The position numbers were made by a program, and so were the translations under genes. Below are positions 1 to 64,000 of a stretch of DNA of 64,000 nt, piece by piece. The notes beneath the pieces were generated by a model, which was not told the origin of the DNA, made no database searches, and saw only the letters and a list, made by a program, of their open reading frames with translations. This stretch comes from Candidatus Latescibacterota bacterium. GTDB taxonomy: Bacteria > Krumholzibacteriota > Krumholzibacteriia > WVZY01 > JAKEHA01. The DNA lies in NCBI GenBank assembly GCA_963707635.1, contig OY970173.1, positions 224,001-288,000 on the forward strand. Reading direction: 5' to 3'. The number at the start of each line of letters is the position of its first letter. Positions within the stretch are counted from its first letter, which is position 1.

Positions 1-733
1 ACGACGTCCAGACCAACGCCGACGCTCCGACGCCGCGGAGATCGTCTGAAGTCAGGAATAGCGAGGATACACCCACGCCTCGAAGGTCGCGCGTTCTCAC
101 GTCCACCAACCCCATACTGAGTCCACGGTCGGTGTTCGCCGTCACCTCCCACAGACCAAGTGCCAACCCGTCGATCTCGTTGGCCATCACCATTGGCGCC
201 ATCGACGCGCCGATGAGCGACCCTTTGCCACCCGCAATCAGACCCGCCATGGTGACTCCGGTCACGCGAGCCGGGGTGATAACAAACATCGCACCGACCG
301 TCAGCCCCCAAATCCGGGCATTGGTACGAGTGTCATCAAAATCTCCGACCATTCCTCCGAGATTGATTCCCGCCATGCGCTGCCGCCCTTGCCCAGCGAG
401 GCTGATCGAAATACCGTCGACACGTTCCGCCGAGACCATCAAGGCAATGGCGACACCTTCGAACGAGTGCCCGATCCCACTGAACAACCCAAGCGTGATC
501 CCCCGATAGCGGGCGCTTCCGTTCGACTCTTCCGAATCCGGGCCCGCGACGATGAAATTCACTCCGTCCACCCGGGTCACACCGCGGTCGACCAGGTTGA
601 AGCGCAGCCCGGTCCACTCTTTCGAGTTGCCAACGCTGACACCGGCATTCCCGGTTCCGATCTCCAGCGACGCTTCGCAGATACCAGGAACCAGCAGAAC
701 CCCAAGCATAAGGACTGGTCGAAAACCCCTCAT
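1..733 (-). CDS. Secreted glycine-rich surface repeat protein (LA_2272-like beta-repeat), runs off the window start
   Basis: Not in the ORF track. Manual translation from ATG at 733 is open to base 1: MRGFRPVLMLGVLLVPGICEASLEIGTGNAGVSVGNSKEWTGLRFNLVDRGVTRVDGVNF..., with a signal-like N-terminus and recurring (I/V)xG(V/I/L)x(L/I)G units. Confidence 0.65.
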   Translation of the reverse strand, partial: MRGFRPVLMLGVLLVPGICEASLEIGTGNAGVSVGNSKEWTGLRFNLVDRGVTRVDGVNFIVAGPDSEESNGSARYRGITLGLFSGIGHSFEGVAIALMVSAERVDGISISLAGQGRQRMAGINLGGMVGDFDDTRTNARIWGLTVGAMFVITPARVTGVTMAGLIAGGKGSLIGASMAPMVMANEIDGLALGLWEVTANTDRGLSMGLVDVRTRDLRGVGVSSLFLTSDDLRGVGASALVWTS

Positions 734-831
734 TCGCTACCTCGGTAGAGTTCCCGGCTCGACACAACGAGAGGGTCGGCGCGAATCACGCCGACCCTCC
801 CAGAGCATGCAATCATCCTGAAAGCTGCCTA

Positions 832-1590
832 TTACCGATACAGGCTCTTGACCTCGCCCCAGGTTGCGGACTGCACCGCGAGCGGGCCGGTCAGATAATC
901 CCCGGTGGTCGATGCGTGGATCAGTGGCACACTGGGATCCTGTTGCGGGCCGGGGTTCGAGTGCAGCTCGAAGAACACGTCGAAGAAACTGTCGAAAGCC
1001 GGCGACGGGTTGACATGCACATTTCCGGGCATCAACCCGGGCGCGCAGTCGAAGTGCATGCGCAGCTCGTGACACCCTCCACCGGGACCCACCTCGACCC
1101 GATAGAATACGTCGAAGAACGAGTCACCCACGAACACGTCGAAGAAGCTGTTGGGAACAGCCGGATGAAGCGGCACCAGGTGCGCCGGTCCCCCTCCCGG
1201 GATATCGATCTCGTAGAAGATGTCGAAGAACGAGTCGACGGGCCATTGCTGCCCCCCCGCGAGCGGGATCTCATAGAAGATGTCGAAGAACGAGTCGATC
1301 ACCGGCGTCCCCGGCGGCAGCCCGTGCAGGGGCACGACCCGGGCCGGCAGCGGGTTTCCGCCCGGTCCGCCGGCGGACATCGCTCGGAGCACCTGGTGCT
1401 CCGTCAGGTCGAGGTGGAACGACCCGCCGGTCATGTGTCCGATCCCCTGGTCAAGGGGCGGCAGCGGGGCGAACCCCACCGGGGAAATCTCGGTGAAGAC
1501 GTCGAAGAACGAATCGATCGCGGCGGCGGGACCTGCGAACACGAGCAGGGCGACGCCGAGGGTGAGTACTACGGTAGCAACACGACGCAC
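832..1590 (-). CDS. Secreted hypothetical protein with six SFFD(V/I)F repeats and C-terminal TWGEVKSLYR motif
   Basis: ORF 832..1686; likely GTG start at 1590 after AAGGAGG; signal peptide MRRVATVVLTLGVALLVFAGPAAA. Confidence 0.85.
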   Translation of the reverse strand: MRRVATVVLTLGVALLVFAGPAAAIDSFFDVFTEISPVGFAPLPPLDQGIGHMTGGSFHLDLTEHQVLRAMSAGGPGGNPLPARVVPLHGLPPGTPVIDSFFDIFYEIPLAGGQQWPVDSFFDIFYEIDIPGGGPAHLVPLHPAVPNSFFDVFVGDSFFDVFYRVEVGPGGGCHELRMHFDCAPGLMPGNVHVNPSPAFDSFFDVFFELHSNPGPQQDPSVPLIHASTTGDYLTGPLAVQSATWGEVKSLYR

Positions 1591-1728
1591 GTCGGTCCTC
1601 CTTATCCATACTGCATGAGCTGAACAATCGCCAGACTCCCGGCCGGGGGGGCGTGGCGTACGGATTTGGATGGAACTACCCCGCAAGTATACCGCACCGG
1701 GAAGGATGATTTCCAGTCGGAGGGAGAG

Positions 1729-2643
1729 TCAAGCTATCGCTCTGGCGTCCTGTGATCCGGCGGAGCGGCGATGCCGGGTCATCGTCACCTCGTTGCCAGC
1801 ATCGTTGAACGTCACATCGTCCATGAACGTTCGTAGCAGCAGCAGGCCGCGACCGCTCGCCTTGAGCAGGCAGTCCGGGTGAAGCGGATCCGGCACGCAG
1901 GAGATGTTGAACCCTTTCCCCTCGTCCCGCACCCGGTAGCTCACCACGTCCGGAGTGAGCCGCTCTGTCACGCGCACGCGCCGGTCGCGGTACGGGGCTT
2001 GAGTTGCACGCTCCTGGCGGACTCTCATGTAGAGATCCATTCCGTCTTCGCGAAGCGCAGAGTCGAGTTCGAGGTTGCCGTGATCGATGGCGTTGTTGAA
2101 GGATTCCGCGAGCGCGGTGCCAACCTGAAACAGCTCGGTGTCGTCGCAGAAGTTGACCTGTCGGAGATTGCCCTGCAGGTGGCTGATCAGCGCGTTGGGG
2201 CCGTCCATTTCGTAGCCGAGAACAAAGCTGGCCTCGCTGTGATCGAGCAATGCGCGCGTGCGGTCGCGGTAACGCCTCTCCTCCACCGCCGCCATCACCA
2301 TGCTCATCGCCGCACAGAGATTGTCGCGCAGTCTTGTCTTCGGCACATAGCTGAGTGCTCCCGCGCGCAGCGCGTTTACCGCAGTCTCTTCGGTGCCCTC
2401 GGACGTCATGAGCACGACCGGCAGGCCCGCGTACTTTCCTCTCACGAATCTGACGAGTTCGAGACCGCCCATTCCCGGCACGTGCAGGTCGGTCAGAATG
2501 GCGTCTGGCGCGTGCTCCTCGATTGCACGAACGGCCTCCAGTCCATTCCTCGCGAATACCGGAGTCATGCCATGGTCCCGCAGGCACTCGCCGGCCAGGT
2601 CGCGGGTTTCTTTGCTGTCATCGACAACGAGGATTCTCTCCAT
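1729..2643 (-). CDS. Response regulator receiver fused to RsbW-like HATPase (anti-sigma-factor kinase) domain
   Basis: ILVVDD...PDAILTDLHVPGMGG receiver; ESFNNAIDHGN (N box), VRDEGKGF (G1), SGRGLLLLRTFMDDV (G2). Confidence 0.9.
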   Translation of the reverse strand: MERILVVDDSKETRDLAGECLRDHGMTPVFARNGLEAVRAIEEHAPDAILTDLHVPGMGGLELVRFVRGKYAGLPVVLMTSEGTEETAVNALRAGALSYVPKTRLRDNLCAAMSMVMAAVEERRYRDRTRALLDHSEASFVLGYEMDGPNALISHLQGNLRQVNFCDDTELFQVGTALAESFNNAIDHGNLELDSALREDGMDLYMRVRQERATQAPYRDRRVRVTERLTPDVVSYRVRDEGKGFNISCVPDPLHPDCLLKASGRGLLLLRTFMDDVTFNDAGNEVTMTRHRRSAGSQDARAIA

Positions 2644-2679
2644 GCGCTTCGGCCTCCTGTCTCCGAATCCAGCGGGGAA

Positions 2680-3471
2680 TCATAGCACAGAACCGACCGC
2701 GAGAATCAGGCTGCAGCACGTGACTCCACCCTCGGCCTTCGCCAGCTCTGAAACGTCCACCTGGTGGAGTGACATCCCCGTCTTGTCGGCATGCGCGCGC
2801 AGGCGAGCCGCCGTGCGTGAGTACGCGGACGGGAAGATCACTCCGCCACCCACCCACAACGCGTTCGCCGCGTCCGGTTCCGAAGGGTCCACGTCGATCC
2901 AGCCGAGATCCCCGAATGCCCCGCGGTCCACTCGCGAGCTGTTTCCGAGAAGCGTGTTCTCCCCCACAACCGTGACCGCCGACTTGAGGTGCAGACAGCC
3001 ACGCACGTCTACCGCCACCACGTCGTAGCCGTGCTTCGACACCCGCATACGCAGCTGGGAGATCCCCGCGTCGTTCGTCCGGCTCGATCGTGCAACGAAG
3101 AGCCGCCGGCCCACGCGCAGCACGTCGCCGCCGTCCAACGTGCCTGGCGTGTCGATGCGCTCCACGGGGCGGTGACGCGCCAGAATCCTCTCGACTCCGT
3201 CCAACTCCCCACGGCGCGACACCGCTCCGGGCCGCGCCAACACCGCCATCTCATCGAGCACCACCGCCATGTCTTCCACGAAGACCGCGTCCGGCATGTC
3301 GTGCGCGGCCCCCGCGGACGCGATCTCACAGCCCAGCGCAGCCAGGGCAGTTTCATACGTTTCGTGTTGCTTGACGGCGCGCGCGTAGTCAATGGGCTCG
3401 CGCGAGAGGTGGGTGAGCTCGCAGTGGACGATACTCGTGCTAACGGGACGGGTGATCGCGATCCGCGTCAT
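2680..3471 (-). CDS. ddaH: Dimethylarginine dimethylaminohydrolase (amidinotransferase family)
   Basis: PDAVFVED, LDGGDVL, CLHLKSAVT, KAEGGVTCCS motifs; start set at MTRIAITRPVS. Confidence 0.9.
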   Translation of the reverse strand: MTRIAITRPVSTSIVHCELTHLSREPIDYARAVKQHETYETALAALGCEIASAGAAHDMPDAVFVEDMAVVLDEMAVLARPGAVSRRGELDGVERILARHRPVERIDTPGTLDGGDVLRVGRRLFVARSSRTNDAGISQLRMRVSKHGYDVVAVDVRGCLHLKSAVTVVGENTLLGNSSRVDRGAFGDLGWIDVDPSEPDAANALWVGGGVIFPSAYSRTAARLRAHADKTGMSLHQVDVSELAKAEGGVTCCSLILAVGSVL

Positions 3472-3708
3472 GGCGACATGCCCCGTCGGGGTTCGGCCTC
3501 CATAAATGAAAAGCACGACGATGCGGGTGGAACTAGCCGGGTCGGGCTAGAAGCCTTGCATCTTAGCTGAATCGGATGTTGGAATCAATTCAGGCGCGGC
3601 ACAATACGATTCTCGATTTTGTCCTACAATCGATGATTCCGTTGCGCTATCCTTAGGGCGCGGCCTTCCTCCCGGCTGCCGGAGAACCATTCACCTGGCA
3701 AGGGAGGA

Positions 3709-4814
3709 TTGGCCATGTTGTGTTCCATCCCGGATCGCGAGTTGATCGCGCGGCTCGAACAGCTTCGCCGCGCGGAGCGCGAAACATCCGTCGACATCCT
3801 GCACCACCTCAACGAAATCGAACGCCGGAGTCTGCACCTGCGGCTCGGGTACCCGTCGCTGTTTGCGTACTGCACCGGACACCTGCGCTACTCGGACTCC
3901 GCGGCGGCCCGCCGTGTGCAGGCGGCCCGGTGTCTCCGGCGCTTCCCCACCGTGGGTCCGCTGCTGCAGAGCGGCGAGATCAACCTGATGACCCTCGGCC
4001 TCGTCGCGAACCTCCTCACCGAAACGACTCTGGATCAGTGGCTCGATCGGATCCGCGGCAAGACCCAGCGTGAGGTCGAGGCCATCGCCGCGACGGTTCG
4101 CCCGCCCCTCACCCTGCGCGATCGCGCCCGGCTCGTGCATGTCGCCGTGCCGACCGTGTCTCCGTTGCCGTTGGCGCCCGTGTCGACCGCGTCGGCGGAC
4201 CCATCGATAGTCTATCCGCGCCGATGTTCTCATCATCTCCTCACGCCTCATCGCAGGCCGTCGTCCCGCCTGGGCCCGGCGCTCTCGTGAACTCATCTAC
4301 AAACTCCCAGACTGGCGGTAAACAATCATCCACCATCGTCGCGACACAGCTCAAGGTGTACATCCAGTTCCTCGCCGATCAATCCTTCATGGCGAAGTAC
4401 CGGACCGCGACCGCGCTCCTGTCGAACAAACTTCCCAGGCTCACCTTCGAAACCGTGTTCGTGGCGCTGATCGAAGAGTTCATCCGCCGGCACGAGCCGG
4501 TAGAACGCCACCTGCGGCGCGAGCGCGCGATGGCGCCCGGGCATCACGCCGCCGATCGCACCCCAGTTCCATTGCGGACACGCGACGCCGTGTTCGCGCG
4601 CGACCGCGGGCGCTGCACGTTTGTCGGTTCCGACGGGAAGCGCTGCGGCGAAACGATCCGTCTGCACGTCGACCACATCAAACCGGTCGCACGCGGCGGG
4701 ACCAACGATATGACGAATCTTCGGCTTCTGTGCGCGCAGCACAATCAACTCCAGGCGGAGCGGCTCCTGGGGCGCGAGGTAATGAATGACCGCCGAAGGC
4801 TGGTGCAGCGCTAG
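3709..4814 (+). pseudogene. DUF222-like N-terminal domain + C-terminal HNH endonuclease, split by a frameshift (real or sequencing error)
   Basis: ORF 3709..4290 (LHHLNEIERRSLHLRLGYPSLFAYC...AARRVQAAR) and overlapping ORF 4224..4814 (RDRGRCTF..RC..LHVDHIKPVARGG.NDMTNLRLLCAQHN) in different frames. Confidence 0.75.
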
Positions 4815-4865
4815 CCGCGACGGCAGTGGTCGTATTTGCGGCGCCTGTTACCGTCGGTGAGGTCG

Positions 4866-6233
4866 CTACCGGTAGTTGAAAATCAACGGGAAGATCGCCA
4901 CCACGATCCACGCCCAGATTCCAAACGCGGGAAGATAGGCCGTTTGCCAGCGCACGAGGCGGTTGAACGGGGCGCGTTTGGTCAGAAACAGTGCGTAGAG
5001 CACGGCCGACCACCCGAGATTCGCGAGCAGCAGCACGTTCAGGCCGAGCGCAGCCGTCTTGTTTGGAGTCCAGCCGAACTCCGACGTGCGTTCCACCATG
5101 GCCCACAGGGCGATGGCATCGACGACCAGGGCGCAGAGCACGAGCAGCAGCCGGAGTCGGTCGAATCCTCCGGGAGGCGCGTGCGGGTCGCGGGCGGAGA
5201 TGGCGTAGAGCAGTAGACCCAGCACGAGCACAAGGAGCAGGTCGAATCCGATCAGCACTTCCCGTTGCATGTTGATCAGATTGCCCGTCCAGACCATCGC
5301 CGCGACGAAGACCAGCAGCAACACCGCAAAAAGCGGTGTGAACAGCAGCGTCAGCACCGGCGCCATGCTCTCGATGACACTCTGCTTGAACTCGACCAGC
5401 CACGCCGCGATAAGAACCCCCCCTGCCGCGCCGCACGGGATGATCCAGTGTTGGACCGCAGACTCGGCATTCAGGCCGATGGCGTTGAAGATGAACAAGG
5501 TGATTCCCACCAGAGCGCCGCCGCCGAGTGCAATCAGCACGTAGTAGATGAACCACTCGCCGGAGAACCGCACGAAGTTCATCCGCTGCTCATGGCTGCG
5601 CCAGAGACCGCCGACATACGCAAACCCGATCGTCAACCACAACGCAATCGGAAGGTGGATCGCGGACAGAATCTCGGTGTGCCCCTCCGCCACGAATGGC
5701 AAAAGGTTCATGATGAAGCCAGCGGCGATGAACGGAACGGCCAGCCGGTACCATGCGCTTCGTTGCATGCCGCGCTTCAAGGCAAAGAACGCGGCGAGGA
5801 AGGGCAGGACGAAGAGTGTGACGTTATGGACGTAGAAAGACATGTCGGCGTCGTCGGACATGTGCTTGCCAAAGAGCTCCGGGATCTTGAGCGCGACGGC
5901 AGCGGCCGCCGCCAGACCAACAGCCGCGACGGTGTCCCGATGCGCGGTTGGAGACGATGAGGCGCCATCGCCCGGCGAAACCACGAGCTGTTTCCAGAGA
6001 CGCTCGGAGTACTCGTGGGCGAACTCGCGCGATACTGAATCCTGGTCCCCCAGACGCTTGATCGCGACCAGGAACGCTTCGTCCTCGTTCAGGCCGGCCT
6101 GGCGCAGTGCTTCGACCTGGCTGCGGAGATGGTCCTCGAGCTCCTCGATGTCGACGGGGCGGATCGCCTGCCGTTTCCGAAAGTACTGCCGCCACTCTTC
6201 GATACGCTTTTCCAACACGCTCTCTGTACTCAT
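4866..6233 (-). CDS. Permease-prefix-domain membrane protein (PadR-associated)
   Basis: IEEWRQY..DIEELEDHLRSQVEAL..GLNEDEAFLVAIKRLG prefix domain followed by ~10 hydrophobic segments; start set at MSTESVLEK. Confidence 0.85.
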   Translation of the reverse strand: MSTESVLEKRIEEWRQYFRKRQAIRPVDIEELEDHLRSQVEALRQAGLNEDEAFLVAIKRLGDQDSVSREFAHEYSERLWKQLVVSPGDGASSSPTAHRDTVAAVGLAAAAAVALKIPELFGKHMSDDADMSFYVHNVTLFVLPFLAAFFALKRGMQRSAWYRLAVPFIAAGFIMNLLPFVAEGHTEILSAIHLPIALWLTIGFAYVGGLWRSHEQRMNFVRFSGEWFIYYVLIALGGGALVGITLFIFNAIGLNAESAVQHWIIPCGAAGGVLIAAWLVEFKQSVIESMAPVLTLLFTPLFAVLLLVFVAAMVWTGNLINMQREVLIGFDLLLVLVLGLLLYAISARDPHAPPGGFDRLRLLLVLCALVVDAIALWAMVERTSEFGWTPNKTAALGLNVLLLANLGWSAVLYALFLTKRAPFNRLVRWQTAYLPAFGIWAWIVVAIFPLIFNYR

Positions 6234-6256
6234 CCATTCATCTCCGTGTTTGAGGA

Positions 6257-6610
6257 TCAGGCCGGTCGCCCGATCGGTTCGAGGGCCATGCGCCAGATGC
6301 CGCGCAGCGCGTTGTCGACCATCTGCCACTGACGCCGCTGTCCGGCCAGGTGGTCGACGCCGGACGTGGTCAGGCGGTAGTACTTACGCCGCCTGCCCGA
6401 CTCCGCCTGGCCCCATACCGCTTCAACGAAGCCCCGGCGCTCTAGCCGGTGCAGGAGCGGGTAAACCATGCCGTCTGTCCACCGCAGCTCCCCCCCCGAC
6501 ACCTCGCCCACCCGCTTGATGATAGCGTAACCGTAGCTCTGGCCTTCTGTTAGGATGGCAAGCACCAGCGGTGTTGCGGAGGCGGCGACGAGATCCTTGT
6601 CGATGTCCAT
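6257..6610 (-). CDS. PadR family transcriptional regulator
   Basis: LVLAILTEGQSYGYAII..DGMVYPLLHRLE..RRRKYYRLT. Confidence 0.93.
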   Translation of the reverse strand: MDIDKDLVAASATPLVLAILTEGQSYGYAIIKRVGEVSGGELRWTDGMVYPLLHRLERRGFVEAVWGQAESGRRRKYYRLTTSGVDHLAGQRRQWQMVDNALRGIWRMALEPIGRPA

Positions 6611-6636
6611 GGTTTGAGCTCCCGATACGTGCCGCT

Positions 6637-6666
6637 ATTATACATTGTTGTGCTATGTATAAGCAA
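6637..6666 (-). promoter_or_regulatory. sigma70 promoter of padR overlapped by a palindromic operator
   Basis: Minus strand TTGCTT-18 bp-TATAAT; inverted repeat TTATACAT-N9-ATGTATAA at 6638-6662. Confidence 0.7.
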
Positions 6667-6749
6667 GAGGCATTTCTATCCCATCGTCGCGCTTGCCGAG
6701 CAGCTCAACTGAAGCGTGAGTTCTTTATCTGGGAAAGAATGGCTCCCTG

Positions 6750-6836
6750 GTGGCGCAGTACGAGGACAAGTATCGGCTCTGTTATCTCCGCGGCCCTGAG
6801 GGCATCATCGTCGCGCTGGCCGAGCAGCTCCGCTGA
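6750..6836 (+). pseudogene. 3' remnant of a VOC/glyoxalase family gene
   Basis: Translates VAQYEDKYRLCYLRGPEGIIVALAEQLR*, a typical VOC C-terminus; its last ~36 bp are duplicated at 6682-6717. Confidence 0.6.
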
Positions 6837-6894
6837 AGCGTTCGACCGTCGGTCGGGTGGAGCGCCTCGTCGTCCCGACTCAAGTGCTGAGGCG

Positions 6895-7848
6895 CTATTT
6901 GCCGGTTCGAATCGTCACGGAGGCGCGTTCGGCCGAGCCCGTGTCGACTTCGGTCACCACCACGATGCGTGACGGCTCGCCGTAGAGGTGCGGGATGAGC
7001 GTCGCCACCACTTCGTCGGCGATCGACTTCGCGAGGTTGAATGTCGGCGCGGTGACTTCCACTGTCACCGGTACCGTGGGAGCGGAGGAGTGGTTCAACC
7101 GTGTCGCCGCCTCCAGCACCACCGCTTCTGGCACGCGCCCCTGCACACTCTCCACAGATACCGAAAATGACATGCTGACGCCATCCTTGCTCTGCGTGAC
7201 GTGCGGCGGCAGCGTAAAGGCATCGCCGACGAAGCTGCGCTTGTTGCCCGCCTTGTCGGTCGCATTCAATACGTACGAATACGTGAGGTCGGAGCGCGCG
7301 GGTTTTCCGTCGATGGTCTCGCCATTCCACGCGATCTCTTTGGGCGGTTTGCCCGCGCCCTGGTAGCGAGCGACGGTCTTGCCGCGCGAATCGGCCACTT
7401 CGAGCGCCCATTTCTCGACACCGCTCACTTCGGGGCGGAAACGCGCGACGGGTCCGTCCCGGAAGGAATCGAGCCACGGCCGCGGCGCGTATGGCGAGCG
7501 CTCGTTCGCGGATCGTTCGAGCAACGGGTCGACAAAATCGAACGATTCCGCGCCGAGTGCCGTCCCCACGCTTTCCCAGTCGAGCCCGGGAGCGGTCGCC
7601 GGGTCAACTCCCAGCTTCAGCTCCGGCCGGTCGAACTGCACACGCACGCGGTCTTCGCCTTCCACGGTGATGCTGTTGAAGTTCTTGCCCTGCGCGCCGG
7701 CTTCGATGCGCATCGTGCTGTCCGGCGTCGCGGCTGTCGCCTTCTTCCGGGTATCGTTCGCAGATTTGGGTCCGGCCGCGTTCGCTCCATGCGCGAGGAG
7801 CCACACGCACGCTACACCGGACATCACGATGCGATTGCGTTTCGACAT
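6895..7848 (-). CDS. Secreted protein with FlgD-like Ig domain
   Basis: Signal peptide (..WLLAHGANA); WALEVADSRGKTVARY..IAWNGETIDGK..YSYVLNATDKAGN resembles FlgD_ig. Confidence 0.7.
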   Translation of the reverse strand: MSKRNRIVMSGVACVWLLAHGANAAGPKSANDTRKKATAATPDSTMRIEAGAQGKNFNSITVEGEDRVRVQFDRPELKLGVDPATAPGLDWESVGTALGAESFDFVDPLLERSANERSPYAPRPWLDSFRDGPVARFRPEVSGVEKWALEVADSRGKTVARYQGAGKPPKEIAWNGETIDGKPARSDLTYSYVLNATDKAGNKRSFVGDAFTLPPHVTQSKDGVSMSFSVSVESVQGRVPEAVVLEAATRLNHSSAPTVPVTVEVTAPTFNLAKSIADEVVATLIPHLYGEPSRIVVVTEVDTGSAERASVTIRTGK

Positions 7849-7876
7849 GGGACCCTTTCCTTTGCAAGAGCGCGCG

Positions 7877-8851
7877 CTACTGTGCGCCGCTCAGTCGGTA
7901 GTTGAACGTGATACGTCCCCATTGCTCGTTGGACGCGGGGCTCGACGGCAGCGCGACGAACTTCCACTCGAGCAGCGCCAGGACGGCGCGATCATCGAAA
8001 TCGGAAACGCCGCTGGTGCGCTCGACGAGCACGTTCTCTTTGACCCGCCCGTTGGGCAGCACGAAGAAATACAACGTCACCGAGCCCTCGATCGCGTCTC
8101 GCTTCGCCCAATCGGGATAGTCGGGAACGCGATAGCGCAGCACCTGGCGGTCGGCCACCGGACCGACCAGATTGGCCCCCGCGAGATTGCGCGCGCCCTG
8201 GCTCGGGGTTGTCGTCGTCGCCGGTTTCGGCGCTTCTTCGACGGGCGCTTCGATCAGCGCGGCCGCCATGACGGGCCTGGCCTCGGGGCGGCTTTCCAGG
8301 CGGCGCAACGCCACCGGTGCGGTGCCCGTTGCGACCGGTGCCGCGTCGCGCCGGAGCGTCGCGGCTACGGTGTTCGGCCGGTCACCCGGGCCCGGAAGGC
8401 CGGCAGGCGCGGGAATGCCGACATTCGGCGCGGGAATCAACGACGCGACGCGCGTGGTGGAATTTCCGTTGCGGTCGATCGCGTCGAGTCGTTTGTCGAG
8501 TAAATCCGTGACCGCGTGCGACGACTGTGACCCCGGCGCGTTGCTCGCGTCTTCGCGCGCGCGCTCGAAGGATTCGGGTGCTTTCGCCTCGCGTGTCGCC
8601 TTGAGCGAGACTTTTTGCACGGGCGCGCTGCTCGTCGTCTCGCTCGCCATCGGTGGCGCCGCATTCGGCTCTCCCGCCGGATCGGTCATATCGACGAACG
8701 TGATCTCCGTGAGCCCGGCCAGCTCGGTTCCGCTTGCTCGCGTGAGACCGAGCCATAGGAACACGATCAGGTGTAACACGATGCTGATGCCCATGCTCTC
8801 GCGCGTGCGCGCCTTGTCGTGCACCGATTCACGGATCGAAGCGTGCTTCAA
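7877..8851 (-). CDS. tonB: TonB-family energy transducer
   Basis: TM helix with S-x3-H (SIVLHL), Pro/Ala-rich linker, TonB_C domain YPDWAKRDAIEGSVTLYFFVLPNGRV..FDDRAVLALLEWKF. Confidence 0.9.
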   Translation of the reverse strand: MKHASIRESVHDKARTRESMGISIVLHLIVFLWLGLTRASGTELAGLTEITFVDMTDPAGEPNAAPPMASETTSSAPVQKVSLKATREAKAPESFERAREDASNAPGSQSSHAVTDLLDKRLDAIDRNGNSTTRVASLIPAPNVGIPAPAGLPGPGDRPNTVAATLRRDAAPVATGTAPVALRRLESRPEARPVMAAALIEAPVEEAPKPATTTTPSQGARNLAGANLVGPVADRQVLRYRVPDYPDWAKRDAIEGSVTLYFFVLPNGRVKENVLVERTSGVSDFDDRAVLALLEWKFVALPSSPASNEQWGRITFNYRLSGAQ

Positions 8852-9345
8852 GACTTCACTTCCTCGTTCGAGGAGCTGTCCTTGTGTGCGTCATGGATCG
8901 CTTTCCGCTCGGCGTTAGAATCCACATGCGACGACGCCTGTCCGCGCTGCTGCGTACCCACCGCGATTCGGGATGCGCCCGCGGCGCGCGCCGCGTCCAC
9001 GATCTTTCGCACCGACGCGTAGGCCACACTCTGGTCCGCGCGGATCACGACGATGGCCGCCTGGTGGTCGACGAGCCGCGCCGCGATCGCCTCCTTCAGT
9101 GCCGGCATGGTAAGATTCCTATCGTCCACCGCCAGCTCGCCGTTGGGGCCGAGCGTCACACTGATACGATCGTGGCCTTCGAGATTCCTGGTTTGCGCTT
9201 CCGGTAGCTTCACGTCCACATCCGATACTGCGATCATTGGCGCGGTGATCATGAGGATGATGACCAGCACGAGGGCCACGTCGATGATCGGCGTTACGTT
9301 GACTTTCGCGATCGGTCCTTCCGTCTGGGACTGAAGTCGTTTCAT
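8848..9345 (-). CDS. exbD: ExbD/TolR family biopolymer transport protein
   Basis: VNVTPIIDVALVLVIILMITAP TM with conserved Asp; VVIRADQSVAYASV. Confidence 0.92.
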   Translation of the reverse strand: MKRLQSQTEGPIAKVNVTPIIDVALVLVIILMITAPMIAVSDVDVKLPEAQTRNLEGHDRISVTLGPNGELAVDDRNLTMPALKEAIAARLVDHQAAIVVIRADQSVAYASVRKIVDAARAAGASRIAVGTQQRGQASSHVDSNAERKAIHDAHKDSSSNEEVKS

Positions 9346-9358
9346 TTGACTCTCCGGT

Positions 9359-9769
9359 CTAGAGGTCGAAGACGGCGATGTCGGTGGCGCCGCTCTGCCG
9401 GGCCTGGTCGAGCACGTTGACAAAGGCCCCGTGGCTGACACCCGGCTCGCAGCCGACGAACACACCGCGGTCGACGCCGGCCTCGAGAAGCGGCATGAGC
9501 GCGCTCTTCAGCGCCGCGCGCGGCACCAGGTCTTGGTTCACGCGCACGTTATCCTCCGACTCGATGATGATCTCGATGCGTTCGCTCTTCTTCTCCACTT
9601 TCGCCTTGCGGCCGGTCTTGGCCGCGCCGCTCACGTCGATGCGCGACTCGAAGGCGAGCGGGGTGGCGAGAATCAGCATTACCACCAGCACGAGCGACAC
9701 GTCGATCAGCGGCGTCATGTTGACCTCGCAGTTCGGCTCCGCGTCGCGGTTCCAATGCGTGATATTCAT
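9359..9769 (-). CDS. exbD: ExbD/TolR family biopolymer transport protein (second paralog)
   Basis: VNMTPLIDVSLVLVVMLILATP; VSHGAFVNVLDQARQSG. Confidence 0.9.
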   Translation of the reverse strand: MNITHWNRDAEPNCEVNMTPLIDVSLVLVVMLILATPLAFESRIDVSGAAKTGRKAKVEKKSERIEIIIESEDNVRVNQDLVPRAALKSALMPLLEAGVDRGVFVGCEPGVSHGAFVNVLDQARQSGATDIAVFDL

Positions 9770-9776
9770 GGCCTTG

Positions 9777-10481
9777 TCAGCCAATGTTGACGGTTTCGTG
9801 CGTTCGGAGCTTCCGCGGCGCCGGCTCCTCACGCATGCGACGACCCGCACGGTCGTCGGGGTCGCCACCATCGTTGAGCGCGGTACGCAATGCACGCGCT
9901 TGATTCTCCGCGATCGTCAGCATGACGTTCATGCGGCGGACGAAGTGGTTGTACGCGATGAGCGACGGCACGGCGACCACCAGGCCCACCGCCGTCGTAA
10001 TGAGCGCCTCCGCGATGCCGCCCGCGACCACGGTGGGCGCCGCTGACCCCACCAGCGCCATGTCGTGAAATGCGCGCATGATGCCCCACACGGTGCCAAG
10101 CAACCCCACCAGCGGCGCGGTGACAGCCATCGTGCCGAGGATGTTCAGGTTGCGCTCCAGGACGAGCTTCTGTTCGGAGAGTGTGACCACCAGCCGCTCG
10201 TCGAGCTCTTCGTTGCTCTCGCCCGGCGCCGCGAGCACGACCCGCATCGTCGCGGCGGCGGGGTGCCGGGAGTGCTCGCACGTCCACATGGCCTCCTTGA
10301 TGTCGCCGCGGCGCATGCGCTGCAACACCTCGCGGGCGATGTGCGCTGTGTCTCCACGGCGCGTCCAGTAGTAGTACGCGCGCTCGATGACGACGCCGCA
10401 CGTCACCACACTGAACGCGATCAGCGCAATCAGCACCGGACTTTGGGAAGTCAGTTTGATCCAGTCGAAATTCGAGTACAT
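9777..10481 (-). CDS. exbB: MotA/TolQ/ExbB proton channel
   Basis: APLVGLLGTVWGIMRAF and GIAEALITTAVGLVVAVP motifs. Confidence 0.95.
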   Translation of the reverse strand: MYSNFDWIKLTSQSPVLIALIAFSVVTCGVVIERAYYYWTRRGDTAHIAREVLQRMRRGDIKEAMWTCEHSRHPAAATMRVVLAAPGESNEELDERLVVTLSEQKLVLERNLNILGTMAVTAPLVGLLGTVWGIMRAFHDMALVGSAAPTVVAGGIAEALITTAVGLVVAVPSLIAYNHFVRRMNVMLTIAENQARALRTALNDGGDPDDRAGRRMREEPAPRKLRTHETVNIG

Positions 10482-10499
10482 GCGGGCTCTCCTTGTGGG

Positions 10500-13400
10500 T
10501 TACTGCGTCGCACGCTGCGGCGCACCGGACTGGAGCTCGCTCGCGCGCTCTTTCGCGGCGACCACGATCTCCGGATCGGTGGCGTTCTTGACGAGGTCGC
10601 GATAAGCGGCCAGCGCCTTCGGGTAGTCCTTGATCTTCTCGTAAAGGGCGGCGCTGTGCGCGATAGCGGAAAGCCGGTACGTGTCGGCTTTCTGGCTGTA
10701 GTTTGCCGCGAGGGCGTAGGCGGCGATCGCCCCCCGTTCGTCACCCAACTTCTCGCGGCAAAGCCCCAGTCGATAACGGATCTCGACCAGCGTCGCGCCC
10801 GGCATCTTGTGCTCGAGCGCGCGGCTGTATTCGCCGGCGGCTTCCTTGAAGCGGCCCGCGTCTTCGTGGATGATGCCGAGCTGCTGCGCCACTTCGCCGC
10901 TGCGCTCGTCGCGCGGGTGCTCCGTGCGGTACGCCGCCAGCATCTCGCTTGCCTGCTCGGGCTCGCCGAGCATGCGGTGGCAGAGCGCCAGGTTGTACTG
11001 CGCCGCCGTCTTCACTTCCGGCGCGGTCGAGTCCGCGAGCACGGCGGTGAAGTCCAGCGCGGCGCGCATGTAGTCACCTTCCGCGAAGCGCGCGGCGCCG
11101 AGCTGCAATTGCACGGAGCCGCGGTACTCGCTCTGCGGGAAGAACGATACAAACTGTTCGCAGGCTGCGCGCGCTTCCGGAGTCTTCCCGGCGCGCGTGT
11201 ACGAATCGGCCATCAGGTAGTGCGCGCGATCGGCCGCTGCGTACGAAGGGAACTGGCTCACCACGCGGCGAAACGCCTCCGCGGCGGCCTCGTAGTCCTT
11301 CGCCTGGTAGCGGCGCAGCGCAATCTCGAACTGTGCCTGCGCGGCAAACGAGCTGCCCGGATACTTCTCGACGAGCTGCGCGAGTGTGGCTTCGCCGTCG
11401 GCGCCCTGGCCGAGCTGGTAGAGCGCCTGCTCGAGGCCTTTCTTCGCGTCGGCGACCACCGCGTGGTCGGGGAAGCGCGCGATCACTTCCGAGTACGATT
11501 CCACGGCCTGCGGGTAGCGCGCCGCGTTGTAATCGCACTGCGCCATGCGCAGAAGCCCCACGGCAGCGCCGCTGCTCTCGCCGAAGTTCGTGAGCAGTCC
11601 TTCGTAGCAGCGACGCGCCTTGTCGTAGTGGCCGGTCAGGAAGTAGACATCGCCTGCGCGCGTCCACGCCCTCTCGGCGATGGCTGACGCGGGATCGATG
11701 CGCGCTGCTTCGTCCCAGCGATCCACCGCATCGCCGGTCTGGCCAAGACGCTGGTAGCACATGCCGGCCTGGTAAAGAGCGAGCGCGCGGTCCGGATGGT
11801 TCGGGAAATCCCGGAGGAACGCTTCGTACGTGCGCGCCGCGCTCTTGTAGTTCTTTTCGTTGAACAGAATGTGACCCTTGTTGAGGTACGCCGTGCTCAT
11901 GTCCTCGACATGACCGGTCGCGCCGTAGCGCGCGAGCATCTTGTCCTGCGTCTGCATGGCGAGGTCGAGTTTGCCTTCCTGCGCGTACGACCATGCGAGC
12001 AGCCGGTGCGCGGGCACACCGACGGCCTGGCCGCCGAACTCGGCGATGAGCTGCTGCAGCACCTCCTGGGCCTCGGTTTGACGACCCTGCGCCGCGAGTG
12101 CATCGGCATCGATCAGGAGCGCATCCGCGCGCCACGGCGACTTGCTCGGCGGCATGCGCTTGAGCATCAGGTGGGGAACACCGGACAACAGTCCGAGATT
12201 ACCCGCGCGGTGGTACGACAGCTCGAGCAGGCACAAGGACGCTTCCACGAGCTCCTGTCGCTCGGGTGTCGCGAATTCGATGGTGCCTTCGCCCTTGTCC
12301 TGCGCGTAGCGGTCGAGCACCAGACGGAAGTAGGGCACCGCGGCCATGGGCTTGTCCTGCGCCAGCATGCCGGTGCCCGCGAGGTATGCCGCGGCCGGCG
12401 CCTCGCGCGAGGTGGGATAACCGGAAACAACGGTTTGATATGCACTCGTCGCTTCGCTGTGGCGACCGAGCGCGTCGAGCGAGCGGCCGACGCGGTACTG
12501 CGCGAGTGAGGCCAGCGAATGCTGGAAGTAGCGCGTGAGCACTTTGTTGAATTCGACAATGGCCGCTTCGTACTGCTTGTCCTGGAATAGCACTTCGCCC
12601 AGCACGGCCTGCGAGCGCGCGGCGACGTTCGTGCCGTCGTACTCGGATGTCACCGCGCGCAGCGCATCGGTGCCGCCCTGGGTGTCGCCGGCAAGATACG
12701 TGGCTGCCGCGCCGCGCACCCTGGCTTCCGCCTGGATCGACGGATCAACCGCCTTGGTGGACACGAGCGCGAACTCTTCCATCGCGCTCTTGTACGAGCC
12801 GCTCTTCATGAACACGTTGGCCTTCGCGAGCATGGCGACGTCGGAGAGGCGCGCGTCATGATAGCGGTCGACCACTTCCTGGTAGCGCGCGGCCGCCTGC
12901 AGCGGTCTCTTCGTCGCTTCGTCGGTGAGCGCACGCAGATAGATACACGCCGCGTCGAGGGGCGAGCCGCTGGGAAGGACGCTCACGTCGGCGTACCGCC
13001 CCTCGAGAAACGCGGCCGTGGAGAGAGCCAGCGCAAAACGCGGGTCGCGCACGATCCACGGGAAACGCGTGCGCGCTTCCTTGAGCGTGCCGTTGGCGAG
13101 ACCCAGGCTGTCGGCCCGGATCGCCCCCCACGCGCGCGCGAGCAATGCGTCTGATACAGCGGTGGAACGGCCGTGGGTGTTGAACCACTGCGCCCATTCC
13201 TTGTCCGCCTGCGCGGCACGGCCGCTGGCCTGCTGCGACTGAATCGCGCCGAGGCTCGCGTCGGCCGCGAGCGGGGTGTCCTTCGATTCCTTCGCGGCGG
13301 ACTTGAACGCCTGCGCGGCGTCGTCGTAGCGGCCGTTGGCAAAGCGGATCTCACCGCAGAGAAAATACGCTGCTGCCTTTTCCTCGCCGCCGAGGTTGCC

Positions 13401-13589
13401 GATGAGCGCGTTCACGCGCGCATCCAGGTCGTTGAGGGTTTCGCTGCGCTCGATGGCGGCAAGCCGGTTCGCCTTCTCGAACGCCATCCCGAGGCCCGCA
13501 AGCTGTGATTTCGTGTCCGTGCTCGCCGCGCTCGCAACACCCGTCGCGAGAGCCACCATCGCCGCTGTAATGAAGCTGGTTCTGTGCAT
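10500..13589 (-). CDS. Large periplasmic tetratricopeptide-repeat protein (YbgF/BamD-like TPRs)
   Basis: Signal peptide; ~1000 aa of TPRs of the A..Y..VI..FP.S..A..A.Y..G type. Confidence 0.9.
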   Translation of the reverse strand: MHRTSFITAAMVALATGVASAASTDTKSQLAGLGMAFEKANRLAAIERSETLNDLDARVNALIGNLGGEEKAAAYFLCGEIRFANGRYDDAAQAFKSAAKESKDTPLAADASLGAIQSQQASGRAAQADKEWAQWFNTHGRSTAVSDALLARAWGAIRADSLGLANGTLKEARTRFPWIVRDPRFALALSTAAFLEGRYADVSVLPSGSPLDAACIYLRALTDEATKRPLQAAARYQEVVDRYHDARLSDVAMLAKANVFMKSGSYKSAMEEFALVSTKAVDPSIQAEARVRGAAATYLAGDTQGGTDALRAVTSEYDGTNVAARSQAVLGEVLFQDKQYEAAIVEFNKVLTRYFQHSLASLAQYRVGRSLDALGRHSEATSAYQTVVSGYPTSREAPAAAYLAGTGMLAQDKPMAAVPYFRLVLDRYAQDKGEGTIEFATPERQELVEASLCLLELSYHRAGNLGLLSGVPHLMLKRMPPSKSPWRADALLIDADALAAQGRQTEAQEVLQQLIAEFGGQAVGVPAHRLLAWSYAQEGKLDLAMQTQDKMLARYGATGHVEDMSTAYLNKGHILFNEKNYKSAARTYEAFLRDFPNHPDRALALYQAGMCYQRLGQTGDAVDRWDEAARIDPASAIAERAWTRAGDVYFLTGHYDKARRCYEGLLTNFGESSGAAVGLLRMAQCDYNAARYPQAVESYSEVIARFPDHAVVADAKKGLEQALYQLGQGADGEATLAQLVEKYPGSSFAAQAQFEIALRRYQAKDYEAAAEAFRRVVSQFPSYAAADRAHYLMADSYTRAGKTPEARAACEQFVSFFPQSEYRGSVQLQLGAARFAEGDYMRAALDFTAVLADSTAPEVKTAAQYNLALCHRMLGEPEQASEMLAAYRTEHPRDERSGEVAQQLGIIHEDAGRFKEAAGEYSRALEHKMPGATLVEIRYRLGLCREKLGDERGAIAAYALAANYSQKADTYRLSAIAHSAALYEKIKDYPKALAAYRDLVKNATDPEIVVAAKERASELQSGAPQRATQ

Positions 13590-13596
13590 AGGGATG

Positions 13597-14868
13597 CTAC
13601 TCCACGATAACCGGCACGCCGCCCTGCGGACCCGACGTGGTGATTTCGACCTTGTGCTCCTCGGCGCGGAGCGTACGGCCCTCTTCGTCGGTGACCACGA
13701 GGCGGTAGATGTAGAAGCCGTCCGGCAAGGTCATGCCGTTTTCGTCCTTGCCGTCCCACATCACGTGTGCGGGCGGAACCCCGGCGCCGCCGAACGTGCG
13801 CACGATCTGGTTGTGCTTGTCGACGATGTCGAGCTGCCACTGCTTGGTCTCCGCCTTGGTGCGCGCCTTGATGTTGAACTTGGTGACGGAGTTCTCGCCG
13901 ATCGGCGAGAAGACTTCTGGCGTCGCGTACGAGTTCGCGAAGAAGCCGCCGAACTTGTACGACACGGCAAGATAGTGCACGAGTCCGAGCTCGTGGTCGT
14001 TCATGCCGTAGTCGAACTGCATCGTCTGGTTGAGCCGATAGCTGAAGCCTCCCGCCGGTTCGTCGAAGGCGTATCCGGCGCGCAGGCCGAATGTGTCCTG
14101 GAACCACACTTCGGTGCCGGCGTGAAACGTCGTGCCTGGCCCTTCACGATGGTCCGCTTCGAGCGAAAGAAGTCCGCGCCCGTTGAGGAACGCGAAGGCG
14201 ACCCCGCCGCGCACTTCGAGCGGGTAGGTCTCCTTGACGTCGCGCGGCTGGAGCGACGGTCCGCCCAGATTCAGGAGCGAAACGCCGACGCGGAGCCGCG
14301 GCGTCACACTGTAGAGACCGCCGACGTCGGCTCCCACACCGGTCGAGGTGAAATCTTCGACCTGCTGGCGCACGATCTTGAGGTTGGTGCCGAGCGAAAG
14401 GCGCGGCGTCACGCTCTTCGCGGCGCTGATGAGGAAGGCCATATCGCTCTGCTTGAACGTGCCCAGCGATTCGTTGATATCGCTGGTGCGCTCGAAGTCA
14501 CCCGAGCTCAGCGACAGCATCGTGAATCCGAGCGACGGCAGTCGTCCGGACGGCATCACGAAGCTCAAACCGTTGATCGACGTGTCTTCGAAGTAACGCG
14601 CGGTTTCGAAGTGCGCTTCGTTTTGAAGCGACTGGGTGAGACCGGCCGGGTTCCACACCACGCCGAGCGCATCATCGGCGGTGGCGACGAAAGCGCCGCC
14701 CAGGCCGATCGAGCGCGCCGAAGCGTAGCGGGAGAGCCAGTCGCCGGGCACCCCGGCGGCGGCTTCCTCGGCGCGCGCATTGCTGCTCACGAGCGTGAGC
14801 GAGGCACACGCAGCGCCGCCCGCGACGATGAATCTAAGCATTGAACGAATCCGTTTGATGCAATGCAT
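13597..14868 (-). CDS. PorV/PorQ (FadL-like) family outer-membrane beta-barrel fused to a C-terminal FlgD-like Ig domain
   Basis: ARSIGLGGAFVATADDALGVVWNPAGL N-terminal signature; amphipathic beta-strands; C-terminal VFSPIGE..WQLDIVDKHNQIVRTF..WDGKDENG..PDGFYIYRL. Confidence 0.85.
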   Translation of the reverse strand: MHCIKRIRSMLRFIVAGGAACASLTLVSSNARAEEAAAGVPGDWLSRYASARSIGLGGAFVATADDALGVVWNPAGLTQSLQNEAHFETARYFEDTSINGLSFVMPSGRLPSLGFTMLSLSSGDFERTSDINESLGTFKQSDMAFLISAAKSVTPRLSLGTNLKIVRQQVEDFTSTGVGADVGGLYSVTPRLRVGVSLLNLGGPSLQPRDVKETYPLEVRGGVAFAFLNGRGLLSLEADHREGPGTTFHAGTEVWFQDTFGLRAGYAFDEPAGGFSYRLNQTMQFDYGMNDHELGLVHYLAVSYKFGGFFANSYATPEVFSPIGENSVTKFNIKARTKAETKQWQLDIVDKHNQIVRTFGGAGVPPAHVMWDGKDENGMTLPDGFYIYRLVVTDEEGRTLRAEEHKVEITTSGPQGGVPVIVE

Positions 14869-14883
14869 GTGACTGCTCCTCGC

Positions 14884-17800
14884 TTAACGCACGGCCGCGA
14901 TCTTGCGCGTCATGGTGTGAAGCGTTTCGCCCTGGCCCGCCGCTTCGATGCGAAGCACGTAACCGCCGCTCGAGACGAAATCGCCCTTTCCGTTCCTGCC
15001 GTCCCACGTGACCTGGTTGAGACCCGCGCTGCCGCCGGGCGAGCCGGGCGTGTAGGTCTTCTCGTACACGAGCCCGCCCGTGAGCGTGAAGATCCTCATC
15101 GTCACGGTGGCGTTGTCGTCGAGCTGGTAGGCGATCGTGGTCGGCGCCTCGCCCGGATGGAACGGGTTCGGGTAGTTGGTGACGAAGCCACCGGCGGCGT
15201 TCGGATCGACGAAGGCCGTCTCGATGTCGAGGTCGCCGTTGAGCGATCCCGACACGGCGCGGACGCGGCTGCGTTCCGGCGTGCGCGGACTGCGGAAGTA
15301 GCAGCGCGCGACACCGTCCTCCGTCGTGACGGAATCGATCGCCGTCAGCGAGCCGGAGCCCTGCGTCAGTGAGAACTTGACGGGCCGGTCTGGCACGCCG
15401 TTCTCGTATCCATCGATCACGCGCGCGGTGATTAGGGCGCGCTTGTTGCCGCCCACCCACCTCGGGTCACTGGAGAGCTTGATCTCCGTGGGCGCGCCCG
15501 GTGCCACCGTGATCACTTCGGACGTAGCCGGCGCGTTGCCGGCGTCGTCGCGGACAACCAGCACAATTGGCTCGGCGAAGGTGTACGTCTCCGGCATCGT
15601 GCGCTGCCCCTGCAGGAGCTGAAACTGTGTGGAGTACAACGTGCCGCGGCCGGGTGCGCGCGTGGTCGCGTGTTGCACGTCGACGGTGACGGCCGAGTTG
15701 ATCTCCTGGATGACACTGCCCGCGTCGTTGGTTATTTTCACGGTGAGCGTGAACTGTTCTCCGGCCTGCACGCTGAGCGGCGCTACAACGGCTTCCAGGT
15801 GGAAACCGCTCGAGATCGTGCGCACCTGCGTCGTGCTGGTCGGCATGCTCGGCCGCGTCACGTTGGACGCGGTGATCTGCTGAAAACCGCCGGTCGAAAG
15901 GCGCACGCTCATCTGCGCGACGCCGTCGACCATCGCCTGGTTGGGCGGGAGCTGCGCGAGCGGGTCATTCGACGTCAGATGAATGAGGTCGGTGGCACCG
16001 CCCACCGGGTTGTACCACTGGTCGGTCGCCTGCACGGTGACCACGAAGGAGTAATTGATCGACTGGTCGGTCGCGGTGCCCGTACGTCCTTCCGGCGTTC
16101 CCGGCGCGATCGACTCGCCCGGGCAGAGCACCACGATGCGCGAGTACGGACCGCCGATGATGCGAATCTGCGTCGACGTGTGGCCGTTCACGTTGCCGTC
16201 CGTCACATCGGTCGCGGTGACGCGTTGCATGCCCGATCGGTACATGCGGGTCGGCACGACGAGCTCGCCGTTGACGAGTGTGATCTGCGCCGGCATCTGC
16301 GCGAACGCGTCTGTCGACGACAGCGCGATGGTATGCGTATTGCCGGTGACGCGGTTGAAGTACTGGTCGCACGCGCGCACGGTCATGTTGAACTGTGCAC
16401 CCGCCTGCTGGTCGGTCGGCGTGCCCGTGAATCCGCTCGCGGTTCCGCCCGCCGCCGTCATGCCGGGATAGAGAATCAGCAGTTTCGCAACCGGACCCGG
16501 ATTGACGACGAAGTTGTTGCTCATGCCGGTGTGCGGAGGCGCGGAGAAATCCGCCACGGTGAACGACACCGCACCGCCCGCCCCCTTGAACATCATCGAG
16601 CCCTGCCACACGCCGTTGGTGAACACGATGGACTCAGGCGTGATGCTGCCCGGGCCGGTGTTGGCGATGATCAGCGCGTTGCCGTTGAATCCCGACACGG
16701 TGTTTCCGCTCTGATCGGTGGCGCGAATGCGCACGCTGACCGGTACTCCCGCCGTCTGCGGCGAGCTGATTGGATCGACGATGAAACGCTGCGCGGCATT
16801 CGCCATCACCGGAATGCCCTGCGTCGTAAAGGGCGTGATCGAACTGCGATCCCGGTCGGTCGCCGTCAGCGTCTGCGTTCCCACCGTGACGAGCGTGTAG
16901 TTGAAGCGCTCGTATCCGTTATCGAGATCGACGATGATCGTCGACGCACCCGGGTCACTCGAGGTGATGCGGGCATCGTCCTCGCTGGGCACCGGATTGA
17001 AGTAGTTATCCGTCGCGTACACGTCGACCGAGAACGGCTGGCCCGAGCTCTGTGCGGCGGGATTTCCAACATAACCGAGAAGACTGCCCGGCAATGGATC
17101 CTGGCCCGGCACGATGAGGAGAAGTTTCCGGAACGATCCGGGGTTGACGTAGAAGGGATCGCTGGTACCGTTGATCGACCCGTCGGTGTCGAGGTAGGCA
17201 TAAATGTTCACGTTGCCGCGACTTCGGTTGGTCACGTCGGCGCGATAGACCGTAACGTCGCCCGACCACACGCCACCCGACATCGTGATGACTTCCGGAT
17301 ACGCCCGGCCGACACCGTAACTCGTGAGTTCCTGCAAACTCACCTGTCCGTTGTAATTGACCAGCATGCCCCGCGGGTCCACCGCGCGGATGGTGACGTC
17401 GATCGGCTGGCCGGCATACTGCTCGCGGTGCCTGATGCTCGAGAAGGTGAAGCCCTGGAGCAGCATCGACGTGACGGGTGCCGAGATCGCGTTCGCAATG
17501 GTCGGGTCGGAATTGTCATCCGCGGTAAACGTGAAGGATCCCGCGGCATTGAGCGTCGCCTGAACCGTGGAGGTTCCGCCCGAGAGCGAAAACGACGGCG
17601 GCAGCGACGCGCTCCCGTCGGTGGAAGCGAGCGTCACGGAGTTCGTCACCGCGGTCACCAGGTTCCACGAGTTGTCGCATGCGCGAACAACCATGTTGAA
17701 CGGGACGCCGACGGTCTGCGTACGCGGAGCTCCGGTCTTTCCGGTGCCCGTTCCCGGCGCGGGCGCTTCACCCGGCAACAGGATCTGGAGTTTCGTGTAG

Positions 17801-17895
17801 GACTGCGCGACGGCGATGCGCGGAGTAACCGCACCGATCGCGGCGCAGGCCATAAGGCACACGAAATACCCGAGCGTCTTGAGGGCGTGTCGCAC
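14884..17895 (-). CDS. Secreted multi-Ig-repeat surface protein with C-terminal T9SS type A/FlgD-like sorting domain
   Basis: Likely GTG start at 17895 (RBS GAGGTG); tandem Ig-like modules, invasin Big_1-like domain, then NYPNPF..IAYQL..VTMRIFTLTGGLV..WDGRNGKG..SGGYVLRI..KIAAVR. Confidence 0.85.
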   Translation of the reverse strand: MRHALKTLGYFVCLMACAAIGAVTPRIAVAQSYTKLQILLPGEAPAPGTGTGKTGAPRTQTVGVPFNMVVRACDNSWNLVTAVTNSVTLASTDGSASLPPSFSLSGGTSTVQATLNAAGSFTFTADDNSDPTIANAISAPVTSMLLQGFTFSSIRHREQYAGQPIDVTIRAVDPRGMLVNYNGQVSLQELTSYGVGRAYPEVITMSGGVWSGDVTVYRADVTNRSRGNVNIYAYLDTDGSINGTSDPFYVNPGSFRKLLLIVPGQDPLPGSLLGYVGNPAAQSSGQPFSVDVYATDNYFNPVPSEDDARITSSDPGASTIIVDLDNGYERFNYTLVTVGTQTLTATDRDRSSITPFTTQGIPVMANAAQRFIVDPISSPQTAGVPVSVRIRATDQSGNTVSGFNGNALIIANTGPGSITPESIVFTNGVWQGSMMFKGAGGAVSFTVADFSAPPHTGMSNNFVVNPGPVAKLLILYPGMTAAGGTASGFTGTPTDQQAGAQFNMTVRACDQYFNRVTGNTHTIALSSTDAFAQMPAQITLVNGELVVPTRMYRSGMQRVTATDVTDGNVNGHTSTQIRIIGGPYSRIVVLCPGESIAPGTPEGRTGTATDQSINYSFVVTVQATDQWYNPVGGATDLIHLTSNDPLAQLPPNQAMVDGVAQMSVRLSTGGFQQITASNVTRPSMPTSTTQVRTISSGFHLEAVVAPLSVQAGEQFTLTVKITNDAGSVIQEINSAVTVDVQHATTRAPGRGTLYSTQFQLLQGQRTMPETYTFAEPIVLVVRDDAGNAPATSEVITVAPGAPTEIKLSSDPRWVGGNKRALITARVIDGYENGVPDRPVKFSLTQGSGSLTAIDSVTTEDGVARCYFRSPRTPERSRVRAVSGSLNGDLDIETAFVDPNAAGGFVTNYPNPFHPGEAPTTIAYQLDDNATVTMRIFTLTGGLVYEKTYTPGSPGGSAGLNQVTWDGRNGKGDFVSSGGYVLRIEAAGQGETLHTMTRKIAAVR

Positions 17896-18408
17896 GGTAT
17901 CACCTCGCGAGCGATCAATCGGGAAGCGCGCGAATGCGCGTGACACGATCGGTCTGCTTCGTCTATCGACGGTTGTAACGGGACTTGTGTCGCTGCGAAT
18001 GCGAGCGAGATATGTGCCGGAAGCCGCCGTGTGCGGCGCGTGCGTGCGCGTGCGGGATACGTTGATCTCAGCGTACCCGCGCCGTTCTCATGATCGTGGC
18101 TTCGCGCGGCCGTTAGGCGAGGTGTCCGAAGGTCGCGCAATGCGATTTACCACGGAATCGAGATTCATGAATTGCACGACGGGCAATACCAAGAGCTGCG
18201 GGCCGCATTTCCGCTGCGGAAATGAACGGGAATCCACAAAGTACGTACTTCTATCGCCTCGAAGGGTCAGGTGCAGCGGCGAGAATGGTTCTTACTGTAG
18301 GTGGCAGCGGGTCACCACTTGCGTTTCGGATGGCGACTCGATACGATGGACGGTCGTGTGCGTCAAACCCAGCTCTAGGAGTGTTCCCTTGGCTTAAGGA
18401 GGACTCTA

Positions 18409-19184
18409 GTGCACAGTTTTTCGAAAGCAGTTCTCATGCTCTCGCTTTGCCTGGTCTCTGCACCCGCGCTAGCCGCTGATCCGGCGTACTTCCGAATTCC
18501 TGATGAAAACCCCTATGGTGGAGGTCCGGGTTTCGGTGGCTATCACCCCTCCCATGAACAGTATTTTGGTCATCTGTGGGGGGTATTCTCTATGAGGACC
18601 TTCGTCAGCTCACCAAAGTGCTCCAGGTGGCGTCCGGAGGCGCGGGCGGCTCACAGATGTACTGCATCACACAGCTCTATGACAACTTGCCGCTAGGGGA
18701 GCGAGGTCCGACAACGTTCTTCGATATCAGTCGGTGGGAGAGTTTCCACGCCGGTCAACCATGGCCTCTAGATTCCTTCTTTGACATCTACTATGAGGTG
18801 AGGCCGGCCGGATTCGGCTCCCCGTTGACGTCGCTCTTCCCTGTCAATCCCAGTCTACCGGCGACGGACCCCGCGCGTTTCTTTGACATCACGTACGTTG
18901 ATTCTTTTTTTGACATCACGTACCGGTGCGTGAGTCTTTATGGAACGTATGAAATGCATCTTCATGGAGAACTGCAGCCCGCGCTCCGCCTCCAGAGTCT
19001 GGGCGTTCATCACCAGTCCAGCGGCGAGAGCTTCTTTGATGTCTTTTTCGACGTGGACCGTGTCGGCACTTTCGATCCGTCGAAACCGCTGCTGAAGACC
19101 ACGACGACCGGTGAAAACATTGGCGATGTCATCGCGGTTGAATCCGTCACCTGGGGCGCGGTAAAGGCGCTTTATCGTCAATAG
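18409..19184 (+). CDS. Secreted SFFD-repeat protein, paralog of 832-1590, frameshifted at a G6 run (18578-18583)
   Basis: ORF 18409.. has the signal peptide; ORF 18576..19184 has five FFD repeats and C-terminal VESVTWGAVKALYRQ; one extra G joins them (GHLWGGILYEDL vs paralog GHMTGGSFHLDL). Confidence 0.75.
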
Positions 19185-19376
19185 TCGCGGTCGCGCGACA
19201 CGGCTTCTTGTTCCACTGGAGGCGGCGATCGTCGATCGCGACGGAGGGCCGGGCGCCAGAGGGCGGTGGATACGGCTTCAGCGTACCGATCAACCCCGCG
19301 GACGAACGCCGCTCCAGTGGAGCATGAAGCGACTGGAACGCATGGGCACCGAAGGCAGAGGGAGATAGAAAAAGAG

Positions 19377-19388
19377 TGGCTCCCCAGA
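19377..19388 (+). repeat. att-like copy of the tRNA-Asn 3' end (TGGCTCCCCAGA)
   Basis: First 9 bp match 21982-21990; all 12 bp match 20822-20833; AACGCATG lies 40 bp upstream here and at the tRNA. Confidence 0.65.
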
Positions 19389-19548
19389 GTGGTGGGAGTG
19401 AGACACGCCTTGCGATGCGTCGGAGTCTAGTCCCGCCTGTCCGTCGAGCGCTATCGATACCGCCCCTTGTCAACGCCCTGGCCGCTACCCGGCGGGTGGT
19501 ATACTTGGTGCGTCTCAGTTTCTTCACGGCCGGTTAGGAAGCTCGGAG

Positions 19549-20751
19549 ATGAGCAGATACCTCAGGCTCCCTCTCGCATTTGTTCTGCTTACGTCGGTCG
19601 CGTCCCACCGTGCCGACGCCGACATCGCACCCAACCCCCTGACGGGCGGCTGGCCAGTCATCCGTTATGAAGAAGGAACCACCGACGTGCGGATGGTCGC
19701 CGAGGACGTTGTTGTGCGCATCTACGCGGACAGCATCGTGACCGTCGGCTCTTTCTCGATGTTCAATGAAGGGAAGACCGTCGACATGGTGGTAGGATTC
19801 CCGTTCCCTTACTCGAACGATCTCATCCGCTTTCGAGCCTTCGTCGACGGCCGACCCGTCGAGATCCGTGGCGCGCAGAAGGAGGTTTCAGCGGGCGCGA
19901 AGAGATCGACAGCCTACTGGAAAGTCTGGGATATGGCTTTTCGCGAGGGCGTAGCGTGCGAGATTCGAGTCGAATACAAGACGAAGCCCTCACAATCGGA
20001 AGGCTGGTTTTCTGCGCGTGAAGGGTTTTCTTCACTGCCTGCCGACGTGCTCGAAGCGTATCGACAGGCCACGGCCAGAGGAGACGTGGAGTACACACTC
20101 GAAACGGGACAACAATGGAAGGGCATCCTTGATCGTGCCAGAGTCTCATTCGAGTTCGTCGGAATGTCCGGCGATCGTGTCTTGAGATACCAGCCGGACA
20201 GTGGGGTCGCCACAGGGAATGGCGTCGTCTGGGAATACACTGACTACGAACCTTCGGGATGGGTCGCCCTCGAGTACACTCCATACCTACCGGTACAGCA
20301 GATACCGGCTGTCCTTCTTGGCATCGTGAAACGCTTCCCTGACGACCCACAGCTTGCCAGCAATGTGGGCCGTTTTTGTGCTTCCGGCCTGGATAGGAAC
20401 GACCTGCAATGCGAGATCTACCACTCGTTTCTTGCGGCCTGGGACAAGCGGATCCCTCAACTGATGGAATACGCACCGGGTGGCCGATGCAGGGTCAATT
20501 ATCAGGCCGAGGGAGGGTTTTTTGCGGTCTGGCACATGGCTCGCGACCTTTTCCGACAATACGAGAGGAATGGTGGCATTGAGAAAGGCAAAGACATCGC
20601 GTCGACGGTGTTGCTGATATCCGGAGCAATCGTGGACTCGCTCTACACCTGCGGTGGTCTGCCGGGGAAAGACGAATGGCTGTCTCGCGAAGCCATCGCA
20701 ATTCGCGATCTCTGCAATGAGTTGATCAAAAAGAACGGGGGAGGCCGTTAA
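19549..20751 (+). CDS. Secreted hypothetical protein (DUF4424-like N-terminal domain)
   Basis: Signal peptide; VRMVAEDVVVRI..DMVVGFP..YTLETGQQWKGILDRARVSF; extended -10 TGgTATACT at 19497-19505. Confidence 0.7.
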   Translation: MSRYLRLPLAFVLLTSVASHRADADIAPNPLTGGWPVIRYEEGTTDVRMVAEDVVVRIYADSIVTVGSFSMFNEGKTVDMVVGFPFPYSNDLIRFRAFVDGRPVEIRGAQKEVSAGAKRSTAYWKVWDMAFREGVACEIRVEYKTKPSQSEGWFSAREGFSSLPADVLEAYRQATARGDVEYTLETGQQWKGILDRARVSFEFVGMSGDRVLRYQPDSGVATGNGVVWEYTDYEPSGWVALEYTPYLPVQQIPAVLLGIVKRFPDDPQLASNVGRFCASGLDRNDLQCEIYHSFLAAWDKRIPQLMEYAPGGRCRVNYQAEGGFFAVWHMARDLFRQYERNGGIEKGKDIASTVLLISGAIVDSLYTCGGLPGKDEWLSREAIAIRDLCNELIKKNGGGR

Positions 20752-20821
20752 GTCACGTCGCTCGAGTATGTCGGAAAGAAGATGCGGGTGGACAACCCAG
20801 ATAGGACGACGTGAGGAAAAT

Positions 20822-20833
20822 TGGCTCCCCAGA
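20822..20833 (+). repeat. att-like copy of the tRNA-Asn 3' end (TGGCTCCCCAGA)
   Basis: Matches the tRNA 3' terminus; preceded by GTGAGGAAA, which also occurs at 21949-21957. Confidence 0.65.
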
Positions 20834-20892
20834 CGTAACGCTACTCGAACCGCGAAGGAGTTTGTTGAGCTTGTCAGGGTGTTGTGGCCGCA

Positions 20893-21855
20893 CTACTTAC
20901 CGTTCCCGGGGAACTTGTAACGGGTCTGACCACGCCACAGAATCTTGAAATCGCCTTGCTCTGGCATCCACATGTGCCGTGGCTGGACCGACGTTTCGAA
21001 GACCTCCAAGTGGAGAATCAGTTCTGCGTCCTTAGCCGCTCGGATTCGTGCGGAGACATCCGGCGGCAAGAAGGACGTTCCCGGATTCCCAGCTGTTCCG
21101 CCCAGGCTACGCGGATACTCCGAAATCGTTGTGCCATCGACGCGCGTTTCCAAATGCCAACGGTTCCCGAGTGCGAATCCAGGCCTCTTCTTCACCCGAA
21201 TCTTGGAAGTCGCCTTGTACGTCCAGCCGATCTGCCCCGGGACCTGGGTATTGTCAATGACCAGCGTCTTCGGAACCTCAACCTCCTCGATTGCTACGGA
21301 TGCAGGAAGGATCGTCAGCGCGCAAGGTTGAGATTCGATCTTCCCAGTCCATAATGTCAACGGTCCTTCATAGACGCGGCTGCGATACTCGCGTGTCGAA
21401 TCCAAATACGCTTCTATGTTCCGGCCACCATCGTTCCCATAGATTGCTGTCACCGAGTATTCGCCGGCGGACATCTGCTCACCTCGCTCGGAAAGGAGGT
21501 GCACGGTCAAGTACTCCAATGGTATTCGGTCGCCATGTTTCAGGTGCACGAGATTTCCGGGCTGTTCCATCGCCAGCATGCCCACGCTATATGGTGAGCG
21601 CGCGAACGACTCTGCCGTCTTCTTGTTCACAAACAGGAACTCGCAACGGCTGGAAAACCGATTGAGAATTCGCGTATGACTAGCGGCGATGGTCGTATCG
21701 AACGCTAACGTAACATTGAATTGAACGGCGTCGCCCATCGGGACCGTGGCCGGGTCCGCCTTCAGCGTCGCGGTGAGCCCGTCATGCTGAGTGACGGGAG
21801 GTGAATCCGTGGTAACGAAGAAGCCCAGAGCTATAGCAGCGGCGATCAATCGCAT
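20893..21855 (-). CDS. Secreted hypothetical protein
   Basis: 320-aa ORF with hydrophobic N-terminus MRLIAAAIALGFFVT; visibly more A/T-ending codons than core genes. Confidence 0.7.
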   Translation of the reverse strand: MRLIAAAIALGFFVTTDSPPVTQHDGLTATLKADPATVPMGDAVQFNVTLAFDTTIAASHTRILNRFSSRCEFLFVNKKTAESFARSPYSVGMLAMEQPGNLVHLKHGDRIPLEYLTVHLLSERGEQMSAGEYSVTAIYGNDGGRNIEAYLDSTREYRSRVYEGPLTLWTGKIESQPCALTILPASVAIEEVEVPKTLVIDNTQVPGQIGWTYKATSKIRVKKRPGFALGNRWHLETRVDGTTISEYPRSLGGTAGNPGTSFLPPDVSARIRAAKDAELILHLEVFETSVQPRHMWMPEQGDFKILWRGQTRYKFPGNGK

Positions 21856-21981
21856 GTTTTCATGATGCGCCTTCGCGCGCGCCGCGGCAAGGCGCTAGGT
21901 TCGAGCGTCCTATCTGGGGTAGAGCGTGCTCGAACTCTCGAAACGCATGTGAGGAAACGTGATTTGGCCGGAAAAATAGAA

Positions 21982-22298
21982 TGGCTCCCCGGGTAGGACT
22001 CGAACCTACAACCCTGCGGTTACAAGGGTTCCCTTTGTTGCCAAAGGGCTCGGACTATCTCATCACCCGTCCCGAATGGCTCAGGCGAGGGTGTCGGGCG
22101 CTGATGGGGCTTATCGGTTGAGAATCCTCATCCCCTAGTCTCTGCACGTTCCCGCCTACTTGGTCATCTCATTCGGCGGGCTTCGCTCAGGATTACCCTG
22201 TAAGGGCTTCCCTGAATTCACCCGATTTTTCACCAACGGTCTCCCGTTGGAGCTGCATTCGAATACAGCCGCATGCTCTACCATTGAGCTACCGAGGA
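21982..22298 (-). tRNA. trnN: tRNA-Asn(GTT), split by a group I intron (exons 22265-22298 and 21982-22022)
   Basis: Spliced sequence TCCTCGGTAGCTCAATGGTAGAGCATGCGGCTGT|TAACCGCAGGGTTGTAGGTTCGAGTCCTACCCGGGGAGCCA folds into a full cloverleaf with anticodon GTT, discriminator G and encoded CCA. Confidence 0.95.
22023..22264 (-). ncRNA. Group I self-splicing intron (IC-like), 242 nt, no homing endonuclease ORF
   Basis: P1 GCUGU/GCAGC with U.G at the splice site; P2 CCAACGG-GAGA-CCGTTGG; P3 TCGGGTG/CGCCCGA; AATTCAGGGAA..AATCCTGAG; GTGCAGAGACT..GATAGTCC (P7); P9 CCCTTTG-GCAA-CAAAGGG; terminal G. Confidence 0.93.
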
Positions 22299-22310
22299 AC
22301 CTTGGGGCTC

Positions 22311-22339
22311 AGAATATAGTCCCGGATGCCGGTTGTCAA
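22311..22339 (-). promoter_or_regulatory. sigma70 promoter of tRNA-Asn
   Basis: TTGACA-17 bp-TATTCT, ending 12 bp upstream of the tRNA. Confidence 0.8.
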
Positions 22340-22366
22340 TGGACGCGGGAGCGGGCGGGAAGCCGT

Positions 22367-24502
22367 TTAGCGCAGCACGACGAGCTTTCCGGCTTGCGTG
22401 GTTCCCGCAGCCGTGAGCCTCACGAAATAGACTCCGCCGTTGAGCCGGCCACCGGCGCCAGTCGTGGCATCGAGCTGGTACGATCCCCATCCGGCCGGCA
22501 CGCCGTGCATCACATCTGACATGACCCGTCGCCCCGCCACGTCGAAGATGTCGATCGTCACATCCGACGCGCTCGGCAGTCCGAATCGAATCTCGGTCTG
22601 TCCGGCGAATGGATTCGGCGCGCTGGAAAGCAGCGTGAGCGTGCCCGGCGTCGGCGGTGACGTTCCCACACGGAAGTTCGCCTGTTGTGTAACCGGTCCG
22701 TTCATGGTGACGGTCGCGGGGTTGCTGGCGCCGGTGTAGGAACCGTTTCCCGTCCCGGACCACGAATCGAAGGAGTACCCGGAATCGGGTGACGCAGTGA
22801 CGCTCACGAGCGAACCGCCGTCGGTCCATCCGCCACTCGGGCCGGCCGTCCCACCGGCGCCGGCGGTCACGGTGAGCACGTACTGAACCTTGAAGGTCGC
22901 GGTATAGGTGATGTTCCCGTTCGGCGACACGGTGTGCGTCGCGGCCCCGCCGTCGCTCCAGGTCATGAACAGGTAGCGCGCGTCGGCGCTCACCGTCTGC
23001 GGCGAGGTCGCCTCGATGGTGTGCGACGCACCCGGCACCCACGCGAACGTCTGCGAGCTGGTATATGGACTCCCGTCCACCAGGAACGATCGCCCGCTCG
23101 GCGTGGAGCGCACGGTGACCGTGACGCTGTTCCCGAACGCAGCCGTCTCGGTGATGGGTCCGTCCATGGTGATTGTCGCCGGGTTCGCATTGCCGCTGTA
23201 GGAGCCGCTCCCGGATCCGGTCCATCCGTTGAAGCCGTAGCCCACATCGGGCGTGGCGGTGATCTCCACCGGCGTGCCGGCGTTGTGCCAGCCGCTCGCT
23301 GGAGCCACGGTGCCGTTCGCTCCTGCGGTCATCGTGAGATAGTGCTGCGTGGTGAAGTTCGCGGTGTAGGTGCGGCTGGAGTTGGGCGCCACGGTCTGGG
23401 AGATCGCGCCGCCACTGCTCCAATTCGCCCACACGTACTGCGTGCCGCTCGCGCCGGCCTGGGGCGACGAGGTGGCGATAGTGTGAGATTCGTTGGGATT
23501 CCATTCGAATATCTGCGTGCTCGTGTACTCGACATCGTCCACCGTGAACGAACGGCCCGGGGGGGTGGTCTGCACCGCCACCGAGATTCCGGTCGGAATG
23601 CTCTTGAAGGTGACGTCGTTGAGCGTGAGCGACGTCGGGCTGGTGGCGATCCACGTGTCGCCCGCGTCCGCCGTCTTGAGAACGACACCGGCGACACCGG
23701 CGGCCCAGCCGGTGGTCCCGTCGATGAACGCGACCGATGTGAGCTCGGTGGACACCGGGCGCTGCTCGCTCCAGTTGCTCCCGCCGTTGGTCGACTTGAG
23801 AACGACCCCGGATCCGCCGACCGCCCATCCCACCGACGCACTCACGAACGTTACCGCATTGAGCGGTCGCGTCGTGGGCTTCGTCGTGGTCCACGAGGCT
23901 CCTCCGTTGGTGGTCTTGAGAACCGTACCCACGCTTCCAACCGCCCAGCCGGTGGAGGTGCTCATGAAGAACACATCCTCGAGGATGGCGGACGTGGGCG
24001 CGCTCACGGTCCAGTTGATCCCGCCGTTGGTGGTTCGCAGCGCCACGCCGTTGCCGACCGCCCAGCCGGTGTTCGCATTGACGAAATAGACCGCGTTGAG
24101 CGTCGCGGGTGTCGGCGTCGAGGCGGTCCAGTTCGCGCCACCGTTGGTGGTGCGGAGCACGGTGCCGGAATTCCCGACGGCCCACCCATGATTGGCGTCG
24201 ACGAACATCACGTCGTTCAGGTTGACCGCGGTGGGAGACGTGAGCGACCAGTTCGCGCCGCCGTTGGTGGTGTGCATCACGAGTCCGCCGAAGCCGACGA
24301 CCCAGCCCTCGTTGTCGTTCACGAAGCTCGCGGCGGTGAGGGTGACGCCTGCGGGCGAGGTGGCAGTCCAGTTTGCACCGGCGTCGCTCGACTTGAGAAC
24401 CACGCCATTGGCGCCCACGGCCCACCCGGCCGCGAACGCGGGAGCGCCGGCAACAACGAGGAACAACGAAATGCTCGCGGCACAGGCAACCTTCAGGCGC
24501 AT
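22367..24502 (-). CDS. YCF48-like 7-bladed beta-propeller + InlB B-repeat-like domains + T9SS/FlgD-type CTD
   Basis: Signal peptide; seven GWAVG..G.VL.TTNGG.NW repeats; two tandem GY.F..W.G.G.GSY.G..NPAT.TM.GP modules; SAPNPF..IFDVAGRRV..GVYFVRL..KLVVLR. Confidence 0.88.
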   Translation of the reverse strand: MRLKVACAASISLFLVVAGAPAFAAGWAVGANGVVLKSSDAGANWTATSPAGVTLTAASFVNDNEGWVVGFGGLVMHTTNGGANWSLTSPTAVNLNDVMFVDANHGWAVGNSGTVLRTTNGGANWTASTPTPATLNAVYFVNANTGWAVGNGVALRTTNGGINWTVSAPTSAILEDVFFMSTSTGWAVGSVGTVLKTTNGGASWTTTKPTTRPLNAVTFVSASVGWAVGGSGVVLKSTNGGSNWSEQRPVSTELTSVAFIDGTTGWAAGVAGVVLKTADAGDTWIATSPTSLTLNDVTFKSIPTGISVAVQTTPPGRSFTVDDVEYTSTQIFEWNPNESHTIATSSPQAGASGTQYVWANWSSGGAISQTVAPNSSRTYTANFTTQHYLTMTAGANGTVAPASGWHNAGTPVEITATPDVGYGFNGWTGSGSGSYSGNANPATITMDGPITETAAFGNSVTVTVRSTPSGRSFLVDGSPYTSSQTFAWVPGASHTIEATSPQTVSADARYLFMTWSDGGAATHTVSPNGNITYTATFKVQYVLTVTAGAGGTAGPSGGWTDGGSLVSVTASPDSGYSFDSWSGTGNGSYTGASNPATVTMNGPVTQQANFRVGTSPPTPGTLTLLSSAPNPFAGQTEIRFGLPSASDVTIDIFDVAGRRVMSDVMHGVPAGWGSYQLDATTGAGGRLNGGVYFVRLTAAGTTQAGKLVVLR

Positions 24503-24632
24503 GTTTCAATCTCCGGGTGGCTGGAGGACTACTAATGAGCGTGCATATCCCATGCCGGGAAATCGTGCAACCGAAAACTTGCCAACGTGTTACGGGATTC
24601 GAAACCCTGCGTCGAACCCGGGCCCGCACGGG

Positions 24633-26615
24633 CTACTTGCGGCGTTTCTTTTTCTCGCCGGCGGCCGCGCGGAGCCGCTGGCGGCAATCTCGTAGCCCCG
24701 CCTCGGCGGCCATGCGGTCGATCTGTGCGGGGAGCACGGCGTCGGCGTAGATCGCAACCGCATCCACCAGGAACGACTCGGCCTCGCCGACACGCCCGAG
24801 CGCGATCAGCGCCGTGGCGAGCGCGGTCTCGGCGCGCGCGGTGTTCGGATGGTCCGGAGACCAGTATTCCCGCGCGATATCGAGCGCGGCCCGGAACTGC
24901 GCCTCCGCCCCGGCGGGATCGCCATGCGCCATGCGACAGCCGCCGAGACCGAGTATCGCCCTGGAATCCCGGGGAAGCGCCGGCCCGCCGGGTTCGAAAT
25001 GGCGCATCCGCTCCAGCCCGTTGGCGAAGAGCGTTTCCGCTTCCGCCACCGCGCCCATCTGGAGCCGGATGGAGCCCAGTTCGACGAGCGCGCTCGCGAC
25101 CCACGTACCCCGATCGTGGTGGGCCCGCCGCGTGAGCGCGACCCCCTCCCGGGCGAGTGCTTCCGCCTCCAACCAGCGCCCAAGGGCCGCGAGGTCGGCG
25201 GCGAGCCGGATCATCGACACCGACATCGCGTTCTGCTCTTCCCCACCGGTCACGCGCTGCTGAATCTCCAGCGACTCCCGCAGGATCGTGTCCGCGGCGG
25301 CGTAGTCCCCGCGGTCGTAGAGCACCTGGCCGATATCGTTCATCACCGCGCCCACGATCGGATGGTCGGGACCGCTCAACTCGATGTGCAAGGCGAGGGC
25401 GTCGCGGTAGAGCTTCTCCGCGTCGCGGTACTGGCCTTCTTCGTGGAGCACACGCCCGAGTGCCCCCAGGCTGTACGCGACGTCGGCGTGGCGGTCGCCA
25501 TAGAAGCGACGGCGAATCTCGAGCGCCTCGCGTTGCATCTGCTCCGCGTCTTCGTACTCGCCCAGGCGCGTGAGCACCCGCGCGTACGCGCTCAAGGTGG
25601 ACGCCAGGTTGGGATGGCCGTCGGGATAGAGCGCGCGATCCACCGCCAGCACCTCCTCCCACATCGCCTTCGAGTCTTGCAGGTGCTCTTCGTCGGCGAG
25701 GAGCTGCGCATAGTTGTAGCGGGTGCTCGCCGTTTCCGGGTGCCGCCTGCCGAACGTCTTCTCCTGCGTCGCCAGCGCCTCGCGGAAGAGCGTATCGGCA
25801 TCGGCATAGCGGCTCTGTTCGTGGAGCAGGACGGCGAGGTGGTTCATGACGACCGACGCATGCCCGCTCTCGGTTCCTTCGATCTGTTTCCAGGTCGCGA
25901 TCGATTCCCGATAGTGCGACTCACTCTCTTCGTATCGCCCCCGCCGACTGCTGGCCCAGCCCAGCACGTCCAGGAATTCCGCGAGCGAGGCGGCTCCCGC
26001 CTCCCCGAGCGAGCGGGCGAGCTCCGTCCCGCGCCGGGCGAGTGCCTCTGCATCTTGGACGTCGCTTGTGCCGACATGGATAGACGCTAGGTCCGCCATG
26101 ACCGCGACGGCGTCCGGGTATTCCTCGCCGTGGAGCTGGAGCTGGAGGTCGAGGCTTTTCTGAAAGGCGGCGCGCGCCGCTTCGAGCAGACCCAGTCCCT
26201 GATAGGCATTGCCAATGGTCCGCATCAACTCGGCCAGCACGTCGGGCTGGCCTGCGAGCTCCCGCTCCGCGCGCACACGACCCTGATCCAGTACCTCGCG
26301 CACGGTGGTGCTGTCGCCGCGCGACCGGTTCAGGTTGGCGGCTTTGAAGAGACTCTCGAGAAACGCATTCACCTCGGCGGCATTGCGGGCCTCGAGGCGA
26401 GCATGGTCGCGCTCACGGGTCAGGCGAGCGGTGTGGGAGAGGGTCATCGCCGCCAGCGCGATCAGCGCCACGGCGACGCTCACGGCGACCGGGTGGCGCC
26501 GCACGAACGTTCCGATGTAGCGGAGTGCCGTAGCCAGCAGCGCGCGCAGGCGATCGAACGCGCTCTGGAGGAGCGCCCGCACGCGATTCCCGCGCTCGCG
26601 ATCCATGTCCATCAT
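24633..26615 (-). CDS. Membrane-anchored TPR_12-repeat protein (Ser/Thr-kinase-TPR receptor type lacking the kinase domain)
   Basis: FVRRHPVAV-TM-RERDHAR..FLESLF..TVREVLDQG..ELAGQP, then G..HP..A..L..L TPR repeats; no kinase motifs. Confidence 0.85.
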   Translation of the reverse strand: MMDMDRERGNRVRALLQSAFDRLRALLATALRYIGTFVRRHPVAVSVAVALIALAAMTLSHTARLTRERDHARLEARNAAEVNAFLESLFKAANLNRSRGDSTTVREVLDQGRVRAERELAGQPDVLAELMRTIGNAYQGLGLLEAARAAFQKSLDLQLQLHGEEYPDAVAVMADLASIHVGTSDVQDAEALARRGTELARSLGEAGAASLAEFLDVLGWASSRRGRYEESESHYRESIATWKQIEGTESGHASVVMNHLAVLLHEQSRYADADTLFREALATQEKTFGRRHPETASTRYNYAQLLADEEHLQDSKAMWEEVLAVDRALYPDGHPNLASTLSAYARVLTRLGEYEDAEQMQREALEIRRRFYGDRHADVAYSLGALGRVLHEEGQYRDAEKLYRDALALHIELSGPDHPIVGAVMNDIGQVLYDRGDYAAADTILRESLEIQQRVTGGEEQNAMSVSMIRLAADLAALGRWLEAEALAREGVALTRRAHHDRGTWVASALVELGSIRLQMGAVAEAETLFANGLERMRHFEPGGPALPRDSRAILGLGGCRMAHGDPAGAEAQFRAALDIAREYWSPDHPNTARAETALATALIALGRVGEAESFLVDAVAIYADAVLPAQIDRMAAEAGLRDCRQRLRAAAGEKKKRRK

Positions 26616-26717
26616 GACTCGCGGAGGAGCCTGGTCACGCCCTGGGGAGACACGCGGCGATACTAGCGTACCCCCGCGGTATCGTCAGCGATGGAGTGCC
26701 TGACGGAGGCCGGGGGG

Positions 26718-26754
26718 AAAAAAGTGGGCCGGCTATCTTTCGATGCCGGCCCAC
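26718..26754 (-). terminator. Rho-independent terminator
   Basis: Minus strand GTGGGCCGGC-ATCGAAAGATA-GCCGGCCCAC followed by TTTTTT. Confidence 0.8.
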
Positions 26755-27061
26755 TCCAGGCGCCGGAGCGAGTGGCCGCAATTACCCACTCCGGACCGCT
26801 TTAGTTGGGTGCTCTACTTCCGTATCGCCGAACCGCCCCTCCCGCCTCGTCTTCCCCAGCCCCTTGCCTCGGAGGCAGTATAGCAAAGAAAGCGATTCTT
26901 TTCTCTTAAATTATTGCCCCAAACTAGACTTTTTCCTAACCCAAGACCTTTACGTAGGTTGCCCGATCGGCCATAATCCCATCCGCCCCCGGGGAGGTCG
27001 GCGTTTTGTGCTCCGCCGGTTTCAGTCATTGAAATGGGAGCCTGTCAATCAAGGAGTCTCG

Positions 27062-28849
27062 ATGAGAAGTCATTCTAGGAACCGTGTCACCACGGTCGTC
27101 GCCATCGCGCTGGTCGCGCTCGTCGCGTCGTGCGGTAAGAAAGCCGAACAAGAGGAATCCACCGTGGCCGAGCTGCATTTTCCGCACATCGCCCCGGACA
27201 GTCTGCGCTCGGAGATGGCCCGCTACGCGCCGGTGGAGATCGCCTACGACGAGACGATTCTTTCCACCGCCGAGAAACAGGCGCTCGCCAAGATCGTCGC
27301 CGCCGCGCACGAAATGGACGAAATCTTCCTGCGCCAGGTGTGGGAAGGCAACGTCGCGCTGCGCGACGAGCTGGCGAAGGCCGCCCAGATCGACGGCCCG
27401 AATCAGAATCTCTACAGCGACCTGCTGCATTATTTCCGCATCAACGCGGGCCCCTGGATCCGTCTCGAGGGGAACCGGCCGTTTATCGGCACCATGGCGA
27501 AGCCCACGGGCGCGGGCTTCTACCCCCAGGACATGACCAAGGACGAGTTCGAAAAACTCGTGGCGGCCAACCCCGACCAGAAGGATGCGCTCACGGGGTA
27601 CTTTACGCGCATCGAGCGCACACCCGACGGGAGCCTCAAGGCGGTCGAGTACCGCGACGCCTACGGCCCCTTCCTGAAAAACGCCGCGGCGCTCTTGAAC
27701 GAGGCGGCGGATATCCTGACGTCGGACCCCGCGAAGGCGGCGATGGCGAAGGGCGTCGACTACACCACGCTGGCGACGTTTCTGCGCAGCCGCGCGGCCG
27801 CGTTTCAATCGAACGATTACTTCCAGAGCGACATGGACTGGATGGACGTCAAAGACAACCTGATCGACGTGACCATCGGTCCCTACGAGGTCTACGAAGA
27901 CGGCCTGTTCAACTACAAGGCGTCGTTCGAGGCCGTCATCGCGATTCGCAATCCCGCCGACAGCAAGAAGCTCGATGAGCTCAAGAGCTTTCTGCCGGCG
28001 ATGGAGCGCGGGCTGCCCATCCCCGCCGAGTACAAGAACGCCAGCCGCGGAACCGATTCGCCCATCAGCGTGGTCGACGTCGTCCATGCCGCCGGCGACA
28101 TCAAGGCGGGCGTACACGCGGTGGCCTTCAACTTGCCCAACGACGAACGCGTGCGCGAGGCCAAAGGGAGCAAGAAGGTCCTGCTCAAGAACATCTCCCG
28201 CGCCAAGTACGAACAGATCCTGGTGCCGATTGCCAACCTGGTGCTCAATCCCGACCAGATGGCCCACGTGGACTTCGAGAGTTTCTTCAACCACACCCTG
28301 ATGCACGAACTGGCGCACGGCCTCGGACCCGGAACCATCACCCTTCCCGACGGGTCGAAGACCACGGTCAACCAGGCCTTGAAGACGCTGTATTCGCCGC
28401 TCGAGGAGTGCAAGGCCGACGTGATGGGGCTCTACAACAACGAGTACCTGGTGAAGAACAGCTACATGACCCCGCAGCAGCTCACGAAGCAGTACGTCGT
28501 GTTTCTGCCCGGCCTCTTCCGGTCGATGCGCTTCGGTCTGCACGAGGCCCACGGCAAGGGGAACCTGATCCAGTACAACTGGTTCAAGGACAAAGGAGCG
28601 TTCACGCTGGATCCGGCGACGGATCGATACACGGTGAACGTCGACAAGATGGGCGAGGCGGCGAAGTCGCTCACGCGCGAGCTGTGCCTGCTCCAGGCCC
28701 GGGGCGACTACGACGCCGCGCAGGCCTTCGTCGACGTGTGGGGCACGGTGCCCCCCGAGGTCGAGCGCATCGTCGACAAGCTGGTCAACATCCCGTCGGA
28801 TGTGGCGCCGGATTACGACGCGCGTCAGTTCGCCACCGCGGCGCAGTAG
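27062..28849 (+). CDS. Peptidase M49 (dipeptidyl peptidase III-like) lipoprotein
   Basis: AGGAG RBS; lipobox VASC; GAGFYPQDMTK, IGPYEVYEDGLF, AFNLPNDERV, HELAHGLG, EECKAD. Confidence 0.9.
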   Translation: MRSHSRNRVTTVVAIALVALVASCGKKAEQEESTVAELHFPHIAPDSLRSEMARYAPVEIAYDETILSTAEKQALAKIVAAAHEMDEIFLRQVWEGNVALRDELAKAAQIDGPNQNLYSDLLHYFRINAGPWIRLEGNRPFIGTMAKPTGAGFYPQDMTKDEFEKLVAANPDQKDALTGYFTRIERTPDGSLKAVEYRDAYGPFLKNAAALLNEAADILTSDPAKAAMAKGVDYTTLATFLRSRAAAFQSNDYFQSDMDWMDVKDNLIDVTIGPYEVYEDGLFNYKASFEAVIAIRNPADSKKLDELKSFLPAMERGLPIPAEYKNASRGTDSPISVVDVVHAAGDIKAGVHAVAFNLPNDERVREAKGSKKVLLKNISRAKYEQILVPIANLVLNPDQMAHVDFESFFNHTLMHELAHGLGPGTITLPDGSKTTVNQALKTLYSPLEECKADVMGLYNNEYLVKNSYMTPQQLTKQYVVFLPGLFRSMRFGLHEAHGKGNLIQYNWFKDKGAFTLDPATDRYTVNVDKMGEAAKSLTRELCLLQARGDYDAAQAFVDVWGTVPPEVERIVDKLVNIPSDVAPDYDARQFATAAQ

Positions 28850-28903
28850 CGCTCCGGTCGGCAATAGCGGGCGCCCGGGTCGTGGGGACCCGGGCGCTCA
28901 CCC

Positions 28904-30919
28904 ATGAAGCGCAAGAAGCCCCGCAAGATTTCCGCAGCGTCGACGTCCGTCGACGGCGCTCGAGGGTCGGCGTTGCCGGCAGGGGCCGGCTCCCACCCGC
29001 GCGTCGGCCTGCTCACCGGCGCCGCCGCTCTGTCGGCCGCGCTGGTGGTCGCCGCTTCCTTCCTCCCCGGCGCCCGCCTGTGGGGGATCAACCACCTGGC
29101 CTTCGTCTCTCCGCCCGCGCGGTGGGCGGCGATCGTCGTGATCGCGCTGGCATTCGTCCCCGCTCTGGCGCGGCCGGCGTACCGCGGGCTGCTGGGGGCC
29201 GCGGCCCGGCTGACGGGGTCGAACCGCAGGGCGCAGCTTGTCATCCTCGCCGCGATCGCCGTCGCGGCGGTGCCTGGATTCGGCGCGCTGCGTTCGTCGA
29301 CGCTGCTCCTGGGCGACGGCCAGCTCATCGTCCGCAGCTTCGAAGCCGCCGAGGAGGGGCACGATACCGTCATCATGCGCAGCCCCCGGGCGATCGTGAA
29401 CGAGGATTTCATCGCACCGGGAACCACGCTCCTCTATTACGGCGCCTCGAAGGTCGCTACCGGCCCCTTCAAGAAGACTCCCCTGGTCGGGCTGCAGGTG
29501 TTCAATTGTCTGCTGGGGGGCGTGTTCGTGTTCCTGTTGCTGGTGGTGGCGACGGCCGCGTCCATCAGCCCGGAACACCGAACCTGGCTGCTGTGGCTGG
29601 GGCTGTTTTCGTGTTCGATCGAGCTGTTCTTCGGTTACGTCGAGAACTATACCGCGCCGTTTCTGCTCCTGTTCCTTTACGTCGTGACGGCGTTTCGGGC
29701 GCTCCACAATCGAGGTCCCCTGTGGCTCCCCGTCGTGCCGCTGGTGCTGGCGGCCTACGCCCACGTGCAGAGCATTCTGTTCATCCCGTCGTTCGTCTAT
29801 CTGGTGACATGGAAACGGGCGGGCACACGGCGCGGAGCGCTGCTGCGCCTGTGGACGCCGCTATTCGGGAGCGTGGCGATGATCGGCGTGGCGGTGTGCT
29901 CGGCGTTCCCGCTGCTAAAACGCTTCTACGTCCCGTTCGGATTTCGTAACGACCAATATGCGCTCTTCGCGCCGCATCACCTGGCGGACATCATGAACGA
30001 GGTGTTCATGCTTTTCCCGATCGTGCCACTGGTGGCCGCGATGCTCTGGGTCACGCACCGCGCGGAACGCGCGTCCGGGCGCAATTTCATGGGCGATACC
30101 AAGGCGGCGCGGGGAGAGCCGACGTCGTGGTTTTCCCACCCGGCCGAATGGCAGCTTGTCGTCACGATTCTGATTCCCTGCGTTTTCTATCTCGTCTTGT
30201 TCCACCCGGAGATTGGAATGGCGCGGGACTGGGACCTGTTCACCATGACGACCCTCGCGATCGTTCCGGTGGCGATCCTGACCCTGAATCGCTATGCGTC
30301 CGCGACTGGGGTGACCGCCGACACGCTGGCCCGCTTAGCGGTGCCGGCCTTCGCGGTGGTCGCGGTGACCACCACGGCGTGGGTAAGCATCAACGCCTCG
30401 TCCAACCGCACCATCGACCGCTTCGTGCGCATTCTCACCTACGACCGCACCCACGCATCCTATGCGTGGGAAAACCTCGCCCTGCTGTATCACGATCGCC
30501 GTCAACTGGACAAGGCCATCGAGGTCATGCGCACCGCGTCCGACCAGTCGCACAACCCCCGACAGTACACGCGCCTGGCGGTTTATCTGGAGGAAGACGG
30601 GCAGACGGACGAGGCGATCAAGATACTCGACGACGTGCTGGCGCGCAGGCCCTCGTACACCAAGGCCCGATTTCGACTGGTCATGTTTCTCGAGAAGCGC
30701 GGCGACTGGACGCGGTTGCTGGAGGTGTCGAAGGCCGGCGTCGAGCACAACCCCGAAGAAGGCATCTACCACTTCTTCTATGGCGAGAGCCTGCTGCAGG
30801 CGGGGCGGATCGACGAGGCGATGGAGGCATTTCGCAGCTGCCGTGGCCTGGAACTGCCGGCCGCCGCGAAGCAGTTCGTCGAGTCGACGTTGCGCGCCTA
30901 CGAACAGGGCGGCAAGTAG
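28904..30919 (+). CDS. Polytopic membrane protein with C-terminal TPRs (possible GT-C-fold glycosyltransferase)
   Basis: >10 TM segments; LLGDG, FFGYVENY and ARDWDLF loops; C-terminal TPRs. Confidence 0.65.
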   Translation: MKRKKPRKISAASTSVDGARGSALPAGAGSHPRVGLLTGAAALSAALVVAASFLPGARLWGINHLAFVSPPARWAAIVVIALAFVPALARPAYRGLLGAAARLTGSNRRAQLVILAAIAVAAVPGFGALRSSTLLLGDGQLIVRSFEAAEEGHDTVIMRSPRAIVNEDFIAPGTTLLYYGASKVATGPFKKTPLVGLQVFNCLLGGVFVFLLLVVATAASISPEHRTWLLWLGLFSCSIELFFGYVENYTAPFLLLFLYVVTAFRALHNRGPLWLPVVPLVLAAYAHVQSILFIPSFVYLVTWKRAGTRRGALLRLWTPLFGSVAMIGVAVCSAFPLLKRFYVPFGFRNDQYALFAPHHLADIMNEVFMLFPIVPLVAAMLWVTHRAERASGRNFMGDTKAARGEPTSWFSHPAEWQLVVTILIPCVFYLVLFHPEIGMARDWDLFTMTTLAIVPVAILTLNRYASATGVTADTLARLAVPAFAVVAVTTTAWVSINASSNRTIDRFVRILTYDRTHASYAWENLALLYHDRRQLDKAIEVMRTASDQSHNPRQYTRLAVYLEEDGQTDEAIKILDDVLARRPSYTKARFRLVMFLEKRGDWTRLLEVSKAGVEHNPEEGIYHFFYGESLLQAGRIDEAMEAFRSCRGLELPAAAKQFVESTLRAYEQGGK

Positions 30920-30960
30920 CGAGCGCGACCTGTGCGGGTCCTGTCGCCTCGCCACCCGCA

Positions 30961-32265
30961 TCAGGGCGACTCGTCGTCTTCTTCCTCGTCCTCGTCGTCG
31001 GCGCCGAGCGTGTCCGGCGGCAGTACCGCGTTCTCGATGAGCGACGCCCCGTCGATGTTCTCGACCAGCGAGTTGTAGGAAAAAATCGCGTAGCCGGCCA
31101 CACCGATCTCACGCAAAAGCGAAACCGTCTCGGCGAGGTCCTCGTCGCGCCCATCGTACACGCCCAGGCCGACCAGCAGGCGATCCACCCCGACGGTTCG
31201 CAGGTACACCTCCGCGCGGTGCTCGATTTCGGCGGGAGGCATGCTGTACGCCATCGGGGCGACGAAATCCACCCAGCCCTGGTGGACCCATCGCGCCCAC
31301 TCCTGCCCCTTGTCGATCCTCGCCACCACCGGGTCCGCGATGACCGCCGCCGACACCGCTTTTCCACCCGCGGCCGCGTGGATCGCGCTCACCATGCTGT
31401 CCACCTGCGCCACCCGGAATTCGCTGTACACGCTGTCCATCAGCGCGAGCGCCTGCGCGCCGACCATGCGCTGGAGTGCGGCGCGATCTCCCGCGACCAG
31501 TTCGGCGGGATCGATGCCGTAGCGCACGGTGAAGCGCGCGCGGCTCTCGGGGTCGAAGGAGTACTCCCGGTTCGGGTAGCGGATGTAGTCGAGATGGATG
31601 CCGTCGATGTCGTAGGAGGCGACGAGATCCCTCACCACGTTCGCCATGTGGACGCGCAGCTCCCGCACGCCGGGCGAAAGGAACTGGCCGTCGATCCCCT
31701 CCGCCTTCCAGCGCGAGCGCGGGACCCGGTCCATGCGCACGCCGCGCGCGTTGGTGAGGATCCATTCCGGGTGCCGGGCCGCCAGGTGCGACGCGGGCGG
31801 CGCCGCGGGATCCGACCACACGTAGAAGACGTTCAGCCAGGCGTGCACCGCGATTCCCTGCCGGTGCGCCAGCGTGATCAGGTACGCGAGCGGGTCGAAG
31901 TCCGCGATCGACCCGGCGATGCCGGGCGCGATGGGGTCGAGCCGCGTCCGGTAGTAGGCGTCGCCGCGACCGCGCACCTGCACGAACAGCAGGTGGAACC
32001 GCGTCTGCACGGCGAAGTCTATGAGCCGGTCGATGGAGCCGGGGCTCGTCAGCGCGTCGCGCACGACCCACAGCGCGCGGATTTCCTCGGCGGGAAGAAT
32101 GGCGGTGGATTCGCGCAGGCGCGCGAGGTAGGGGGGCGCGAACCAGGCGGTATCGGCTGCCTGCGAAAACGCGGGAGCCCCTCCCGGTGGAAGGGGCTCC
32201 CAGGCCAAACAGATCGTTGCGATGAAGACCGCGGCGGGCGACGCGGCCCGTACCCCGCGCGACAT
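30961..32265 (-). CDS. Glycosyl hydrolase-like 10 (GHL10/YddW-DigH family) protein
   Basis: EIRALWV, FVQVRGRGDAYY, FDPLAYLITLAHRQGIAVHAWLN, YDIDGIHLDYIRYP. Confidence 0.9.
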   Translation of the reverse strand: MSRGVRAASPAAVFIATICLAWEPLPPGGAPAFSQAADTAWFAPPYLARLRESTAILPAEEIRALWVVRDALTSPGSIDRLIDFAVQTRFHLLFVQVRGRGDAYYRTRLDPIAPGIAGSIADFDPLAYLITLAHRQGIAVHAWLNVFYVWSDPAAPPASHLAARHPEWILTNARGVRMDRVPRSRWKAEGIDGQFLSPGVRELRVHMANVVRDLVASYDIDGIHLDYIRYPNREYSFDPESRARFTVRYGIDPAELVAGDRAALQRMVGAQALALMDSVYSEFRVAQVDSMVSAIHAAAGGKAVSAAVIADPVVARIDKGQEWARWVHQGWVDFVAPMAYSMPPAEIEHRAEVYLRTVGVDRLLVGLGVYDGRDEDLAETVSLLREIGVAGYAIFSYNSLVENIDGASLIENAVLPPDTLGADDEDEEEDDESP

Positions 32266-32273
32266 CCGACTGG

Positions 32274-32981
32274 TTACCCGGACTTCCGGGATTTCGACGT
32301 CCGGGTCGCGCCCTTCTTGCCCGCGCTGTCGGACTTCTTCTTCGACCTGTCTTTCTTGTCGTCGGTCTCGCGCTTCGTGTCCTTGGCTGGCTTCGCCTTC
32401 TTTTCTTTCTTGTCTTTCTTGGCCTTCTTGTCCTTGTCCGCGCTGTCGCCTTCCGCCGGCTTGGAACGACCGCGAGGCGCCTTGACCTGCGTCTCGGGCC
32501 CCGCTTCCTGCGGCACCGATCCGCGGATGAGCGGCTTCTTCGTCACTTCGGTGTCGACCAGCTCGAGCAGCACCAGGCGCGCGTTGTCGCCCACGCGATG
32601 ATGATCGAGCCGGATGATGCGCGTGTATCCGCCGTTTCGCTCCAGATACAGGGGCGCAATCTGGTCGAAGAGCTTGCGCAGGATTTCCGGACTGCGCACG
32701 AAGCGCCCGGCCTGGCGCCAGTGCGCGAGCGCCACGGCTTGCTGGTGTTTGGCCTCGCCGTCCTTGCCCGAGGATTGGAGGCTCGTGAACTCCTGCTGCG
32801 CGCGGTAGCCCTTCTTGGCCCGCGTGATGAGGCGTTCCGCGAAGCGGCGCGCCTCCTTGGCCTTCGGGCCGGTGGTGGTGATGCGTTCAGACTGGAACAA
32901 CGATGTCACCATGCTGCGCATCAGCGCGCGGCGGTGCGACGCCGTCCGTCCAAGTTTGCGATGGTCTACCCGATGTCTCAT
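32274..32981 (-). CDS. rplQ: 50S ribosomal protein L17 with internal insertion and Lys-rich tail
   Basis: RKLGRTASHRRAL..ERITTT..KAKE..GGYTRII. Confidence 0.97.
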   Translation of the reverse strand: MRHRVDHRKLGRTASHRRALMRSMVTSLFQSERITTTGPKAKEARRFAERLITRAKKGYRAQQEFTSLQSSGKDGEAKHQQAVALAHWRQAGRFVRSPEILRKLFDQIAPLYLERNGGYTRIIRLDHHRVGDNARLVLLELVDTEVTKKPLIRGSVPQEAGPETQVKAPRGRSKPAEGDSADKDKKAKKDKKEKKAKPAKDTKRETDDKKDRSKKKSDSAGKKGATRTSKSRKSG

Positions 32982-33005
32982 TTTGATTCCTTATTCGCGC
33001 CCGGT

Positions 33006-33097
33006 GAGGAACTCACGTCCTTTTCCGCTCATGCACTTCGCGCGCGATAGTTGAAAGCGCGCCTCGTGAAATCGCGTCGAAGGGCCGTTCGTTCCTC
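33006..33097 (-). repeat. Dispersed structured repeat, copy A (rpoA-rplQ gap)
   Basis: Reverse complement of 33024-33081 nearly matches 48023-48080; closed by GAGGAAC/GTTCCTC stem. Confidence 0.85.
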
Positions 33098-33111
33098 CCC
33101 GAAACAAGCCC

Positions 33112-34137
33112 CTACGAATTCTCGACCGTGAGCTCCGGCTCGTCGATCATCGGCCGCGGCGCCTTGCCGCCGAGAATGGCCTCGACGTCCATGCCCAGGT
33201 GGAGGCCCATGCCGTTGAGGATCTCGGTGATCTCCTTCAGGCTCTGCTTGCCGAAGTTGCGGTACTTGAGCATCTCGGCCTCCGAGCGCCGAACCAGATC
33301 GCCGAGCGTCTTGATGTTCGCGCGGCGCAGGCAATTCCCGGAGCGCACCGACAACTCCAGCTCTTCCACGCTCCGGCCCAGAATGTCGCGCAGCCGCTCG
33401 TGCTCCTCGTCCACCACCGGCTCGGCCGCCTCCATCGGAGACTCGTCGAACTGGATGAACAGCAGCATGTGATCCTTCACGATCTTCGCGGCGTAGCCGA
33501 GCGCGTCTTCCGGGCGCGTGCTGCCGTTGGTCGTGATTTCGAGAATCAGGCGATCGTAGTCCGTGCGTTGTCCCACGCGAGTGTTCTCGACCGTGTAGGC
33601 GACCTTGCGCACCGGAGCAAAGTTTGAATCCATCGGAATCAGACCGATGTCGTAATCGCCGAGGTCGTGGCTTTCGGCGGGCATGTAGCCCCGGCCGTGC
33701 CCGACCAGAATGTCCATCTCGACCTCGACCGGCTCCGACGCGGTGCAGATCACGAGCTCCGGATTGATGATGTCCATGTCGGCGTCGGGGCTGATGTCGG
33801 CGGCCGTGATCGGCCCCACCTTGCCCACGCGGAGCTTCAGGAACCTGGGCTCGTCGCCGTGCATCACCACGACCAGCTGCTTCAGATTGAGCACGATCTC
33901 GGTAACATCCTCCATCACGCCGGGGATGTTCGACAACTCGTGCAGCACTCCCTTGATGCGCACCGCGGTGACCGCGGCGCCCTGAATCGAGGAGAGCAGC
34001 GTGCGTCGCAGCGCGTTGCCGAGGGTGAGGCCGAAGCCCCGCTCGAGCGGTTCGACCACGAAGCGTGCGGTCGTGTGCGTGCTGGTCGCGGGGTCGCGAA
34101 CAACTTCCTTGGGCATGAGCAGATTGCGCCATTTCAT
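33112..34137 (-). CDS. rpoA: RNA polymerase alpha subunit
   Basis: EPLERGFGLTLGNALRR; ELELSVRSGNCL. Confidence 0.99.
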   Translation of the reverse strand: MKWRNLLMPKEVVRDPATSTHTTARFVVEPLERGFGLTLGNALRRTLLSSIQGAAVTAVRIKGVLHELSNIPGVMEDVTEIVLNLKQLVVVMHGDEPRFLKLRVGKVGPITAADISPDADMDIINPELVICTASEPVEVEMDILVGHGRGYMPAESHDLGDYDIGLIPMDSNFAPVRKVAYTVENTRVGQRTDYDRLILEITTNGSTRPEDALGYAAKIVKDHMLLFIQFDESPMEAAEPVVDEEHERLRDILGRSVEELELSVRSGNCLRRANIKTLGDLVRRSEAEMLKYRNFGKQSLKEITEILNGMGLHLGMDVEAILGGKAPRPMIDEPELTVENS

Positions 34138-34176
34138 GTTTCGTTTCCTCCTCTTGCGGGGACGCGCGAGTGCGGC

Positions 34177-34806
34177 CTACTTCGAATACAGCTCGACGAT
34201 GAGCTGCTCCTCGACCGGCACCGGAATCACATCGCGGCTTGGAATCTCCACGAAGGTCCCCTCGAGCTTGTTCGTGTCCAGATCCAGATAGGGAACCGAC
34301 TGCCGCGCGTCCACGTTCTTGATCGCCTCGCGAATGATGAACAGGTCGCGGCTCTTTCCGCGCGGCGCCACCCGGTCACCCGGTGAAACCAGGTAGCTCG
34401 GGATGTTGACCCTCTTTCCGTTCACCTCGAAGTGGCTGTGACGAATCAGCTGCCGCGCCTGCGCGCGCGAGGCGGTGAAGCCGAACCGATAGACGACGTT
34501 GTCCAGGCGCCGCTCGAGCATCTGGAGCAGGGTGGTGCCGGTGATACCCTTCTGCTGCGCCGCCTTCTCGAAGTAGTTGCGGAACTGCCGTTCCAGCAAC
34601 CCGTACGTCTTGCGGAGTTTCTGCTTTTCGCGCAACTGCATGTTGTACTTCGAAGACTTGCCCTTCCGCGTCTTGCCGTGCTGGCCCGGCGGGAAGTTGC
34701 GCTTTTCGATGGCGCACTTGTTGGAATAGCAACGGTCCCCCTTGAGGAAGAGCTTCTCCCCCTCGCGGCGGCACAACTTGCACTTGGCGTCACGATACCT
34801 GGCCAT
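34177..34806 (-). CDS. rpsD: 30S ribosomal protein S4
   Basis: [26 protein letters not shown]. Confidence 0.99.
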
Positions 34807-34817
34807 TCATTCCTCCG

Positions 34818-35216
34818 TTATACACGCCGCCGCTTGCGGGGACGGCATCCATTGTGCGGAATCGGCGTGCAATCTTTCACCGCGGTAACATCGAGGCCCG
34901 CCGCGCGCAGCGAACGAATCGCCGCCTCGCGGCCCGCGCCCGGGCCCGTAATCCAGGCTTCCACTTTTCTCATGCCCAACTCGAGGGCTTCACGCGCGCA
35001 GCGCTCGGCGGCGAGCTGGGCCGCGAACGGCGTGCTCTTCCGGGAGCCCTTGAACCCCACCATGCCGGGGCTGGCCCACGACACCACCGCACCGCTCATG
35101 TCGGTGATGGTGACAATCGTGTTGTTGAACGTCGACTGGATGTGGGCAACACCCGCGACGTCCACCTTCCGGTTCTTCTTCTTGCTTCCCGGCCGTTTCG
35201 GCTTCTTGTCCGTCAA
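34818..35216 (-). CDS. rpsK: 30S ribosomal protein S11
   Basis: [28 protein letters not shown]. Confidence 0.99.
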
Positions 35217-35282
35217 CGCGTTCCTCCTTGACCGCGGCGCGTGCAGTGCGCGGCGCGGTGCATCGATTTCACTTCCCGGCGG

Positions 35283-35669
35283 CTATGCTTTGGACGGCGC
35301 AGCCTTCCGCTTGCCGACACCCGGCCGCACCTTCGGGCCCTTGCGCGTGCGCGCGTTGGTGCGCGTCCGCTGGCCGTGCACCGGCAGATTCACGCGATGC
35401 CGGCGCCCACGGTAGCAGTTGATGTCGATCAATCGCTTGATGTTGAAGCTCAGCTCCGTTCGGAGCTCACCCTCCACCTTGAATTCGTTCTCGATGATAT
35501 TGCGGAGCTTGATGCCCTGGTCCTCCAGGAGATTCTTCACCCGGGTGTTGGGATCCAGGCCCGCCTTCGAGCAAATCATGTTCGCCGACTTCGGCCCGAT
35601 GCCGAAGATGTACGTCAGAGCAACGACCACTCGCTTCTCGTTCGGAATGTCTACGCCTGCGATTCGCAC
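35283..35669 (-). CDS. rpsM: 30S ribosomal protein S13
   Basis: [29 protein letters not shown]. Confidence 0.99.
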
Positions 35670-35741
35670 TGTCGACCGGTCTCCTTTCCTCGCCGGACCA
35701 CCGGGTGCCCGCCCCGACGGGGCGGCACGCGGCCGTCGCTC

Positions 35742-35855
35742 CTAGCCCTGCCGCTGCTTGTGTCGCTTGTGCTTGCAGATGACGCGAAGCACGCCCTTGC
35801 GCCGGATCAGCTTGCAATCCGGGCAGATCTTCTTGATTGATGTTCTGACTTTCAT
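35742..35855 (-). CDS. rpmJ: 50S ribosomal protein L36 (Zn-binding type)
   Basis: Below ORF-track cutoff; manual translation [37 protein letters not shown]. Confidence 0.97.
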
Positions 35856-35871
35856 GTCGCTTCCCTCGCGA

Positions 35872-36090
35872 TTACTTGTACCGATAAACGATCCGGCCCT
35901 TGGTCGGATCGTACGCCGAGATTTCGAGCGTCACCCGATCCCCCGGCAGGATCTTGATAAAGTGCATTCTCATCTTGCCCGACACGTGGGCGAGCACTAC
36001 GTGCTTGTTCGCGAGCTCGACCCGGAACATCGTGTTGGGCAGGGCCTCCACCACGGTCCCTTCGACTGTAATCGTGTCCTCTTTTGGCAC
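35872..36090 (-). CDS. infA: Translation initiation factor IF-1
   Basis: [30 protein letters not shown]. Confidence 0.99.
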
Positions 36091-36109
36091 ATTCCCTTTC
36101 GCCGGTTCT

Positions 36110-36853
36110 TCACCGCGTGAGAATCTTCGGGCCGTCGACGGTCACCGCGACCGTATCCTCGAAATGGGCGGACAGGGTTCGATCCGCCGTGACGATCGTC
36201 CACCCGTCTTCCAGCGTGAACACCTCGGCCGCTCCAACGTTCACCATCGGTTCGATGGCCAGGACCAGCCCCGCTTCGAGGACGATCCCCTGTCCGGGCG
36301 GGCCGAAGTTGGGAACCTGCGGGTCCTCGTGCATCCGCCGCCCGATGCCGTGCCCGACCAGCGATCGCACTACCGAGAACCCGGCCTGCTTCGCGTGCGT
36401 TTCCACCGCGTGCGAGATGTCCGTCAGGCGGTTGCCGGGTCGAGCCTGCTCGATCCCGCGCGCGAGCGCGTCCCACGTCACGTCCAGCAGGGTCTGCGCC
36501 TCGCGGCTGATCCCGCCGACCGGTATGGTTCGCGCGGAGTCGACGTAGAACCCATCCTTGAAAACGCCGATGTCGAGCCCGACGATGTCGCCCTCGCGCA
36601 GCGTGCGTTCGTCCGGGATGCCGTGGACGACTTCTTCGTTCACCGAGATGCACGTCGCCGCCGGGTACCCGTGGAACCCTTTGAACGCCGGCACCCCACC
36701 CCGCGCCAGAATCAGATCTTCGATCGCGGCGTCCAGCTCGCGGCGCGAGCGGCCCGGCCGGATGAAGTCGCGCGCGAGCTCGAAGCACTCGACCACGATC
36801 TGGCCGTTGGCGCGCATGACCGCGATCTCGGGCGGCGACTTCAGAACGATCAT
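36110..36853 (-). CDS. map: Methionine aminopeptidase type I
   Basis: C-terminal part of ORF 36110..38893 from [44 protein letters not shown]. Confidence 0.97.
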
Positions 36854-37500
36854 CCCAGCACTCGCTCGATCGTTCGCGTTACCTCGTCGACCGGCTGCTC
36901 CCCGTCGAGCTCGTGCACCATCACCCGCCCGCGGTAGTACTCCAGGATCGGCCGGGTTTGCGCCGCGTACACGCCCAGACGCCGCTCGATCGTCTCCGGG
37001 CGATCGTCCTCGCGCTGTACCAGCGTTCCTCCGCACTTGTCGCACCGTCCCTCCACCGTCGGCGGATTGGCCGTCACGTGGTAGACGGTCTTGCACTGCG
37101 TGCACGTCCGCCGACCCGACAGCCGCTCGATCAAGACCTCGCGCCCCACCTCGAGCACGAAGATAGCGTCGATCCGCTGGCGCAACTGCTCGAGGAGCCG
37201 ATCCAGCCCCTCGGCCTGGCCCACGGTCCGCGGGAATCCGTCGAGCAACCAGCCCCGCAGCGCGGGCTCGGATGCAACCGCCGCGATCGCGTCGCGCATC
37301 AGCGCCAGCACGATGTCGTCCGACACCAGCCCGCCGGCGGCCAGCACGCTCTGCACCTGCTTGCCCAGCTCCGTCTCCCGCGCCACCGCGTCGCGCAGGA
37401 GGTCTCCGGTCGAAATGTGCCGGAGTCGAAACCGGTCCCGGAGACGTTCGGCCTGCGTGCCCTTCCCGGACCCCGGCGGACCGAACAGCACCAGATTCAT
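36850..37500 (-). CDS. adk: Adenylate kinase
   Basis: GPPGSGKGTQA, HISTGDLLR, LDGFPRT, Zn-lid CxxC. Confidence 0.99.
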   Translation of the reverse strand: MNLVLFGPPGSGKGTQAERLRDRFRLRHISTGDLLRDAVARETELGKQVQSVLAAGGLVSDDIVLALMRDAIAAVASEPALRGWLLDGFPRTVGQAEGLDRLLEQLRQRIDAIFVLEVGREVLIERLSGRRTCTQCKTVYHVTANPPTVEGRCDKCGGTLVQREDDRPETIERRLGVYAAQTRPILEYYRGRVMVHELDGEQPVDEVTRTIERVLG

Positions 37501-38814
37501 CTAGCCCCGTCGCCCGCGCAGGCGTCCGTGCTTGACGAATCCCTCGTAGTGGCGCATCAACAGGTGCGACTCGATCTGGCGCAGCGTATCCAGCATCACG
37601 CCCACGACGATCAGGAGGCCGGTGCCGCCGAAGTAGAACGGCACGTTGGCCCGCCGAATCAGGAAATCGGGCAGGATCGCGATGAACGCCAGGAAGATCG
37701 CCCCGGGCAGCGTGATGCGCGTCAGAATCCGGTCGATGTACTCGGCCGTGCGCTTGCCGGGGCGGATGCCCGGGATGAAGCCGCCCGACTTCTTCATGTT
37801 GTCGGCCAGGTCCACCGGGTTGAGCACGATCGCCGTATAGAAATACGTGAAAAAGATGATGATCAGCGCGTACAGCGTGATGTAGACCACGTGCCCGGGT
37901 GACAACCACAGCGTGATCGACTGCAGGAAGGTCACGTTCGGGAACAGCGCCGCGATCGTGGTCGGAAACATGATCAACGACTGCGCGAAAATGATCGGGA
38001 TCACGCCGGCGATGTTGACGGACAGGGGAATATGGCTCGCCTGCCCCCCGTACACGCGCCGCCCGACCACGCGCTTGGCGTACTGCACCGGAATTCGCCG
38101 CTGCCCCTGGGTCACGTAAATGACCCCCGCGATCACCAGCACCATCATGAGCAGGATGAGCCCCAGCTTGAACGGCGTCATCTGGCCGAGCTGCAGGGCG
38201 CGAATCGTGTTGAGCATTTCGATCGGATAACGCGCGACGATCCCGATGGTGATGATGAGCGACATGCCGTTGCCGATGCCGCGCTCCGTGATCTGCTCGC
38301 CGAGCCACATGATGAAGATCGTGCCCGCCGTGAGGGTGAGGATCGTCAGCAGGCGGAAGCCCCACCCCGGGAACATCACCGCCGACTCGCCGCTGGGTCC
38401 GCGCATGCCCTCGAGGAACATTGCGATGCCGAAGCCCTGGATCACCGAGAGCACGACGGTGCCGTAGCGCGTGTACTGCGTGATCTTCTTGCGGCCTTCC
38501 TCGCCTTCCTTCGCCAGTTTTTCGAAGAACGGAATGACTGCCTGGAACAGCTGCAGGATGATCGACGCGCTGATGTACGGCATGATGCCGAGCGCGAAGA
38601 TGGTCGCCTTCTCGAGGTTGCCGCCCGCGAACAGGTCGTAGAGGCCCAGGATGGTTCCGCGCTGGCGCGCGAAGAACTCCGTCAGGACGGAGGCGTCGAC
38701 GCCCGGCGCCGTGATGTGGCTCCCGATCCGGTAAACCGTCAGCAGCCCGAGCGTGAACACGACACGACGCTTGAGCTCGGGGATGCTGAAAATCTCTTGA
38801 AGCTTGCTGAACAT
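37501..38814 (-). CDS. secY: Preprotein translocase SecY
   Basis: IFALGIMPYISASII; WLGEQITERGIGNG; FGGTGLLIVVGV. Confidence 0.99.
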   Translation of the reverse strand: MFSKLQEIFSIPELKRRVVFTLGLLTVYRIGSHITAPGVDASVLTEFFARQRGTILGLYDLFAGGNLEKATIFALGIMPYISASIILQLFQAVIPFFEKLAKEGEEGRKKITQYTRYGTVVLSVIQGFGIAMFLEGMRGPSGESAVMFPGWGFRLLTILTLTAGTIFIMWLGEQITERGIGNGMSLIITIGIVARYPIEMLNTIRALQLGQMTPFKLGLILLMMVLVIAGVIYVTQGQRRIPVQYAKRVVGRRVYGGQASHIPLSVNIAGVIPIIFAQSLIMFPTTIAALFPNVTFLQSITLWLSPGHVVYITLYALIIIFFTYFYTAIVLNPVDLADNMKKSGGFIPGIRPGKRTAEYIDRILTRITLPGAIFLAFIAILPDFLIRRANVPFYFGGTGLLIVVGVMLDTLRQIESHLLMRHYEGFVKHGRLRGRRG

Positions 38815-38829
38815 GTCCTACGCCGCCGG

Positions 38830-39273
38830 TCAGCCGACCAGGTTCACCTGTCCGCCGGCCTTTTCCACCGCTTCCTTCGCTTTCTGGCTGCACGCGTGCA
38901 CCGCAATCTTGAGCGGTTTCTTGATCTCGCCGTCGGCGAGCAGCTTCACCCGGTTGTTCAGGTGACGAATGAGTCCCTTTTCCATCAACGTGTCGAGGTC
39001 GACGGTCGCGTTCGCCTCGAAACGATCGAGGTCGCTCAGATTGATCACCTGGTACTCCACGCGGAACAGGTTGGTGAACCCGCGCTTGGGCAGGCGGCGC
39101 TGGATCGGCATCTGCCCGCCTTCGTACCAGGGATGCGTCGTGTTGCCGGTGCGCGACTGCGAGCCCTTCGACCCGCGGCAGGACGTCATGCCGTGGCCCG
39201 AACCGGGGCCGCGACCCACGCGCTTGCGCTTCTTCTTCGCGCCGGATGCCGGCTTGAGATCTCCGAGCCGCAT
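38830..39273 (-). CDS. rplO: 50S ribosomal protein L15
   Basis: RVGRGPGSGHG..YEGGQMPIQRRLPKRGF. Confidence 0.98.
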   Translation of the reverse strand: MRLGDLKPASGAKKKRKRVGRGPGSGHGMTSCRGSKGSQSRTGNTTHPWYEGGQMPIQRRLPKRGFTNLFRVEYQVINLSDLDRFEANATVDLDTLMEKGLIRHLNNRVKLLADGEIKKPLKIAVHACSQKAKEAVEKAGGQVNLVG

Positions 39274-39274
39274 G

Positions 39275-39466
39275 CTAACGCACCTCCTCGACGCGCACGA
39301 GGTGCCGCACCTGCTGGACCATGCCGCGGATCTGCGGCGTGTCGGTCTTGACCAGCGTCTGGTAGCAGCGGCGAAATCCCAGCGCCTCCATGGTGAGACG
39401 GTGCTTGGGGACGGCGCCGATGGTGCTGCGCACCTGCGTGATACGGATCTGTTTGACCTTAGCCAT
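39275..39466 (-). CDS. rpmD: 50S ribosomal protein L30
   Basis: [20 protein letters not shown]. Confidence 0.97.
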
Positions 39467-40103
39467 TCTTGGCCTCGACTTCCTTGGCCTCGATACTGAA
39501 GAGCTGGTTGATCGAAATGCCGCGGCGCTTGGCGACGTCGCGGGCGCTTTCGAGCTGCTGCAACGCGGTCATCGTCGCCTTCACCAGATTGTGCGGGTTG
39601 GTCGACCCCAGCGACTTGGCCAGCACGTCGCGCACGCCCGCCGATTCCATGATCGCGCGCACCACGCCGCCGGCAATCACGCCGGTGCCCGGGGTGGCGG
39701 GCTTGAGCATCACCCGGCCGGCGCCGAACTTGCCGACCACCAGAAACGGGATCGTCCCGCCCATCATCGGAACCCGGATCATCGAGCGCTTGGCGTTCTC
39801 GCCGGCCTTGCGAATCGCGTCGCTGATTTCGTTCGACTTGCCCAGGCCCACCCCGACGCGGCCCATGCCGTCGCCGACGCACACCAGCGCGTTGAAGCTG
39901 AAGCGGCGTCCGCCCTTGACGACCTTCGCCACGCGGTTGACATACACGGTGCTCTCGATGTACTCCGGACCGCCGCGCTCGCGCTCGGGTCTGGGTCCGC
40001 GCCGCTGGCGATCATCGCGCCCACGGCCGGGGCCGCCGCCGCCACGGGCGGGGCGACGATTGCGATCGTTCTGCTGCGGGGTCGTGCCTACGGTTTCAGC
40101 CAC
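39459..40103 (-). CDS. rpsE: 30S ribosomal protein S5
   Basis: [24 protein letters not shown]. Confidence 0.98.
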
Positions 40104-40130
40104 TTTCGACGTCCTCCGTCGATTCGGGTG

Positions 40131-40590
40131 CTAGAATTCGAGCCCGTGCTTGCGGGCCGACTCGGCCAGCGCAGCGACGCGCCCGTGATAGAGATACCCG
40201 CCGCGATCGAAACACACCTTGCCCACGCCCTTCGCTTTCGCGGCTTCGGCCAGCAGGCGTCCCACTTCGCGCGCCAGCGTCGTCTTGCGACCGCTGGCGG
40301 CTTCCTTCTCCGCCTTCTCGCCCTTCTTGCCCTTCTTGCCTTCGGGCTTTGCGCCCTCGGCCTTCGCGGCGGCTGGCGGGCTTCGCGCCCGGCTCCGCCT
40401 CGAGCTTCAGGCTCGACACCGACAGAAGCGTCTGTCCCGCAGTGTCGTCGATCAGCTGCGCATAGATGTGGTGGTTGGAGCGAAACACGCAGACGCGCGG
40501 CCGCTCGGGGGTTCCCACCACCCGGTTGCGAACCCGTTGGTGCCGGCGCCAGCGCTTGTACTCGCTCGGATTTCCGAATTTCTTTCTCAT
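40131..40590 (-). CDS. rplR: 50S ribosomal protein L18 (apparent extra base near 40374; Lys-rich insertion)
   Basis: [24 protein letters not shown] in one frame; C-terminal [47 protein letters not shown] in another. Confidence 0.93.
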
Positions 40591-40623
40591 GATCGTCTGA
40601 CCTCTCGACGCGTCCCGGCCGGG

Positions 40624-41169
40624 CTAGGTGGAGCCCACCGCGGACTTGCCGGCCTTGCGCACGATGTGCTCGTCGGAATACTTGATACCTTTGCCCTTGT
40701 ACGGCTCCGGGCGCCGAACCGCGCGAATCTCGGCCGCCACCTGGCCGACCCGCTGTCGATCGATGCCGGAAATCCGGATCTTGGTCGGCTCCGGCGTCTC
40801 GACCGTGATGCCCTCCGGCACGGAGAAGTTCACCAGGTGCGAGTACCCGATGGTGAGCACCAGCGTCTTGCCCTTGGCTTCCGCCTTGTAGCCCACCCCG
40901 ACGATCTCCAGATCCTTGGCGAAACCGCTCGTGACCCCGTGCACCATGTTGTTGAGGTGCGCGCGCGTGGTGCCGTGCGCCGCCCGGACCGACTTCTCGT
41001 CGCCGGTGCGGGTGACGGCGAGCGTGCTGCCTTCCTGCGCGACCTTGCAGGTCGACGGAACGTCGAGCGAGAGAGACCCCTTCGGCCCCTTGACCGTCAC
41101 CGTCGACGCGGCGATCGTGACCGACACACCCGCCGGGATCTCTACCGGCTTTCTTCCAATTCGCGACAT
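40624..41169 (-). CDS. rplF: 50S ribosomal protein L6
   Basis: MSRIGRKPV; RPEPYKGKGIKY. Confidence 0.99.
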   Translation of the reverse strand: MSRIGRKPVEIPAGVSVTIAASTVTVKGPKGSLSLDVPSTCKVAQEGSTLAVTRTGDEKSVRAAHGTTRAHLNNMVHGVTSGFAKDLEIVGVGYKAEAKGKTLVLTIGYSHLVNFSVPEGITVETPEPTKIRISGIDRQRVGQVAAEIRAVRRPEPYKGKGIKYSDEHIVRKAGKSAVGST

Positions 41170-41211
41170 ATCAAACCGTCCGTTCTCTCTCCGGGAGCGC
41201 GATGGCCGCGG

Positions 41212-41610
41212 CTACCAGACCTCACACATTACTTCGCCGCCGATGCCGCGCTTGCGGCATTCGCCGTCGGTGATGATCCCCTGCGACGTCGAGACGATGG
41301 CGATGCCGAAGCCGCCCAGCACGCGCGGGAGCTGCGTGCGCGGCGCGTAGATGCGCCGGCTCGCCTTGCTCACGCGGCGCGATCCGCTCATGACCGCCGT
41401 GTTCTCCCTGGTGTACTTCGGGTACAGCCGCAGGAGTCCCTGGCGCTCGTCCTCGATGTACTTGACGCCCTTCAGGTATCCGGCATCGAGCAGGATCTTG
41501 CTGATCTGTGCCTTCACCCGCGAGGCGGGAATGTCCACGTGCTTGTGCTTCGCCCGCGCGGCGTTTCTCAGCCTCGCGAGGTAATCGGCAATCGGATCGG
41601 TCATCGACAT
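41212..41610 (-). CDS. rpsH: 30S ribosomal protein S8
   Basis: MTDPIADYLARLRNA; GIAIVSTSQG..GGEVMCEVW. Confidence 0.99.
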   Translation of the reverse strand: MSMTDPIADYLARLRNAARAKHKHVDIPASRVKAQISKILLDAGYLKGVKYIEDERQGLLRLYPKYTRENTAVMSGSRRVSKASRRIYAPRTQLPRVLGGFGIAIVSTSQGIITDGECRKRGIGGEVMCEVW

Positions 41611-41628
41611 TGCTTTTCTCCTGTTAAC

Positions 41629-41727
41629 GGCGGAGCGCGTCAGTGCGTTCGACGCGATTTCCGCAGCGCGTTTTCAACAGCTTCACGCGCGAGGACCATG
41701 AGCGGAGAACGCACTGCGCACTCCGCC
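41629..41727 (+). repeat. Dispersed structured repeat, copy B (rpsN-rpsH gap)
   Basis: Core TTCGACGCGATTTC..GCGCGT..ACGCGC..CATGAGCGGAGAA closed by CAGTGCGTTC/GAACGCACTG and GGCGGAG/CTCCGCC. Confidence 0.8.
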
Positions 41728-41731
41728 ACTT

Positions 41732-41917
41732 CTACCAACTCGCTTTGACGACTCCCGGAACTTCGCCCATCAGGGCGAGATCGCGGAAGCAGATTCGGCA
41801 CAGTCCAAACCGGCGCAGATACGCGCGTGACCGGCCGCACTTGTTACAGCGGTGGTACGCGCGCACCTTGAATTTCGGGCGCCGCTTGGACTTCACAATC
41901 CACGATTTCTTGGCCAC
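41732..41917 (-). CDS. rpsN: 30S ribosomal protein S14 (type Z, Zn-binding)
   Basis: [23 protein letters not shown]. Confidence 0.98.
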
Positions 41918-41946
41918 GCGTTCCTTCCTCGTTCGCCGCGTCCGCG

Positions 41947-42489
41947 CTAGTTCTTGCGGAACGGCATTTTCATGTGCGTCAACAGCGCCAACGCTTCCTC
42001 ATCCGTGCGCGCCGACGTCACAATCGTAATGTCCATGCCGAAGACCTGCACGATCTTGTCGTAATCGATCTCCGGGAAGATGATGTGCTCCTTGACGCCC
42101 AGCGTGTAGTTCCCGCGCCCGTCGAATCCCCGCGTCGGCACACCGCGAAAGTCGCGGATGCGCGGGAGCGAGAGGTTCACCAGCCGGTCGTAGAACTCGT
42201 ACATGTGCTCACGGCGCAGCGTCACCTTGCACCCGATCGGCATGTTTTCGCGCAGCTTGAACGCGGCCACCGAGACACGCGCCCGGTTGAGCCTGGGTTT
42301 CTGCCCGGTGATCAACCCGAGGTCGCTCATCGCCGCGTCCACCAGCTTGGCGTTGGCCACGGCCTCGCCGACCCCCATGTTGACCACGATCTTCTCCATC
42401 CGTGGCACCTGCATGACGTTCTTGAACCCGAACTCTTTGGTCAGGGCCGGGATCACTTCCTTCTCATACACTTCCCGAAGTCTCGCCAT
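41947..42489 (-). CDS. rplE: 50S ribosomal protein L5
   Basis: [24 protein letters not shown]. Confidence 0.99.
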
Positions 42490-42503
42490 CGCTCAATCTC
42501 CCG

Positions 42504-42821
42504 CTACTCGTTCGACAACATTTCGTTGCACGCCCCGCACACGCGGACCTTCTTGCCCTGCAGCTCGCCGGTTCGCGTGCGCGCGGGCTTGCCGCATTTC
42601 GGGCACACCAGCATCACATTCGAGATATGGATCGAGGCCTCCTTCTCGACGATGCCACCCGGCTGCTGCGCGGAACGCGGCTTGGTGTGGCGCTTGACGA
42701 GCTGGATCTTCTCGACGATCACGCGGTTCTTGTCCGGAATCACCATGATCACCTTGCCGGTCTTGCCCTTGTGGTTGCCGGAGATGACTTTGACCGTATC
42801 GTTCTTTACGATGCTACGCAT
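42504..42821 (-). CDS. rplX: 50S ribosomal protein L24
   Basis: DTVKVISGNHKGKTG; EASIHISNV. Confidence 0.98.
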   Translation of the reverse strand: MRSIVKNDTVKVISGNHKGKTGKVIMVIPDKNRVIVEKIQLVKRHTKPRSAQQPGGIVEKEASIHISNVMLVCPKCGKPARTRTGELQGKKVRVCGACNEMLSNE

Positions 42822-42837
42822 GACACCTAACCCCCGC

Positions 42838-43206
42838 TCACAGCACTTCCGGCGCGAGCGAAATGATCTTCATGAATTTCTTGTCCCGGAGCTCGCGCGC
42901 AACCGGGCCAAAAATGCGCGTCCCGATGGGCTCCTGGTTGTCGTTGATAATGACCGCCGCGTTCTCGTCGAAGCGGATGAACGTCCCGTCCACGCGGCGC
43001 GTCTCCTTCTTCGTGCGCACGATGACCGCCTTCGCCACCTGGCCCTTCTTGACGAGCCCACCCGGGATGGCGACCTTGACGGACACCGAGATGACGTCGC
43101 CGATCGTCGCGCTGTTCTTCCGGGTCGAGCCGACCACCTGGATGCACTGCAACTTCTTGGCACCCGAGTTGTCGGCGACCTGAAGCATGGTCCTCATCTT
43201 GATCAT
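42838..43206 (-). CDS. rplN: 50S ribosomal protein L14
   Basis: [28 protein letters not shown]. Confidence 0.99.
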
Positions 43207-43237
43207 AGCTATTACCTGCTTCTCTCCAGGCGGGCGA

Positions 43238-43516
43238 CTACTTCGCGCGCTCGATAACTTCGATCAGCCGCCAGCGCTTGGTCTTGCTCAAGGGCCGCGT
43301 CGACATGACGAGCACCTTGTCGCCGATCTGGCACGTGTTCTCGGGGTCGTGCGCGTAGAGCTTGGTGGTGCGCTTGATGTACTTGCCGTACACCGGGTGC
43401 TTCACCAGGCGCTCCACCGTGACCACGATGGTCTTGTCCATGCGATTGCTCTTCACCAGGCCGACGAACGTCTTGCGCCGCACCGGCTTTGCAGTCGTGT
43501 TTGCTTCGGTCATCAT
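43238..43516 (-). CDS. rpsQ: 30S ribosomal protein S17
   Basis: [23 protein letters not shown]. Confidence 0.98.
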
Positions 43517-43522
43517 TCCACC

Positions 43523-43747
43523 TTACCTGCCGGCGCGTTGCCGCGACGACGGCTCCTTGCCGGTCTGCTTCTGGGTGAGGATGGTGTTGGTGCGTGCGAT
43601 CTCGCGGCGCAGCGCACGAACTCGCAACGGATTCTCCAGCTGGCGCAGCACCAGCTTGACGCGCAGGTTCGCGAGCTCGTCGAGCAGCGCATCGTGGTGC
43701 GCCTGGAGCTCGACGGCCGTCAGGTTCCTCATGTCTTCCGCCTTCAT
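43523..43747 (-). CDS. rpmC: 50S ribosomal protein L29
   Basis: [14 protein letters not shown]. Confidence 0.95.
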
Positions 43748-43750
43748 CGC

Positions 43751-44167
43751 CTATTCCTCCACGTCGCGCTGGACGAACTTCGTCTTGCAGGGGAGCTTGG
43801 AGGCCGCCAGCTCGAGGGCGCGCTTCGCGACGTCGGCGGCGACGCCTTCGAGCTCGAAGAGCACGCGCCCCGGCTTCACGACCGCAACCCAGTACTCCGG
43901 GTTCCCCTTGCCTTTTCCCATCCGGGTTTCCGCCGGCTTGACCGTCACGGGCTTGTCGGGGAACACGCGGATCCACAGTTTCCCCTGGCGCTTGATGTGA
44001 CGGGTAATCGCCACGCGCGCCGCCTCGATCTGCCGGTTCGTGATCCACTGCGGCTCCATCGCCTTCAATCCATAGGCGCCGAAAGCGATGGTTGCGCCCC
44101 GCGTCGCCTGTCCGCTCATGCGACCGCGCTGCTGCTTGCGGTGCTTCACGCGCTTCGGCATCAACAT
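43751..44167 (-). CDS. rplP: 50S ribosomal protein L16
   Basis: [19 protein letters not shown]. Confidence 0.99.
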
Positions 44168-44170
44168 GGC

Positions 44171-44842
44171 TTACCGGACCCCCTCTGCGGCCTTGCTCAG
44201 CGACTTCTTGAACTCCTCGGGGAATATCTCCCCCTTGTAGATCCAGACCTTCACACCCACGGTGCCGAAGGTGGTGTGCGCGGTCGACCGCGCAAAGTCG
44301 ATGTCGGCGCGCAGCGTGTGCAGCGGCACCCGGCCCTCGTGGTAACCCTCGCGGCGGGCGATCTCGGCGCCGTTGAGGCGGCCCGAGCACTGCACCTTGA
44401 TTCCCTGTGCGCCCATGCGCATCGCGGACTGGATCGTCTTCTTCATGGCGCGGCGGAACGCCACCCGCTGCTGGAGCTGCATCGCAATGTGCTCGGCGAC
44501 GAGCTGGGCGTTGAGTTCGGGTTTCTTGACGTCCTTGATGTTGATCTGGACGTCGCGGCGGCACATCTGCTTGAGCTCATCGCGCAGCAGGTCCACTTCC
44601 GAGCCCTTGCGCCCGATGACCATCCCCGGACGCGCGGTAAAGATATTCACCGTCGCCTTGCCACCCGACCTCTCGATCTCGACGCGCGCCACACCGGCCT
44701 TGAACAGGCGGCGCTTGATGTAATCGCGCACCTTGATGTCCTCGTCGAGCCACCTCGAATACTCCTTCGAGGCGAACCAGCGGGAGTCCCAGGTTCGGTT
44801 GATACCGAGGCGGAAGCCGACCGGATTGGTCTTCTGTCCCAT
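44171..44842 (-). CDS. rpsC: 30S ribosomal protein S3
   Basis: [26 protein letters not shown]. Confidence 0.99.
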
Positions 44843-44872
44843 CAGCGGGACCTCCGCGTTGCCACACGTCGA

Positions 44873-45229
44873 TCATGCATTCTTGGGTTCCTCCGTCAGC
44901 GACACCGTCACCTTGATATGGCTGCTGCGCTTGCGAATTCGATACGCCCGGCCCTGCGCGCGCGGACGAATGCGATACATCGTCTTGCCCTCGTCGATCA
45001 GGATCGACTTCACGACCATGTCCTCCGCGGCGACGTGGCCCCCGTGCTTGTTGACGAGGTTGTGCATGGCCGACTGGATGGTCTTGCTGACCGCCTCCGA
45101 CGCGGCGCGCTTGGTGAAGCGCAGCAGCGTGAGCGCGCTGTCCACCTTGCGGCCCCGCACCAGGTCCGCGAGCTGGCGGACCTTGCGCGGCGGATAGCCG
45201 ACGTGCTTCGAAACTGCGTAGGCGTCCAT
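44873..45229 (-). CDS. rplV: 50S ribosomal protein L22
   Basis: PRKVRQLADLVRG; RPRAQGRA. Confidence 0.98.
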   Translation of the reverse strand: MDAYAVSKHVGYPPRKVRQLADLVRGRKVDSALTLLRFTKRAASEAVSKTIQSAMHNLVNKHGGHVAAEDMVVKSILIDEGKTMYRIRPRAQGRAYRIRKRSSHIKVTVSLTEEPKNA

Positions 45230-45263
45230 GATTCCGTCCTTAGGAGCGCGAGCGCTGCCGCGA

Positions 45264-45560
45264 CTACGCGGCGGGCTTCTTCGCGGCCTTTTCTTCCTTG
45301 GTCTTGAACGTGTGTCCGCGGAACGTCCGCGTCAGCGAGAACTCGCCCATCTTGTGACCGACCATGTTCTCGGTGATGTACACGGGTATGAACTGCTTCC
45401 CGTTGTGCACGGCCAGGGTATGGCCGACCATCTCGGGCGAAATCGTCGAGCGCCGCGCCCACGTCTTGAGCACGCGCTTCTCGCCCGTCTGGTTCATCGA
45501 AGTGATCCGGCCCAACAGCCGTTCGTCGATGAACGGTCCTTTTTTCAAGCTCCTCGGCAT
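45264..45560 (-). CDS. rpsS: 30S ribosomal protein S19
   Basis: [16 protein letters not shown]. Confidence 0.99.
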
Positions 45561-45569
45561 ATCGACCCC

Positions 45570-46406
45570 TTATCCCTCGTGTTTCTTCTGGCGCCGGCGC
45601 ACGATCAACCGCGAGCTCGGCTTCTTCCGCTTGCGCGTCTTGCGACCATCCGGCAACCCCCACGGACTGCACGCCGGGCGGCCGCCGCTGGACTTGCCCT
45701 CGCCGCCACCCAGCGGATGGTCGACCGGATTCATCGCGACGCCGCGCACCTGCGGGCGACGTCCGAGCCACCGCGTCCGGCCCGCCTTGCCCGACACGAC
45801 GTTTTCGTGGTCGAGATTCCCGACCTGGCCCACGCTCGCATAGCACTCCTTGCGCACCATGCGCATTTCACCCGACGGAAGGCGCAGGGTCGCGTAGTTC
45901 CCGTCCTTCGCCATGAGCTGGGCGAACGAGCCCGCGGAACGCACCAGCTGCCCGCCCTTACCCACGACCAGCTCCACGTTGTGGACCATGGTGCCGACGG
46001 GGATCTTCTCCAGCGGCAGCGCGTTGCCGGGCTTGATGTCGGCCTCGGGCCCCGCGAGCACGCTGTCGCCGACTTTGAGCTCGTTGGGCGCGACGATGTA
46101 GTTCTTCTCTCCGTCGGCGTAGAAGAGCAGCGCGATGCGCGACGTGCGATTCGGATCGTACTCGATCGACACGACCTTCGCGGGGATGCCCACCTTGCGG
46201 CGCTTGAAGTCGATCACGCGGTAGCGGCGCTTGTGACCGCCGCCGCGGCGGCGCATCGTCTGACGTCCGGTATTGTTCCGCCCGCCCGACTTGCTCAACG
46301 GCGCCAGCAACGACTTCTCCGGAGTGGTGGTCGTGATCTCCGCAAAGTCCGAAACCGTCCGGTACCGGAGCGTCGGCGTGATCGGATTGAACTTCTTGAT
46401 ACCCAT
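45570..46406 (-). CDS. rplB: 50S ribosomal protein L2
   Basis: [24 protein letters not shown]. Confidence 0.99.
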
Positions 46407-46418
46407 CGCGATCCTTCC

Positions 46419-46727
46419 CTAGGCGATGTCGAACGCCTCGATGGTCTGACCCTCGGCGAGCGTCACGTACGCCTTCTTCCAGTCCGAGCGAGCGCCGGCG
46501 TACCGGCCGGACTTGTTCATCGCCACCGCGATCTTGCCCGCGTAGTTGGCGGTGCGAACGTCCTTCACCTTGACGTTGAAGAGTTTCTCCACCGCCATCT
46601 TGATCTCGCGCTTGTTCGCCCTGCGATCGACGCGAAAGATGTAGCGGTTCTTGAGCTCTTTCATGATCGCGCCCTTTTCGGTGAGCATCGGGCGTTCGAT
46701 CACGAAACGAATGTCACGGTTCTTCAC
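46419..46727 (-). CDS. rplW: 50S ribosomal protein L23
   Basis: GTG start overlapping the rplD stop; RPMLTEK..ANKREIK..WKKAYVTL. Confidence 0.97.
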   Translation of the reverse strand: MKNRDIRFVIERPMLTEKGAIMKELKNRYIFRVDRRANKREIKMAVEKLFNVKVKDVRTANYAGKIAVAMNKSGRYAGARSDWKKAYVTLAEGQTIEAFDIA

Positions 46728-47356
46728 GACGCGTACACCTCTTCCATGCGCCGGAGCGCGGCGTCGGTCAGGACGATCTTGTCGGCCCAGACCACGTCGT
46801 AGGTGGTCACGGAGTCGGCGATCGCGATGCGCACGCCGGTGACGTTGCGCGCCGACTTGATGGTCGGACCGTCCGCCTTGTCCAGGATGACCAGCGCCTT
46901 CTTGAGCTTGTGGGCATCCATGTTCTTCAAGACTGAGGTGAAGGCCTTGGTCTTCGGGGCCGCGAACTCGAACGCCTTGATGACCAGGATGTCGCCGTCT
47001 TTGGCCCGCGCCGTGAGCGACGACTTGAGCGCCACGCGCTTGACCTTCTTGTTCACCTTCAGACGGTGGTCGCGCGGGTGCGGCCCGAACACCGTCCCGC
47101 CGCCGCGCCACAGCGGCGAGCGAATCGTGCCCGCGCGGGCGCGCCCGGTGCCCTTCTGGCGCCACGGCTTCTTGCCGCCGCCGCGCACGTCGGAGCGCTC
47201 CTTGGTGTTGACCGTGCCCTGCCGCTGGTTCGCCAGGTAGGCGACCACCGCCTCGTGCACGGCGAACTGGTTGACCTCGGCCTCGAACAGGCTCTTCGGC
47301 AACTCCACCGTTCCCGCCCGTTTGCCGTCCTTCTCAAAACAAGCCGCGGTTGCCAT
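46724..47356 (-). CDS. rplD: 50S ribosomal protein L4
   Basis: [21 protein letters not shown]. Confidence 0.98.
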
Positions 47357-47360
47357 CCGA

Positions 47361-47981
47361 TTACCTCGCGTCCGTGCGCACGATGACGATTCCATTGTTG
47401 GCGCCGGGGATGCTGCCCTTGATGAACAGCAGGTTGTTCTCCGCGTCGATCTGCACCAGCGTCAGGTTGCGCGTGGTGCTGCGCGCTCCGCCCATGCGCC
47501 CGGGCATGCGCTTGCCCGGGAAAGTGCGCGACGGATACGCCGACGCGCCGACCGAACCGGGCTCGCGATAGTTCTTGTTGCCGTGGGTCTTGCGCCCGCG
47601 CTGGAAGTGGTGGCGTCGAATCGTGCCCTGGAATCCCTTACCCTTCGACGTGCCCGTCACGTGCACGACCTTGGCCCCCTCGAATACCTTCACGTCGAGC
47701 GTGTCCCCGACCTTGAAAGCGGACGGGTCGGCGACGCGCACTTCGCGCAGGATCCTCCGCGGCGTGACGTTCGCCTTCTTCGTGTGCCCCAGCTCCGGCT
47801 TGGTCATGCGGGACTCCTTGGCTTCGTCGAAGCCGATCTGGATCGCCGCGTAGCCTTCCTTGTCGAGCGTCTTCACCTGGATGATCGGGCACGGCCCGGC
47901 CTCGACCACCGAGACCGGCACGACCCGGCCGGACTCCTCGAACAACTGCGTCATCCCAATTTTCTTACCGATCAGCATCAT
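47361..47981 (-). CDS. rplC: 50S ribosomal protein L3
   Basis: GKKIGMTQ; SKGKGFQG..RH.F..G..THG. Confidence 0.99.
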   Translation of the reverse strand: MMLIGKKIGMTQLFEESGRVVPVSVVEAGPCPIIQVKTLDKEGYAAIQIGFDEAKESRMTKPELGHTKKANVTPRRILREVRVADPSAFKVGDTLDVKVFEGAKVVHVTGTSKGKGFQGTIRRHHFQRGRKTHGNKNYREPGSVGASAYPSRTFPGKRMPGRMGGARSTTRNLTLVQIDAENNLLFIKGSIPGANNGIVIVRTDAR

Positions 47982-48006
47982 GGTAGTTCAGCACCTTCTC
48001 ACTCGA

Positions 48007-48098
48007 GCCGGGCACATTGGTGTTCGACGCGATTTCACGAGGCGCGCTTCCAACGTTTGCGCGCGAAGTGCATGAGCGGAGAACACAATGGGCACGGC
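48007..48098 (+). repeat. Dispersed structured repeat, copy C (rpsJ-rplC gap)
   Basis: TTCGACGCGATTTCACGAGGCGCGCTTCCAACGTTTGCGCGCGAAGTGCATGAGCGGAGAA closed by GTGTTC/GAACAC, CATT/AATG and GCCG/CGGC. Confidence 0.85.
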
Positions 48099-48105
48099 GC
48101 TGTCC

Positions 48106-48414
48106 CTACGTTTTGATCTCGATGTCCACGCCCGCCGGCAAAACCAGCTTGGTGAGGTCATCGATCGTCTGCTGCGTCGTGTGCGTCAAGTCGATCATGC
48201 GCTTGTGAATGCGAATCTCGAACTGCTCCCGAGACTTCTTGTTCACGTGCGGCGAACGAAGCACCGTGTACACCGAGCGCCGCGTCGGAAGCGGAATCGG
48301 CCCGATGACGCGCGCGCCAGTACGTCGCGCCGTGCGGACGATATCGTCCGTCGTGCGATCGAGCGTTGCGTGCTCGTACGCCTTCAGTTTGATGCGGATT
48401 CTCTGGCCTTCCAA
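48106..48414 (-). CDS. rpsJ: 30S ribosomal protein S10
   Basis: [29 protein letters not shown]. Confidence 0.99.
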
Positions 48415-48433
48415 CGGTGGCTCCTCTCGAAAG

Positions 48434-49621
<1,188 letters not shown>

Positions 49622-49669
49622 CGATCCCTCCTCCTTGACTTACCGATTCATGCCGTCGCGATCGACGCG

Positions 49670-51775
49670 CTAGCTGGCGACTTTCCCCTGGTATTTGTTG
49701 ATGATTTCTTCCGCGACGCTCTTGGGAGCCGGCTCGTAGCACGCGAACTGCATGGTGTAGACGGCGCGCCCCTGCGTCAGCGAGCGCAGCGAGGTGGCGT
49801 AGCCGAACATCTCCGCGAGTGGAACCCGGGCGGTGATGATCTGCGCGTCGGCGCGCTGCGTCATGCCGCCGATCTTGCCCCGCCGCGAGCTCAAGTCGGC
49901 GATGGCGTCACCCATGTACTCCTTCGGACAGACCACCTCGACGTCCATGATCGGCTCGATGAGCTTCGGGTTCGACTTGCGCATGGCTTCCTTGAACGCC
50001 ATCGACGCGGCCATTAGAAACGCGATCTCGCTCGAATCGACTTCGTGGTAGGAGCCGTCGAGCAGTTGCACCTTGACCCCCACTACCGGGTACCCGGCCA
50101 GCACTCCGCTCGCGAGCGCGCCCTTGATACCCTTCTCCACCGCCGGGACATACTCGCGCGGCACGGTTCCGCCGATGACCTTGTTCTCGAACACGAAGTC
50201 GACGCCCTCTTCCGCCGGCTCGCAGTGGATCACCACGTGGCCGTACTGGCCGCGGCCGCCGGACTGCTTGATGAACTTGCCCACCGCGTCGGCGGGCTGG
50301 CCGAAGGCTTCCTTGTAGGCCACTTCCGGCTTGCCGACGTTGGCGCCGACTCTGAACTCGCGCAGCATGCGGTCCACCAGGATCTCGAGGTGCAGTTCGC
50401 CCATGCCGGAGATGATGGTCTGCCCGGTCTCTTCGTCGCTGCGGACGCGGAAGGTCGGGTCCTCGTCGGAGAGCTTGACCAGCGCCTCCGAGAGTTTCTC
50501 CTGGTCGCCGGCGGTCTTGGGCTCGATCGCCACCGAAATCACCGGCTCGGGGAAGTGCATCTTCTCGAGCACGACCGGGTGTTTCATGTCGCACAGCGTG
50601 TCGCCGGTGCGCGCGTCCTTGAGGCCGATCACCGCGCAGATATCCCCGGCGTAGACGTCCTCGATCTCCTCGCGCTTGTCGGCGTGCAGCTGCATCAACC
50701 GGCCGATGCGCTCCTTGCGGCTGGTGGTCGCATTCAGCACCGTGGTCCCGGACTCCACCTTGCCGCTGTACACGCGGATGTAGGTGAGCTTGCCGACGTG
50801 CGGGTCGGTCATGATCTTGAAGACCAGGGCGGAAAAGGGTTCGTTCTCGTCGGCCTTGCGCGTCTCGAGTTCGGTGCTGTAGAGGCTGTGTCCGGTGATG
50901 GGGGGGATGTCCGCGGGCGAGGGCAGCAGGTGCACGACGGCGTCGAGCAGGCGCTGGATGCCCTTGTTCTTGAACGCGGCGCCACACATCACGGGCACGA
51001 ACTTGCTTTCCAGCATCGCCTTCTTCATCGCGCGGCGCAGCGTTTCCTGCGCGCCTTCGCCCGTGTCGAGGAACTGCGTCATCAATTCCTCGTCGAAATC
51101 CGAGAGATTCTCGACCAGGCTGGCGCGGTACTCCCTGGCCAGCTCGAGCAGATCGGCGGGGATATCGTGCTCGTCGTACGTCATGCCCTTGGTGTCTTCG
51201 TGGTAGAAGAACGCCTTCATGCGGATCAGGTCGACGATGCCGTTGAAGAGGTCGCCGGCGCCGATCGGGAGCTGGATGGGAACCGCGTTGGCCCCCAGCC
51301 GGTCCTTCATCATCTGCACCACGTTGAGGAAGTCGGCGCCCATGCGGTCCATCTTGTTGACGAACGCGATGCGCGGCACGCCGTACTTGTCGGCCTGGCG
51401 CCACACCGTTTCCGACTGCGGCTCTACGCCGCCGACCGCGCAGAACACGCCGATCGCCCCGTCGAGCACGCGCAGGCTCCGCTCCACCTCGGCGGTGAAG
51501 TCCACGTGGCCAGGCGTGTCGATGATGTTGATGCGAACTTCCTGGCCCTTGTTGTTCTTCCACGCGCACGTGGTGGCGGCGGAGGTGATGGTGATGCCGC
51601 GCTCGCGCTCCTGCACCATCCAGTCCATGATGGTGGTGCCGTCGTGGACTTCGCCCAGGCGGTGCGTCTTTCCGGTATAGAAAAGAATGCGCTCCGTAAG
51701 CGTCGTCTTACCGGCATCGATGTGGGCCATGATGCCGATATTGCGTACTCGATCGAGTGGAATCTTCCTGGCCAT
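49670..51775 (-). CDS. fusA: Elongation factor G
   Basis: [32 protein letters not shown]. Confidence 0.99.
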
Positions 51776-51982
51776 ATCCCTTTACCGACTCCCGCGGCGC
51801 GAGCCGACGACGAGCCGAAAGGGCTCGGCCGTCAGGTGGACACCGGCGGGAAAGTGCACCCAGATGCTCTGATGAAGAAGCCTCCGAGTATCGATTATTT
51901 GATGCCCGTCAATTCGTAGACTACCGAATCGCGGGGTTAGGGGTTCGCGCGGCAACCGCCGCTTCCAAACCGTCCGTGGGAA

Positions 51983-52453
51983 CTACCAGCGGAAGTGGGC
52001 GAACGCCTTGTTGGCATCCGCCATCTTGTGGGTGTCTTCCTTCTTCTTGACGGACGGGCCCTCCGAACGAGCGGCCTGCATCAATTCGTTTGCTACGCGT
52101 TCCGACATCGTGCTCTCCGAGCGCAAACGCGCGTACGACGAAATCCAACGCATCGCCAGAGCGACGCGGCGCGACGAACGGACCTCGATGGGCACCTGAT
52201 AGTTGGCGCCACCCACGCGCCGCGACGTCACTTCCAGCGACGGCTTCACGTTTTCCAGCGCCTTCTTGAATACCTCGACCCCGCGCTGGCCGGTCTTCTC
52301 TTCGATGATCCCGAATGCGTCGTAGACGATGCCTTCTGCGATCGACTTCTTGCCGCGACGCATGACGTAGTTGATGAACCGGGCGACCATCGGGTCGTTG
52401 AACTTCAGGTCACCGAGGTATGTCTTCTTTCTCGAACGGTTTCTTCTCGACAT
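51983..52453 (-). CDS. rpsG: 30S ribosomal protein S7
   Basis: SRRVGGANYQVP; HKMADANKAFAHFRW. Confidence 0.99.
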   Translation of the reverse strand: MSRRNRSRKKTYLGDLKFNDPMVARFINYVMRRGKKSIAEGIVYDAFGIIEEKTGQRGVEVFKKALENVKPSLEVTSRRVGGANYQVPIEVRSSRRVALAMRWISSYARLRSESTMSERVANELMQAARSEGPSVKKKEDTHKMADANKAFAHFRW

Positions 52454-52465
52454 CGCTACTATCCT

Positions 52466-52840
52466 CTACGACTTCGGCCGCTTGGCGCCGTACTTGGACC
52501 GGCCGTTACGACGGGCGTCGACGCCCGAGGTGTCCAACACCCCGCGGACGATGTGGTAACGCACGCCCGGAAGGTCCTTTACGCGCCCCCCGCGGATGAG
52601 CACTATCGAGTGCTCCTGCAAGTTGTGCCCTTCGCCCGGGATGTACGCGGTCACTTCGATCCCGTTGGTCAGCCGCACGCGCGCGACCTTGCGCAGCGCC
52701 GAGTTCGGCTTCTTGGGCGTCTGCGTGTACACCCGGGTGCACACCCCGCGCTTCTGCGGGCACGACGCCATCGCCGGGGTCTTGGACCGGTCCAGCTGGG
52801 CCACCCGGCCATGGCGAATTAATTGATTAATTGTCGGCAC
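52466..52840 (-). CDS. rpsL: 30S ribosomal protein S12
   Basis: [30 protein letters not shown]. Confidence 0.99.
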
Positions 52841-52994
52841 TCATCCTCCGTGCTCGGCGCAAATGCCCCCGTCGCATCCAGGCGGTTGTGGATAACTTCC
52901 GCGCGGGACAGGCGCCGGGAGCCGTAACTAACGAATTATGTTGTGGTTACCAGAACTTCCGAGTTTCAGGAAGTGATGGAGCCGCGAACCCCGG

Positions 52995-53023
52995 ACTTTA
53001 TCGGCTTCCGTAACCACTGTCAA
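52995..53023 (-). promoter_or_regulatory. sigma70 promoter of the str (rpsL) operon
   Basis: TTGACA-17 bp-TAAAGT in the rpoC-rpsL gap. Confidence 0.75.
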
Positions 53024-53042
53024 GCCCCTTTTGGAGCGAGAC

Positions 53043-57167
<4,125 letters not shown>

Positions 57168-57213
57168 CTGAGACTCCTTCTCCGGCGGCGCAGCTTGGCA
57201 CCGCCAGCTTGGA

Positions 57214-61045
<3,832 letters not shown>

Positions 61046-61224
61046 CGTATCCTCAGCGTGACGGGGTCGTTGCAGTGAGCGTCCGCGCGTTCTTGAAACC
61101 GCCTACGACGCGTGCGGGCGCAGGGCACGAAGGCCACTGCGCCTGGGGCGCTTGCGCGCAAACACACGCCGGTAGACGCCGGTCGCCTGCGCGACCCCGG
61201 GCGTCGGTCGGCGTACTTCGCGCG

Positions 61225-61620
61225 CTACTTGATGTCGACGCTAGCGCCGACGTCGGTGAGTTTCTTCTTGATCTCTTCCGCTTCGGCCTTGTTGACGCCC
61301 TCTTTGACGGGCTTCGGGGCCCCTTCGACGAGGTCCTTGGCTTCCTTCAGACCGAGGGCCGTGATCTCACGCACGACCTTGATGACCTTGATCTTCTCGG
61401 CGCCGGCGCCCGAGAGGATGACGTCGAACTCGGTCTTCTCCTCGGCCACGGCCGCGCCCGCGCCCGGAACGCCCGCAAACGCCATCGGCGCCGCGGCGGT
61501 CACGCCGAAACGATCCTCGAGCGCCTTGACGAGCTCCGCCATCTCGATGAGCGTCAGCCGCTCGATGGCCTCCATCGCCGACTGCGCATTCGAACTGGAA
61601 AGCTTGACTGCTTCAGACAT
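61225..61620 (-). CDS. rplL: 50S ribosomal protein L7/L12
   Basis: [29 protein letters not shown]. Confidence 0.99.
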
Positions 61621-61681
61621 GGTCCTTACTCCTTCTTCTTCACCGATGGTTGACAGCTACAAAAACGAGGCAGCGCCTCAC

Positions 61682-62197
61682 CTACGACTGCTTTTCAGAA
61701 GCCTGTTTCAACACGCTCGCGAGGCTGCGCAGCGGCCCCTGCATGACCGACACGAGGTTGCGCGCCGGCCCTTCGATCCCGCCCAGGAGCTGTGCCAGGA
61801 GCTCGTTCCGGGTGGGGAGCTTCGAGATCGCGATCACGGCCTTCGCATCCAGCACGGTGCCGTCGACGAAGCCGGCCTTGAACTTGGGGAGCTCGTGCTC
61901 CTCCGCGAACTTGGCGAGCACCTTCGCGGCCGTGTTCTCGGTCTCGCGGCTCACCGCGATCGCGGTCGGGCCGTCGAAATAGGGGGCCAGTCCTACCGCC
62001 GCGGTCTTTTGTACACCGAGTTTGGCGAGCGTGTTCTTGACCACTTTGAGCTCCACGCCCTGCTGGCGGCACCGGCGACGCAGCTCCGTCACCTTGGCGA
62101 CGTTGAGCCCGGTCAGGTCCGCAAGCACCACGGACCGGGCGCCGTTGACCGCCGCCGCGATGGACTCGACCTGCGTGATTTTTTCCGGACGGGCCAT
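61682..62197 (-). CDS. rplJ: 50S ribosomal protein L10
   Basis: VVKNTLA; KLPTRNELLAQL. Confidence 0.98.
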   Translation of the reverse strand: MARPEKITQVESIAAAVNGARSVVLADLTGLNVAKVTELRRRCRQQGVELKVVKNTLAKLGVQKTAAVGLAPYFDGPTAIAVSRETENTAAKVLAKFAEEHELPKFKAGFVDGTVLDAKAVIAISKLPTRNELLAQLLGGIEGPARNLVSVMQGPLRSLASVLKQASEKQS

Positions 62198-62220
62198 TAG
62201 CGTACCTCCATTTGCCGCCG

Positions 62221-62919
62221 CTATTGCAGCGCGCTGACGACTGCGCTGTCGATCTTCACCGACGGGCCCATCGTCGACGAAATCGACATGCTCTTGATGT
62301 AGCGCCCCTTGCTCGAGGCCGGTTTCGCGCGCACGATCTCGTGCACCAGCGTCTTCAGGTTCTCGAGCAGTTTCTCGTACTCGAACGACTTCTTCCCGAT
62401 GGGGATGTGGAGATTCGCGCTCTTGTCGACGCGATACTCGACCTTGCCCGCCTTGACGTCGCGCACCGCCTTGGCGACGTCGAACGTCACCGTCCCGCTC
62501 TTCGGGTTCGGCATCAGGCCTCGGGGCCCGAGCGTGCGGCCCAGTTTGCCGACCTCGCCCATGAGGTCGGGGGTCGCGATGATCACGTCCACGTCGGTCC
62601 AGCCCTGCTGGAGCTTGGGCAGGTACTCCTGGGCGCCCACGAAGTCGGCGCCGGCGTCCGTCGCCTCTTTTTCCTTTTCGCCCCGCGCGAGCACGAGCAC
62701 GCGCACCGTGCGGCCGGTGCCGTACGGCAGCACGATGGTCCCGCGGACCTGCTGGTCGGCCTGGCGCGGGTCGACGCCGAGCTGCGCGGACAATTCGATG
62801 GTCTCGTCGAACTTCGCGGTCGCGGTCTCCTTGACCAGGCGCACCGCGGTCTCGAGGTCGTAATGCGACGCGTGGTCGATCTTCGCCGCGGCCGCGGTAT
62901 AGCGTTTGCCCTGCTTCAT
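62221..62919 (-). CDS. rplA: 50S ribosomal protein L1
   Basis: [28 protein letters not shown]. Confidence 0.99.
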
Positions 62920-62923
62920 TCCT

Positions 62924-63391
62924 CTAGTCCTCCACCACGATGCCCATGCTGCGCGCCGTGCCCGCGACCATCCTCGCGGCCGCTTCGACATCGACGGCGT
63001 TCAGGTCGGGCATCTTCGTTTCCGCGATCTTTCGCACCTGGCTCATCGTGACCTTGCCCACCTTGTTGCGGTTGGGCTCACCGGACCCCTTCGCGAGGCC
63101 GGCCGCCATTTTGAGCAGCACCGACGCCGGCGGCGTCTTGGTGATGAAGTCGAACGAACGATCCGAGTACACGGTCAGCAGCACGGGGATGATGACCCCG
63201 GCCTGCGGCTGCGTGCGCGCGTTGAACTGCTTGCAGAACTCCATGATGTTGACGCCGTGCTGCCCGAGCGCCGGACCCACCGGCGGCGCGGGCGTGGCGT
63301 TCCCACCCGGGATCTGCAACTTGACGGTCGTTACGACCTTCTTGCTCTTGCCGCCTTTGGTCGCGGCCGGTTTCTGCGGAGCAGCCATCAC
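62924..63391 (-). CDS. rplK: 50S ribosomal protein L11
   Basis: [30 protein letters not shown]. Confidence 0.99.
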
Positions 63392-63406
63392 CAGTCTCCA
63401 GTACGC

Positions 63407-64000
63407 TTAAATGTTTTCGACCTGCAGAAAATCCAGTTCGACCGGCGTTTCGCGGCCGAAGATACTCACCAGCACCCGCATCTTCCCGCGTTCGGCGTTG
63501 ATCTCATCCACCACGCCGGTGAAATCGCTGAAGGGGCCGTCCTTGATGCGGATGTGCTCGCCCAGCGTGAAAGGAATCTCCGGGATGATGGTCTGCTTTT
63601 CCTTGTCCATCCGCCCGAGGATGCGCTCGACTTCCGGCTTCGTAAGCGGCTGCGGGCCCGACGACGTGCCGACGAAGCCGGTCACGCCGGGAAGGTCGCT
63701 GACCAGGTGAAACGCTTCGTCCGACATGTTCATCTCGATCAGGATGTAGCTCGGGAAGAACTTCCGGGTCGTGATCGTCTTCTTCCCCTTCTTCATCTCG
63801 GCCACTTCTTCGGTCGGAACGACGATCTGGCCGAAGTGATCCTTGATCGAGGACGCGTTGATCATCTTCTGGATGTTCTCGCGAACCTTGTTCTCGTGGC
63901 CCGAATAGGTGTGAACCACGTACCAGCGCTTGGGGACCGCCGAGGTCTCCGCGCCGGCTCCCGCGTTCCCCGCCACCGACGGCGCTTCGCCCGCGGCGAC
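63407..64000 (-). CDS. nusG: Transcription termination/antitermination factor NusG (N-terminus probably beyond the window)
   Basis: WYVVHTYSGHENKV; GPFSDFTG; IFGRETPVEL; frame stays open to the window edge. Confidence 0.97.
   Translation of the reverse strand, partial: VAAGEAPSVAGNAGAGAETSAVPKRWYVVHTYSGHENKVRENIQKMINASSIKDHFGQIVVPTEEVAEMKKGKKTITTRKFFPSYILIEMNMSDEAFHLVSDLPGVTGFVGTSSGPQPLTKPEVERILGRMDKEKQTIIPEIPFTLGEHIRIKDGPFSDFTGVVDEINAERGKMRVLVSIFGRETPVELDFLQVENI

Follow-up and report, generated by a model that had tools for sequence, protein, structure and literature searches.

The window analysed here is a 64,000-nt stretch of contig OY970173.1 (assembly GCA_963707635.1, positions 224,001–288,000) from a Candidatus Latescibacterota bacterium (Krumholzibacteriota). 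Eight minus-strand ORFs occupy positions 6895-17895 of the window and are separated, from ORF1 to ORF8, by gaps of 15, 7, 18, 7, 13, -4, and 28 nt. They encode an Ig-like predicted surface cargo (ORF1, 14884..17895), a barrel of the PorV/PorQ family that carries an Ig domain at its C-terminus (ORF2, 13597..14868), a TPR solenoid (ORF3, 10500..13589), an ExbB/TolQ-type proton-channel subunit (9777..10481), two ExbD proteins (ExbD1, 9359..9769; ExbD2, 8848..9345), a TonB-like protein (7877..8851), and a likely periplasmic adaptor (ORF8, 6895..7848). A preliminary description of this DNA had recognised eight tightly packed genes (gaps <30 bp) and depended on their order being conserved, and both points are upheld by the domain matches and by comparison with relatives. 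Gene order was identical in all 40 loci fetched from relatives (Krumholzibacteriota) and in one further locus (L074), down to 24–30% identity. Of 151 genomes, 102 gave an ORF8 match, and the 40 loci were selected among these with preference for long contigs and a range of families; one is cut by a contig end (L041), two contain one split gene each (L040 and L064), and in two others ExbD2 and TonB are fused in one frame (L047 and L065). Moreover, TonB lies immediately upstream of ORF8 in 27 of the 28 metagenome loci (out of 78) with sufficient upstream DNA. ORF2 (100/151 genomes) and ORF8 (99/151) are present or absent together, with both found in 98 genomes. No homologs of TonB-dependent receptors (TBDRs), TolB, or Pal were detected in the 41 operon loci compared, in line with what had been noted for this operon. 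Genes flanking these loci include no conserved family (largest span 4/41 loci) and no conserved transporter or catabolic gene. A promoter and terminator scan gave chance-level results, and a locus search with ORF3 as the query returned only four close relatives and one spurious TPR.

ORF1 (1003 aa) starts with a signal peptide and carries eight Ig-like domains, ending in a CTD of atypical subtype (residues 895-1003; 14887..15213, minus strand). Domain matches include Big_1 and, at the C-terminus, FlgD_ig (30.8 bits, cut-off 27), so that the Ig repeats and FlgD-type CTD proposed initially stand, whereas the type A T9SS CTD model was matched only below its cut-off of 23 (TIGR04183, 16.2 bits). 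No CHU_C match, i.e., no type B CTD match, was found in ORF1 either. The CTD scored 61 bits on an HMM derived from the CTDs of this genome (lower quartile 80), and the next match to an HMM of its subtype was a giant cargo adjoining a PorV-TPR gene (88.8 bits). Based on these scores, the domain is a likely T9SS-type export signal. The predicted structure of ORF1 is all-beta, resembling beads on a string (pLDDT 90.3, pTM 0.46). Domain, model, and fold searches recognised no catalytic or ligand-binding domain, and Foldseek with the whole protein returned generic multi-Ig chains only (TM ≤0.21). ORF1 length is fixed across homologs, and its conservation is on par with that of the motor (median identity 55% vs 52% for ExbB, 14 subtype A loci), which is unusual for an adhesin.

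ORF2 (423 aa) matches PorV_fam (119 bits, cut-off 90) and FlgD_ig. Its sole barrel match among PDB sequences was PorV (6h3i_F, E 1.2e-14), and no match to FadL (PF03349) was found in ORF2, which agrees with its earlier identification as a PorV/PorQ-family barrel with a FlgD domain; one distant homolog, P0334, matches FadL weakly, below cut-off. The Ig domain of ORF2 lacks the CTD end motifs and is nearest to that of ORF8, and Ig domains of this type build tandem arrays terminating in OmpA in 14 of the 15 long proteins checked. This C-terminal domain is likely periplasmic. The mature part of ORF2 contains zero cysteines. ORF3, previously described as a 1029-aa periplasmic TPR protein, is indeed a TPR protein of that length with a signal peptide, and is likely a periplasmic scaffold; its TPR resembles CpoB/YbgF, and it scored 125 bits against the PorW/SprE model, under the cut-off of 250.

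The ExbB, ExbD, ExbD, and TonB identities also held, with each protein scoring above cut-off (ExbB, PF01618, 114.9 bits; ExbDs, PF02472, 56.8 and 91.7 bits; TonB_C, 43.2 bits). Equivalents of E. coli ExbB residues T148, E176, and T181 are kept in 42/42 rows, as is the transmembrane Asp of ExbD1 (42/42). In ExbD2, the Asp is present here and in 20/20 subtype A rows, and is replaced by Asn in 18/20 subtype B rows. The TonB-like protein has about 20 residues ahead of a single TM helix with SxxxH (S in 39/40, H in 40/40), followed by a flexible linker and TonB_C (TIGR01352, 44.8 bits, cut-off 27.1). The motor residues are thus intact and suggest proton-motor activity. A quick tree placed the operon ExbBs in one clade (SH-aLRT 96), separate from the Tol-Pal, TBDR-linked, and Agl-like ExbB/TolQ of the same genomes; a grouping with TBDR-serving iron-uptake systems would have spoken against the initial reading. 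The clade was sister to a TolQ-containing group (SH-aLRT 94), although E. coli ExbB and TolQ join this tree on long branches and their placement is unsure. Six fetched loci that yielded no ExbB row are not included (L093, L096, L115, L129, L133, and L139), and the AglR lineage is represented by a proxy of four GltG-linked ExbBs of the phylum, with no Myxococcus sequence.

ORF8 (317 aa) matches FlgD_ig weakly (18 bits), and was modelled with a signal peptide, a variable linker, a conserved low-confidence segment, an Ig domain (residues 132-213), and an OmpA-C/MotB-like domain (residues 212-317). The model aligned by VIA-align to 3oon (Z 10.4, rmsd 3.2, 102 aligned) and to the PorU CTD (Z 8.9, rmsd 2.4, 80 aligned), and Pfam OmpA was weakly matched in 13/40 homologs; the C-terminal domain has the OmpA-C fold. 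As the Ig domain is internal and followed by this OmpA-like domain, it is probably no export CTD, and ORF8, which the preliminary description had as a secreted FlgD-like protein, is likely periplasmic. The usual Asp and Arg of OmpA-C domains, which bind the peptide stem of peptidoglycan, are replaced by Pro268 and Ile276, based on a match by eye with E. coli Pal. At these two sites, 19/40 homologs retain Glu and 19/40 retain Arg.

The first strongly conserved block beyond the ORF8 linker is a TonB-box-like strand (residues 58-65; 7654..7677, minus strand), which is a candidate grip for TonB. Using a PSSM built from eight native TBDR boxes, the aligned strand was the best N-terminal window in 31/40 homologs. 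Median best scores were 5.9 for ORF8 homologs versus 0.5–2.8 for ORF1, ORF2, ORF3, and TonB, making ORF8 the sole exported protein of the operon that scores as a TonB-box carrier. The signal is modest: ORF8 comes 35th among 2104 genes on this PSSM, and the median of its homologs is equalled or exceeded by 14% of genes. A strict PROSITE-type TonB-box pattern was found in 3/40 aligned homologs, and a relaxed pattern, loosened after the alignment was viewed, in 35/40. Profile-profile comparison of the ORF8 box with TBDRs was not significant (E 0.093; 3 of 30 shuffles equally good), and a complex prediction for TonB_C (222-324) with ORF8 (48-135) scored 0.00 with an uncertain partner fold, weighing neither way. 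Collectively, identification of the strand as a TonB box is suggestive only. We also considered the N-terminal part of ORF8 as a remnant TBDR plug, but this was ruled out by a lack of likeness past the box (nine TBDR rows recovered out of 22 loci, plus the genome's own). A search for ORF8-barrel fusions found none among 7994 longer candidates, which is weak evidence.

Type 9 secretion genes are present elsewhere in the genome. SprA (TIGR04189, 492 bits, cut-off 200; one 2098-aa frame) lies outside the window, consistent with the earlier statement that the window holds no sprA, and was matched in 151/151 genomes (147 above cut-off). The genome also encodes the PorU sortase, a PorV-family carrier, and 112 ORFs matching the genome-derived CTD HMM, together with four TBDR matches. 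No complete GldKLMN motor was detected, as had been supposed from the window: GldL and GldM had no match in this genome (96.4% complete), although very divergent forms could escape, and the best GldK score was 96.9 bits (cut-off 350). GldM was found in 0/151 genomes, GldL above cut-off in 0/11, and GldN in 0/11, with a Bacteroidales control (G151) positive for each. Similarly, PorP/SprF (PF11751) had no match in this genome and five in the control. Further cargo-barrel pairs occur without an adjoining motor (PorU-PorV, an M6-like protein, and a giant Ig protein).

Compared with Bacteroidota cargo-carrier pairs (PorU-PorV, PorZ-PorQ, type B cargo with PorP/SprF and PorE, and SprB-SprF), the operon likewise encodes a CTD cargo beside a cognate PorV-like barrel in a genome with SprA and PorU. 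In addition, its periplasmic TPR and OmpA-C-like parts recall PorE, as portrayed in PMC12773672 and PMC10202324. It differs in having an ExbB-ExbD-TonB motor, with GldL/M/N and PorP/SprF not found and GldK matched below cut-off only. Moreover, disulfide bonds tie SprF and PorG to GldK (PMC12635249), whereas ORF2 ends in an Ig domain and has no mature cysteine. Co-encoded cargo and cognate barrel are described as remaining bound (PMC10202324), and gene linkage and CTD subtype suggest that ORF1 may stay bound to ORF2. Release of the carrier-substrate pair from SprA is described as the energy-requiring step (PMC10994853).

We tentatively favour, as just short of probable, a reading in which the motor serves one client, pulling via ORF8 and the TPR scaffold on the PorV-like carrier that holds the Ig rod at the surface. 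The signal peptide would take ORF1 across the inner membrane, and, by analogy with PorV/PorQ/SprF-cargo pairs, ORF1 would exit via the shared SprA bound by its CTD to ORF2, whose C-terminal Ig domain would stay periplasmic as a handle joining ORF8 and ORF3. Given that no TBDR occurs in the 41 loci, TonB needs another target. Proton flow through ExbB-ExbD would move TonB, as the conserved residues suggest, and TonB may grip the box-like strand of ORF8 and tug on it as on the TonB box of a receptor. In the weakest step of this model, the tug would most likely draw the carrier-cargo pair out of SprA, and the rod would then remain tethered or be retracted. As other cargo-barrel pairs of this genome have no motor beside them, the pair may leave SprA without a motor of its own. 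A bolder proposal, in which TonB drags or retracts the T9SS-exported Ig rod on its PorV-like carrier via a box on a soluble periplasmic adaptor, for surface motility or for prey or particle capture, in phyla whose type 9 secretion is powered wholly by Ton-type motors and not by GldLM, seems to us unlikely; if true, it would add a fourth type of task to those served by proton motors of the Ton/Tol/Agl type.

The operon shares with Ton systems its motor residues, SxxxH helix, import-type TonB_C, and candidate box-like strand, and import is an alternative that we consider possible, if doubtful. Here, ORF1 would bind a conserved ligand as its receptor at the surface, and TonB would pull ORF8 to open the PorV/FadL-like barrel, with ORF2 and ORF8 forming a split TonB-dependent transporter. 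That ORF1 is highly conserved and of fixed length, and that P0334 matches FadL weakly, fits such a role. However, the operon differs from Ton systems in lacking a TBDR, in having two ExbD genes, and in placing its box-like strand on a soluble protein with neither plug nor barrel, unlike a TBDR. The absence of plug likeness beyond the box, of FadL similarity in ORF2 itself, of a recognised ligand-binding or catalytic domain in ORF1, and of a conserved transporter or catabolic neighbour all argue against import.

Gliding or surface motility, in which the motor would move a carrier-bound adhesin along the cell, as in Agl-Glt or SprB-SprF, appears rather less likely. One ExbB-type and two ExbD-type proteins, a TonB-like arm, a TPR, an outer-membrane barrel, and a surface protein mirror the Agl-Glt system of Myxococcus (AglRQS, GltG/J, GltF, GltC/D/E, GltABH, and CglB; PMC5349195 and PMC11761067), and no FlhA match was found in the genome. 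A small periplasmic strand donor may also be shared: in the published model of Agl-Glt, GltF, a periplasmic protein, donates a strand to the TonB-like domain of GltG (PMC11761067), a role that ORF8 would fill here. Nonetheless, the likeness to Agl-Glt suggested earlier does not amount to membership, since the operon's TonB has no AgmX/PglI tail (17.3 bits, cut-off 40) and a GltG-like gene lies elsewhere (C1:2785354, 87.8 bits) in a separate Agl-Glt-like locus whose ExbB belongs to another clade. TonB, with its short N-terminal part, also lacks a cytoplasmic steering domain and an FHA or zinc-finger part, and the OmpA-like domain of ORF8 suggests a fixed anchor. The barrel is PorV-type rather than GltABH-type, and the surface protein is an Ig rod with a CTD rather than a VWA lipoprotein (CglB); none of the eight proteins matched the GltABH-type barrel or CglB-type families, and the genome's OMP_myx barrel has no homolog in the 41 operon loci. 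The two systems also occur separately, with an Agl-Glt-like locus but no operon in G011, and the operon but no Agl-like protein among four ExbBs in G078.

An envelope tether, in which Tol-Pal-like capture and release pins the outer membrane and the rod serves as a surface spacer or strut, is improbable. As in Tol-Pal, the motor would act on a periplasmic partner that is soluble and has an OmpA-C-like domain nearby, and the CpoB/YbgF-like TPR, the TolQ-related sister group of ExbB (in the quick tree), and the strong conservation of ORF1 are in keeping with it. However, TolB and Pal are absent from the operon, a complete Tol-Pal locus of another clade exists elsewhere in the genome, the operon went undetected in roughly one in three relatives, and the canonical peptidoglycan-binding residues are missing in ORF8 here. 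TonB systems frequently act in trans, and the four TBDR matches could be energised by an ordinary ExbBD-TonB set that happens to lie beside an unrelated cargo-barrel pair, but the strict eight-gene linkage at 24–30% identity, the separate ExbB clade, and the presence of a dedicated ExbB in TBDR-linked loci make this very improbable. Least credible is a general role, in which the operon would stand in for GldKLMN, as the preliminary description had suggested for a CTD-tagged adhesin, and drive type 9 secretion throughout the lineage: the distribution of SprA and GldM and the weak SprE/PorW likeness of ORF3 are compatible with it, but SprA occurs without any match to ORF2 or ORF8 in 38 of 117 genomes of good quality (each of the two found in 79/117, and in 0/6 of family f8), among them near-complete genomes without the operon such as G001 (100% complete) and G024 (97%, 2 contigs).

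With operon genes in 99–100 of 151 genomes versus SprA in all 151, the operon is not the general secretion motor of the phylum. A second locus (TBDR, PorV-family, GWxTD, ExbB, ExbD, ExbD) is near universal; its PorV was found in 148/151 genomes, and the locus in 15/15 relatives examined, two of which have no more than two ExbB matches. Our literature search, with subscription papers mostly and supplements wholly outside its scope, found no description of the eight-gene operon. Type 9 secretion is described as dependent on a GldLM motor and GldKN hub, and T9SS is inferred to have arisen within Bacteroidota gliding (PMC12635249, a 2025 paper). Across the phylum sample, SprA occurs in 151/151 genomes and GldM in 0/151, and PorV-family barrels lie beside Ton-type motors at two loci. 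The near-universal locus is a candidate for the general source of energy that can be put to the test, and the eight-gene operon offers a compact test case of whether TonB can power a T9SS carrier, with ORF8 as a candidate for a new, non-receptor substrate of TonB.

The interval 6895-17895 (-) of the window (C1:224001-288000) is filled by eight minus-strand ORFs with intergenic gaps of 15, 7, 18, 7, 13, -4, and 28 nt, in a genome (single contig, 3.2 Mb, 96.4% complete) whose nearest named relatives (66-80% identity for ORF3) carry the title Candidatus Krumholzibacteriia. Family searches assigned Big_1 and a C-terminal FlgD_ig to ORF1, PorV_fam (119 bits, cut-off 90) and FlgD_ig to ORF2, TPR to ORF3, then identified ExbB, two ExbD, and a TonB_C protein, and gave a weak FlgD_ig match for ORF8. 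Equivalents of E. coli T148, E176, and T181 in ExbB, and the Asp of ExbD1, were present in 42/42 rows, while TonB retained SxxxH (Ser in 39/40, His in 40/40); on these residues, the proton motor looks intact.

ORF8 matches occurred in 102 of the 151 genomes of the phylum. In 20 kb fetched around 40 of them (selected for long contigs and family spread), plus one further locus (L074), gene order was identical as far as each contig extends, with minor exceptions of detail; the unconserved order that would have refuted the preliminary description was thus not observed. Among metagenome contigs, which carry no taxon, searched with an ORF8 homolog labelled Eisenbacteria, TonB lies immediately upstream of ORF8 in 27 of the 28 loci (of 78) with sufficient upstream DNA, and five long loci hold all eight genes. 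Source labels of further homologs include Eisenbacteria, Zixibacteria, and Firestonebacteria; the gene-order counts cover the loci fetched from the phylum and the metagenome contigs. Two subtypes were recognized: A, to which the window copy belongs, with an ORF1 of about 1000 aa and a TonB of about 310 aa, and B, in which these proteins measure about 2250 and 440 aa, respectively. In subtype B (L048-L070), ExbD2 carries Asn for the proton-binding Asp in 18/20 loci while ExbD1 retains Asp, possibly forming a half-active heterodimeric axle. ExbD2 and TonB share a single reading frame in two loci (L047 and L065), through either fusion or assembly error, and one relative (L127, G056:C4) has an additional decayed copy of subtype B type with stop codons in ORF8.

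The ORF1 model is entirely beta (pLDDT 90) and comprises eight Ig-like domains and a CTD; it shows no catalytic domain, and a structure search gave no specific match. Its CTD scored 61 bits on the genome's own CTD model (lower quartile 80) and is, from sequence, genuine but atypical. This domain is closest to the CTD of a giant Ig protein whose gene neighbors one for a PorV-TPR fusion, which suggests a CTD subtype using cognate carriers. That protein (at least 3176 aa) precedes the fusion at L076:7222-18629 (C1:2501218-2512628), with no motor genes beside them. For ORF2, PorV was the sole barrel relative in sequence comparison with the PDB. Its C-terminal Ig domain (27 bits on the CTD model, acidic end; 47.6 bits to the Ig of ORF8) is not a normal CTD as judged by these scores, and Ig domains of this type recur as repeat units in long proteins, with an OmpA end in 14 of 15 checked. 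A domain following an even-stranded barrel lies on the periplasmic side, and that of ORF2 would be in the periplasm. Import through ORF2 as a gated barrel is an unlikely alternative to the export of ORF1 considered below.

The eight ExbB matches of the genome fall in seven loci: the operon, Tol-Pal, a TBDR-linked pair, one locus of Agl-Glt-like type, and three more. A quick maximum-likelihood tree covering 110 ExbB/TolQ rows, built without any Myxococcus sequence, placed 43 operon-type ExbB in a single clade (SH-aLRT 96), separate from the Tol-Pal (97), TBDR-linked (94), Agl-like (99), and near-universal PorV-linked (96) groups. The Agl-Glt-like locus (L078 and L086, C1:2764000-2786343) encodes a myxobacterial-type barrel (59.9 bits, cut-off 60), a 1640-aa TPR protein, ExbB, two ExbD-like genes, and a GltG-like tail (87.8 bits); resembling loci occur in three relatives (G056, G006, and G011). 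Gliding driven by the operon is less probable again than import. Elsewhere (L080:1920-7002, C1:1594919-1600004), ExbB-ExbD lies beside a TPR protein and a barrel resembling BamG (72.5 bits, under cut-off), with related loci in nine relatives.

ORF8 starts with a signal peptide and a variable linker, followed by a conserved segment modeled at low confidence, an Ig domain, and, in the model, an OmpA-C/MotB-like domain (structural alignment Z 10.4, rmsd 3.2, 102 aligned). The window protein lacks the residues that usually bind peptidoglycan, and subtype B keeps them in part, so wall binding is uncertain. A role of the operon as an envelope tether is improbable. None of the 41 operon loci contains a TBDR gene, hence TonB requires another partner, and the operon-type ExbB clade is separate from the Tol-Pal and TBDR-linked groups; the grouping with ordinary iron-uptake systems that would have refuted the preliminary description was not observed in the tree. 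That the operon is an ordinary energizer of TBDRs is very improbable. The earliest block of strong conservation in ORF8 (residues 58-65) fits a TonB-box pattern. This pattern fits 8/2338 genes of the genome within their first 125 residues, 48/120 database homologs of ORF8 (many close kin; shuffled rate 0.17%), and 3/40 more diverse homologs (35/40 when loosened). With a PSSM from eight TBDR boxes of the phylum, the aligned strand was the top N-terminal window in 31/40 homologs and the operon's other exported proteins scored below ORF8, yet ORF8 ranked only 35 of 2104 genome-wide; an ORF8-TBDR profile comparison aligned box to box below significance. Together these are suggestive of a box-like strand as TonB target. 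A precedent is the published Agl-Glt model, where a GltF strand is inserted into the TonB-like domain of GltG (PMC11761067).

The genome encodes SprA (492 bits, cut-off 200) and PorU adjoining PorV; its PorV-family genes number nine and its CTD-like ORFs 112. Profile searches found no GldL, GldM, GldN, or PorP/SprF in it and GldK only far under cut-off; GldM matched in 0/151 genomes of the phylum, and GldN and over-cut-off GldL in 0/11, while one Bacteroidales control was positive for all. These searches thus found no complete GldKLMN motor of the kind that would have refuted the preliminary description, but its suggestion that the operon may serve the lineage in place of GldKLMN does not hold: SprA matched in 151/151 genomes, vs 100/151 for the ORF2 profile and 99/151 for ORF8 (each 79/117 among good-quality genomes), and a general T9SS motor is the least credible reading of all. 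Both profiles co-occur in 98 genomes, so the operon moves as a block, is accessory, and could not be the motor of T9SS in general. A better candidate for the general T9SS energy source is a near-universal locus (L077:1428-8917, C1:1369427-1376916) encoding a TBDR, a PorV-family protein, a GWxTD protein, ExbB, ExbD, ExbD, then TolC. Its PorV occurs in 148/151 genomes and the locus in 15/15 relatives examined, 14 of them with a TonB-like gene; no TonB gene was seen at that place in the window's own genome. Within the window, a 711-aa protein (22367-24502, -) is an ordinary CTD cargo: its CTD is type A-like, and it also carries InlB B-repeats and a propeller of YCF48-like type. Two secreted, apparently paralogous proteins (832-1686, -; 18576-19184, +) have SFFD repeats and no Pfam match and end in a short [ST]WGx[ILVM]K tail, which terminates 39 ORFs of the genome and is perhaps a second sorting signal.

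As a canonical T9SS, Agl-Glt, Ton, or Tol-Pal member, the operon fails in each case on the features tested. It resembles a hybrid, one half like the T9SS cargo-carrier pair (PMC10202324, PMC12773672) and the other like the Agl/Ton motor (PMC5349195). The most likely reading, which our analysis favors only tentatively, is that the motor extracts, then tethers or retracts, the single cargo ORF1. ORF1 would exit via SprA carried on ORF2, the Ig domain of ORF2 with ORF8 and ORF3 would provide the periplasmic link, and TonB would tug ORF8. Extraction is favored because the T9SS needs energy at the step where carrier and substrate are released from SprA (PMC10994853). Against it, other cargo-barrel pairs of the genome lack an adjacent motor, and ORF1 is as conserved as ExbB. 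A search of mainly openly accessible papers found no description of the operon. The present analysis contributes the anatomy of ORF8 and its box-like strand, the presence counts, and the ExbB tree, together with the change of Asp to Asn in subtype B ExbD2 and the second, near-universal locus.

Follow-up and report, generated by a model that had tools for sequence, protein, structure and literature searches.

A stack of small recombinase-less units behind a tRNA-Asn gene of a Krumholzibacteriota bacterium and its probable origin from large serine recombinase elements

The window, by which we mean the whole stretch of 64,000 nucleotides that was analysed, carries on its minus strand a tRNA-Asn(GTT) gene with an encoded CCA end (21982..22298). 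Its two exons (22265-22298 and 21982-22022, minus strand) give a spliced tRNA of 75 nt when ARAGORN is run with introns. The gene was missed by default ARAGORN because its anticodon is split by a 242-nt group I intron (22023..22264, minus strand; Rfam RF00028, 95.5 bits). A U precedes the 5' splice site, a G lies at the 3' end of the intron, and splicing restores the tRNA. The 3' end of this gene is likely the target of integration (the right half of attB), and two, probably three, inserts are found behind it.

Downstream of the tRNA-Asn gene its 3' end is directly repeated in identical orientation: the 9-mer core TGGCTCCCC is found at 21982, 20822 and 19377, where the sequence-only reading had placed the copies. 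The first junction, J0 (21982..21990, plus strand), is made up of the core at the tRNA 3' end and an A-rich left arm. It is followed by unit 1 (20822..21981, 1160 bp, GC 0.566), whose cargo gene (20893..21855, minus strand) encodes 320 aa, and by junction J1 (20822..20851, plus strand), a core with an attP-type right arm. Unit 2 (19377..20821, 1445 bp, GC 0.579) has a cargo gene of 400 aa (19549..20751, plus strand) and ends at junction J2 (19359..19399, plus strand), which consists of a left arm, the core (19377-19385) and the right arm AGAGTGGTGGGAGT. Neither unit contains a recombinase or an integration module. Each has one main ORF and a GC content within the lowest 1% of the 1.2-kb windows of the genome, and the two genes point in different directions, all of which agrees with the initial description. 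The cargo had also been called secreted; both main ORFs do have hydrophobic N-termini, and secretion itself is presumed from them.

No Pfam or NCBIfam family was found for the 320-aa protein or the 400-aa protein. Their Atlas matches are leads only: unnamed clusters for the former and, by language-model features, a DUF4424-like affiliation for the latter. Homologues of the 320-aa protein (55% aa identity) are present in two genomes, adjoining a junction in G008 and without a core in G013, and those of the 400-aa protein lie away from any junction in G001, G100, G108 and G110. Altogether, the homologues of the cargo of units 1 and 2 are 49-58% identical and mostly without flanking cores, and no near-identical copy of either unit is present in the loci compared. 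A candidate third unit (18155..19376, GC 0.569) contains the gene of an SFFD-repeat protein (18409..19184, plus strand) with a C-terminal TWGxxKxLYR motif, which has no Pfam or NCBIfam family and is 37% identical to a paralogue at 832-1686. The earlier suggestion that this gene represents a further unit is plausible, but the outer core was not found. A one-base frameshift interrupts the SFFD gene; its probable site is the G6 run 18578-18583, and an independent contig carries one extra base over 18485-18656. A single contig from a related organism has 18154 joined to 21974, with the candidate unit 3 missing along with units 1 and 2.

Could these repeats be accidents of variable low-GC DNA? The core is merely 9 nt long and occurs 29 times in the genome, and cores of 9-12 nt are absent from the top families of general repeat finding. 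Nevertheless, two extra cores on the correct strand in the 3 kb downstream have a probability of 9e-5, or about 0.004 once corrected over 48 tRNA/tmRNA entries, and chance is refuted by the same junction motif downstream of tRNA-Asn, with different cargo, in four congeners (control matches 0); we consider its probability negligible. In addition, TGGCTCCCCAGA has two copies in the 3.2-Mb genome, both at the tRNA-Asn array. The cargo differs between species at this gene. Inner cores were found in four of the seven congeners whose downstream DNA exceeds 1 kb, and G001 has paralogues in opposite orientation. Two further repeats had been read as shared arms. AACGCATG does occur at 19337 and 21942, each time 40 bp before the core, a placement reproduced in 33 of 20000 shuffles, yet 20 other junction arms examined match it at no more than four of its eight bases. 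GTGAGGAAA is likewise present at 20811 and 21949, but the match is weak (reached in 20 of 1500 shuffles) and its offset from the core differs between the copies. Both were rejected as arm features of the junction family.

The junctions are very probably att sites left by a large serine recombinase (LSR), and the units would be of LSR origin, judging from the sequences of their arms. The LSR family concerned has the domains PF00239, PF07508 and PF13408, and its genes run into the same 9-mer at tRNA-Asn. In the relatives G018, G058, G087, G099, G047 and G176 the 3' end of the LSR gene overlaps the att site. Full LSRs are located at tRNA-Asn in G099, G047, G087 and G058, and the LSR of G018, also on tRNA-Asn, ends in AINKIWLPG. 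An intact 4.7-kb element made up of the LSR and three genes, with its distal core present, was found in G176. Other genomes carry damaged versions at tRNA-Asn: the gene is frameshifted in G118 and G171 and reduced to remnants of 91 aa in G110, 51 aa in G020 and 40 aa in G008. A WL motif is found within the last 80 residues of 96 of 121 proteins (the query and its best 120 homologues), and four LSRs (P0018, P0021, P0030 and P0035) end in EAIEKEWLPG.

The left arm of J2 encodes REIEKE, a C-terminal LSR tail (p=0.0005; score 14, against a null maximum of 12 in 3000), and its reading, EIEKEWLP, is how full-length LSRs end, although two genome sites unrelated to the array come close to J2 on the six-residue test and surpass it on longer ones. 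An EIEKE-type peptide is encoded by the junction arms of G008, G001, G006, L049 and L050 as well as J2. The tail is significant at J2 only: the left arms of J1 (p=0.07) and J0 (p=0.55; score 9, null 99th percentile 8) are not significantly LSR-like. Since the 3' coding end of the LSR gene is an att arm, the units appear to derive from LSR elements, and since a cut-off LSR gene tail lies at one boundary, the stack likely records repeated site-specific insertions by an enzyme that was not found in the genome. Indeed, no LSR of the junction-matching family was detected in the units, the window, the genome or 16 congeners, in line with the earlier statement that the window has no integrase. No intact element pairing the EIEKE arm with the AGAGTGGTGGA arm was obtained, the four EAIEKEWLPG proteins having been compared as proteins. 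The left-arm pattern is unmatched in the viral collection, which holds three LSR loci (43% identical). No literature on this LSR family or on such arrays was found in a search that mostly did not extend to subscription papers. Elsewhere in the genome, a 7.3-kb element retains a recombinase-like C-terminal stretch, a tentative reading without a family match.

The geometry of J1 is also that of a serine integrase. At J1, ACTCGAACC (20843-20851) is an exact 9-mer copy of the tRNA T-loop motif displaced by exactly 5 bp. The motif occurs at +5 in five of the 19 junctions compared, whereas every other offset between -3 and +12 has it in one junction at most; these 19 are the cores with at least 8 A/T among the 15 bases to their left, a filter that lost two real junctions (G012, 2721 bp from the tRNA, and L050, 3905) and retained two LSR-proximal sites (G030 and G192). 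A T-loop-spacing pattern based on J1 matched 14 sites in 8 of 208 genomes of the phylum and none in the reversed control; since it was built on J1, its match at the own locus is by construction. The shift is weak at the J2-type arm, whose right arm AGAGTGGTGGGAGT is common to congeners. Rutherford et al. 2013 (PMC3783163) describe a distal motif placed 5 bp apart between attP and attB for the LI/A118 integrase, the same shift as that seen in the sequence between J1 and the tRNA T-loop. In G043, G020 and G118, the tRNA and the distal core differ at base 8 and each retains its own base, so that the crossover lies to the left of base 8.

The reading that we favour, as somewhat more probable than the sum of its rivals, is that these are LSR junctions at tRNA-Asn and that the units are recombinase-less derivatives of LSR elements, re-mobilised by a visiting related LSR. 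The LSR would insert small circular DNAs at the CCA terminus of tRNA-Asn, attB being the T-arm and acceptor end with a crossover within TGGCTCC, and the T-loop would be the motif for the zinc-ribbon domain of the LSR. The attP would sit in the 3' end of the LSR gene itself. Every integration would restore the tRNA and displace older units outward, so that inner junctions would consist of P arm, core and P' arm. The LSR gene would then be deleted, leaving a tail of a few to about 40 codons and one cargo gene. J1 and J2, which have different right arms, likely come from two LSR subtypes. The first proposal, that attP-like junctions arose through successive site-specific integration at this tRNA end, is supported. 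Without a recombinase of their own, the units would depend for any further movement on the arrival of a related LSR element in the cell.

Two of the alternatives invoke another class of enzyme. In integrons, IntI acts with attI and attC cassettes, and the sequence-only reading had called the array integron-like. The tandem one-gene units, growing at one end and, in genus g20, shared between different neighbours, do recall such cassettes, and a 69-residue C-terminal fragment of an integron integrase (IntI) lies at 806 kb, about 560 kb away. Nevertheless, capture by IntI or by host Xer acting on attC-like sites is very improbable: the RYYYAAC...GTTRRRY box pair is absent from the window, the junctions fold no better than shuffles (z -0.87 to +1.58), the cargo genes are not co-oriented, the target is a tRNA, the arms encode an LSR tail, and the genome has neither an intact IntI nor a resident recombinase of the array, its full tyrosine recombinases being XerC- and XerD-type by best model and in a housekeeping context. 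The missing attC features thus largely refute an integron in the strict sense. Short tRNA fragments left by tyrosine-integrase islands or local duplication, with a coincidental LSR likeness, are an improbable explanation too. At the Thr, Ser and Lys tRNAs of this genome, small units are bounded by 3' copies of 22-45 nt, and such copies are the usual signature of tyrosine-integrase islands (PMC4383910). Yet the duplication at tRNA-Asn spans just 9 nt, and its two arms show cross-species conservation and agree with the coding ends of LSR genes.

The more serious alternative is that full LSR elements arrived, that ordinary deletion then removed the recombinase in situ and that the units are now immobile, the array being only a record of past accretion. 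We regard these fixed fossils as possible but rather unlikely, while the minimal units seen here may, with somewhat better than even chances on sequence comparison, remain mobilisable. For mobilisation in trans and a rotating repertoire, as proposed by the sequence-only reading, the best support is indirect and comes from genus g20, which belongs to another family of the phylum. Its five genomes all carry attP-type sites (28 in total; control 0), in arrays of up to seven junctions per contig, and G058 of this genus has the full LSR. The 26 core-to-core intervals measure 29-1967 bp (median 1174) and include gene-less micro-units of 29-58 bp. Two recombinase-less single-gene units, A and B, recur with 91.6% and 93.7% identity, co-terminal at the cores and between non-homologous flanks, and they adjoin in G142 and lie apart in G096. 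Such near-identical enzyme-less inserts between different neighbours suggest that they can still be moved, which speaks against fossils, as does the absence of LSR-family tails of more than 40 codons from the genus g1 junctions examined. However, this evidence does not concern the family studied here, and the sharp ends of homology at the core could also result from deletion between repeated P' arms. The deletion end points of unit A vary by genome (tails of 60, 41 and 15 nt), and the continuum of LSR remnants at tRNA-Asn fits plain decay equally well. The lack of an LSR in the genome and 16 congeners, the arms of J0 and J1, and the 7.3-kb element with its C-terminal stretch only are likewise in favour of fossils, an option that McMurdie et al. 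raise for ssrA islands without an integration module (PMC3146451). Contigs of four of the seven sequencing runs listed as containing the stretch, uninformative at their low depth, list no circle or core-to-core joint, and no RNA run is among those listed (best share 0.17).

The closest known systems are the ssrA islands of Dehalococcoides and the CIMEs of streptococci. The former have the large serine recombinase DsiB and include 15 islands without an integration module, proposed to be cis-mobilizable (McMurdie et al. 2011, PMC3146451). They too form tandem series behind a tRNA-like gene, at its 3' end, with the LSR gene 3' end overlapping attL. Nevertheless, they have a tmRNA target, a 20-bp repeat, a crossover in the T-loop and a six-gene module, whereas the system described here has tRNA-Asn as its target, with a 9-nt core in the acceptor end, single-gene units of 0.5-2 kb and autonomous elements as small as an LSR with three genes. 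Streptococcal CIMEs and microCIMEs are decayed elements of 1.2-13 kb that kept att sites and cargo, lost the recombinase and form tandem stacks (PMC7563491). Our units, micro-units included, similarly hold cargo between retained att sites without recombination or transfer genes, and they may likewise have arisen by deletion from an autonomous element: the traces observed are the tail at J2 and the graded remnants in relatives, but neither unit 1 nor unit 2 could be matched to a parent. As that source describes them, CIMEs stack with conjugative or mobilizable elements at the ends of protein genes, and decay is most advanced in those at the greatest distance from the target. At tRNA-Asn, by contrast, the units have no ICE, IME or integrase as a neighbour, the one next to the tRNA is already recombinase-less, and the arm is formed by the tail of an LSR. 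As in Islander-type islands, a tRNA and a displaced 3' fragment bound the inserts, and tandem arrays occur (PMC4383910). The 2014 Islander paper states that serine recombinases were not known to target tRNA genes, and since its procedure rejects candidates that are below 2 kb or lack an integrase, the present units fall outside its set (PMC4383910).

A wider proposal can be advanced only tentatively and at less than even chances: a phylum-wide serine-recombinase analogue of integrons, in which a roaming LSR, its last codons forming an att arm, reads the tRNA-Asn T-loop and builds and reshuffles single-gene recombinase-less cassettes of about 1.2 kb, both behind tRNA-Asn and at other chromosomal sites, 24 nt in length, that mimic the tRNA. 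Should the units be fossils, the locus records ordinary island accretion of the kind already described for ssrA islands and CIMEs. In either case, very short tRNA-end repeats are now tied to a named enzyme family and to a testable att geometry. The LSR family is also a candidate tool for genome engineering: the attB predicted for it, the T-arm and CCA end of tRNA-Asn, is conserved, and the junctions reveal the sequence of both att half-sites. If the minimal units do move, uncultured bacteria of the Krumholzibacteriota type would have a serine-recombinase system for the shuffling of gene cassettes.

The 9-mer TGGCTCCCC, which repeats the tRNA-Asn 3' end, lies at 21982 (junction J0), 20822 (J1) and 19377 (J2), and the 12-mer TGGCTCCCCAGA occurs only at 19377 and 20822 in the whole host genome (a single 3.2-Mb contig, 96% complete, whose positions 224001-288000 form the window). 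The probability of two additional 9-mer copies falling inside 3 kb by chance is 9e-5, which bears out the repeats pointed out by the sequence-only reading. The small, low-GC units that it described are equally supported: unit 1 (20822-21981) and unit 2 (19377-20821) measure 1160 and 1445 bp, with GC contents of 0.566 and 0.579 compared with 0.66 for the genome, and each has one main ORF, in opposed orientations. The array is a real feature. The supposedly shared arm motifs AACGCATG and GTGAGGAAA are present in the window, but are not common to the other junction arms examined. A 13-bp inverted repeat, absent elsewhere in the genome (E = 0.2 within the array), places its arms at 20796-20808, close to where unit 2 ends, and at 21906-21918, close to where unit 1 ends.

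The tRNA-Asn(GTT) gene (21982-22298) is interrupted in its anticodon by a 242-nt group I intron (22023-22264, minus strand), a type of anticodon-loop intron catalogued by Williams 2020. Among the compared genomes, this intron is present in G001, G003, G006, G008, G012, G014 and G015, and absent from G002, G007 and G013. A second tRNA-Asn call in the host genome (1664314-1664388) has an atypical sequence with a duplicated 5' part and may be a degenerate copy.

The junction consensus, GCGATAGAAAAAGAA followed by the core and AGAGTGGTGGAYGT, reads KEAIEKEWLPRVVDVR when translated through the core, and, of 23 family genomes, 5 contain matches to the pattern built from it (6 sites in all), against none in controls. 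A serine recombinase from one compared genome (G018) has the C-terminus AINKIWLPG and ends on tRNA-Asn. Its homologues carry PF00239, PF07508 and PF13408; a WL motif lies close to the C-terminus in 96 of 121 proteins, and four end in EAIEKEWLPG. Because these ends match the translated consensus, the left arms are, on sequence grounds, the final codons of a large serine recombinase (LSR) gene, the att site lying within that gene's own 3' end. At J2 the match to the LSR tail reaches significance (p = 0.0005 over 6 residues; DNA score 14 against a null maximum of 12); it is marginal at J1 and absent from the left arm of J0, and the peptide test also scores high at two unrelated genome sites. Evidence independent of this match comes from the tRNA T-loop sequence ACTCGAACC, which reappears at J1 5 bp farther from the core. 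The T-loop motif stands at +5 in 5 of 19 junctions and at any other offset in at most one, and a search of 208 phylum genomes with a pattern of this shifted spacing gave 14 hits, spread over 8 of them, and none in the control. The displacement between J1 and the tRNA equals the 5-bp attP/attB shift that passages of PMC3783163 describe for serine integrases. Across the phylum, the tRNA-Asn end is accompanied by a full LSR, a frameshifted LSR or remnants of 91, 51 and 40 residues, and G176 has an intact 4.7-kb LSR element. The sequence-only reading reported no integrase in the window; no LSR was found in the whole host genome (positive control, G058), and one protein query found none in 16 congeners either (genomes 68-97% complete). 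It is very probable that the units and junctions are of LSR origin. A literature search returned no paper on this LSR family, and passages of PMC5812530 and PMC12884075 hold nothing specific to these elements; according to the Islander paper (PMC4383910), serine recombinases were not known to target tRNA genes.

The tRNA-Asn 3' end was located in 10 of the 16 congeners, seven of which have more than 1 kb of DNA downstream of it. Four of these seven (G001, G008, G012 and G013) contain inner cores, which delimit units of 1.0-2.3 kb, plus one of 6 kb, with cargo varying by species. Three further junctions occur on two metagenome contigs, one pair being spaced 476 bp apart; contigs with the same arm pattern are labelled as Candidatus Krumholzibacteriia and Candidatus Latescibacterota. 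A contig of sequencing run X5 spans J2 with zero differences. One from run X1, about 88% identical to the window's left flank, links 18154 with 21974 across unread letters, and this joint shows that all three units are missing from a relative. Together with the low GC and the LSR tail left of J2, it makes it plausible that the region of the SFFD-repeat protein gene (18409-19184) is a third unit (18155-19376). The frameshift in this gene is likely an assembly error at the G6 run 18578-18583: a contig that differs in nothing else carries a single additional base within 18485-18656, and +1 restores the frame.

The integron-like capture first proposed for the array is not borne out in the strict sense. 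The window has no attC box pair and the junctions no hairpin, which rules out an integron, and the only related genes are XerC/XerD-like ones and a distant IntI fragment. That fragment, the C-terminal part of an integron integrase at 806098-806427 (L175), lies amid small genes, in what is perhaps a decayed integron. In the literature searched, the nearest precedent is the ssrA array of Dehalococcoides (PMC3146451), along with the streptococcal CIMEs, cis-mobilizable elements of 1.2-13 kb (PMC7563491). In the former, dsiB overlaps attL and the module is missing from 15 islands, just as the window's units lack a recombinase.

Other att-like sites exist in the host genome. A 7.3-kb element (1134873-1142160, L001) occupies a non-tRNA site behind what reads as a queG-like gene, with a tRNA-Asn-like core at either end; it encodes a 998-aa secreted-type protein and retains a recombinase-like C-terminal stretch whose reading frame runs into the core. 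The window itself has an att-like site at 6720-6850, with the same left arm as this element, a core shortened to 8 nt and a fused 3' fragment that we take to be glyoxalase-like. It is adjoined by an 11.2-kb operon (6896-18113), whose orientation with respect to the tRNA is reversed in G012. Downstream of tRNA-Thr (1612137), tRNA-Ser (2431244), tRNA-Lys (2848943) and tRNA-Asp (2717137), copies of the 3' ends bound units of 0.7-8.8 kb, several of them single-gene and without integrase. The C-terminal motif [TS]W[GS]x[ILV]Kxx[YF], possibly a lineage-specific sorting signal, ends 42 reading frames of the host genome and is also found on three cargo genes of the G001 array.

Such arrays probably arise as LSR circles insert within TGGCTCC, each insertion regenerating the tRNA end and displacing older units outward. 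The recombinase gene would then be lost and a single cargo gene retained, and the arrival of another LSR could later allow the unit to be excised or carried along. Homologues of the cargo of units 1 and 2 share 49-58% identity, most without cores, and excised circles were not among the joints listed for four contig sets. Support for continued mobility comes instead from g20, a genus in another family of the phylum, all five genomes of which contain attP-type sites (28 in total; the TGG left of CTCC is altered in 10). Long arrays of att-delimited single-gene units are seen in G096, G154, G142, G038 and G132 (L141-L146, L150-L160), with up to seven junctions per contig; the 26 intervals have a median length of 1174 bp and include some of 29-58 bp that hold no gene. 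Several arrays stop at 24-nt tRNA-like sites that lead into non-tRNA DNA, the right flank being orthologous between species. Unit A of this genus is 91.6% identical core to core between G096 and G154, and unit B 93.7% between G096 and G038; in neither case do the flanks align, and the two units are neighbours in G142 and apart in G096. Co-terminal units with differing flanks fit movement as minimal units, a reading weakened by deletion between repeated arms and by fragmented assemblies. The LSR tail of unit A differs in length among three genomes, so decay in place occurs too. On balance, continued mobility of the recombinase-less units is somewhat more likely than not, and a cassette-shuffling system based on LSRs is possible but less likely than not. 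The g20 arrays are the best material on cassette mobility.

Follow-up and report, generated by a model that had tools for sequence, protein, structure and literature searches.

An ORF-less group I intron in the anticodon of a non-CPR tRNA-Asn(GUU) gene, probably the descendant of a mobile element with a predicted HNH nuclease

The tRNA-Asn(GUU) gene described here carries an insertion inside its anticodon, which raises the questions of whether the gene can still yield a tRNA and how the insertion came to lie there. We examined it in a 64-kb window (the whole stretch of DNA analysed, 64,000 nucleotides) and in the genome to which the window belongs, referred to as G000. The reading that we hold to be very probable is that the housekeeping tRNA-Asn(GUU) is split by a self-splicing intron lacking an open reading frame (ORF), which entered as a mobile element bearing an HNH nuclease and later lost that nuclease.

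A group I intron between anticodon positions 35 and 36

An intact group I intron interrupts the tRNA-Asn(GUU) gene within the anticodon, after U35 and before U36 (site 35/36), as had been claimed by an earlier reading of this DNA made from the letters alone (the sequence-only reading), the coordinates of which proved exact. The intron occupies positions 22023 to 22264 on the reverse strand, on which all features of the split gene given below also lie, and is 242 nt long with G as its last base. The covariance-model search proposed earlier returned a match to RF00028 at 22274-22031, well over the gathering cut-off (95.5 versus 50 bits, E 2.3e-23), and this was the sole Rfam match in the window. 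A six-frame check of the 242-nt intron gave a longest stop-free stretch of at most 47 codons and hence no ORF, in agreement with the earlier statement that the intron contains no homing endonuclease.

The 5' exon (22265 to 22298, 34 nt) ends at U35, its last bases forming the 5' strand of P1, and sequence comparison found the same exon in intron-less relatives. The 3' exon (21982 to 22022, 41 nt) runs from U36 to the encoded CCA. Joined, the two exons gave a normal 75-nt tRNA-Asn fold, and ARAGORN with introns allowed reported tRNA-Asn(gtt) i(35,242). With default settings ARAGORN found no tRNA in the 64-kb window, as anticipated by the suggestion that standard finders may miss this gene. A sigma-70-like promoter was present at 22311 to 22339, 12 nt before the tRNA (-35 TTGACA, 17-nt spacer, -10 TATTCT); the promoter search yielded one site with 10/12 matches, and shuffles averaged 0.3. 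The -35 hexamer was found upstream of tRNA-Asn in 9/9 intron-bearing members of the genus and in 0/3 empty congeners (relatives L004-L018), and the upstream region of tRNA-Asn in these three empty congeners differs from that of the carriers.

P1, P2-P9, the hairpin between P7 and P3' and the terminal G were found in the 242-nt insert, among them all structural elements named by the sequence-only reading. The 3' strand of P1, the internal guide sequence (22251 to 22258), makes the U35.G wobble, and the L1 loop is 4 nt long. The P2 hairpin follows (22233 to 22250), with 7/7 pairs changing on both sides. P3 (22225-22219 with 22100-22094) encloses P4, P5, P6/P6a, the 5' strand of P7, and P7.1. P7 (22142-22136 with 22057-22052) contains the guanosine-binding G-C pair, and 6/6 of its pairs are invariant in 24 sequences. 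P7.1/P7.1a, which forms the additional hairpin that separates P7 from P3', lies at 22103 to 22135, and in P7.1 4/4 pairs change on both sides. P8 (22061 to 22093) was recognized by core fold and covariation, and the segment comprising P9.0, P9 and the terminal omega-G (22023 to 22051, omega-G at 22023) by pairing and covariation. The core features of the P3-P7 pseudoknot with its G-binding pair and of the P4-P6 domain were thus present, and the intron fold gave z = -3.29 (200 shuffles).

The covariation was measured on an alignment of 24 of the 110 cores (8 full introns of the genus and the 16 nearest relatives from other phyla), with the structure drawn from the 242-nt copy. In these 24 introns, 95.3% of paired cells were compatible with pairing versus 85.1% after shuffling and 34-46% after sliding, and 29/60 pairs changed on both sides versus 18.3 in shuffles that ignore relatedness (0/500). 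The covarying helices were P2, P6a, P7.1, P8 and P9. P9.0 paired in 103/112 resolved Asn introns (shuffles: mean 44.4, maximum 59), and because this pairing covaries, the 3' splice site is fixed. The count of guide motifs (112/112) and that of terminal G residues are products of a loose or built-in search pattern and were set aside as evidence.

Among eight registers, a U before the 5' site together with a G at the intron end occurred only at 35/36. There is a negligible probability that splicing follows another register and yields a different anticodon, for instance Thr(UGU): a UGU loop would result from shifts of -2 to -4, and five viral copies are labelled Thr by ARAGORN, but those shifts lack the U/omega-G pair, P9.0 covariation fixes the intron end, the tRNA body is identical to intron-less tRNA-Asn, and the genome already has its own Thr(UGU).

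A predicted P11 pseudoknot (22119 to 22171) would pair the P6a loop (22171-22167) with the P7.1a loop (22123-22119). Both motifs were present in 32/110 introns, which gave 26 distinct pairs, and the mean Watson-Crick run in these was 4.19 versus 2.71 +/- 0.21 in shuffles that ignore relatedness (0/5000). The signal was weaker on MAFFT columns, where 79% of cells pair and 1/3 pairs change on both sides. The classical tRNA introns belong to subgroup IC3, which is not known to have an extension between P7 and P3'; the covarying P7.1 at that place speaks against IC3. Taken together, P7.1 and P11 suggest, from sequence comparison, that the 242-nt intron is IA1-like. In the IA1 intron of the Candida albicans mtLSU gene, P11 joins P7ext to P6 (PMC12088405; see also Jaeger et al. 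1991). The extension after P7 and the P6-P7ext pseudoknot are common to both introns, whereas the 242-nt intron is far smaller, has a tRNA host and shows no P9.1.

Splicing and the second tRNA-Asn gene

The 242-nt intron likely self-splices to restore tRNA-Asn. By the usual mechanism of group I introns, P1 would fold in the pre-tRNA transcribed from the promoter upstream, with U35.G marking the 5' site. A free guanosine held at P7 would then cleave there, and P9.0 would position omega-G, upon which the exons would be ligated. Metatranscriptomes from 24 runs were considered (best share 0.20), and the five contig sets examined contain intron relatives only. One contig (run X4, with 30 letters on its shorter side) joins the exons, and any intron-less relative with the same exons could supply that contig.

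It is improbable that the intron, though real and spliced, needs host proteins in vivo. Some group I introns are assisted by host factors (PMC3984707), and in the precursor P1 would compete with the anticodon stem. Against such a need, the core is complete and the P7.1/P11 brace undamaged. The 35/36 introns of CPR bacteria are also said, in the work of Nakagawa and colleagues from 2025, to self-splice in vitro, which counts against it as well.

The earlier proposal to check whether the split gene is the only tRNA-Asn led to a second one: an intron-less tRNA-Asn(GUU) at G000:C1:1664314, so divergent that 44/75 positions match the split tRNA-Asn. This second gene was intact in 9/16 congeners and in 6/13 genomes of the same order searched, and in 0/6 other genomes of the same family. 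The isodecoder (G000:C1:1664290-1664388; L230:4290-4389; relatives L233-L247) is nearly invariant in the genus and also found in a sister family, with compensatory stem changes among relatives. In G000 only, a 23-nt tandem duplication breaks the 5' half of the gene and leaves two acceptor-stem mismatches. The duplication is possibly an assembly artefact, since at least one other place in the assembly seems to contain an indel error: rpoB (window positions 57214-61102) is in two frames, apparently through an extra nucleotide near 59,400 that was probably introduced in assembly. If the duplication is true, the split gene is the sole intact Asn tRNA gene in the genome.

The second gene is also what could be said for a dead intron in a tRNA pseudogene, with Asn supplied by the intron-less copy, given that this copy is intact in the congeners and same-order genomes counted above. 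We consider this very improbable, and less likely than a need for host proteins: the exons show no change, the core has stayed invariant with compensatory changes elsewhere, a promoter lies upstream of the split gene, and the second gene in G000 carries the 23-nt duplication, unless that is an assembly error. Self-splicing remains our preferred reading.

Two further group I introns were found in the genome, one in 23S rRNA and one in a CAU tRNA. The former (G000:C1:1538472-1539124, L002) carries a 138-aa LAGLIDADG_1 ORF. The latter, of 604 nt, lies at 33/34 of an Ile2-like tRNA (G000:C1:1685003-1685682, L003) and is likewise present in congener G003 (L254); its P1 loop holds a 125-aa antisense ORF, 41% identical to the HNH-type protein of congener G001 described below.

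Host and distribution of Asn 35/36 introns

The sequence-only reading had placed the host outside CPR, and this was borne out. The genome is a single contig of 3.2 Mb with 66% G+C and encodes uL30 (PF00327, 74.4 bits), whereas Patescibacteria/CPR are described in PMC12641178 as having genomes of 0.5-1.5 Mb and no L30. Host RpoA was 49% identical to that of an Acidobacteriota genome and 47% to that of a Nitrospirota genome, and 39% and 38% to those of two CPR genomes.

Among 16 congeners, the intron was present in 8, the gene was empty in 3 and 5 gave no match; an intron-length match was found in 0/44 relatives more distant than the genus. The junction pattern matched 8/208 genomes of the phylum, all in this genus (the G005 locus is cut by the contig end). 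Judging from these matches, this genus is the only one in the phylum that has the intron, and empty alleles are scattered among its carriers.

Searched over GTDB, the junction pattern gave at least 120 loci, of which 92 were resolved to both exons and 28 were not, mostly for want of upstream DNA. Among the matches listed, all of the resolved loci (92/92) were Asn(GUU) 35/36 introns. Going by record titles, which are fallible, 34 of these 92 listed loci belong to CPR and 43 to named non-CPR bacteria, the remainder comprising 5 uncultured proteobacterial bins, 3 DPANN archaea and 7 unnamed records. The listed non-CPR carriers are titled as Omnitrophota, Cyanobacteriota, Acidobacteriota, Nitrospirota, Elusimicrobiota, Planctomycetota, delta lineages and others. 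The earlier view that a non-CPR host is unusual does not fit these counts (43/92 versus 34/92 resolved loci among the matches listed): Asn 35/36 introns are common outside CPR among those matches. The Patescibacteria introns of Nakagawa and colleagues reportedly lie at the 35/36 site in Asn and Asp hosts, belong to the IA class, and are rare outside CPR and mostly endonuclease-free; compared with that account, many copies here are non-CPR, and 16/92 of all resolved loci among the matches listed carry an HNH-type ORF.

Several of these occurrences are of interest in their own right. Contigs titled Pacearchaeota or Woesearchaeota carry Asn 35/36 introns (L111, L117 and L217, going by titles). 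The introns of filamentous cyanobacteria form a single clade (100/99; L103, L110, L112, L114, L123, L133 and L151), which includes cultured Microcoleus, Tychonema and Floridaenema and is tractable for splicing tests. A looser pattern gave 68 viral matches, 17 of which were resolved, as 12 Asn 35/36 introns and 5 with a UUU anticodon. The phage tRNAs with the UUU anticodon that carry 35/36 introns are L053, L093 and three more viral loci, and an Asn intron and a Lys-type intron occur together on one large phage contig of 543 kb (L039, L093).

In the intron tree, the sequences of the genus grouped together (100/99). They were nested in a larger clade of 24 rows (96/94), whose other members include introns from Acidobacteriota, Nitrospirota, delta lineages and Margulisiibacteriota; none of its rows has a CPR title. 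The comparison with CPR introns that the sequence-only reading had proposed thus came out in two parts: the genus clade stands among non-CPR introns, yet a grouping of the genus with the two nearest CPR introns (L105 and L107) was not rejected (p-AU 0.166), and these trees allow that a CPR donor may have supplied the intron of the genus. A clade of the genus plus all CPR introns was rejected, which says little because the CPR introns are themselves not one clade.

Probable mobility of the intron and its place among known systems

The sequence-only reading had left the spread of the intron unexplained, whereas relatives offer a candidate agent. Congener G001, a sister species, has a 543-nt copy of the intron with a 115-aa ORF that lies in the P1 loop (L1) and runs into the core. 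Among the listed GTDB introns, 19/92 resolved copies exceed 400 nt and 16/92 have a complete sense-strand HNH-type ORF, and G005 retains an ORF remnant corresponding to residues 86-115 (the last 30) at 83% identity to G001. In 19 aligned copies, which are 43-70% identical to the G001 protein, the motifs CxxC, HH and CxNCH are invariant. The G001 ORF scored 21.1 bits against Pfam HNH, just under the cut-off of 21.4, and its Atlas neighbour clusters were HNH at 0.98. Its predicted model (pLDDT 84.6) gave best Foldseek rows that were nearly all HNH nucleases and weak (E 0.37 or worse, none at or below 0.001), and a profile search gave weak matches to a maturase and McrA; comparison with NCBIfam and with PDB sequences returned no match. 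The intron likely spread as a mobile element by means of this predicted HNH homing endonuclease. A free-standing relative of the HNH-type ORF lies in G087, directly upstream of a tRNA cluster and outside any intron (L253).

To follow the intron within the genus, a host tree was built from the rpsD-rpoA region of 14 genomes with known state, after removal of 6/20 (four of unknown state, one partial and one on a long branch). Both a single clade of carriers (p-AU 0.0009) and a single clade of empty congeners (p-AU 0.003) were rejected, and what keeps either set from being monophyletic is the position of G005 as sister of G002, an empty congener. The G005 locus lies at a contig edge, and the contig could be mis-binned. 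A G003/G006/G014 group was found in the host tree and the intron tree alike. We infer a history in which the genus was invaded once, close to its base, and the intron was then inherited mostly vertically, with most lineages losing the endonuclease; in the G002/G005/G007/G013 branch, the intron would afterwards have been lost twice or have re-invaded once.

Alternatively, the intron may have entered the genus without an endonuclease of its own, by reverse splicing or by gene conversion with a phage tRNA, the G001 ORF being acquired later. In keeping with such an entry, 7/9 carriers in the genus, including the 242-nt copy, are without the ORF, and of the 12/68 viral pattern matches that are Asn 35/36 introns, 2 have an ORF. 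We nevertheless judge it unlikely, though somewhat less so than a need for host proteins in splicing: close non-CPR relatives (Nitrospirota and delta lineages) have the ORF in the same loop, with a protein tree grouping of 94/96, and the G005 remnant shows decay of the ORF within the genus. Entry with the HNH-type nuclease, followed by its loss, is the reading that we retain.

A separate claim, that the same tRNA serves as an integration hotspot, was not upheld in the window, which has neither a tRNA-end repeat nor a recombinase or integrase nearby. The 64 kb contained the tRNA-Asn 3' end once and no integration island, PF07508 recombinases were absent from the whole genome, and the three genome matches to PF00589 all lie at least 560 kb from tRNA-Asn. 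A dip in G+C at 18-22 kb of the window coincides with unannotated ORFs. Downstream of tRNA-Asn in relatives, 2/18 ORFs tested were serine recombinases and 2 were restriction-modification genes, and no pair of these flanks shares a match of more than 100 nt; by its gene content, the locus looks like an integration hotspot in some relatives. Elsewhere in G000, about 890 kb from the tRNA, a 7.3-kb segment directly after queG lies between two copies of the tRNA-Asn 3' end (C1:1134858-1142160, L231) and resembles the decayed remains of a tRNA-Asn-type island in a secondary location.

The fMet intron enzyme I-Ssp6803I is a PD-(D/E)XK nuclease. The classical introns of tRNA-Leu(UAA), Arg, fMet and Ile2 (IC3) are likewise self-splicing introns of the anticodon loop, but tRNA, site and subgroup differ from those seen here, and the nuclease here is a predicted small HNH-type protein. 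The Synechocystis fMet intron reportedly also encodes a nuclease aimed at the anticodon region (Bonocora and Shub 2001, cited in PMC3984707). Introns at new sites in tRNA anticodon loops are already in preprints, and the 242-nt intron adds an example, not a new system. Williams 2020 (bioRxiv 10.1101/2020.01.27.920355) distinguished 21 classes of anticodon-loop tRNA introns, mapped by U(-1)/omega-G; in its main text, only the four classical classes are marked IC3, no endonuclease is described and Asn is not named, and in its numbering the tRNA-Asn 35/36 site would be Asn.4Ug. Group I introns at an unusual site in Patescibacteria tRNA genes are the subject of a further preprint (Nakagawa, Amikura, Omae and Suzuki 2025, bioRxiv 10.1101/2025.07.03.662931); compared with Patescibacteria 35/36 introns, the host here is non-CPR and the intron falls in the 96/94 clade with introns of Acidobacteriota, Nitrospirota and delta lineages.

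For genome annotation, the finding means that default tRNA finders miss the intron-split tRNA-Asn or call its relatives Thr, and therefore genomes appear Asn-less or the wrong copy is credited. It also offers a testable route of mobility, through a predicted HNH-type protein of about 110 aa aimed at a very highly conserved DNA target. A broader reading, which we put forward tentatively as a minority possibility, is that these introns, far from being peculiar to CPR, constitute a homing element that crosses phyla, is in part carried by phages, and has an HNH family of its own and a P11-braced, non-CPR subfamily of IA1, the invasion being buffered by the second tRNA-Asn. If this is true, one genus presents the whole homing cycle in four stages: the full (predicted) nuclease, its remnant, an intron with none, and the empty allele. 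The divergent second tRNA-Asn, which the nuclease would be expected to spare, may then have buffered the invasion, and if that gene is truly broken in G000, asparagine decoding would now depend on splicing.

Follow-up and report, generated by a model that had tools for sequence, protein, structure and literature searches.

A dispersed extragenic hairpin repeat with a conserved mismatched core in the ribosomal-protein operon and elsewhere in the genome of a Candidatus Latescibacterota bacterium

The window analysed here is a stretch of 64,000 nucleotides (assembly GCA_963707635.1, contig OY970173.1, positions 224,001 to 288,000) covering a ribosomal-protein operon, in which three intergenic gaps are each occupied by a copy of the same hairpin-forming element. 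The flanking genes, named by NCBIfam, are all on the minus strand, and the features are as follows:

32274–32981, minus strand: rplQ, downstream of copy 1
33006–33097, minus strand: copy 1, subtype A, in the rpoA–rplQ gap, core sense to the mRNA
33024–33078, minus strand: conserved core of copy 1, 55 nt
33112–34137, minus strand: rpoA, upstream of copy 1
41212–41610, minus strand: rpsH, downstream of copy 2
41629–41727, plus strand: copy 2, A/B hybrid core, in the rpsN–rpsH gap, core antisense to the mRNA
41651–41706, plus strand: conserved core of copy 2, 56 nt, with the compensatory GCGCGT/ACGCGC stem
41732–41917, minus strand: rpsN, zinc-type S14, upstream of copy 2
47361–47981, minus strand: rplC, downstream of copy 3
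48007–48098, plus strand: copy 3, subtype A, in the rpsJ–rplC gap, core antisense to the mRNA
48026–48080, plus strand: conserved core of copy 3, 55 nt
48106–48414, minus strand: rpsJ, upstream of copy 3

The copies lie 14 nt (copy 1, behind rpoA), 4 nt (copy 2, behind rpsN) and 7 nt (copy 3, behind rpsJ) from the upstream stop codon. Their positions, orientations and gaps agree with the preliminary description, as do the shared core with its tandem GA/GA loops, the change from GCGCGC/GCGCGC to GCGCGT/ACGCGC, and the outer stems, which are unrelated in sequence yet paired in all three. The core of copy 1 is formed by three short helices with G·A-rich loops between them and an apical loop TTTCAAC..., its outer stem being imperfect, while that of copy 2 reaches about 20 bp; the A/B hybrid core of copy 2 is the commonest type in other genomes. 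The z-values for folding of the core strands as DNA hairpins, relative to shuffled sequences, are −1.6, −5.4 and −3.9 for copies 1, 2 and 3, respectively, that of copy 1 taken alone not being significant. The three gaps measure 121–130 nt here; the values for element-free relatives are 8–67 nt for rpsJ–rplC (without G019 and G022, whose gaps hold another hairpin), about 20–77 nt for rpoA–rplQ (after correction of a 57-nt start offset) and 67–126 nt for rpsN–rpsH (G013 left out).

The whole genome contains 72 copies at E < 1e-6, divided into four subtypes (A–D) with a unit of about 95 nt, against none in the reversed genome at the same threshold (best control match 2.4e-5), and the family is therefore not a product of chance. 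The preliminary description, according to which the element was inserted three times in the superoperon, was thus correct for the copies there but understated their number. A ribosomal-protein autoregulatory site, which three copies within such operons might bring to mind and which had already been argued against, is refuted by the 69 of 72 copies found outside the three gaps, beside unrelated genes, as well as by the orientation at each gap, which varies between species; its probability is practically nil. The element is not confined to the ribosomal operon but forms an extragenic hairpin repeat, dispersed over the genome, that belongs to one bacterial order: relatives within this order have copies, and 125 genomes from the rest of the phylum have none. 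The sister clade G003/G006/G010/G014, with 0–2 weak matches, has lost the repeat, which is therefore dispensable. Subtypes C (21 copies) and D (23 copies), within which the arms are more alike, look like young expansions. All 10 adjacent pairs are head-to-head heterodimers resembling BIME doublets, nine of C with D and one of C with B.

With regard to known families, the Rfam 15 covariance models gave no match for the three window copies at the gathering score and none for nine further copies at E ≤ 1, and the repeat found no match in the plasmid and phage collections. Three patterns searched against viral contigs gave 2, 0 and 21 matches, none of them containing the whole element, and the exact B/D pattern gave none in a genome-contig collection that possibly lacks close relatives; half-core models revealed no copy in this genome whose loop was interrupted by a gene. 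The openly accessible main texts of the published literature yielded no description of this repeat family. The suggestion of a new REP/REPIN-like family is thus borne out by the many copies, the missing Rfam match and the covariation described below.

Each copy consists of a conserved apical core of about 55 nt, containing G·A mismatches, and a site-specific closing stem of about 20 bp, covariation being present in both. The middle helix adopts four paired forms (128 of the 133 parsed copies), and the arms of subtype A copies are just 33% identical to each other. RNAalifold applied to all four subtypes together retained only a 6-bp inner stem, because the arms cannot be aligned across subtypes; the search model R1, derived from this four-subtype alignment with the 6-bp stem only, is almost purely sequence-based. 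A kink-turn has a 3-nt bulge on one strand beside tandem G·A pairs, the other strand being without a bulge. The proposed K-turn geometry is not kept across the subtypes, since the loop is 3×3 in A and C, 1×3 in B and 2×3–4 in the hybrid, and the tandem GA has been lost in D; a kink-turn RNA was rejected on these grounds. The loop was also considered as a promoter-like or dif-like sequence, but its consensus is too variable for either, and both readings were rejected.

Concerning the orthologous sites, the core is identical at 255 of 259 positions (~98%) in six pairs, in a comparison where 19 of 43 core positions were fixed by the search pattern, and the arms at 162 of 222 positions (73%), drifting in step with each other; the identity at fourfold sites in four close pairs is 0.78–0.81, so that the core is conserved above neutral. 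Left out of the core sum were L280, representing the same locus as L266, as well as L251 and L188, with differing core subtypes. A rare CCC/GGG helix has been retained at one locus in two species, and in a single orthologous copy, that preceding rimP in G012, the core has decayed although the arms are perfect. The rpoA–rplQ gap is filled in three of 10 congeners (sense in G001, antisense in G008 and G012), the rpsJ–rplC gap in four of eight (two sense, two antisense) and the rpsN–rpsH gap in 10 of 15 (eight antisense, two flipped). Since the last of these is filled on either side of the genus tree, its copy is old and no fresh insertion. At five loci (L205, L280 and the three window gaps) the core has been flipped in place with the arms kept, and the mixed orientation is therefore largely secondary. 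The three independent insertions in two orientations of the preliminary description are consequently unsupported, the rpsN–rpsH copy being common to the 10 congeners, and mixed orientation alone is insufficient evidence of mobilisation in trans. At several loci the core has been replaced by that of another subtype, e.g. in the rpsJ–rplC gap of a ~95% relative, which retains the outermost arm and carries a core of the copy-2 type; such core exchange means that gene conversion could explain part of the core conservation.

There are also sites differing in occupancy. All 10 congeners lack the C–D pair that follows a SurA-like gene, and L193, L219 and L305 are filled in ~90%-identical metagenome relatives and correspond to a short hairpin-free gap in this genome; each such difference may represent a gain or a loss. 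The assembled contigs contained no excised or circular form, no excision joint and no within-population inversion.

Most copies begin 0–20 nt after a stop codon, 49 of 67 starting between −5 and +20 nt from it; the copies between convergent genes number 22 of 72 (odds ratio 5.3), those between divergent ones five, and the genes upstream of copies exhibit a higher codon adaptation (0.683 vs 0.645). These features fit equally well a role in mRNA, in which a 3′-UTR or intercistronic stem-loop would halt exonucleases, undergo cleavage by RNase III or delay ribosomes at termination, having spread through highly expressed operons via gene conversion or an old mobiliser. A stem of about 20 bp is possible in both orientations, and an RNA-library contig from a ~95% relative, for which DNA carry-over is possible, runs through copy 2 without interruption. 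Precedents are offered by the RNA processing of TRIT and Correia elements (PMC13714241) and by REPs lying no more than 15 nt from stops (PMC12306157). A U-tract, however, occurs at only six of 89 transcript-side ends, which led to the rejection of an intrinsic terminator and also speaks against the mRNA role, as does the conservation of an asymmetric core in either orientation. The mRNA role, a serious though clearly less probable explanation, could still arise incidentally from the outer stem. The stem overlaps the coding end by at least 3 nt in two of 52 cases, which together with L305 gives only anecdotal support to the idea of outer arms copied from flanking host DNA.

The wobble pairs also bear on the mRNA role. 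On the core strand of the outer stems, G·T outnumbers A·C by 63 to 14, or by 33 to 12 without the fixed G·T of subtype C, these and the following counts pooling copies that are not independent. In antisense co-directional copies the ratio is 30 vs 4 (19 vs 3 without subtype C) in favour of the non-mRNA strand, opposite to 151 control hairpins, where wobble prevails on the transcript strand (97 vs 25); the bias is only slight where the core is sense (6 vs 4, subtype C excluded), recurs for the core strand of 43 metagenome copies (36 vs 12) and is independent of the leading strand. The core strand is also stabler than its complement in 68 of 72 copies as DNA and in 64 of 72 as RNA. Core-strand wobble even when antisense to the mRNA, unlike in control hairpins, points to a folded DNA strand and gives evidence that the folding strand is the element's own. 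Against the DNA reading it should be noted that G·U wobble and tandem G·A pairing are no less characteristic of RNA, and that the greater stability of the core strand extends to RNA. An independent structured RNA, i.e. a ribozyme or small RNA propagated by reverse transcription, would match the strand-specific fold, the covarying helices and the tandem G·A loops, but RVT_1 is absent from this genome and from eight relatives (G001, G002, G005, G012, G015, G023, G026 and G027), there is no Rfam match, and the copies share neither a flanking promoter nor a tail nor a target duplication, which makes it improbable.

None of the suggested partners (RAYT/Y1, GIY-YIG, DUF559, HNH) could be linked to the repeat. 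PF01797 (Y1_Tnp, RAYT) is found in none of 17 genus genomes, most relatives being 68–97% complete and loss of RAYT being possible, and in two of 41 genomes overall, neither locus with a repeat copy. The loci retrieved for GIY-YIG, HNH, the four-helix-bundle family PF05635 and PF13366 are without a copy, and DUF559 is represented by one broken gene, in this genome only. The tyrosine recombinases here comprise a XerC/D-like pair and a C-terminal fragment of IntI; IntI occurs in eight of 36 genomes of the order, none of its eight loci containing the repeat. An HUH motif scan revealed no plausible protein, and the 163 neighbouring proteins (116 in this genome and 47 further) include no transposase or integrase. 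Endonuclease V adjoins a copy in G026 and G027, its homologue being absent from this genome.

The repeat, being small, non-coding, hairpin-forming and polymorphic between relatives, could also be taken for a MITE of the ordinary kind, mobilised by a transposase of the DDE or IS110 type. The terminal repeats are, however, its least conserved part (cf. the subtype A arms), target duplications of 2–8 bp are in no excess over shuffled flanks or pairs in 72 copies, and the transposase searches, which covered IS110 and multi-copy transposase-like genes among the called genes, found neither, so that such a MITE is even more improbable than the structured RNA; one of the ERIC, Correia or YPAL type was rejected for the lack of conserved terminal inverted repeats. 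Neither do the 72 copies have a fixed end motif or a fixed flank at insertion, nor do empty/filled pairs diverged by 6–10% exhibit a clear target duplication, although old ones may have decayed.

A further alternative is a domesticated chromosomal site, where a host protein of the gyrase, Pol I or nucleoid type would read a cruciform arm behind strongly transcribed genes, new copies arising only by conversion-like events. BIMEs are described as binding gyrase, IHF and Pol I (PMC2817692). Core conservation in place, locus-specific variants included, retention of the rpsN–rpsH copy across the genus, the convergent enrichment, the depletion near the inferred terminus (seven copies vs 18 expected) and the lack of a mobile enzyme among the 163 neighbouring proteins all accord with it. 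The loss in the sister clade shows, on the other hand, that the repeat is dispensable, and the lineage-specific C/D expansions and new sites require a copying route; this alternative is rather unlikely.

Integron attC sites are read by structure as one folded strand with defined mismatches and lie just after stop codons. They possess RYYYAAC...GTTRRRY ends, conserved outer boxes and a variable tip, and occur in one orientation in cassette arrays with a linked IntI. The repeat would share the structure-read, mismatched DNA strand and the post-stop placement, but differs in its conserved apex, variable stem ends, housekeeping neighbours and absence from the eight IntI loci. REPINs, REPs and BIMEs have conserved REP ends, a variable inner spacer and a RAYT (Y1) transposase (PMC3337134, PMC2817692, PMC3733652); like them, the repeat forms extragenic hairpins of ~90–100 nt, present in dozens of copies in either orientation close behind stops, with inverted heterodimers, vertical persistence and one copy-specific part that stays paired. 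The REPIN architecture is, however, reversed, with a conserved apex and variable ends, and the repeat lacks the GTAG/CGTC end tag (found near either end in eight of 72 copies), the 20–40-bp unit and Y1 in the 17 genus genomes. YPAL/RU-2 and ERIC of enterobacteria are likewise small mobile stem-loops co-transcribed with upstream genes, with an internal palindrome and empty/filled sites; YPAL produces target duplications of 3–26 bp and targets dyad symmetry, and ERIC has TA ends (PMC2229807, PMC2759123), whereas the present repeat is GC-rich, without duplication, with clean empty sites without a prior hairpin and with no Rfam, plasmid or phage match. TRIT of Mycobacterium, for which RNase III processing was proposed, is another lineage-specific conserved hairpin tied narrowly to stops, bidirectional, without a U-tract and with more than 70 copies (PMC3152330, PMC13714241); it starts near −8, inside the coding sequence, and is conserved throughout, the repeat starting mostly at +0 to +20, typically about +4 to +15, being longer, having site-specific arms and inverting.

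Based on the above results, we consider the repeat, with a probability of roughly one half, to be a REP-like mobile DNA without RAYT, with a conserved mismatched core and a site-specific stem, spreading as single-stranded DNA and flipping in place. To the observed copy number, anatomy, post-stop position, gain or loss between relatives, in-place inversion and core exchange, this reading adds mobilisation in trans, with which the 72 copies beside housekeeping genes, the apparent C/D expansions, the new sites and the heterodimers seem consistent. The repeat would likely spread non-autonomously as single-stranded DNA, its folded core being recognised by a trans-acting protein, which might also keep resident copies under selection. 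Polymerase template switching between the arms would likely flip the repeat and keep the arms self-complementary in place; in yeast it is reported to homogenise arms and invert spacers (PMC8604942). More tentatively, the repeat may represent a RAYT-independent palindromic mobile DNA whose signal is the mismatched apical fold, without conserved ends, invertible and rewritable in place, moved by an enzyme family, perhaps a host protein, that would be new as a transposase, and maintained throughout the genus by selection in the ribosomal operon.

The family bears on the question of how REP-like repeats without RAYT originate and persist. It also advises caution, since perfect covariation in a long stem need not mean selection on RNA, nor mixed orientation repeated insertion. 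As a clean comparative case it offers housekeeping loci that occur naturally as empty, filled, flipped and core-swapped alleles, a sister clade without the repeat for subtractive genomics, and a fixed fold of ~55 nt usable as bait.

The three window copies of the element occupy, where the preliminary description had located them, the rpoA-rplQ, rpsN-rpsH and rpsJ-rplC gaps of the minus-strand ribosomal operon (copies 1, 2 and 3, respectively), each forming one long hairpin, in which an outer stem leads to three short helices with purine-rich loops between them and then to an open loop. Rfam gave no match to these three and none, at E ≤ 1, to nine further copies from seven loci. The window corresponds to C1:224001-288000 of genome G000; its RpoA is nearest, among named sequences, to those of an uncultured bacterium and of Latescibacteria/Krumholzibacteriia bins (68–76% identity), so that the host is probably a member of Ca. 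Krumholzibacteriota. In the same operon, RplQ (window 32274-32981, minus strand) exhibits a long C-terminal extension (frame of 235 aa) and a partial match, under the cut-off, to the 'sunset domain' L17 model.

The iterated profile search of the genome under study (G000) revealed 72 copies at E < 1e-6, plus a degenerate 73rd, and none at that threshold in the reversed genome used as the control. The subtypes distinguished by motif are A (18), B (10), C (21) and D (23), two mosaic copies, including window copy 2, being assigned to the nearest subtype. According to a simple in-house gene caller (2757 genes), the copy starts between −5 and +20 nt from the upstream stop in 49 of the 67 cases having such a stop. 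Co-directional gaps hold 45 copies, convergent ones 22 and divergent ones five, with odds ratios, relative to gaps of at least 100 nt, of 5.3 for convergent and 0.2 for divergent gaps. Relative to the closest gene upstream, the core reads in the sense direction in 26 copies and antisense in 41; with replication strands inferred from GC skew, 30 copies are leading and 42 lagging. Copies lying next to each other form ten pairs, all of them head-to-head heterodimers in which C is joined by D or B. The 116 proteins flanking the copies are housekeeping or surface proteins, and the genes upstream show codon adaptation above average.

The outer stems in G000 have a mean length of 20 bp, the arm identity between subtype A copies being 33%. 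The own partner arm is paired at a score of ≥ 20 in 27 of 28 A/B copies; cross pairings reach that score in 9 of 756. Subtypes C and D have the inner 12–14 bp in common but not the outermost bases, a pattern expected of younger expansions. Concerning the core, its middle helix occurs in four paired forms (TCC/GGA 73, CAC/GTG 34, CGC/GCG 19 and CCC/GGG 2), i.e. it is paired in 128 of the 133 copies parsed by the search pattern out of 188 distinct ones, the D copies mostly not being among those parsed. No target duplication, fixed flank or GTAG/CGTC tag was found at the G000 copies, and a U-tract, seen at only 6 of 89 transcript-side ends, is not a feature of the family.

Among the congeners, the rpsN-rpsH gap is filled in 10 of 15 (eight antisense, two sense), the rpsJ-rplC gap in four of eight (two sense, two antisense) and the rpoA-rplQ gap in three of ten (one sense, two antisense). 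Since the rpsN-rpsH arms are homologous between species and change in step, the copy there has been inherited; where it is flipped (G001 and G015), a remnant of the old arm still lies upstream. The core is also inverted, with the arms retained, at two loci compared between relatives of ~90% identity (L205 and L280). The core type can change at one site: G005 carries an A core inside the rpsN-rpsH arms, the subtype at loci L251 and L188 differs from that in G000, and in a ~95% relative, seen in two RNA-library runs, the outermost arm of copy 3 encloses new inner arms and a core of the copy-2 type. In six orthologous pairs, 255 of 259 positions are identical in the core, where 19 of 43 positions are fixed by the search pattern, and 162 of 222 in the arms, with L280 (a duplicate locus), L251 and L188 (subtype change) excluded from the sum; their fourfold-site identity is 0.78–0.81 (four close pairs) or 0.55–0.56 (two distant pairs). 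In G012, one copy combines perfect arms with a decayed core. Sites have also been gained or lost: three loci (L193, L219 and L305) are filled whose counterparts in G000 are short, hairpin-free gaps, and one C-D pair of G000 is missing from 10 of 10 congeners.

The covariance model, which is nearly sequence-only, gave matches at E ≤ 0.01 in 14 of the 16 further genus members, in one of six genomes from the rest of the family and, in the sister family, in 7 of 13, those in G003, G006 and G011 being weak. Outside these two families, none of the 125 sampled genomes gave a match at E ≤ 1e-4 among the 26 candidates scored per genome. Because the ribosomal-protein tree places the clade without the element (G003, G006, G010 and G014) as sister to G000 (support 0.97), the element has been lost there. 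The metagenome scan yielded at least 122 stretches, the outer stem being present in 49 of 113 distinct matches among those listed. The rpsJ-rplC gap of another genus (L025 and L026, from G019 and G022) holds a different hairpin of ~85 nt, which has a similar loop (TTTCAAA) and a long outer stem and is unmatched by the family models; in G006, another long hairpin precedes rimP.

With scoring that gave no reward to wobble pairs, the outer stems contain on the core strand 63 G·T versus 14 A·C, or 33 versus 12 if subtype C, with its partly fixed G·T, is left out. The counts for co-directional gaps are 30 versus 4 for antisense copies (19 versus 3 without C) and 10 versus 4 for sense ones (6 versus 4 without C); the control, 151 other intergenic hairpins, gave 97 versus 25 on the transcript strand. 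The bias is not stronger on the leading (9:5) than on the lagging strand (24:7). Since the counts favour the core strand in antisense copies, the favoured strand there is not the mRNA; the bias tells the strand only and does not separate DNA from RNA by chemistry, although a fold in RNA would require an antisense transcript at every antisense site. As the main rival, the outer stem may have a role in mRNA, for which REP, Correia and TRIT are precedents (PMC12306157, PMC13714241 and PMC3152330); such a role could coexist with a DNA element.

The family is real, REP-like and undescribed as far as searched, no description having been found in the literature, supplementary files aside, and no mobiliser was found among the families tested. 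It works like REPIN/BIME (PMC3337134, PMC2817692 and PMC3733652) but differs from them in tag, architecture and RAYT, and from MITEs (PMC10969869, PMC2229807 and PMC2759123) in ends and duplications; such repeat families in other taxa have been surveyed (PMC2267715). Y1/RAYT was found in none of 17 genus genomes, RT neither in G000 nor in the other eight genomes that have over ten matches (it occurs in 6 of 36 order genomes), and IS110, PF05635 and PF13366 not in G000. IntI is present in eight of the 36 genomes, none of them high-copy for the element. The partners proposed earlier (RAYT/Y1, GIY-YIG, DUF559 and HNH) found no backing: the examined loci of Y1, HNH and the ubiquitous GIY-YIG, as well as RT and IntI, contain no copy, and DUF559 is a single frameshifted gene (G000:C1:3198817-3199127, minus strand), the sole one in the 36 genomes. 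These negatives hold for the families named, most relatives' genomes being incomplete. In the sister family, an endonuclease V gene, without homologue in G000, adjoins a copy at L320 (G026) and L325 (G027).

A second repeat family of G000 (~51 sites, e.g. C1:484503-484597 and 33105-33171 in genome coordinates; none in the window) has the opposite design, with conserved ends, a variable inner hairpin (38–121 nt) and mixed orientation. It occupies 13 convergent versus one divergent gap, is likewise without RAYT and, at 1040951, fills a gap that in a relative (L248) holds the ~95-nt element. Further features are:
Window 22031-22274, within ~21990-22308, minus strand: group I intron (RF00028 of Rfam; 95.5 bits) in a tRNA-Asn(GUU) gene, whose anticodon it splits between GT and T; the gene was missed by ARAGORN, and nothing specific on such an intron was found in the literature.
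G000:C1:1664314: intact tRNA-Asn.
G000:C1:1667450-1667544: tRNA-Sec gene (ARAGORN).
G000:C1:779830-792546: five repeated C-terminal fragments of one gene, which we take to be comM-like, with foreign-looking genes between them; likely integration scars.
G000:C1:806296-806427: C-terminal fragment of a presumed integrase of the integron type.

The most economical reading would be a non-autonomous palindromic DNA with the folded core as its signal. New sites and young subtypes require copying, which is thereby shown indirectly, and the bias in strand points to a putative single-stranded intermediate or cruciform arm. Arm matching and inversion could both proceed via template switching between inverted repeats with no dedicated enzyme, because both are reported for it in yeast (PMC8604942). 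As template switching would suffice, neither the mixed orientation nor the stem covariation is as strong evidence as the preliminary description held. The conservation of the G·A-mismatched core, both order-wide and in place, would be explained by a putative protein that reads it.
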